Source of the DNA: Acidobacteriota bacterium
GTDB lineage: Bacteria; Acidobacteriota; Thermoanaerobaculia; Multivoradales; UBA5704
Length of the DNA stretch: 26,677 nucleotides
Direction of reading: 5' to 3'
NCBI GenBank assembly: GCA_040005235.1
Contig: JBDTZG010000070.1
Location: 1 to 26,677 of the forward strand
Shown here: positions 1 through 26,677 of the stretch, piece after piece
Position numbering within the stretch: the stretch's first letter is position 1
How the letters are laid out: every line of letters starts with the position of its first letter
Translations under genes and position numbers: made by a program
The notes under the pieces: generated by a model
What the model was told of the DNA's origin: nothing
Seen by the model: the letters and a program-made list of their open reading frames with translations, nothing else
The model's database searches: none

Positions 1-91
1 CGAGGCCGCCGATCGGCGAAGCGACCGACAGCGCCGCGAGATCGGCCGCGGGGAGCCCACTGAGAAGTGCGGCAATCGAGGCGTCGAGCAT
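1..91 (-). CDS. Possible 5' end of a gene running off the left edge (MLDASIAALLSGLPAADLAALSVASPIGGL...), product unknown
   Basis: ATG at 91-89 opens a stop-free frame to the window edge, divergent from the M61 start at 149. Too short to assign. Confidence 0.3.
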   Translation of the reverse strand, partial: MLDASIAALLSGLPAADLAALSVASPIGGL

Positions 92-148
92 GGCCGAAGT
101 ATACGGCTCTGGCGCGGCCACTCGGTTCGGGTTAAGGTCCCGCCGGTC

Positions 149-391
149 ATGTCCGCACCGATCCGCCACACGCTCCGGTTCGCCGCGCCGGAGAGCCATT
201 ATCTGGAGGTCGAATCGAGCTTTCCCGCACCGGAGGACCCGGCCGCGGGCTTGGAACTTTCGATGGCGGTGTGGACGCCCGGCTCCTACCTGATCCGCGA
301 GTACTCGCGCCACGTCGAGTCGATCTCCGCCGAGGATTCGACCGGCGGACGGCTGCCAATCGCCAAGACCCGCAAGAACCGGTGGCGGGTC
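149..391 (+). pseudogene. 5' fragment (81 codons) of an M61-family glycyl aminopeptidase, interrupted at the 392-465 palindrome
   Basis: Translation contains HYLEVE...LSMAVWTPGSYLIREYSRHV...KTRKNRWRV, the typical M61 N-terminal domain. Similarity stops at 391 and there is no HExxH. The remainder of ORF 149..622 is the palindrome plus antisense NRPS sequence. Confidence 0.8.
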
Positions 392-2382
392 GTGGTTTCG
401 TTTGTCCCGCAGCGACTGGCTGCTGCCGAAGGCGCCCGAAGGAGCGAGGAGGCAAACGAAACCACTTCCGGCCCGCCCGGACCACCGTCCAGCAGCACCA
501 CGCGAGTCGCCTCGGACAGCTCCGGCAGGCGTGGAAGAGTCTTCTCGTCGCTGAGCAGCACGGCCGGCGTCTGGCCGCGTTGCGCGTCTTCGAGCTGGAA
601 CGCCACCCGATCGGCCGGATAGGCCGGATCGATCGGCACGTAAGCGCCTCCGGCGGCCAGGATGCCGAGCAGGCCGAACACCATCTCGGGCGAGCGCTCG
701 GCGCACAGGCCGACGCGCACCTCGGGACCCACCCCGAGATCGGCGAGGTGGCACGCCCAAGCGTCTACTCGCTCTTGCAACTGCCGGTAGGTGAAGCGCT
801 GCGCGCCGCAGATCAGCGCCGTCGCCGTGGGCGTCCGCGCGGCTTGCGCTCCCACCAACTCGTGCAGCAGAAAACCGTGCCCCGTCGCTTCTCCGGTGTC
901 GTTCCACTCGCGGAGCAGTTGCGCCGTTTCCGCCGCCGAGGCGAGCGGCAGCGTGGCGATTTCGCCGGTGCCGTCGCCGAGCCGGGCGATCAGCTCGCTC
1001 CAAGCACCCAGCAGACGTGCCGCGGTGGTCGCATCGAACAGGTCGGAGTTGTAGACCAGGCGGAATCCCAGCTCCTCCCCCACCTCCGCCGCGATCAGCG
1101 AAAGATCGAACTGCGAGCGCCGGAGGGCGAACGGCCGGGGCGTAGCCACCAGCCCGCCGAGATCCATCGGCGGCCCCGAAACCCCGAGCGCGAGCGCACC
1201 CAGCGCGGCGTTTTCCGAGGGCTCCCGGCGCGGCGTTCGCTGAAAAGCCAACAGCGCCTGGAAGATCGGCGCGCGGCTCGGGTCGCGGACCGGCCGCAGG
1301 CGCTCGACGAGGAGCGGAAACGGCAGCCCGGCATGCGCGAGCGCGCCTTTCACCGTGGCGCGGACCTGCGCCGACAGCTCGGCGAAGGTTTTCACCGACG
1401 CGAAATCGGCGGCGAGCACGACCGGGTTCACGAAGTAGCCGACGGTGCGGTCGAGACCCGGCTCCGCGCGCCCGGCGGTAGGCGAACCGACCAGGATTTC
1501 CCGCTGCCCCGCGTAGCGGTGGAGCAGCGTTTGAAACCCGGCGAGCAGGACGCCGAACAGGGTGAGGCCCTGGGCGCGCGCGAGCCGTCGAATCCCCGCC
1601 GCCGCCGCGGCATCGAGGCGATGCGTCAGCGAGCCGCCGACAAAGGTCTGGACCGCCGGCCGCGGCCGGTCGGTTGGCAAGTCGAGCGGCGGCAGCTCCC
1701 CCGCCAGGCGCTCCAGCCAATAGCGCCAGAGCCGCTCGCCCTCCGGCCCCGCGAGCCGCTCTTCCTGCCGCGCCGCGTAAGCGCGGAAGTCTTTTGGCGG
1801 CCGACCCAGGTCCGGCGCAACCGGCGCCCCCGCCGCCGCCGCGGCATAGAGGCTCCCCAGGTCGCGGGCGAGGATCGCGAGCGACGCGAAATCGGCGACG
1901 GCGTGATGAACGCTAAGCGCCAGCACCGCGTCCGTCGGTTCGCCGTCCTGCGTGCGGCGATTCCAGAACCCCACCCGGCAGAGCGGTCCGAGCGCGAGGT
2001 CGAACGGGCGGTGGGCCAGGTCCAGCAGCTCCGCCTCGAAAGCGCCGTCGAATTCGGCGACCTCGCGGACCGCGAGGTTGAGGTCCATCCGCTCGTGGAC
2101 GCGCAGCACCGGCTCTCCGGCCGCCTCGGGAAACGCGGTGCGCAGGGCCGGATGGCGCGCGACCAGAGCGGCGAGCGCGCGGCCGAGCGCCGCCGGATCG
2201 ACCGCTGTGCGAATGCGCACCGCCGCCGCGATGTGGTTCGCGCCGTTACCCGGCGACAGCCGCTCCAGAAACCAGAGCGCCCGTTGCCCCGCCGAAGGGC
2301 GGGAGTCGGCGGAAAGGTCGGTTTCCTCGCGGAGGGCCGGGACCGGCTCCACCGCAGGCATCTCGACCAGGGTTCGGCTCAT
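286..2382 (-). CDS. NRPS with N-terminal condensation domain and a truncated adenylation domain (native sequence ends at about 466)
   Basis: C domain with SAGQRALWFL, HHAVADFAS and VGYFVN. A-domain motifs A1 (FTYRQL) and A2 (LAAGGAYVPID) are present, but A3 (YTSGSTG) and everything after it are missing. The ORF tail 465-286 is the palindrome plus antisense M61. Confidence 0.9.
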   Translation of the reverse strand: MSRTLVEMPAVEPVPALREETDLSADSRPSAGQRALWFLERLSPGNGANHIAAAVRIRTAVDPAALGRALAALVARHPALRTAFPEAAGEPVLRVHERMDLNLAVREVAEFDGAFEAELLDLAHRPFDLALGPLCRVGFWNRRTQDGEPTDAVLALSVHHAVADFASLAILARDLGSLYAAAAAGAPVAPDLGRPPKDFRAYAARQEERLAGPEGERLWRYWLERLAGELPPLDLPTDRPRPAVQTFVGGSLTHRLDAAAAAGIRRLARAQGLTLFGVLLAGFQTLLHRYAGQREILVGSPTAGRAEPGLDRTVGYFVNPVVLAADFASVKTFAELSAQVRATVKGALAHAGLPFPLLVERLRPVRDPSRAPIFQALLAFQRTPRREPSENAALGALALGVSGPPMDLGGLVATPRPFALRRSQFDLSLIAAEVGEELGFRLVYNSDLFDATTAARLLGAWSELIARLGDGTGEIATLPLASAAETAQLLREWNDTGEATGHGFLLHELVGAQAARTPTATALICGAQRFTYRQLQERVDAWACHLADLGVGPEVRVGLCAERSPEMVFGLLGILAAGGAYVPIDPAYPADRVAFQLEDAQRGQTPAVLLSDEKTLPRLPELSEATRVVLLDGGPGGPEVVSFASSLLRAPSAAASRCGTNETTTRHRFLRVLAIGSRPPVESSAEIDSTWREYSRIR
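392..465. repeat. 74-bp palindromic element with perfect 13-bp terminal inverted repeats (MITE/REP/RPE-like)
   Basis: GTGGTTTCGTTTG (392-404) is the exact reverse complement of CAAACGAAACCAC (453-465). Internal hairpins are GCAGCG/TGCTGC (409-426), CC-GAA-GG (426-432) and CGCCC-GAA-GGAGCG (433-446). Confidence 0.8.
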
Positions 2383-2427
2383 CGCACGCGCCCGATGGTG
2401 AACCTCCTCCTTGGACCGCGCACCGGA

Positions 2428-4638
2428 TCAGATCTCCAGAAGGTAGGTGAACTTGAGGATCAACTGGCGCTCGCGCGATTGGAGGTTGCCGAGGCTCGGG
2501 GCGATCCAGTTCTGGTTGTAGACCAAGTAGATGTCGGCGCCCGGGCGGTAGATCCAGTTGAAACGCAGATTGAGTGACATGAGGTCGGCCGAATCGTTGT
2601 ATTGGAGGAAGGCATTGGCCGAGATCGTGGGGTTCAGCGACACGCTCAGCCGCTCGCGGAAGATGTTGGCGATGAACGCCCCGCCGCGCAGATCGACGTC
2701 GTCGCGCGTCCACCGCGTCTCGGAGCGCAGGAAGCGGCTGGGGCGCAGGCCGAACGTGAGCGCGCTCGACAGGCGCTTGCCGTCGTAGAACTGGCCCTGC
2801 ATGACGGTGCCGCTCGCATAGACGTTGCGCCGCGTCGGCGAGGTGGCGTAGGTGATGCCGCAGTCGGCGAAGTCATGCTCGCCGCGCGGAATCACGATCC
2901 CCGAGCGGATCTCGAACGGCAGGACCAGCCGATCGCGGTTGATGTCGACGAAGAAGGTCGCTTGGTCTTCCTTGTCGGTCACGAAGCCGGCGAGATCGAA
3001 AGTCCCGGCGAGCGTCTCCAGAGAGTTGTCGAGGTCGGTGATCACCTCGGCCTGGGCGTTGAACGCCAGGTTCCTGAAGCCGGGGATCTTGGGCTTCGGC
3101 TTATAAGTCAGGGCGGGCGCATAGCGGCGGATGCCGTTCCTCAGCACGAAGCCGGCCTCCGGATTGAACTGCTCGCCGATCTCCATCGCTTCGAGCGACC
3201 AGATCCAAAACTGCCCGCTCCACACCGCGGAGGCGCCGCCGGAGCGATCGGAGACGCCGGGGTCGTGACTCTGGGCGTAGAACGCGTTCAGGTTGAGCTT
3301 CGGGCTCGGGTTCAAGTCGGCGTCGAAGCCGACGACTTGATTGTCGTCCTTGCCGTCGTGGTCGCGGCTGGTGAAGATCATCCCCACCGAGGAGCGCTCG
3401 CCGACGTTGCGTTTGACCCGCACCACTCCCCAGTTGTCGGCGCCGAGACCGCCCACGACGCCGCTTTGCGCCTGCGTGCGCGATTCGGTCGAAACGTCGA
3501 GCAGGCCGAGGCTCCATTCGCCGACGCGGCCGGTCAGCCGGGTCCCCCATTCGATCGGCACCGGCGTGCCGTTGGGAGTGATGCCGAGCCGGCGCGAAAA
3601 GAACAGCTTGAGCGGCGGTGTGCCGCCGAGCTGGCTCGGCGGTACAAACTCGAAGATGCCGGTGTTTTCGAGGAAGAACTCGCGTTTCTCTTTGAGGAAG
3701 AGCGAGAAGCGGGTGAGGTTGGTCTGCTGGTCGTCCGCCTCGGCCTCCGCGAAGTCCGTGTTGTAGGTGAGGTCGAGCGCCAGACCGCGGGTGATCCCCC
3801 ATTTCAGGTCGACGCCGGCCTCCGCGTTGGTGTCGTTCACGCCGGTGGTCGAGAAGTCGGTCTGCGAGCCGACCACGTGCGGCTTGATGCGCAGGTTCAA
3901 GCCCTGCTCCAAACCGGCGAGGCCGGTCAGATGCCCGGCGCGCGACATGCGCAGAAGGCTCGCGTCGCGCCCCACCTGGGTCCAATACGACTGCTCGCCG
4001 GAGCGCGCCACCAAGCGGCGGACGTTGAACCCCCAGGTATCCAGCTTGGGATCGAAACGCAGGGTGGCGAAGGGGATCGCCATCTCCGAGGTCCACCCCT
4101 CGGGCGTGATCCGCGAAGCGGCGCTCCAGACGCCGTCCCAGTCGCTGTTGAGGGTTCGGCCCTCGTCGGAGGAGAGGGCGTCGAGCTGTGCGCCGTTCGG
4201 ATTGACTTCGAGAAAATAGCCGTTCCGGTGGTCGTGGAAGGTGTCGAGCATCACGATCACCGAATCGTCGCGGAACAGCCGGCCGTCGTACTCCATCTCC
4301 TTGGCGACGATTTTCTCGGGGTGAGGATCGAAGCAGCGCAAGGCGATGTAGAGCGTGGTGGGCGTGTACGCAACCAACACCTCCGTGCGTTCCGAGGCCG
4401 GCTCGGTCGGCTTCTCGCGCTGGGTAAACGCGCCGCCCGCTTCCGCCTTGGACCACACCTCCTCGTCGAGTCGGCCGTCCACCAGAATCGGCTCGGCGAT
4501 CGGCAGCGCCGCGAGGTTTCTCGGCGGGATCGAATGCTGCGCCGCGGCCGGCCGCGCTCCGACGATCGCCGCCGTCAGCGCCAGAATCGCCAGGGCCGCA
4601 CGCCCCATGGGGCGCCACCGCGTTGTAGGATGCCGCAT
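2428..4638 (-). CDS. CBM9-like / DUF5916 domain exported protein, probable outer-membrane beta-barrel
   Basis: Signal peptide (AALAILALTAAIVGARPAAA), CBM9-like VDGRLDE...W and DTFHD...NPNG, DUF5916-like NTDFAEAEAD...NLTRFSLF..EKREFFLE, and C-terminal LILKFTYL beta strand. Start set at ATG 4638 (alternative 4608) instead of 5610, because the extension lies antisense to the SDR gene. Confidence 0.8.
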   Translation of the reverse strand: MRHPTTRWRPMGRAALAILALTAAIVGARPAAAQHSIPPRNLAALPIAEPILVDGRLDEEVWSKAEAGGAFTQREKPTEPASERTEVLVAYTPTTLYIALRCFDPHPEKIVAKEMEYDGRLFRDDSVIVMLDTFHDHRNGYFLEVNPNGAQLDALSSDEGRTLNSDWDGVWSAASRITPEGWTSEMAIPFATLRFDPKLDTWGFNVRRLVARSGEQSYWTQVGRDASLLRMSRAGHLTGLAGLEQGLNLRIKPHVVGSQTDFSTTGVNDTNAEAGVDLKWGITRGLALDLTYNTDFAEAEADDQQTNLTRFSLFLKEKREFFLENTGIFEFVPPSQLGGTPPLKLFFSRRLGITPNGTPVPIEWGTRLTGRVGEWSLGLLDVSTESRTQAQSGVVGGLGADNWGVVRVKRNVGERSSVGMIFTSRDHDGKDDNQVVGFDADLNPSPKLNLNAFYAQSHDPGVSDRSGGASAVWSGQFWIWSLEAMEIGEQFNPEAGFVLRNGIRRYAPALTYKPKPKIPGFRNLAFNAQAEVITDLDNSLETLAGTFDLAGFVTDKEDQATFFVDINRDRLVLPFEIRSGIVIPRGEHDFADCGITYATSPTRRNVYASGTVMQGQFYDGKRLSSALTFGLRPSRFLRSETRWTRDDVDLRGGAFIANIFRERLSVSLNPTISANAFLQYNDSADLMSLNLRFNWIYRPGADIYLVYNQNWIAPSLGNLQSRERQLILKFTYLLEI

Positions 4639-5585
4639 CGATCTACCCCAAGTCGTCGCAGGATTCCCGGAGGAGCGATGAACCAAACCATCCTCGTCGT
4701 CGGCGCGACCGGCAACTACGCCCAACCGGTCTGCCGGCAATTGAGCCAGGACGGGTTCAACGTTCGCGTCTTCACCCGAAAGCGGGAGAAGGCGACGCGA
4801 ATTTTCGGGGATCGTTTCCCGATCTTTGAGGGCGACGTCGAAAAACCGGCCACGCTCTCGGCCGCGCTCGAAGGTTGTTGGGGCGTGCACGTCAGCCTGC
4901 GCGGCTGGTTCAAGCACCAGAGCCACGATCGGATCGAGCATCTGGGGACCGCCAATGTCGTGCGGGCGGCGAAGGCGGCCGGCGTCGAGCGGCTCGGTTA
5001 CCTCTCCTGCCTGTTCGCGCGGCCCGGCTACTCCGACCTGCCGCACCTCAAGGCCAAGGTCGACGCCGAGGCGGCGATCCGCGCGGGCGGCATCCCGTTC
5101 GCCGTTTTCGCCCCCAGCTTCTTCATGGAGAACATGCACCACCTGAAGGGCGGCCCGCGCATTTTCGTCCCCGCTCTGCCGGAGCGCACGTTCCATTATC
5201 TCGCCGCCAACGACTACGTGCAGCAGGTGGCCCGCTTTTTCCGCCTTCCCGAGGCGCCCAACCGGCGCTTCGACCTGTACGGCCCCGACGCGCTCACCCA
5301 AGGAGACGCGACGCTCCAGTTCTGCGCCCGCGCCCGCCCCGGCACCCGCGTTCGTTTCGTTCCGATCTGGCTGTCCGACCTGTACCAACGCCTCATCGGG
5401 CACCAGAACCGCCAATACTCGATGAAGATCCTGCGCCTGTACCAACGCTCCGGCGAGCCGCCGGAGACGCGGGACGCGGTCGCCGACGGCTTGCTCGGAC
5501 GTCCCGCCACGACCTACGGCAGCTGGTGCGCGGCCCAGGCTCCCGGGGTCTCGGTCTATCACGGCTGAGAGCTGGCGCATCGATC
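4634..5585. repeat. 10-bp direct repeat CGCATCGATC (4634-4643 and 5576-5585) flanking the SDR gene
   Basis: Exact copies read from the sequence, 942 bp apart. The ATCGAT core is common in this DNA, so chance is possible. Confidence 0.45.
4678..5568 (+). CDS. NmrA-like / atypical SDR NAD(P)-binding protein
   Basis: GGAGGAG RBS at 4669-4675 before ATG 4678. Rossmann motif ILVVGATGNY, plus GTANVVRAAKAAGV, HLKAK..AE and PSFFMEN. Confidence 0.85.
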   Translation: MNQTILVVGATGNYAQPVCRQLSQDGFNVRVFTRKREKATRIFGDRFPIFEGDVEKPATLSAALEGCWGVHVSLRGWFKHQSHDRIEHLGTANVVRAAKAAGVERLGYLSCLFARPGYSDLPHLKAKVDAEAAIRAGGIPFAVFAPSFFMENMHHLKGGPRIFVPALPERTFHYLAANDYVQQVARFFRLPEAPNRRFDLYGPDALTQGDATLQFCARARPGTRVRFVPIWLSDLYQRLIGHQNRQYSMKILRLYQRSGEPPETRDAVADGLLGRPATTYGSWCAAQAPGVSVYHG

Positions 5586-5606
5586 GGTTGCGCGGATCTC
5601 CGGCGC

Positions 5607-7610
5607 TCAATTCGACACCAGCATCAGAGCTTTCGCCCGCCCTTTGAGCCCGACCGCATCGCGGGCCAGGCCATCACGGCGCACCTGCCGGCTCTCCCCC
5701 ACGGCCCGGCGCTCTTTCTGGTACGCCGTCCGCAGCAGGTTCGCCGCGTCGAGGTGCAGCGAGCGCTCTTCCAGGACCTGATAGGCGTCCTCGGTGTCGA
5801 ACGAGGCGATGTCGAGCAGGTTCTTCGCCGCGTCGAACGGCCGGCCGACGGCGGCCTGGTCGAGCTCGGTCGACGATCGAATGTTTTCGAGCGAATTGAG
5901 AACGCGCAGTAGCGCCGCCACGGCCTCGACCTGGGTGGTCTCCAGATGGATGCCGATGTTGCCCGTGTCGCCGCCCTTCAAGCCCAATCCTGCGGGCGAA
6001 TTGTTGAACGCCGCGCTGTTGTAGAAGTCGACCGCCTCCTCGATCGTCGCGACCGAGTTGTTGTGGAAGAACGGGCCGGTGTCGGCGGCCTCGACCACCA
6101 CCGCGGAGTTGAAGCGACCGTTGCCGAAACCGCCGCGCGAGTTGCTCGTCCGTCCGAAGCCGCGGTCGACGGGCGTGCCGCCGGGCTGGATCAGGGTCGC
6201 GGGGAGATCGGGTAGGTCCTCGATGCCGACGTCGAAATTGCGATTTTCGTCGCCGATCGAGATGTTAGAGCCGCCGTTGAAGTGGCAGCGGTTGCACTTG
6301 CCGGCCGCCTTGGTCGCGCGCACGGTATCGCCGGTCAAGTAGATCTCCTGCCCGCGGGAGACCAGAGGCGAGGTGAAGCGCAGCGCCGGCAGGTCGAGAT
6401 CCTCCTGCCGGCCCAGGGCGAGCTGAAACGCCGCCATGGCGTCGAGCTCATGATCGGTTGGAACGCGGAAATCCACATCCGGGCGGCGCGCGAGGTTGCG
6501 GGTGAAATGCTGGGTGATGGCGCCGAGCGCGAATTCGCGCAGCGAGCCGCTGCCGGGAGCGCCGTCGCCCCCCCAGCCCAGCCGCTCGACCGGCGGAATG
6601 GTCTCGAACGGCGAGTTCGGCTGCGGCAGCCGAGAATGCCGGAGCGCCAGGGTGTGGGGCACGCCGCGCAGCACGAACTTGCGGCCCAGGTCTTCGAACC
6701 CGTCGGGGTTTTCGAGCACCAGCCCGAGCTGGCGCAGCGAGTTTCCCTTCTCGAAGTTCTGGCCTAAGTCCGGGTTGTTCTCGAAGACGAACAGCGGATC
6801 GTTTGCCGGCAGGGCGGCGATGAACTTCGGATCGATCGTGAAGTTGTTCCGCGCCGGATGGCAGCTGGCGCAGGTCCGCCCGTTGCCGCTGAAGGTGGCC
6901 TCCTGAAACAGGGTGGCTCCCTCCGCGACCAGCGGATCGAGCGAATCGAACGGCGTGGCCCGGGCGACGCCGGGGCCGAACAGCGAAGCCGCTTCGGAAA
7001 GCCCCCGCAGCGGCAGCGGGCTCCATTCCGTGTTGCGCTCGGTGTACAGCCGCTGGAACAGGTCGGGCGCGCCGAACAGGACTCCCCCTTCTTCCGGCTT
7101 GCCGCCCGCGCGCACGACCACCGCGGAATCGGCCCGGAAACGCCGGAAGAACTCGCCGCCGAGCCGCGCGGAAAGCTGCGCCGAACCGCTCACCGAGGTG
7201 ACCCTGCCGATCGGCTGCATCCGGTCGTCGGCGTCCGGCATCGCGCCGCCGCCGGGGTGGTTCTCGACCAGCCAGACGTCCCACGCGGTACCGGGCGGCA
7301 GCCCTTCCAGCCGTACCCGGGCGGTGCCTTCGACCAGGTTGAGACGCACGGTGCCGCCCGCTTCGGTCGCTTCGCGCGAAAATCCTTTCGCCCAGCCGAG
7401 AGCGAAGGAAACGTTCTTGTCCCCGCCGCCCAGTGCATGCGCCGCCGACCAGCTGCGGTACGAGGCGGTGAGCGCCGAAACGTTGGCCCCTGCTGCCGCC
7501 GCCGACCGCCCCGCGGGTTCCTTCACACCCGGTTCGAAGAGGACCCAAGGGAGGCCCAGCACCAAGGCTCCCGACAGCACGCCGACCCAGACCTTGAACC
7601 TCATTCGCAT
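5607..7610 (-). CDS. Exported or membrane-anchored di-heme cytochrome c peroxidase superfamily protein (MauG/BthA-like)
   Basis: N-terminal hydrophobic segment, CASCH (6858-6872), CNRCH (6282-6296), LGWGGD, and GPFFHNNS..TIEEAVDFY. AGGAGG RBS upstream of the start. Confidence 0.85.
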   Translation of the reverse strand: MRMRFKVWVGVLSGALVLGLPWVLFEPGVKEPAGRSAAAAGANVSALTASYRSWSAAHALGGGDKNVSFALGWAKGFSREATEAGGTVRLNLVEGTARVRLEGLPPGTAWDVWLVENHPGGGAMPDADDRMQPIGRVTSVSGSAQLSARLGGEFFRRFRADSAVVVRAGGKPEEGGVLFGAPDLFQRLYTERNTEWSPLPLRGLSEAASLFGPGVARATPFDSLDPLVAEGATLFQEATFSGNGRTCASCHPARNNFTIDPKFIAALPANDPLFVFENNPDLGQNFEKGNSLRQLGLVLENPDGFEDLGRKFVLRGVPHTLALRHSRLPQPNSPFETIPPVERLGWGGDGAPGSGSLREFALGAITQHFTRNLARRPDVDFRVPTDHELDAMAAFQLALGRQEDLDLPALRFTSPLVSRGQEIYLTGDTVRATKAAGKCNRCHFNGGSNISIGDENRNFDVGIEDLPDLPATLIQPGGTPVDRGFGRTSNSRGGFGNGRFNSAVVVEAADTGPFFHNNSVATIEEAVDFYNSAAFNNSPAGLGLKGGDTGNIGIHLETTQVEAVAALLRVLNSLENIRSSTELDQAAVGRPFDAAKNLLDIASFDTEDAYQVLEERSLHLDAANLLRTAYQKERRAVGESRQVRRDGLARDAVGLKGRAKALMLVSN

Positions 7611-7634
7611 CGATTTGCCTCCTGCGGTGGTGCG

Positions 7635-7680
7635 AAAACCATAAAATCGGCCCCGCGCGGTGGACCGCGCCGGGTCGATT
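7635..7680 (-). terminator. GC-rich hairpin followed by a T-rich tract (intrinsic terminator or attenuator candidate)
   Basis: AATCGGCCCCGCGCGG-TGGA-CCGCGCCGGGTCGATT (7645-7680) pairs along almost its whole length. On the minus strand it is followed by TTTTATGGTTTT. Confidence 0.5.
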
Positions 7681-7781
7681 CTTCATCGCTTAGTTCAGGC
7701 CTCGCGGGGTCTCAGGCATACAGTGCCGTCAAGTGGCACGAGAAGGACAGCTTCGGACAGGATCCCTGCCCGGGTGCCGCG

Positions 7782-8411
7782 TCAGCTACCGAATTTCCAA
7801 CCGACGACCACCGCGGCCTGGTAATCGGTAGCCTTGTAGGAGTAGTAGAAGCCCTCGATCCTGTCGGGTTCGATGACCTCTTTGCCGAAGTAGTGGCGCA
7901 CCCGCACCTCCGGCCGAACGAAAAAGTGCCGGTTGAGGTCCCATACGTACGCCGCCCCGGCATGCGCGGTGAGGACGAAGGTGCGATCCGGGTCGGTGAA
8001 GGTACTGCCGAAGAAGGTCACGATCAAATTGGCATTGACCTGCGCCAGCCCCGGCCCACCGAACACCATGAAATGGCCGCCCTTGGGAAACCACTGCCCC
8101 GAGAAGTCGAGGTTGTAGAGGTCGAGCTTGAGCAGCAGGCTGTCGAAGTCGATCCCGGGAACCGTCGGATCTTCTTTGAACGGGACCGTGTCGGTCAGGT
8201 GGATCTTGCTGAAGGCCCACTCGAAACCGAACTCCGGGCGAACCCGATAACCGCCCCGAATCTCGAACGTCGCCGTGCTCTGCTGCTCCTTGTCCTCCGG
8301 CACGTACGTCCCGGCGGCGAGGCCAAAATGCCCCTGCGCCAAAGCCGGCGCCGCGACGCCACCCAGAAGAACCCCCGCTAGGAGCACACCGAAAGGAACA
8401 ACCGAACGCAT
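7782..8411 (-). CDS. Small outer-membrane beta-barrel protein (OmpA/OmpW-like)
   Basis: GGGAGG RBS before ATG 8411. Signal peptide ending in APALA, alternating amphipathic strands, and C-terminal VVVGWKF. Confidence 0.8.
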   Translation of the reverse strand: MRSVVPFGVLLAGVLLGGVAAPALAQGHFGLAAGTYVPEDKEQQSTATFEIRGGYRVRPEFGFEWAFSKIHLTDTVPFKEDPTVPGIDFDSLLLKLDLYNLDFSGQWFPKGGHFMVFGGPGLAQVNANLIVTFFGSTFTDPDRTFVLTAHAGAAYVWDLNRHFFVRPEVRVRHYFGKEVIEPDRIEGFYYSYKATDYQAAVVVGWKFGS

Positions 8412-8749
8412 GAGGACCTCCCTGCCGTCGAAATCCCTGTTTGCCCAGACGTAGCTAATCCCCAACCATACCATCAGGAATTCACAGGGCTATCTGTCGC
8501 AAGCCTTCTCCGACCGTAAACCATTGATTCGATCGGTGGGCAGTCCGTCCGTTTCGGCGAAGAGGTGCACGAAGGGCCGATCGCAGAGCGTGTTCGACCG
8601 CTTGATCTCGCGGCTGAGGGGGAAGACATGGCGTACGCGCCTGGGCCTGAAATCTAACAGGATGGCAGGAAGCTGTAGGCAGGCAGGCGGGCTCGTGACG
8701 CGACTGTGCCTCGGCAGATTCGGAAAAACAACAAACTTTCTCTACTCGA

Positions 8750-9820
8750 TCACCGATCAACCTGTTCGTTCAGCTCGCGCTGTTCCGGCGGCGCCTCGGC
8801 GTCGATTCTATGGAGGGCCTCAAGGTCTGCGTCGGTCACTGGTATTCCCCGCTTCTGACGCTCTTCCGCCGCTTCGGCCTCCAGATCTCCCGGTGCCACG
8901 ATTCGCTCGGTCGAGGCGGCAGCAGTCTGGGAACGCAGCAGCGCGAGGAGACGCGACAGCCGACCCCGTACCTGTTCGACAGGCCCGAAGGCTCCAAGCT
9001 CGAACCCGACGAACAGATGGGAGGTCCGGCGCGGCTTGTCCCACGGAGGATCGAACAGGTGGGTGAGCTCGTGATCGAGCAGGTCGCCCGCCAAGACCGA
9101 GGTGACGACCTCGACCAGCAGGGCCAGGCACATCCCTTTGTGCCCGCCGAGCGGCTTGAGCGCGACCACCTGCGCGCTCCCGGCCTCCGCGGCGTCGCGT
9201 CCATCGGCGGTGACCGCCCATCCCGGCTCCAGAGGCAAGCCGGCCAGGCGGCGCTCGCGGATCTTCGAGAAGGCGATCTGGCTGGTCGCCATGTCGATGC
9301 AGAGGAGGTCGTCCTCGGCTTCGCCGCGCATCGCGAAAGAAAAAGGATTGGTGCCGAAAAATGGCACGATCCCCCCGTGCGGCGCCACCAGGGCGTCGCT
9401 GTTGGTGAATGCCAAACCGGCCAGGTTTCGGCGAGCCATTTCCACCGAATAGATCGCTGCCGAGCCGAAGTAGTTCGAGTTGTTGACCGCGACTGCGCCC
9501 AAGCCGTGCTCGCGGGCAAGCCGGACGACCTCGGCGGTAGCCGTCCGGCCGGCCACGATGCCGAGCGCCGCGCCGGCATCTAGAGTGCGTACGGTGCTCG
9601 CGGAGCCGTGCCAGACCATCTCGGGACGGGCCTTCGAGCGCCCGCCGTCCAGCTCCGCGAGCAGCGTCGGCGCCAGGCGGACACCGTGGGTGTCGGAGCC
9701 ACGAAGCGAGGTTTCGACCAGGCCGTCCGCCACCCAGGCGGCATGCTCGTTCGACAACCCGCGGCGGAGAATCGCCCGCTCCACCAGGCGCAGCAATCGA
9801 TCGGCCGCTATGCGTTTCAC
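8750..9820 (-). CDS. Ldh_2 family (type 2 malate/lactate/ureidoglycolate dehydrogenase-like) NAD(P)-dependent oxidoreductase
   Basis: LRGSDTHGV, NSNYFG, FGTNPFSF, IDMATS, LKPLGGHKG and APGD motifs. The GTG start at 9820 overlaps the upstream TGA (GTGA). Confidence 0.88.
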   Translation of the reverse strand: MKRIAADRLLRLVERAILRRGLSNEHAAWVADGLVETSLRGSDTHGVRLAPTLLAELDGGRSKARPEMVWHGSASTVRTLDAGAALGIVAGRTATAEVVRLAREHGLGAVAVNNSNYFGSAAIYSVEMARRNLAGLAFTNSDALVAPHGGIVPFFGTNPFSFAMRGEAEDDLLCIDMATSQIAFSKIRERRLAGLPLEPGWAVTADGRDAAEAGSAQVVALKPLGGHKGMCLALLVEVVTSVLAGDLLDHELTHLFDPPWDKPRRTSHLFVGFELGAFGPVEQVRGRLSRLLALLRSQTAAASTERIVAPGDLEAEAAEERQKRGIPVTDADLEALHRIDAEAPPEQRELNEQVDR

Positions 9821-11112
9821 GGGTCCTGGCGTTCCCGGACGAAGCGGGCGAAGGCCCGGACGCCGCGGTCGACCTGCTCCGGCGTCACGTAGCTGAACGA
9901 GAGGCGGACCTGCCGCTCGCGGCCGGGAGCGAGCGCGAAGAAGCGCATCGGGCAACAGATCACGCCGTGGGTGCGGGCGCAGAAGTCCAGCTCCGCCTCG
10001 CCGAAGTCGAACGACAGGTCCAGGGTGAGGAAATAACCCCCGGCCGGGCGGTTCCAGGTGACCCCCGTCCCGGCGAGCTCGCGATCGAGCGCGGCCAGCA
10101 TCGCATCGCGGTTCGCCCGGTAGTGAGGCAGCTTCCGGCCGACCAGGTCGCGCAGGCTGCCTCCTGCTTCGAGCAGCAGACCGCCGGCGACCGCCTGCAT
10201 CAACGGCGGCGTGTTGACCGTGGTGAGGCTCTTGACCTTGGCCAGCTCGCCCGCGAGCGGCCGAAGGCTTCCGTCCGGACCGACCACCTGTTGATCGGCG
10301 ACGAGATAACCGATGCGCAACCCTGGAAAGAGCGTCTTCGAAAAACTGCCGAGGTAGACCACGCCGGCAGCGGAATCAAGCGATTTGATCGTCGGCGCCG
10401 GAGCGGCGTCGTAGGCGAACATTCCGTAGGGATTGTCTTCGAACAGCAGCACGTCCTCTTCGCGCAACAGATCGAGAAGCTCGCGACGTACCGCCGTCGG
10501 CATCGAGGTTCCCATCGGGTTGTTAAAATCGGGGATGTCGTAGAGTGCCCGCGGCCGGCCCCCAGCCGCGCGGACCTTGGCGATCGCCGCCAGGACCGCC
10601 GCCAGTTCGAGGCCCTCGGGTCCTATCGCCACCGGCGCGACCTCGATCCCCAGGATCCGAGCCAGGCCGGTGATCCCAATGTAGGTCGGATCGCTCGCCA
10701 ACAGCACGTCGCGCCCGGGTTCGAAAAGCGTGAGCAGGAGCAGAGCCATCGCCTCCTGGCAGCCGCAGGTGACGACGATCGATTCGGGTTCGGCCCGGAT
10801 TCCCTCGTCGGCCGCGAGCTGCGCGGCAATCAACTCTTTGAGAATGCCGTTGGTGGCGCCGTACTGGCCGAGCTCGCGATAGACCGCGCGGGCATCGACC
10901 CCGCGCTGGTTTGCCCGCCACTCGACGAAACGCGGGATCGCGCCGAGGCTCCCCTCGACGTCGAACAACTCCTCGGCCGGACGGCCGGGCGCGAACGAGA
11001 CGGCCTGCGGATAACGCTGGACCACCTCGTTGAGGAAGTTCATCACGTCGAGGAGAGGATCCTCGAACACGCCGCCCAGCCGCAGACCGGAAACGCTCGC
11101 TGCAATGGCCAA
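9817..11112 (-). CDS. hpgT: PLP-dependent class I aminotransferase, HpgT/Pgat-like (hydroxyphenylglycine transaminase)
   Basis: DPLLDVMNFLNE...SFAPGRP, QYGATNG, PTYIGITG, FNNPMGTSM, EDNPYG, YLGSFSK and LAKVKSLTTVNT follow glycopeptide HpgT as I recall it. Start TTG 11112 is approximate. Confidence 0.8.
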   Translation of the reverse strand: MAIAASVSGLRLGGVFEDPLLDVMNFLNEVVQRYPQAVSFAPGRPAEELFDVEGSLGAIPRFVEWRANQRGVDARAVYRELGQYGATNGILKELIAAQLAADEGIRAEPESIVVTCGCQEAMALLLLTLFEPGRDVLLASDPTYIGITGLARILGIEVAPVAIGPEGLELAAVLAAIAKVRAAGGRPRALYDIPDFNNPMGTSMPTAVRRELLDLLREEDVLLFEDNPYGMFAYDAAPAPTIKSLDSAAGVVYLGSFSKTLFPGLRIGYLVADQQVVGPDGSLRPLAGELAKVKSLTTVNTPPLMQAVAGGLLLEAGGSLRDLVGRKLPHYRANRDAMLAALDRELAGTGVTWNRPAGGYFLTLDLSFDFGEAELDFCARTHGVICCPMRFFALAPGRERQVRLSFSYVTPEQVDRGVRAFARFVRERQDP

Positions 11113-11125
11113 GATCCGGCGGTCT

Positions 11126-11650
11126 CTAGAAGGAGTCCTTCGCTTCCAGCTGGGAGAACAACTCCTGGACGCTCTGGTCGGAGAAGTCTCCTTTGCCACT
11201 GCGATCGATGAATTCGATCATCAGCCCCGAACCGGCATCGCGATGAGTGAAGATCTGCTGCAAACCCGGGCTGCGGATGATCGTCGTGTCGAATTCGAGC
11301 CCGGATTCTTTGAGGCCCGAGGCGATTTCTTCGATGTTTTCGACCGCGATCGCGATGTGCTGAACCCCGGGACCGTAATGCTCGATGAAACGAGACACCT
11401 GGGATTGCGGCGAGGTACCCTGGATCAAGACGAACGTGAGCGGCCCGGCCTTCATCACCGCCGAGACCATCGCGGTCGCGGTCCCTTCGGTCCGGCGCCG
11501 CTCGGCAAGCTCGAAGCCCAAAGTCTTGGTGAAGAACTCGATCGAAGCTTCAAGGTCGGGCACCGCGATCGCGACGTGATCGATGCCCGTGGCGTGCCGA
11601 ACGAGAACGGAGGCGATACTTTCAGTCTGGGACCTGGATTCTTGAGTCAA
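11126..11650 (-). CDS. Single-domain VOC protein resembling the catalytic C-terminal half of HPPD / 4-hydroxymandelate synthase (about 174 aa)
   Basis: GAGGAGGG RBS before TTG 11650. IDH / GPGVQH / MIEFI metal triad, AMVSAV, SQVSRF, QQIF, and an HPPD-like C-terminal helix RSGKGDFSDQSVQELFSQLE. Confidence 0.8.
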   Translation of the reverse strand: MTQESRSQTESIASVLVRHATGIDHVAIAVPDLEASIEFFTKTLGFELAERRRTEGTATAMVSAVMKAGPLTFVLIQGTSPQSQVSRFIEHYGPGVQHIAIAVENIEEIASGLKESGLEFDTTIIRSPGLQQIFTHRDAGSGLMIEFIDRSGKGDFSDQSVQELFSQLEAKDSF

Positions 11651-13512
<1,862 letters not shown>

Positions 13513-13531
13513 CCTGGGGAGACGTCTGACT

Positions 13532-15967
13532 TTGACCGAGCTCGCGAGGGATCTCCGACATTCTGCCCGGCTGTTGGTGAAGAACCCGATCTTCACCACG
13601 ATTGCCGTCCTCTCGCTTGCGCTCGGCATCGGTGCGAATACGGCGGTTTTCACCCTGGCCAACACGCTCTTGCTCCGCCCCCTCCCGGTGCGGGATCCCG
13701 GTCGCCTGGTCCGTCTGTCCGCGACGGACAAAGAAGGGAACACGGGAGCCTTCGCCTATCCCGACTATGTCGATTACCGGAACCAGAACCATTCGTTTTC
13801 CGGGCTGCTCGCCCATTCCTCCGCGCGAGTGGGGGTAAATACGGGCCAAGGAGAACCGGAGATCGTCTTCGGCGAGGTGGTCTCGGAGAACTACTTCGAC
13901 GTTCTCGGAGCGACGACGGCCTTCGGCCGTACCTTTCTCCCCGACGAGGGAAGGGCTCCTGGAAAGAGCCCGGTGGTGGTCTTGAGCGACAGCTTCTGGC
14001 GCAGGCGCCTGGCCGGCTCCCCCGGAGCGGTCGGCAGCAGCGTGCGGATCAACGGCAATCCGTTCACCGTCATTGGGATCGCTCCTGCCGGCTTCCAGGG
14101 GACTCTCGAAGGAGGCGTCCTCCCCTCTTCCTTCTGGATCCCCAGCATGATGTACGCCCAGGTCGGTACCTCAGACATCACCCTTCGCAACTCCGTGGGA
14201 TTCGAGTTGGTAGGCAGGCTGAGGGCCGGCGTAACGGTCGAGACCGCCCAATCCGAAATGAGCGGGCTGGCGCGCAATTTGGAACAGGCCTACCCCGACG
14301 ACACCGAATTCCATTTCAAGAAGCGTCTCGTCCAGCTCGTGGCGCTCAGATCGGTCCTGCCCTCGATGCACGGGATCGTCGTGGCGCTCATGTCGTTCCT
14401 CATGGGGGTGGTGGGACTGGTGCTCCTGACCGCCTGTACCAACCTGGCCAACATGCTGCTGGTTCGGATGTCGACGCGCGCCCGAGAGCTGGCCACCCGG
14501 CTCGCCCTGGGGGCGCGCCGAGGGGCCTTGATCCGCCAACTGCTGGTCGAGAGCCTCCTGCTCGCCGTGATGGGCGGGGTCTTGGGACTTTTTCTCGCCT
14601 ATCTCACGGTGAGAGGCCTGACCCGGATTCACTTGCCGACGCCGGTCCCGATTCAGTTCGATCTCGCCATGGACTGGCGGGTGCTGGCGTTCTGCTCGTT
14701 CGTCTCGGTTCTCACCGTGGTGCTGTTCGGTCTCATCCCTGCGCTGCAAGCGACTCGACTGAGCCCGGCCACCGTGCTCAAGGAGAATACCGGCGGCGAG
14801 AGCCGGAGCGGCAACAAGCTGCGCAAGATCTTCGTCGTCGCACAGCTCTCGATCTCGATGCTGTTGCTCATCTTTTCCGGCTTGCTGCTGCGCAGCCTGA
14901 CGGGCGTGAACCATATCGACCCGGGCTTTCAAGTCGACAACGGCCTCGCCGTGTCACTCGACCTCGGGGTCAAGAAATACCAGGAGGACGACGGTCTTCG
15001 GTTTTTCGACGGGCTCTACGAGCAGGTCCGCGCTCTGCCGGGCGTGCGCGGCGCGAGCCTCGCAGGCCGCATACCTCTCACCTCCGGTAACAGCACGATC
15101 GATGTCCAACTCGCTGGCAGTACCGACTGGTCGGAGATCGACACCAACCTGGTCGACGCCGAGTACTTCAAGACGATGGCCATTGCGATGCTCCAGGGTC
15201 GTGAATTTTCGGTCCGAGATGATCGGCAGGCTCCCCGCGCCGTGGTGGTCAGCAAGGCGATGGCGGAGCGACTCTGGCCCGGCGCCCAGGCATTGGGCCA
15301 ACGCCTGTCGATCCGCGGCGACGAGGGCGCGGCCGAAGTGGTGGGAGTCGCCGCCGACGGCAACTACCGCACTCTAGAAGAGGCCCCAAGGCCGCACATC
15401 TATCGGGCGCTCCGGCAGGAGTACGACGGTGCGATGATCCTCCTGGTGCGCACCACGGCCGATCCGCAGCGGGTGATCCCGCAGATCCGGGAGGCGGTTC
15501 ACCGCCTGGACCAGGACCTGCCTCTCTATGGCGTGACCACCCTGCGGGAGCACGTGGATGCCTCGGTGCTGCCGGCGCGCATGGCGGCGATCCTGCTTGG
15601 AATTCTCGGTCTCTTGACCCTCGGTCTCGCGGGGATCGGGATCTACGGGGTGATGGCCTACTCCGTGGGCCAACGCACGCACGAGATCGGCATCCGGGTG
15701 AGCGTTGGAGCCCAGCAGGGCGACATCTTGAAGATGCTGCTCGTCCAAGGGGGGCGATTGGTGTTGATCGGCATCGGCATCGGCATCGTCCTGGCGCTCG
15801 CCCTGACCCGATTCGCGTCGAGCCTTCTCTACGGCGTGAGCTCGACCGACCCGTTGACGTTTTTGGGGATCGCGGCACTGCTCGCGATCATCTCCCTGTT
15901 CGCGGTCTTCCTACCGGCCCGCAGAGCGATGCGGCTCGATCCACAAACCGCATTGCGCCGGCAGTAG
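13532..15967 (+). CDS. Duplicated MacB/FtsX-type ABC permease (ADOP-like)
   Basis: DLRHSARLL.K.P.FT.IAVLSLALGIGANTAVF, then two MacB_PCD plus FtsX halves (CTNLANMLL...RELATRLALGA and QRTHEIGIRVSVGA), ending in PARRA..LDP..ALR. Confidence 0.92.
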   Translation: MTELARDLRHSARLLVKNPIFTTIAVLSLALGIGANTAVFTLANTLLLRPLPVRDPGRLVRLSATDKEGNTGAFAYPDYVDYRNQNHSFSGLLAHSSARVGVNTGQGEPEIVFGEVVSENYFDVLGATTAFGRTFLPDEGRAPGKSPVVVLSDSFWRRRLAGSPGAVGSSVRINGNPFTVIGIAPAGFQGTLEGGVLPSSFWIPSMMYAQVGTSDITLRNSVGFELVGRLRAGVTVETAQSEMSGLARNLEQAYPDDTEFHFKKRLVQLVALRSVLPSMHGIVVALMSFLMGVVGLVLLTACTNLANMLLVRMSTRARELATRLALGARRGALIRQLLVESLLLAVMGGVLGLFLAYLTVRGLTRIHLPTPVPIQFDLAMDWRVLAFCSFVSVLTVVLFGLIPALQATRLSPATVLKENTGGESRSGNKLRKIFVVAQLSISMLLLIFSGLLLRSLTGVNHIDPGFQVDNGLAVSLDLGVKKYQEDDGLRFFDGLYEQVRALPGVRGASLAGRIPLTSGNSTIDVQLAGSTDWSEIDTNLVDAEYFKTMAIAMLQGREFSVRDDRQAPRAVVVSKAMAERLWPGAQALGQRLSIRGDEGAAEVVGVAADGNYRTLEEAPRPHIYRALRQEYDGAMILLVRTTADPQRVIPQIREAVHRLDQDLPLYGVTTLREHVDASVLPARMAAILLGILGLLTLGLAGIGIYGVMAYSVGQRTHEIGIRVSVGAQQGDILKMLLVQGGRLVLIGIGIGIVLALALTRFASSLLYGVSSTDPLTFLGIAALLAIISLFAVFLPARRAMRLDPQTALRRQ

Positions 15968-15988
15968 CAGGCGGCATACACCGACCGC

Positions 15989-18900
15989 TCACGAGGAGCC
16001 GGGGACTTTGGCGGCCCTCGCCTTGAGCGTGCGGGCGAAGCCCTCCACCCGGGGGACTCGGATCGCGGAGTAGTGGTCTCCGGGAATACCGACGACTTCG
16101 AGCCGTTGCGCCAAACGCCCCCACCCGAGATCGGCTTTGCGCGGCCCGGCGCCGTCTTCGCAGCGAAAGAGCGTGACCGCCCCGCCGTATGAGGCCGGCC
16201 GGTACCGCTCCAGAGCGAGCCGGTTGGCCTTGAAGATCTCCAGGTGCTCCAAGACGTCCTCGACTTCAAACCCGGCGGGCAGAGCTCCCGCCCGACGCGC
16301 TTCCGCCAAGATCCGATGCAGCGCCTGATCTGGCGACAGAGCCAAAAGCTCCGCTGAGGCAAGATCCAGATCGCCGCCGAAAACCCCCATCAAATCGCGG
16401 CAGAACTCGAACCGGGCTCGCTGTTCGTCGCTCGGCCCCTCGCCCCTCCCGTCCACCTCGGTCGCCCCGGCCTTCCGGGCAACCGGTATTGCCGCATCCA
16501 CCAGCGCCAGGAAGTCGACCGTCTGTCCTCGCTGCGCGAGTCGACAGGCCATCTCGTAGGCGACCACTCCTCCCATCGACCAGCCCCCGAGACGATAGGG
16601 GCCGCTCGGCCAGATCGCCGTGATCTGTTCCAGGTAGGTGGCGGCCAGGCTCTCGATCGAGGGCGGCTCGTCCGCGGTCGTCTGAGGCATCGTCTGAGGC
16701 ATCGCCTGAAGCGCCTGAAAGGGCAGGTCCGATCCCAGATGCCGCGCCAATTCCAGATAGGAGAAGACCTGGCCCCCCACGGGATGGACGAAGATCAGCG
16801 GCGGCTCGGCCGGCGTTTCATCCCCAGGCCGAAAGCTTACCAAGGAGGAGGGGACCGGTCGCTCGGGCCGTCGGCGCAACCGTTCGGCGAGATGCTCGAT
16901 CGTCGGGTGCTCGAAGAGTGTCGAGAGAGGCAGCTCGAGACCGAGCCGACGGCGAATCCGCGCCATCAGGCCCACGGCGAGCAGGGAATGCCCCCCCAGG
17001 TCGAAGAAGCTGTCGGTCACCCCGATCGGCCGGACGCCGAGCAGCTCTTCCCAGATCAGCACCAGCGCCAGCTCCAGGGGCTCCCGGGGCGGCCGAGCCG
17101 AGGCCTTGCGGCTCGGCGCGTCGCCGGGAACCGGCAGGCGCTGTCGATCCACCTTCCCGCTCGCGGTCAGCGGCAAAGTTTCCAGGACCACCCAGGCGGC
17201 AGGAACCATGTAGGCCGGCAGGCGCTCGCGCAAAGCCTGGCGCAGCAGGTCGTCCGAGGCCTCGCCGACCACATAGGCGATCAGCCGCCGGTCGCCGGGT
17301 TCGTCCACGCGCACCACCACGACCGCCTGGCGGACTCCGGGCAGCCCGACCAGCACCGATTCGACCTCTCCCAGCTCGACGCGGAAGCCGCGAATCTTCA
17401 CCTGCCGATCCGCTCGGCCGGCGAAGACCAGCTCTCCCTCCGGCCGTAGGTACGCCAGGTCGCCGGTACGGTAGAGCCGGGCGCCGGGCTCCGACGAGAA
17501 CGGATCGGGGAGAAAACGCTCGGCGGTGAGCGCCGGGCGCCTCAGGTAGCCGAGCGCAACCCCCGCGCCGCCGATCCACAGTTCGCCTCGCACGCCAATG
17601 GGCACAGGCTCCAGGAGGTCGTCCAGCACGTGGGTCCGAGCTCCGGTGACCGGCCGCCCGATCGGCACTGGTCCGGCTACCGAAAGATGGGTCAGCTCAC
17701 TGGCGGAAGCGACCACCGTCGCCTCGGTGGGTCCATAGCTGTTGACCAGGCGCACCGAGGCGCCGGCGCGTCGACGCCAGACGGCGAGCGGATCGGCCAG
17801 GGCTTCCTCACCGCCGACGATCACCAAACGGAGCCCCGGCGGCACCTGCAGATCCTCGGCCTCCATGCCGGCGACCAGCTCATGCCAGAACGCCGTCGGC
17901 AGGTCGAGCACCGTGATGCCGAGCCGCTCGACCTCGCGGAGGAAGCGCGGGATCGAATCGATCATGTCGGCAGTCCGCAGCACCAGAGCGGCACCCGAGG
18001 TGAGCGTCATCCAGATCTCTTCGACACTGGTGTCGAAACCGATCGCGGCAAACTGAAGGACGCGATCGCGCGGGGAAAGCTGGTAGCCGGCCCGTGCGGC
18101 GCGGACGAACGCGGTGATCGCTCGCTGGGGCACGACGACGCCTTTGGGCTGGCCGCTCGAACCGGAGGTGTAAATGACATACGCCGCACCTTCCGGCTCG
18201 ATTCGCGAGCCAGCCCCGTCGGCGTCGCCGAGGCTCGATTGCGCACTCCCGCCCCCTGGCTCGACCTCGGTGAGCCAGGCGGGCAGGAGCGCACCTGAGT
18301 CACTCAGGATCTGGTCGAGCCGTTCCTTCGGGTAGGTCGAATCGAGCGGCAGATAGGCCGCCCCCGACTGCAGCACGGAAACCATGGCGACGATCAGCTC
18401 CGGCTCGCGCTCCGCCGCAAGGGCTACAAGATCTCCGGGGCCGACCCTCTCGTCACCCAGGTGCCGCGCCTGAGTGCTCGCCCGCTCGATCAGCCGGGCA
18501 TAGGTGAAGGACCGATCGCCGAATTCCAACGCGATCGCGTCGGGAGCTCTCTGCGCCTGCTCCAAAACATCTCGATAAAGGTCGCCGCCCTGTTGAGGAG
18601 CCCCGGTATCGTTCCATTCCCAGAGAATTTGGCCTCTCTCGGCCGCGCTCAAGAACGCCAATGAAAAGACCGGCGCATCGGCGGCGGCGACCGCCGCCCA
18701 GAGCAGGCGGTCCAGGTGCTCGATCAGGCGTTCGATCGTCGCGGGATCGAATAGATTGGTGACGTACTCGACGGTGCCGCCGAGGCTTCCGCCGCTCTCC
18801 CCGAGGCTGAGGGTGAGATCGAACTTCGCCGTCCGATCGACTCCGCCCATCGGCCGGAACCGCAGGCTCTCGACCTCAAGGCTCGCAGCCGGGGCGTTCT

Positions 18901-21900
18901 GCAGCGCGAACATCACCTGAAACAGCGGCGCCTGCGCGAGACTCCGCTCCGGCGCCAGCTCTTGAACCAGCTTCTCGAACGGCACGTCCTGGTGCAGGTG
19001 CGCGGCGAGCGACGTCTCGCGGACCCGACCGATCAGGTCGAGGAAGCTCGGCTCGCCCGAAAGATCGCCGCGCAACACCAGCGTGTTGACGAAGAACCCG
19101 ATCAGACCCTCGGTCTCCAACCGGTTGCGCCCCGCCACGGGGGTGCCCACCGCAAAGTCGCGCCGGCCGCTGTAGCGCGCCAGGAGAACCTGGAAACCGG
19201 CCAGCAGAACCATGTACGGCGTCGCCCCCTCGCGTTGGCCCAACGCTTCGAGACGCCGGAACAGATCCGCCGAAAGGCGCACGGGGCGCGACGCGCCGCG
19301 AGAGCTCTGCACCGCCGGCCGGGGCCGGTCCGTGGGCAGCTCCAGGAGCGGCGGGAGACCCGCGAGCTGATGGCGCCAGTAAGAGATTTCGCCCGCCAGA
19401 GCGTCGCCGTCCAACCAGGCGCGTTGCCAGGCGGAGAAGTCCGCGTATTGCACCGGAAGCTCCGGCAAGGGCGACGGTCTGCCCTCGGCGAACGCCGCGT
19501 AGAGCGCCGCGATCTCTCGCACCAGAATTCCCATCGACCAGCCGTCGCTGGCGATGTGGTGCAGGTTGAGAGCGACCACGTGATCGCCCGCCGCCAGGCG
19601 CAGCACCGCCGCCCGCAAGAGGGGGCCGACGGAGAGATCGAACGGCCGGGAGGCCTCCTGACCGATCAGGGCCAAGGCCGCCGCTTCGCGCTCGGCTTCG
19701 GCCAGGCCCGAAAGGTCGAGCGCGGGGAGCGCGAAGGCCGCCGCCGGTTCGATCACCTGCGTCGGCGCTCCCTCCGAGGCGACGAAGACCGTGCGCAGGG
19801 TTTCGTGTCGGCGCACGATCTCGCTCAGGCAGAGCGCGAGCAGCCGGGGCTCCAAAGGACCTTCGATCCGCAAAGCCGCCGGAATGTTGTAGAGCGGAGT
19901 GCCGGGTTCGAGCCGGTCGAGGAACCAGAGGCGCTGCTGGGCGAACGACAGCGGCATCGAAGCTCCCCGCGGCAGGGGTACCAACGGCGGCGCAACCGCT
20001 CCAGGGCGGCTCCGCAACGCCGTCTCGACCCGCGCGGCGAGGCCCGACAACGTCGGCGACTCGAACAGGTCGCGCAGCGGCAGCTCGACGCCGAGAGCGC
20101 TGCGCAGGCGCGACATGACCTGTGTCGCGAGCAGCGAATGCCCCCCCAGCTCGAAGAAGTGATCGGCCGCACCCGGCCGTTCGAGACCGAGCAGCTCGGC
20201 CCAGATGCCGGCGAGAATCTCCTCGACCGGCGTCCGCGGTGCCTGGTACCCCTCCTCGGAGCGTTGCCGCTCCGGAGCGGGCAAGGCCTGGCGGTCCAGC
20301 TTGCCGTTGATCGTGAGAGGTAGCCGCGCCAGCGCCACGAAGGCGGCGGGCACCATGTATTCCGGCAACCGTGCGAGCAGGGCGGCCCGCAGGGTCTCCA
20401 CCTTCGCCTCGCCGACGACATAAGCGACCAGCCGTCGGTCGCTTCGCCCGTCCTGGCGCGCCACGACGACCGCCTCGCGGACTCCGGGCAATCCGGCGAG
20501 CGTGGCCTCGATCTCTCCCAGCTCGATGCGGAATCCGCGGACCTTCACCTGAGAGTCGATCCGGCCCAGGTATTCGACGTCGCCGTCGGCGAGAAAGCGG
20601 CCGAGGTCTCCCGACCGGTAGAGACGCGCGCCAAAATCACCGCTCGCCGCATCCGGAACGAAACGTTGCGCGGTCAGGTCGGGACGGCCCAGATAGCCTC
20701 GGGCCAGTCCCGCGCCACCGATCACCAGCTCTCCGGCCACGCCGATCGGCACCTGCCGAAGATGACGATCCATCACCGCGAGCGACAGGTCGGGGATCGG
20801 CACGCCGATCACGCTACGCCGCTCTCGACAGGCGTCCGCCACCCGCAACGGCCGGAACGTGACGTGCACCGTCGTCTCGGTGATCCCGTACATGTTGACC
20901 AAAAGGGGGCGTTCGTCGCCATGGCGGGCGAACCAGGGCGCCAGGCTCGCCGGGTCGAGAGCTTCGCCGCCGAAGATCACCAGGCGCAGGTCGGTCGCCG
21001 CCCCGCCCCGCTCTGCGTCGGCCCTCGCGACCTGGGCGAAGGACGACGGGGTCTGGTTGAGCACGGTGACCCGCTCCCGGATCAGCAGATCCAGGAACGA
21101 TTCGGGAGAGCGGCTCACTTCGAAGGGGACGATCACCAAGCGGCCGCCGTGGAGCAGCGCCCCCCAGATTTCCCAGACCGAGAAGTCGAACGAGGTGGAA
21201 TGAAACAGCGTCCAGACGTCCCGCTCGCCGAAGCCGAACCAACCCTTGGTGGCGTCGAACAGCCGCCGGACGTTGCCGTGGCTCACCAGTGTGCCTTTGG
21301 GCCTGCCGGTCGAGCCAGAGGTGTAGATCACATACGCGAGGCTCGCACCGTCGGCCAGCGGTTCGAGGTCGTGGCCGGGCAGAGCGTCGAGAAGCTCGCT
21401 CTGCGCATCGAGCACGATCCGAAGTCCGGCCGCCGGCAGCGCGCCGACCGACGCCGCGTCACCGATGACGATCTCGACACCCGAATCTTCGATCATGTAG
21501 GCCAGCCGCTCTTTCGGATAGGACGGATCGAGGGGGACGTAGGCTCCTCCCGCCTTGAGGACCGCCAGAATGCCGATCACCTGCATCGGCGAGCGCTCCA
21601 GGCAGAGGCCGACTCGGCTCTCGTGGCCTACCCCTTGTCCGCGCAGCCAGTGGGCGAGCTGATTGGCGCGGCGATTCAAGTCGCCGTAGCTCAGTGAGGC
21701 ATCGCCCGAGGTGAGAGCCGGAGCTTCCGCCGCGCGCAGCACCTGCGCCTCGAAACCGCGATGGAGCGCCTCCGCCTCGGAGTGCCTCTCGGTTGCCCAG
21801 CCCCACTCGGAAAGAAGCTGATGGCTCTCAGGCCGGTCGAGCCAAGGCAGCTCCAGGACGTTTCGGTCCGGCGTCGCCACGGCCGACGCAATTAGGCGGC

Positions 21901-24900
21901 CGAAATGTCCGGTCAGCCGGTCGATCGTCGCGGGATCGAACAGATCGCGGGCATACTCGATACCGCCGCTCAGCCCCCCGCTACCCTCGGTGAGACTCAA
22001 GGTCAGATCGAACTTCGCGGTGGTACCGGAGCTACCCATCGGGCGCAGACGCAGATCCCGGACCTCCAGGTTCGAAACCGGCGCGTTCTGCAGCGCGAAC
22101 ATCACCTGGAACAGCGGCGACTGCGCGAGGCTCCGCTCCGGCGACAGCTCCTGCACCAGCTTCTCAAACGGCACCTCCTGATGCAAATGCCCCGAGAGCG
22201 AGACATCTCGGATCCGGCTCATCAGCTCGCGATACGTCGGCTCGCCCGAGAGATCGCCGCGCAGCACCAGGGTGTTGACGAAGAAGCCGATCAGACCCTC
22301 GGTCTCCAATCGGTTGCGGCCCGCCACCGGACTCCCGACCGCCACGTCCTCCTGACCGCTGTAGCGCGCCAGGAGCACCTGGAAGCCGGCCAACAGCGCC
22401 ATGAACAGCGTCGCCCCTTCGCGCCGCCCCAGCCCCGCCAAGCTCGACGCGACCTCTCCCGACAATCGTACCGGGCGCACGGCGCCACGATAGCTCCGGA
22501 CCGAAGGCCGCGGCCGATCGGCCGGCAACTCCAAGAGCGGCGGCAAACCCGCAAGCTGCTCGCGCCAGTAGGAGATCTCCCCTTTCAGCACCTCGCCGAT
22601 CAGCCAGGAGCGCTGCCACACGGCGTAATCCGCATACTGAATGGGCAGCTCCGGCAAAAGTGAAAGCTGCTCTCCGGGGCCTGCGGCAAAAGCCGCATAC
22701 AGAGCCGCGACTTCGCGCACCAGGATGCCCATCGACCAGCCGTCGCTCGCGATGTGGTGAATCGTCAACGCGACGACGTGGTCGTGAGGCGCCAGCCGCA
22801 GCAGCAGAGCCCGCAAGAGAGGACCGCGGGAGAGATCGAACGGGCGGCCGGCCTCGACCCCGCAAAGAGCGAGGGCCGCCGCCTCGCACTCGGCCTCCGG
22901 CAGGCTCGACAGATCCTGTTCGGTCAACGCGAACGGTTGCGCCGGATGAATCACCTGGATCGGCGCACCTTCGGTCGCCGAGAACACGGTCCGCAGCGTC
23001 TCGTGGCGGCGCACGATCTCGTCAAGAGAAAGCGCCAGCAACCGGCGATCCAGCGGGCCTTCGATGCGCAGCGCCGCCGGAATGTTGTAGAGAGGACTGC
23101 CCGGTTCGAGCTGATCGATGAACCAGAGCCGCTGTTGGGCGAACGACAGCGGCAGCGCGCGTTCCCTTCCGTCTCGCGGAACGGCAACCAGCGGCGGTAC
23201 AACCGAGCAGTAACCCATCCGCTGCGCCGTCTCGACCCGCGCGGCGAGACCCGACAGGGTCGGAGATTCGAACAGGTCGCGCAGCGGCAGGTCGAAGCCG
23301 AAAGCGCTCCGTACGCGCGACATCACCTGGGTGGCGAGCAGCGAGTGCCCCCCCAGCTCGAAAAAGTGGTCGTTCGCACCCACCCGGTCGAGACCGAGCA
23401 GATCGGACCAGATGCCGGCGAGGATCTCTTCGACCGGCGTCCGCGGCGCCTGATAGAGATCCTCGGGCCGCCGCCACTCCGGAGCCGTCAGCGCCTGGCG
23501 ATCCAGCTTGCCGCTGGAGGTCAGCGGCAGCGCCGGCAACGATACGAAGGCGGCCGGAATCATGTGGTCCGGCAGACGCTCCCGCAGAGCCTCGCGCAAG
23601 GCGGCGGCCGTGGCGTCACCCACCACATAACCGATCAACCGCGGATCGCCCGCCGGGGCCGCGCGCGCCACCACCACCGCCTCGCGGACTCCCGGCTGTG
23701 CCGAGAGCGCCGCCTCCACCTCCCCCAGCTCGATCCGGAAGCCGCGGATCTTCACTTGATGATCGATCCGCCCCAGGAAGTCGAGCGTGCCGTCGGGCAG
23801 CCACCGCGCGAGATCCCCCGTCCGATAGAGCCTGCCGCCGAAGTCTCCGCCGAGCGGATCGGGGACGAACCGGCTCGCCGTGAGGTGCGGGCGGCGCAGA
23901 TAGCCGCGCGTGACCCCGCTGCCACCGATCAGCAGCTCACCGGCGACGCCGATCGGCAGCGGCCGCAGCTCAGCGTCCGCCACGTAGAGCCGGCTGTTGG
24001 CGATCGGCCGGCCGATCGAGACCCGATGCGGGTCCTGGCCCGGCGCACAGACCCAGCGCGTGGTGTCGATCGAGATTTCGGTCGGCCCGTACTGATTGTC
24101 CAGCGGGACCGAGAATCGGGCCAGCGCCCGATCGCGCACCTCGGGGGTTAGCGCCTCGCCTCCGGCGAAGACCTGCCGCAGCGAACCGGCCACCGATTCG
24201 CCCCCCTCCTCCTCCGCCAGGAACGCCGCCAGCAACGACGGCACGAAGTGGACGACACTGACGCGATGCTCGCGCAGCACGCGCGCCAGGTACCGCCCAT
24301 CCCCTTGCCGGCCGGGCTCGGCCAGCACCAGACGCGCGCCGACCCTCAAGGGTGCAAAGCACTCCCACACCGAGAAATCGAAGCCGAACGACGCTTTCTG
24401 GAGCACCGCGTCGCGCTCGTCGAGCCGATAGACCGCCTGCGCCCAGCGCAAGCGATTGCAGACTCCGCGATGCGCCACCATCACCCCCTTCGGCCGGCCG
24501 GTCGAACCAGAGGTGTAGATGACGTAGGCCAGTTGGTCCGGCGTCATCGCCCCCGGCAGGCGGTCGAAGGTCTCGCGGTCCGAATCCCAACGCGCGTCCA
24601 GAGGCACGATGAGACGGCCCTGCGTCGGCACCCGCCCGAGCAGGGAGTCCTGGACCAGCAGAATCCGGGCGCCCGAATCGTCGAGCATGAAGTCCAGGCG
24701 CTCGCGCGGGTAGGTCGGATCGAGCGGCAGGTAGGCGCCGCCCGCCTCCAGAATGGCGAGCATGCCGACCACCATCGCAGGCGAGCGCTCGACGCAGAGA
24801 CCCACGATGACCTCCGGGCCGACGCCCAAGTGCCGCAGGTACGACGCCAGTTCCCGAGCGCTGCCGGCCAGGCGGCGATAGCTCCAACGCTCCTCCCCCA

Positions 24901-26677
24901 GCTCGATCGCCACGGCGAAAGGAGTGCGCGCCGCCTGGGCGAAGACCCCCTCGTGGAGGAGACCCTCGGCGAACCCTTCGACCCGCGTGTCGTTCCACTC
25001 CCCGAGGACTTGGGCCAGCTCGGCAGCGCTCAAGACCGGCAGCGAGAAGACGGGAGAGTCCGGCGCCGCAACCGCCGCCGCGAGCAGCCGCTCGAAATGC
25101 CCGAACCAGCGTTCGAGGGTCGCGGGGTCGAACAGATCGGTCGCGTACTCGATCGTGCCGCCATAGCCCCCCTGCCCGTCCTCTCCCAGACTCAGGGTGA
25201 GATCGAACTTTGCCGTGGTTCCCGCACGCCCGACCGACCGCAGCCGAAGATCGCGGATCGAAAGGTTTGCAACCGGCGCGTTCTGCAGTACGAACATCAC
25301 CTGGAACAGCGGCGACTGCGCAAGGCTCCGCTCCGGCGACAGCTCCTGCACCAGCTTCTCGAATGGCAAGTCCTGGTGCAGATGCGCGGCGAGCGAGGTC
25401 TCGCGGACCCGGCTCACCAGTTGGTGATACGTCGGCTCGCCCGAAAGGTCTCCGCGCAACACCAGGGTGTTGACGAAGAAGCCGATCAGACCCTCGGTCT
25501 CCAACCGGTTGCGCCCCGCCACCGGGCTCCCGACTGCCACGTCCTCCTGGCCGCTGTAGCGCGCCAACAGCGCCTGGAAACCAGCCAGTAGCAGCATGTA
25601 TGGCGTCGCCCCCTCGCGCCGTCCGATCCCAGCCAGGCTCGAGGCGAGATCCGCCGACAGCCGCACCGGGCGCGCTGCGCCGCGGTAGCTCTGCACCGGC
25701 GGCCGCGGCCGATCGGTCGGCAGCTCCAAGAGCGGCGGCAAACCCGCGAGCTGCTTTCGCCAGTACGAGATCTCCTCCTCCAGCACCTCGCCCACCAGCC
25801 AGGAGCGCTGCCACCCGGCGTAATCGGCATACCGGATCGGCAGCTCCGGCAAAAGTGAACGCTGCTTTCCGGAGCCGGCGGCAAAGGCCCCATAGAGCGC
25901 CGTCACCTCGCGCACCAGGATGCCCATCGACCAGCCATCGCTCGCGATATGGTGCACGGTCAGCGCGACTAAGTGGTCGAGAGGCGCGAGCCGTAACAGC
26001 AGAGACCGCAACAGAGGATCGCGCGAGAGGTCGAACGGCCGGCCGGCCTCGACCCCGCAAAGGGCGAGGGCCTCCGCCTCTCGCTCGACCTCCGGCAGTC
26101 CCGCAAGATCGAGCACCGGCAACGAAAACGGCTGCACCGATCGAATTCTCTGCACCGGCGGACCTTCGGCCGCCGAGAACACGGTCCGCAGCGTCTCGTG
26201 GCGGCACACGATCTCGCCCAACGCAAGCGCCAGCAGCCGGGGCTCCAGGGGACCTTCGACCCGCAGCGCCGCCGCGATGTTATAGAGCGCGCTGCCCGGT
26301 TCGAGCTGATCGAGGAACCAGAGCCGCTGCTGGGCGAACGACAGCGGCAGCGCGCATTCCCTTCCGTCTCGCGGCACGGCGACCAGCGGCGGTACAACCG
26401 ATTCGTGATCCGCCCACTGCGCCGTCTCGACCCGCGCGGCGAAGCCCGACAAGGTCGGCGACTCGAACAGGTCGCGCAGTGGCAGCTCGACCCCGAGAGC
26501 GCTCCGTACGCGCGACATCACTTGGGTGGCGAGCAGCGAATGCCCCCCCAGCTCGAAAAAGTGGTCGTTGCCGCCCACCCGGCCGAGACCGAGCAGATCG
26601 GACCAGATGCCGGCGAGGATCTCCTCGACCGGCGTCTTCGGCGCCCGATAGAGATCCTCGGGCCGCCGCCATTCCGG
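15989..26677 (-). CDS. Giant NRPS, 5' end outside the window: T-C-A(unassigned)-T-C-A(Thr)-T-C-A(Lys-like)-T-TE
   Basis: The frame stays open to the window edge. Four GGHSLL thiolation sites (about 26540, 23345, 20135, 16985), three HHIASDGWS C domains, three A domains (YTSGS.G.PKG, YG.TE, YR.GDL), and a TE with GWSMGG and GDH. No E or MT domain is visible. Confidence 0.97.
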   Translation of the reverse strand, partial: PEWRRPEDLYRAPKTPVEEILAGIWSDLLGLGRVGGNDHFFELGGHSLLATQVMSRVRSALGVELPLRDLFESPTLSGFAARVETAQWADHESVVPPLVAVPRDGRECALPLSFAQQRLWFLDQLEPGSALYNIAAALRVEGPLEPRLLALALGEIVCRHETLRTVFSAAEGPPVQRIRSVQPFSLPVLDLAGLPEVEREAEALALCGVEAGRPFDLSRDPLLRSLLLRLAPLDHLVALTVHHIASDGWSMGILVREVTALYGAFAAGSGKQRSLLPELPIRYADYAGWQRSWLVGEVLEEEISYWRKQLAGLPPLLELPTDRPRPPVQSYRGAARPVRLSADLASSLAGIGRREGATPYMLLLAGFQALLARYSGQEDVAVGSPVAGRNRLETEGLIGFFVNTLVLRGDLSGEPTYHQLVSRVRETSLAAHLHQDLPFEKLVQELSPERSLAQSPLFQVMFVLQNAPVANLSIRDLRLRSVGRAGTTAKFDLTLSLGEDGQGGYGGTIEYATDLFDPATLERWFGHFERLLAAAVAAPDSPVFSLPVLSAAELAQVLGEWNDTRVEGFAEGLLHEGVFAQAARTPFAVAIELGEERWSYRRLAGSARELASYLRHLGVGPEVIVGLCVERSPAMVVGMLAILEAGGAYLPLDPTYPRERLDFMLDDSGARILLVQDSLLGRVPTQGRLIVPLDARWDSDRETFDRLPGAMTPDQLAYVIYTSGSTGRPKGVMVAHRGVCNRLRWAQAVYRLDERDAVLQKASFGFDFSVWECFAPLRVGARLVLAEPGRQGDGRYLARVLREHRVSVVHFVPSLLAAFLAEEEGGESVAGSLRQVFAGGEALTPEVRDRALARFSVPLDNQYGPTEISIDTTRWVCAPGQDPHRVSIGRPIANSRLYVADAELRPLPIGVAGELLIGGSGVTRGYLRRPHLTASRFVPDPLGGDFGGRLYRTGDLARWLPDGTLDFLGRIDHQVKIRGFRIELGEVEAALSAQPGVREAVVVARAAPAGDPRLIGYVVGDATAAALREALRERLPDHMIPAAFVSLPALPLTSSGKLDRQALTAPEWRRPEDLYQAPRTPVEEILAGIWSDLLGLDRVGANDHFFELGGHSLLATQVMSRVRSAFGFDLPLRDLFESPTLSGLAARVETAQRMGYCSVVPPLVAVPRDGRERALPLSFAQQRLWFIDQLEPGSPLYNIPAALRIEGPLDRRLLALSLDEIVRRHETLRTVFSATEGAPIQVIHPAQPFALTEQDLSSLPEAECEAAALALCGVEAGRPFDLSRGPLLRALLLRLAPHDHVVALTIHHIASDGWSMGILVREVAALYAAFAAGPGEQLSLLPELPIQYADYAVWQRSWLIGEVLKGEISYWREQLAGLPPLLELPADRPRPSVRSYRGAVRPVRLSGEVASSLAGLGRREGATLFMALLAGFQVLLARYSGQEDVAVGSPVAGRNRLETEGLIGFFVNTLVLRGDLSGEPTYRELMSRIRDVSLSGHLHQEVPFEKLVQELSPERSLAQSPLFQVMFALQNAPVSNLEVRDLRLRPMGSSGTTAKFDLTLSLTEGSGGLSGGIEYARDLFDPATIDRLTGHFGRLIASAVATPDRNVLELPWLDRPESHQLLSEWGWATERHSEAEALHRGFEAQVLRAAEAPALTSGDASLSYGDLNRRANQLAHWLRGQGVGHESRVGLCLERSPMQVIGILAVLKAGGAYVPLDPSYPKERLAYMIEDSGVEIVIGDAASVGALPAAGLRIVLDAQSELLDALPGHDLEPLADGASLAYVIYTSGSTGRPKGTLVSHGNVRRLFDATKGWFGFGERDVWTLFHSTSFDFSVWEIWGALLHGGRLVIVPFEVSRSPESFLDLLIRERVTVLNQTPSSFAQVARADAERGGAATDLRLVIFGGEALDPASLAPWFARHGDERPLLVNMYGITETTVHVTFRPLRVADACRERRSVIGVPIPDLSLAVMDRHLRQVPIGVAGELVIGGAGLARGYLGRPDLTAQRFVPDAASGDFGARLYRSGDLGRFLADGDVEYLGRIDSQVKVRGFRIELGEIEATLAGLPGVREAVVVARQDGRSDRRLVAYVVGEAKVETLRAALLARLPEYMVPAAFVALARLPLTINGKLDRQALPAPERQRSEEGYQAPRTPVEEILAGIWAELLGLERPGAADHFFELGGHSLLATQVMSRLRSALGVELPLRDLFESPTLSGLAARVETALRSRPGAVAPPLVPLPRGASMPLSFAQQRLWFLDRLEPGTPLYNIPAALRIEGPLEPRLLALCLSEIVRRHETLRTVFVASEGAPTQVIEPAAAFALPALDLSGLAEAEREAAALALIGQEASRPFDLSVGPLLRAAVLRLAAGDHVVALNLHHIASDGWSMGILVREIAALYAAFAEGRPSPLPELPVQYADFSAWQRAWLDGDALAGEISYWRHQLAGLPPLLELPTDRPRPAVQSSRGASRPVRLSADLFRRLEALGQREGATPYMVLLAGFQVLLARYSGRRDFAVGTPVAGRNRLETEGLIGFFVNTLVLRGDLSGEPSFLDLIGRVRETSLAAHLHQDVPFEKLVQELAPERSLAQAPLFQVMFALQNAPAASLEVESLRFRPMGGVDRTAKFDLTLSLGESGGSLGGTVEYVTNLFDPATIERLIEHLDRLLWAAVAAADAPVFSLAFLSAAERGQILWEWNDTGAPQQGGDLYRDVLEQAQRAPDAIALEFGDRSFTYARLIERASTQARHLGDERVGPGDLVALAAEREPELIVAMVSVLQSGAAYLPLDSTYPKERLDQILSDSGALLPAWLTEVEPGGGSAQSSLGDADGAGSRIEPEGAAYVIYTSGSSGQPKGVVVPQRAITAFVRAARAGYQLSPRDRVLQFAAIGFDTSVEEIWMTLTSGAALVLRTADMIDSIPRFLREVERLGITVLDLPTAFWHELVAGMEAEDLQVPPGLRLVIVGGEEALADPLAVWRRRAGASVRLVNSYGPTEATVVASASELTHLSVAGPVPIGRPVTGARTHVLDDLLEPVPIGVRGELWIGGAGVALGYLRRPALTAERFLPDPFSSEPGARLYRTGDLAYLRPEGELVFAGRADRQVKIRGFRVELGEVESVLVGLPGVRQAVVVVRVDEPGDRRLIAYVVGEASDDLLRQALRERLPAYMVPAAWVVLETLPLTASGKVDRQRLPVPGDAPSRKASARPPREPLELALVLIWEELLGVRPIGVTDSFFDLGGHSLLAVGLMARIRRRLGLELPLSTLFEHPTIEHLAERLRRRPERPVPSSLVSFRPGDETPAEPPLIFVHPVGGQVFSYLELARHLGSDLPFQALQAMPQTMPQTTADEPPSIESLAATYLEQITAIWPSGPYRLGGWSMGGVVAYEMACRLAQRGQTVDFLALVDAAIPVARKAGATEVDGRGEGPSDEQRARFEFCRDLMGVFGGDLDLASAELLALSPDQALHRILAEARRAGALPAGFEVEDVLEHLEIFKANRLALERYRPASYGGAVTLFRCEDGAGPRKADLGWGRLAQRLEVVGIPGDHYSAIRVPRVEGFARTLKARAAKVPGSS
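16679..16704. repeat. 12-bp tandem duplication (CGTCTGAGGCAT x2) in the TE domain
   Basis: Copies at 16679-16690 and 16691-16702. Encodes MPQT-MPQT in frame. Confidence 0.75.
22006..26677. repeat. Intragenic duplication of the T-C region: 25201-26677 versus 22006-23482
   Basis: Long near-identical nucleotide runs with the same 3195-bp offset at both ends, including linkers (PEWRRPEDLY, VVPPLVAVPRDGRE.ALPLSFAQQRLWF). Confidence 0.85.

What the first reader, a model, noticed from the sequence alone, without database searches (positions are those of the whole stretch)
392..465. In-frame palindromic mini-element readable as protein in both orientations
Seen: a 74-bp element with perfect 13-bp terminal inverted repeats and a multi-hairpin interior containing two GAA triloops. 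The M61 gene (+) enters it exactly at a codon boundary (392), and so does the NRPS (-) (465). Both read it without stops as 25-residue peptides with the same ends: VVSFVPQRLAAAEGARRSEEANETT and VVSFASSLLRAPSAAASRCGTNETT. Known: Rickettsia palindromic elements insert in frame into surface loops of proteins, RAYT-associated REPs begin with GT(A/G)G, and GNA triloops form very stable ssDNA hairpins. The NRPS site is the variable loop just before motif A3. Inference: this may be an undescribed family of coding-tolerant mobile palindromes, present in both genes in the same phase.
Basis: partly seen in the sequence, partly recalled or inferred. Interest (0 to 1): 0.82.

Follow-up and report, generated by a model that had tools for sequence, protein, structure and literature searches.

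The report
Mobile palindrome translated inside many genes
A 74-base hairpin-forming repeat scattered through Thermoanaerobaculia (Acidobacteriota) genomes is often inserted in frame inside ordinary genes, adding the same roughly 26-residue peptide, much like the Rickettsia palindromic elements; in this window the copy sits where two unrelated, cut-off genes are joined.

Summary
The 74-bp element at 392-465 is real: perfect 13-bp inverted ends, and a long stem with three small hairpins. It is not inserted inside either gene here. The M61 peptidase gene stops at 391 after 81 codons. The NRPS gene stops at 466, inside its adenylation domain. The element is therefore a breakpoint between two truncated convergent genes.

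It belongs to a dispersed family. Ten near-identical copies (68-74 of 74 bases) lie at unrelated loci in three Thermoanaerobaculia MAGs: 8 intergenic, 2 coding. Its peptide VVSF(V/A)PQRLAAAEGARRSEEANETT occurs in frame in 16 unrelated database proteins. One is a full-length M61, 92% identical to the window's fragment, which carries the element at the same codon and continues normally. Two deacetylase orthologues differ by an exact 27-residue presence/absence.

The opposite orientation gave 1 hit and another frame gave 1. Stem pairs covary, flanks are copy-specifically complementary, and there is no target duplication.

Verdict: a new RPE-like or REPIN-like coding-tolerant palindromic repeat family. 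The window's junction is probably an assembly join or a recombination at the repeat. The mobilising enzyme is unknown.

The parts
392..465 (.). 74-bp core of the palindromic repeat. It is in '+' orientation here, meaning the + strand reads VVSFVPQRLAAAEGARRSEEANETT in the M61 frame.
   Evidence: It is 68-74 of 74 bases identical to 10 copies in Thermoanaerobaculia MAGs.
392..404 (+). Left 13-bp terminal inverted repeat, GTGGTTTCGTTTG.
453..465 (-). Right 13-bp terminal inverted repeat, the perfect complement of 392-404.
405..408 (+). Inner continuation of the long stem. It pairs with 448-449 and 451-452. Pairs 405/452 and 406/451 covary among the copies.
   Evidence: alignment columns 26/73 and 27/72.
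409..423 (+). Hairpin 1: a 5-bp stem with a 5-nt loop.
   Evidence: Two copies carry disruptive changes here.
425..433 (+). Hairpin 2: a 3-bp stem closed by a GAA loop.
   Evidence: It is invariant in 11 of 11 copies.
434..445 (+). Hairpin 3: a bulged 4-bp stem closed by a GAA loop.
   Evidence: It is invariant in 11 of 11 copies.
389..469 (.). Possible full inserted unit of 81 nt: the core plus the outer triplets, GTC at the left and TTC+C at the right here (canonically GTA ... TAC). The limits are uncertain.
   Evidence: There is a 27-residue presence/absence difference between the orthologues P0009 and P0014. A third V before VVSF occurs in 9 of 17 coding copies and a third T after NETT in 10 of 17.
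149..391 (+). 5' fragment (81 codons) of an M61 glycyl-aminopeptidase gene, cut off at the element.
   Evidence: Pfam Peptidase_M61_N covers residues 8-81, profile positions 3-74 of 168. It is 92% identical to the full-length M61 P0002 through the end of the element and unrelated after it.
466..2382 (-). 5' part of an NRPS gene: a condensation domain plus the first part of an adenylation domain, cut off at the element in the variable stretch before the next core motif.
   Evidence: Pfam Condensation covers residues 32-490 and AMP-binding covers 512-610, profile positions 3-98 of 384. Aligned with an intact A domain of the same window, the element starts 39 residues after the last aligned residue, where the intact domain has the TSGSTG motif 48 or more residues on.

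Best explanation
The element is one copy of a non-autonomous, hairpin-forming dispersed repeat of Thermoanaerobaculia. The core is 74 bp, and about 80-81 bp with its outer triplets. Shown: near-identical copies lie at unrelated loci; presence differs between orthologous genes; the long stem is kept by compensatory changes; there is no direct target duplication; and each copy's two flanks are complementary to each other. Also shown: copies lie between genes, often 0-23 nt after a stop codon, and inside genes. Inside genes the element is read almost only in one orientation and frame, as (V)VVSF(V/A)PQRLAAAEGARRSEEANETT(T), in loops inside domains, in linkers or in tails. Frame B of the canonical unit starts with TAG, so it truncates the protein instead. 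Inferred: the element spreads as a single-stranded hairpin into short palindromic or hairpin-loop sites. It would be moved in trans by an enzyme not yet found, with a Y1/HUH transposase of the RAYT/TIRYT kind as the best guess. Selection then keeps only those coding insertions whose length is a multiple of three and whose frame gives the soluble, charged peptide. In this window, the copy is the M61 gene's own in-frame copy. The DNA to its right belongs to another locus, an NRPS gene that also abuts a copy. The contig therefore joins two loci at the repeat. An assembly collapse is the most likely cause; a real recombination between two copies is less likely.
For: Family: the genome scan found 21 loci. 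Ten share the same 48-nt interior, in either orientation: 7 in MAG SMAG_U4328, 2 in SMAG_U11143 and 1 in La6_metabat2.203. They are 68-74 of 74 bases identical to the window, and their flanks are unrelated to each other.

Structure: 92.1% of 407 cells are paired, against 87.6% in shuffles. Ten pairs changed on both sides, and 0 of 500 shuffles reached the observed covariation score. In proteins P0015, P0016 and P0024, F->W together with N->H is what TT->GG paired with AA->CC in the stem would give (inferred from codons).

Flanks: own-flank complementarity averages 3.9 of 5 positions, against 2.72 for permuted flanks, and 0 of 20000 permutations reached it. No copy has a direct repeat.

Location: 8 of 10 genomic copies are intergenic, 5 of them 0-23 nt after a stop codon. 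In L018 the stop is the unit's own TAG. L007 lies inside a CHAT domain whose Pfam match runs across the element in one frame. L013 lies in the annotated N-terminus of a 789-aa protein.

Proteins: 16 of 63 candidates carry the +A peptide. It lies inside M61_N, HATPase_c, CheW and Condensation domains, and in linkers and tails. The other searches gave 1 of 86 candidates for -A and 1 of 2 for +C.

Mobility: P0009 and P0014 are 236 of 264 identical over aligned positions and differ by one 27-residue gap that is exactly the unit. P0014 carries another copy in its tail.

Window junction: P0002, a 620-aa full-length M61, matches the window fragment at 98 of 107 residues through the element, then continues as M61 where the window does not. 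Against the solved M61 structure 4fgm, 28 residues of P0002 replace a 5-residue unaligned stretch.
Against: No transposase of any kind was found within 3 kb of the 10 copies, so the Y1/HUH proposal has no direct support. A GTAG formed by the outer triplet is present at both ends in only 2 of 11 DNA copies.

No intact NRPS with the element was found, so a second copy in the NRPS gene is inferred and not seen. The NRPS would read the element in the orientation that is otherwise nearly absent from proteins.

Whether the junction is an assembly error cannot be told without reads. The window's flank complementarity (2 of 5) is low, but L012 (1 of 5) and L016 (2 of 5) are as low.

The frame counts come from word-seeded searches restricted to 176/276-2000 aa. 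Frames +B, -B and -C were not searched. Four of the 16 hits are at N-termini, where a gene caller may simply have run an ORF through an upstream copy.

The scan pattern fixed 11 bases of each arm, so the invariance of those columns is ascertainment, and diverged copies were missed.
Confidence: 0.7

Rival explanations
1. The junction is genuine. In the source genome, a recombination between two copies, or an intramolecular transposition from the M61 copy into the NRPS gene, deleted or inverted the DNA between them. One hybrid copy was left between the two gene stumps.
For: Both stumps end exactly at the element's ends, as either event would produce. Dispersed 74-bp repeats in direct orientation are substrates for deletion. 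The M61 stump has no internal stop.
Against: It would destroy both a conserved peptidase and an NRPS module at once. A 92% identical orthologue is intact. Only 391 nt lie beyond the repeat before the contig ends. A repeat of 74-81 bp is short enough to mislead a short-read assembler. These last points are inference, because no reads were available.
Confidence: 0.25
2. The element is a miniature inverted-repeat transposable element derived from, and moved by, a DDE transposon with the same ends, for example a TA-targeting IS630/Tc1-type element.
For: It has 13-17-bp terminal inverted repeats, is small and has no coding capacity of its own. TA abuts both ends in L007 and L018. A second repeat family in Dehalococcoidia shares the terminal 12 bases, as if a related transposase recognised both.
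Against: TA lies on both sides in only 2 of 11 copies, and no direct duplication is seen in any. 74+2 is not a multiple of three, whereas the one measurable insertion is 81 nt. The flanks are inverted complements specific to each copy, and stem pairs covary, which a protein-bound double-stranded end does not require. No IS with these ends was found in the loci.
Confidence: 0.2
3. It is not selfish DNA but a selected functional module: either a structured RNA or terminator-like signal placed after genes, or a peptide module useful to the host proteins. In this view it is copied by recombination.
For: Five of 8 intergenic copies start 0-23 nt after a stop codon. The hairpin is very stable as RNA. 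The sequence is 92-100% conserved across three MAG species. One peptide frame dominates.
Against: Among copies between co-directional genes, 1 is sense and 3 are antisense (L017 against L010, L018 and L021), so there is no consistent transcript orientation. No U-run follows the stem. No Rfam family matches (best E 0.98). The host proteins are functionally unrelated and the sites are loops, linkers and tails. Orthologues do without it.
Confidence: 0.1
4. It is an artefact: an adapter, vector or synthetic hairpin at a chimeric join.
For: It sits at a join of two unrelated gene stumps close to a contig end.
Against: The same sequence is embedded in 10 other loci of 3 independently assembled MAGs and in 16 proteins from several sources. 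It has no match in 72,556 plasmid or 50,697 phage records. Its strings appear in the searched papers only as unrelated primers.
Confidence: 0.01

Closest known systems
Rickettsia palindromic elements (RPEs)
   Same: Both are dispersed palindromic repeats found between genes and, unusually often, in frame inside unrelated protein-coding genes, where each family adds a conserved peptide. The insertions are thought to be compatible with the host protein's fold. No transposase is known. (Review PMC10969869, passages read; Di Nocera 2013 PMC3733652, passages read.)
   Different: The phylum and lifestyle differ: uncultured GC-rich Thermoanaerobaculia rather than obligate intracellular Rickettsia. 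The element is about half the size: 74-81 bp against the ~150 bp given in the review. No sequence comparison with RPEs was made. Here almost all coding copies use a single orientation and frame, and each copy's flanks are complementary to each other.
REPINs (inverted REP doublets mobilised by RAYT transposases)
   Same: Both are about 70-110-bp units predicted to form a long hairpin in ssDNA or mRNA, with conserved arms, common compensatory changes in the stem and many near-identical copies per genome (PMC3116915, abstract and passages read).
   Different: REPINs are almost entirely extragenic: only 14 of 1,067 16-mers overlap genes in P. fluorescens SBW25. Here, 2 of 10 genomic copies and at least 11 internal protein sites are coding. 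The two arms are not two copies of one REP: only the first ~17 bases are mirrored. No RAYT was found nearby.
GTAG/CGTC-tagged REPs located inside genes, and TIR repeats linked to TIRYT tyrosine transposases of Acidobacteria (Di Nocera et al. 2013)
   Same: That paper reports REPs inside genes in several species. It also reports REPs predominantly downstream of coding regions, and Acidobacteria encoding a distinct group of tyrosine transposases flanked by long inverted repeats, some of which form repeat families (PMC3733652, abstract, passages and section 16 read).
   Different: Those REPs are 20-40 bp. No Thermoanaerobaculia family and no conserved translated peptide is described in the parts read. 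Whether this element's ends flank a TIRYT gene could not be tested.
Intragenic MITEs (ERIC, QMITE1, Anabaena MITEs)
   Same: These are small non-autonomous repeats with terminal inverted repeats that sometimes make in-frame fusions with host ORFs (review PMC10969869, passages read).
   Different: A MITE is defined by target-site duplication and a parent IS. Neither was found here.

Membership tests
Rickettsia palindromic elements (RPE) | A dispersed palindromic repeat with many copies per genome. | tested here: met
   There are 10 copies in 3 MAGs, 7 of them in one MAG. The hairpin is supported by folding and covariation.
Rickettsia palindromic elements (RPE) | In-frame insertion into unrelated ORFs, encoding a conserved peptide. 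| tested here: met
   16 proteins carry the peptide, plus the CHAT protein of L007. Pfam domains run across the insert in M61_N, HATPase_c, CheW and CHAT.
Rickettsia palindromic elements (RPE) | Sequence relationship to the RPE families, and occurrence in Rickettsia. | not tested
   No RPE sequence was available from a tool. All copies found are in Thermoanaerobaculia MAGs, so common descent is unlikely and the element is not filed as an RPE.
Rickettsia palindromic elements (RPE) | Insertion sites at surface positions compatible with the fold. | tested here: inconclusive
   Against PDB 4fgm, the insert replaces a 5-residue unaligned stretch between two aligned blocks. The structure model was unusable, with mean pLDDT 37.5.
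REP / REPIN-RAYT | A hairpin-forming inverted doublet whose stem is kept by compensatory changes. | tested here: met
   Ten pairs changed on both sides, and 0 of 500 shuffles reached the observed score.
REP / REPIN-RAYT | A GTAG (or CGTC) tag at the end of the palindrome. | tested here: inconclusive
   GTAG arises from the outer GTA plus the first G. It is present at both ends in L007 and L018 and at one end in L013 and L021, and is absent in the other 7 of 11 DNA copies.
REP / REPIN-RAYT | Extragenic location. | tested here: not met
   Two of 10 genomic copies are coding, and at least 11 protein insertions are internal.
REP / REPIN-RAYT | A RAYT (Y1/HUH) gene flanked by the repeats in the same genome. 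| not testable with these tools
   No Y1_Tnp or other transposase domain lies within 3 kb of the 10 copies.
MITE | Terminal inverted repeats, small size, no transposase gene. | tested here: met
   The ends are 13 bp perfect, and the stem extends to about 17 bp. The element is 74 bp long.
MITE | A direct target-site duplication. | tested here: not met
   None of the 10 genomic copies has a direct repeat at its ends. The flanks are inverted complements instead.
MITE | A parent insertion sequence with the same ends. | not testable with these tools
   There are no further end-like sites in the family loci. The DDE_5 and DUF772 transposase ORFs near two Dehalococcoidia copies lack these ends.
Known RNA families / tRNA-like elements | A match to an Rfam covariance model or to a tRNA/tmRNA model. 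| tested here: not met
   The best Rfam E-values are 0.98-1.6, far below the gathering scores. ARAGORN found 0 genes.

The most novel reading that the evidence does not exclude
[quoted passage not shown] In this reading, the hairpin element has been shaped so that one of its six frames encodes a self-contained, harmless 27-residue excursion. Beta-branched V-V-V and T-T-T ends, dictated by the palindromic arms, would bracket a charged helix-prone middle. The element would enter short palindromic or hairpin-loop targets without target duplication, by a structure-specific single-strand mechanism that no described transposase family is known to use for coding insertions.
Probability: 0.35. Interest if true: 0.8.

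Novelty: new member of a known kind. Interest (0 to 1): 0.62.

Why it matters
In the parts of the MITE review read, Rickettsia palindromic elements are singled out for an unusually high frequency of in-frame insertion into functional genes, with only scattered in-frame fusions noted for other elements. A second, unrelated family in a different phylum would show that the phenomenon is not a quirk of reduced intracellular genomes.

It would also provide many natural insert/no-insert pairs for asking three questions: how proteins tolerate loop insertions, how a DNA hairpin and a peptide are co-constrained, and what enzyme moves such elements.

There are practical consequences too. The repeat can mislead assemblers and gene callers. 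In this window it yields two chimeric ORFs, of 157 and 698 aa, and an apparently truncated NRPS cluster. Anyone mining this biosynthetic cluster should know that its last module is probably cut by the assembly and not by biology.

Tried and rejected
- **tRNA or tRNA-like origin of the 74-nt cloverleaf-like fold:** ARAGORN found nothing.
- **Known RNA family:** Rfam gave nothing better than E 0.98.
- **Adapter or vector:** blastn found no match in plasmids or phages. The only paper holding both 11-mers uses them in unrelated primers.
- **Transposase next to copies:** none in 10 family loci. DDE_5 (L004) and DUF772 (L020) ORFs lie near two Dehalococcoidia copies but lack the element's ends.
- **TA target duplication:** only 2 of 11 copies fit.
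- **An 84-bp unit (GGGTA + core + TACCC):** the only clean presence/absence pair gives 81 nt, and an 84-nt unit would leave M61 with too short a loop compared with 4fgm. The exact ends remain open.
- **Strand asymmetry of stem mismatches (G.T 14 cells, A.C 4 cells):** after collapsing shared variants this is about 7 against 4 events, so it was dropped as evidence for a functional strand.
- **Six-frame openness as a designed feature:** it is not beyond chance.
- **Representative-library phmmer with a 30-residue query:** 4 hits, 3 real (P0022-P0024) and 1 unrelated repeat protein. The library is too coarse for counting.
- **Structure of P0009 with a two-sequence alignment:** mean pLDDT was 37.5, which is unusable.
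- **CHAT paralogue comparison to delimit the L007 insert:** the alignment did not reach the site.
- **The listing of cluster members, to see whether the chimeric ORFs occur on other contigs:** the database was switched off, and the query was not repeated.
- **Not checked:**
  - Metagenome contigs and viral contigs, which are closed;
  - frames +B, -B and -C;
  - proteins outside 176/276-2000 aa;
  - whole MAGs beyond 3 kb around each copy.
Full report
**1. What is in the window**

Positions 392-465 hold a 74-bp sequence whose first and last 13 bases are perfect inverted complements. These are the only two matches in 26.7 kb, even at two mismatches. As single-stranded DNA or RNA it folds much better than dinucleotide shuffles: z -4.67 and -5.12, with 0 of 200 shuffles as good in each case. 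The fold is a roughly 17-bp stem carrying three small hairpins, two of them closed by GAA loops. Position 392 starts a codon of the + strand ORF 149-622 and 465 starts a codon of the - strand ORF 2382-286, and the two peptides are as written. The core has no stop in any of its six frames. This is not remarkable here: 16.5% of random 74-mers from this GC-rich window are also open in all six frames.

**2. The genes do not read through the element; they end at it**

- **M61.** The Pfam Peptidase_M61_N match in the + ORF covers only residues 8-81 (profile positions 3-74 of 168). It stops at nt 391.
- **NRPS.** The - ORF has a complete condensation domain but only profile positions 3-98 of 384 of the AMP-binding domain. 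Aligned with an intact adenylation domain from the large NRPS of the same window, the last aligned residue lies 39 residues before the element. The intact domain has its TSGSTG motif about 48 residues after that point.
- **Downstream of each cut.** Each ORF runs on only as the antisense of the other gene.

The window thus contains one copy of the element. It lies exactly between two truncated, convergent genes and only 391 nt from the contig end.

**3. The element is a dispersed family**

One scan of 185,579 species-representative genomes searched for the inner 11 bases of each arm separated by 30-60 bases. It returned 21 loci.

- **Same family: 10 loci.** All share the window's 48-nt interior, in either orientation. 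Seven are in MAG SMAG_U4328, two in SMAG_U11143 and one in La6_metabat2.203, all Thermoanaerobaculia. They are 68-74 of 74 bases identical to the window, with L016 and L012 at 74 of 74. Their flanking sequences are unrelated to one another.
- **Second family: 7 loci.** These lie in five Dehalococcoidia MAGs, share the terminal 12 bases and have a different interior.
- **Isolated hairpins: 4 loci.**

The window's own contig was not among the hits. The element matches no plasmid or phage record, no Rfam family and no tRNA model.

**4. Structure and ends**

I aligned the 11 copies with 12-nt flanks and counted a structure of 37 pairs.

- 92.1% of cells are paired, against 87.6% in shuffles.
- Ten pairs changed on both sides, and 0 of 500 shuffles reached the observed covariation score. 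Slid controls gave 33-53% pairing.
- Pairs 1/74, 2/73, 14/61 and 15/60 of the core vary without ever breaking.
- The 11 inner pairs of each arm were fixed by the search pattern, so they say nothing.

Outside the 74-bp core the sequences differ from copy to copy, yet each copy's left flank complements its own right flank. The mean is 3.9 of 5 positions, against 2.72 when right flanks are permuted among loci, and 0 of 20000 permutations reached it. The commonest form is GGGTA|core|TACCC. Others are CGCTC|core|GAGCG (L010) and a 9-bp perfect outer stem in L017. No copy shows a direct repeat at its ends. Either the element enters short palindromes or hairpin loops, or its outer stem evolves by compensatory change. 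I could not separate these two possibilities without DNA from empty sites.

**5. Where the genomic copies lie**

I used codon-position GC and Pfam matches of the flanking ORFs.

- **Eight of 10 copies are intergenic.**
  - Five start 0-23 nt after the stop codon of the upstream gene: L003 at 9 nt, L010 at 23, L017 at 13, L021 at 7, and L018, where the stop codon is the TAG formed by the unit's own outer GTA plus its first G.
  - Three lie between divergent genes (L008, L012, L016).
- **Two of 10 copies are coding.**
  - In L007 the CHAT-domain match (residues 948-1278 of a 1280-codon frame) runs across the element. The protein reads ...GSPGV-VVSFVPQRLAAAEGARRSEETNETT-TRAGVYLAERWP....
  - In L013 the element lies 30 nt after the annotated ATG of a 789-residue membrane protein that the database holds with 100% identity.

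Both coding copies are read in the same orientation and frame in which the window's M61 frame reads its copy.

**6. Proteins carrying the element**

The first search used residues 70-112 of the window's + ORF against the 5.8-billion-protein collection, restricted to proteins of 276-2000 aa. It gave 16 hits among 63 candidates, and all 16 contain the peptide.

| Position of the peptide | Cases (16 database proteins plus the L007 CHAT protein) |
|---|---|
| Inside a domain (6) | M61_N (P0002), HATPase_c of CheA (P0007), CheW (P0008), Condensation (P0011 and P0012, placed by eye), CHAT (L007) |
| Linker or next to a domain (5) | P0006, P0009, P0013, P0015, P0017 |
| Within the first 50 residues (4) | P0004, P0005, P0010, P0016; a gene caller may have over-extended these ORFs |
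| C-terminal tail (2) | P0003, P0014 |

Equivalent searches over 176-2000 aa gave far fewer hits.
- The opposite orientation gave 1 hit among 86 candidates. This is P0018, at the extreme N-terminus of a DUF2063 protein.
- Frame +C gave 1 hit among 2 candidates. This is P0020, a low-complexity ORF with no domain.

Frame B of the canonical unit begins with TAG in both orientations.

Variant copies in P0015, P0016 and P0024 have F->W together with N->H. This is what TT->GG paired with AA->CC in the stem would give, so it is a compensated subfamily that has itself spread. That reading is inferred from codons.

**7. Evidence of gain or loss**

P0009 and P0014 are polysaccharide-deacetylase orthologues, 236 of 264 identical over aligned positions. 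They differ by a single 27-residue gap, which is exactly VVVSLAPQRLAAAEGARRSEEANETTT. P0014 carries another copy in its C-terminal tail that P0009 lacks. So the inserted length in this case is 81 nt. This fits the core plus the outer triplets GTA and TAC plus one base, and it fits the frequent third V (9 of 17 coding copies) and third T (10 of 17). A core of 74 bp alone would shift the frame. Coding copies must therefore be the subset whose total length is a multiple of three.

**8. What the window's junction is**

P0002 is a full-length 620-residue M61 peptidase with M61_N, M61 and PDZ domains. It is identical to the window's fragment at 98 of 107 residues, through the last residue of the element. 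It then continues ...TRGRVIVRYRLYAHDL..., while the window continues with NRPS antisense. Against the solved M61 structure 4fgm, P0002 residues 35-81 and 110-594 align to chain residues 29-74 and 80-576. The 28 residues around the insert therefore replace a 5-residue unaligned stretch.

The element in the window is thus the M61 gene's own, orthologously shared, in-frame copy, and the sequence to its right belongs elsewhere. The NRPS stump must likewise have abutted a copy. It would have read that copy in the rare orientation. No intact counterpart was found.

I consider an assembler joining two loci through the repeat the most likely cause, at about 0.65. A real deletion or inversion between two copies is next, at about 0.25. 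Only reads can decide. An attempt to see whether the chimeric ORFs occur on other contigs could not be made.

**9. How it most likely works**

- **Shown:** a dispersed family; a hairpin kept by compensation; no target duplication; self-complementary flanks; presence/absence between orthologues; coding copies almost all in one frame.
- **Inferred (mechanism):** the element moves as a single-stranded hairpin into palindromic sites, carried by a trans-acting enzyme. A Y1/HUH transposase of the RAYT/TIRYT type is the best guess, for three reasons. REPINs share the hairpin, the compensatory changes and the lack of duplication (PMC3116915, passages read). A GTAG is formed at the ends of some copies. 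Acidobacteria encode their own group of such transposases (PMC3733652, section 16). No transposase was seen within 3 kb of any copy, so this step is a guess at about 0.35-0.4.
- **Inferred (frame bias):** selection explains the bias.
  - Frame B terminates the protein at once. This is tolerable only near a gene's end, as in L018.
  - Frame C gives a basic, cysteine-rich peptide.
  - The opposite orientation gives an uncharged peptide with a cysteine.
  - Frame +A gives beta-branched V and T ends around a charged middle that could project from a loop.
  - The structural part of this idea is untested, because the one model I made was unusable.

**10. Comparison with what is known**

In behaviour the family is closest to the Rickettsia palindromic elements. 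The review read describes these as ~150-bp elements of ten families, integrated 44 times in R. conorii, nearly half of them in ORFs as translational fusions. In anatomy it is closest to REPINs. It fails the extragenic criterion of REP/REPIN and the target-duplication criterion of MITEs, and nothing links it by descent to RPEs. I therefore file it as a new family of a known kind.

Searches of the held papers found no description.
- The two DNA 11-mers and two peptide strings returned only unrelated primer hits.
- 'Thermoanaerobaculia' with 'repeat' and 'palindromic' returned nothing relevant.
- 'palindromic element', 'in-frame' and 'Acidobacteria' also returned nothing relevant.

Papers outside that library, and supplements, were not seen.

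**11. Limits**

- The scan fixed 22 bases, so diverged copies and any long parent element were missed.
- Only 3 kb on each side of each copy was seen.
- The protein counts come from word-seeded searches in limited length ranges.

Noticed in passing
L002 3001-3070, 4565-4635 and 5361-5430; L004/L006 3001-3079; L009 and L015 3001-3070; L019 3001-3076; L020 3001-3077: A second hairpin repeat family in five Dehalococcoidia MAGs shares the terminal 12 bases (GGTTTCGTTTGC ... GCAAACGAAACC) with the Thermoanaerobaculia element but has a different interior. Three copies lie within 2.4 kb in L002, two of them with decayed right arms. Unlike the window's family, these copies carry stops in most frames. 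The shared ends across two phyla could mean a related mobilising enzyme, or could be coincidence.
   Followed up: partly
L004 1192-2553 (+) and L020 5098-6075 (+): A DDE_5 transposase ORF lies about 450 nt from the L004 repeat copy, and a DUF772 (IS5-type) transposase ORF lies about 2 kb from the L020 copy. Neither region has further sites resembling the repeat's ends.
   Followed up: partly
L018 2997-2999: The stop codon of the upstream GFO/IDH/MocA oxidoreductase gene is the TAG formed by the repeat's outer GTA plus its first base. The repeat may therefore have shortened this protein's C-terminus and now supplies its stop.
   Followed up: partly
window 15989-26677 (-), with repeats at about 3.19-kb spacing: A large NRPS ORF (more than 3,500 codons, open at the window's end) has three or more modules that are 70-86% identical at the DNA level. 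It forms a biosynthetic cluster with the following genes: a tryptophan halogenase (11908-13512), a MacB/FtsX-type permease (13532-15967), a glyoxalase-fold protein (11126-11833), an aminotransferase (9817-11199) and an Ldh_2 dehydrogenase (8750-9955). The cluster's last NRPS gene is the one cut at the repeat.
   Followed up: no
L007 3-461, 2-3841 and 2989-6069 (+); L010 4865-6070 (+): L007 carries tandem TPR-CHAT paralogues, one of which holds the repeat. Another CHAT gene lies near the L010 copy.
   Followed up: no
window 149-622 (+) and 286-2382 (-): Because the repeat has no stops, gene callers will produce two chimeric proteins here, of 157 aa and 698 aa. Their tails are the repeat peptide followed by antisense of the neighbouring gene.
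   Followed up: yes
L011 3001-3064, L001 3001-3062, L005 2445-2517, L014 605-680: Four unrelated single hairpins in other phyla also matched the scan pattern. L011 is an almost perfect long hairpin. They are probably chance or local terminator-like structures.
   Followed up: no
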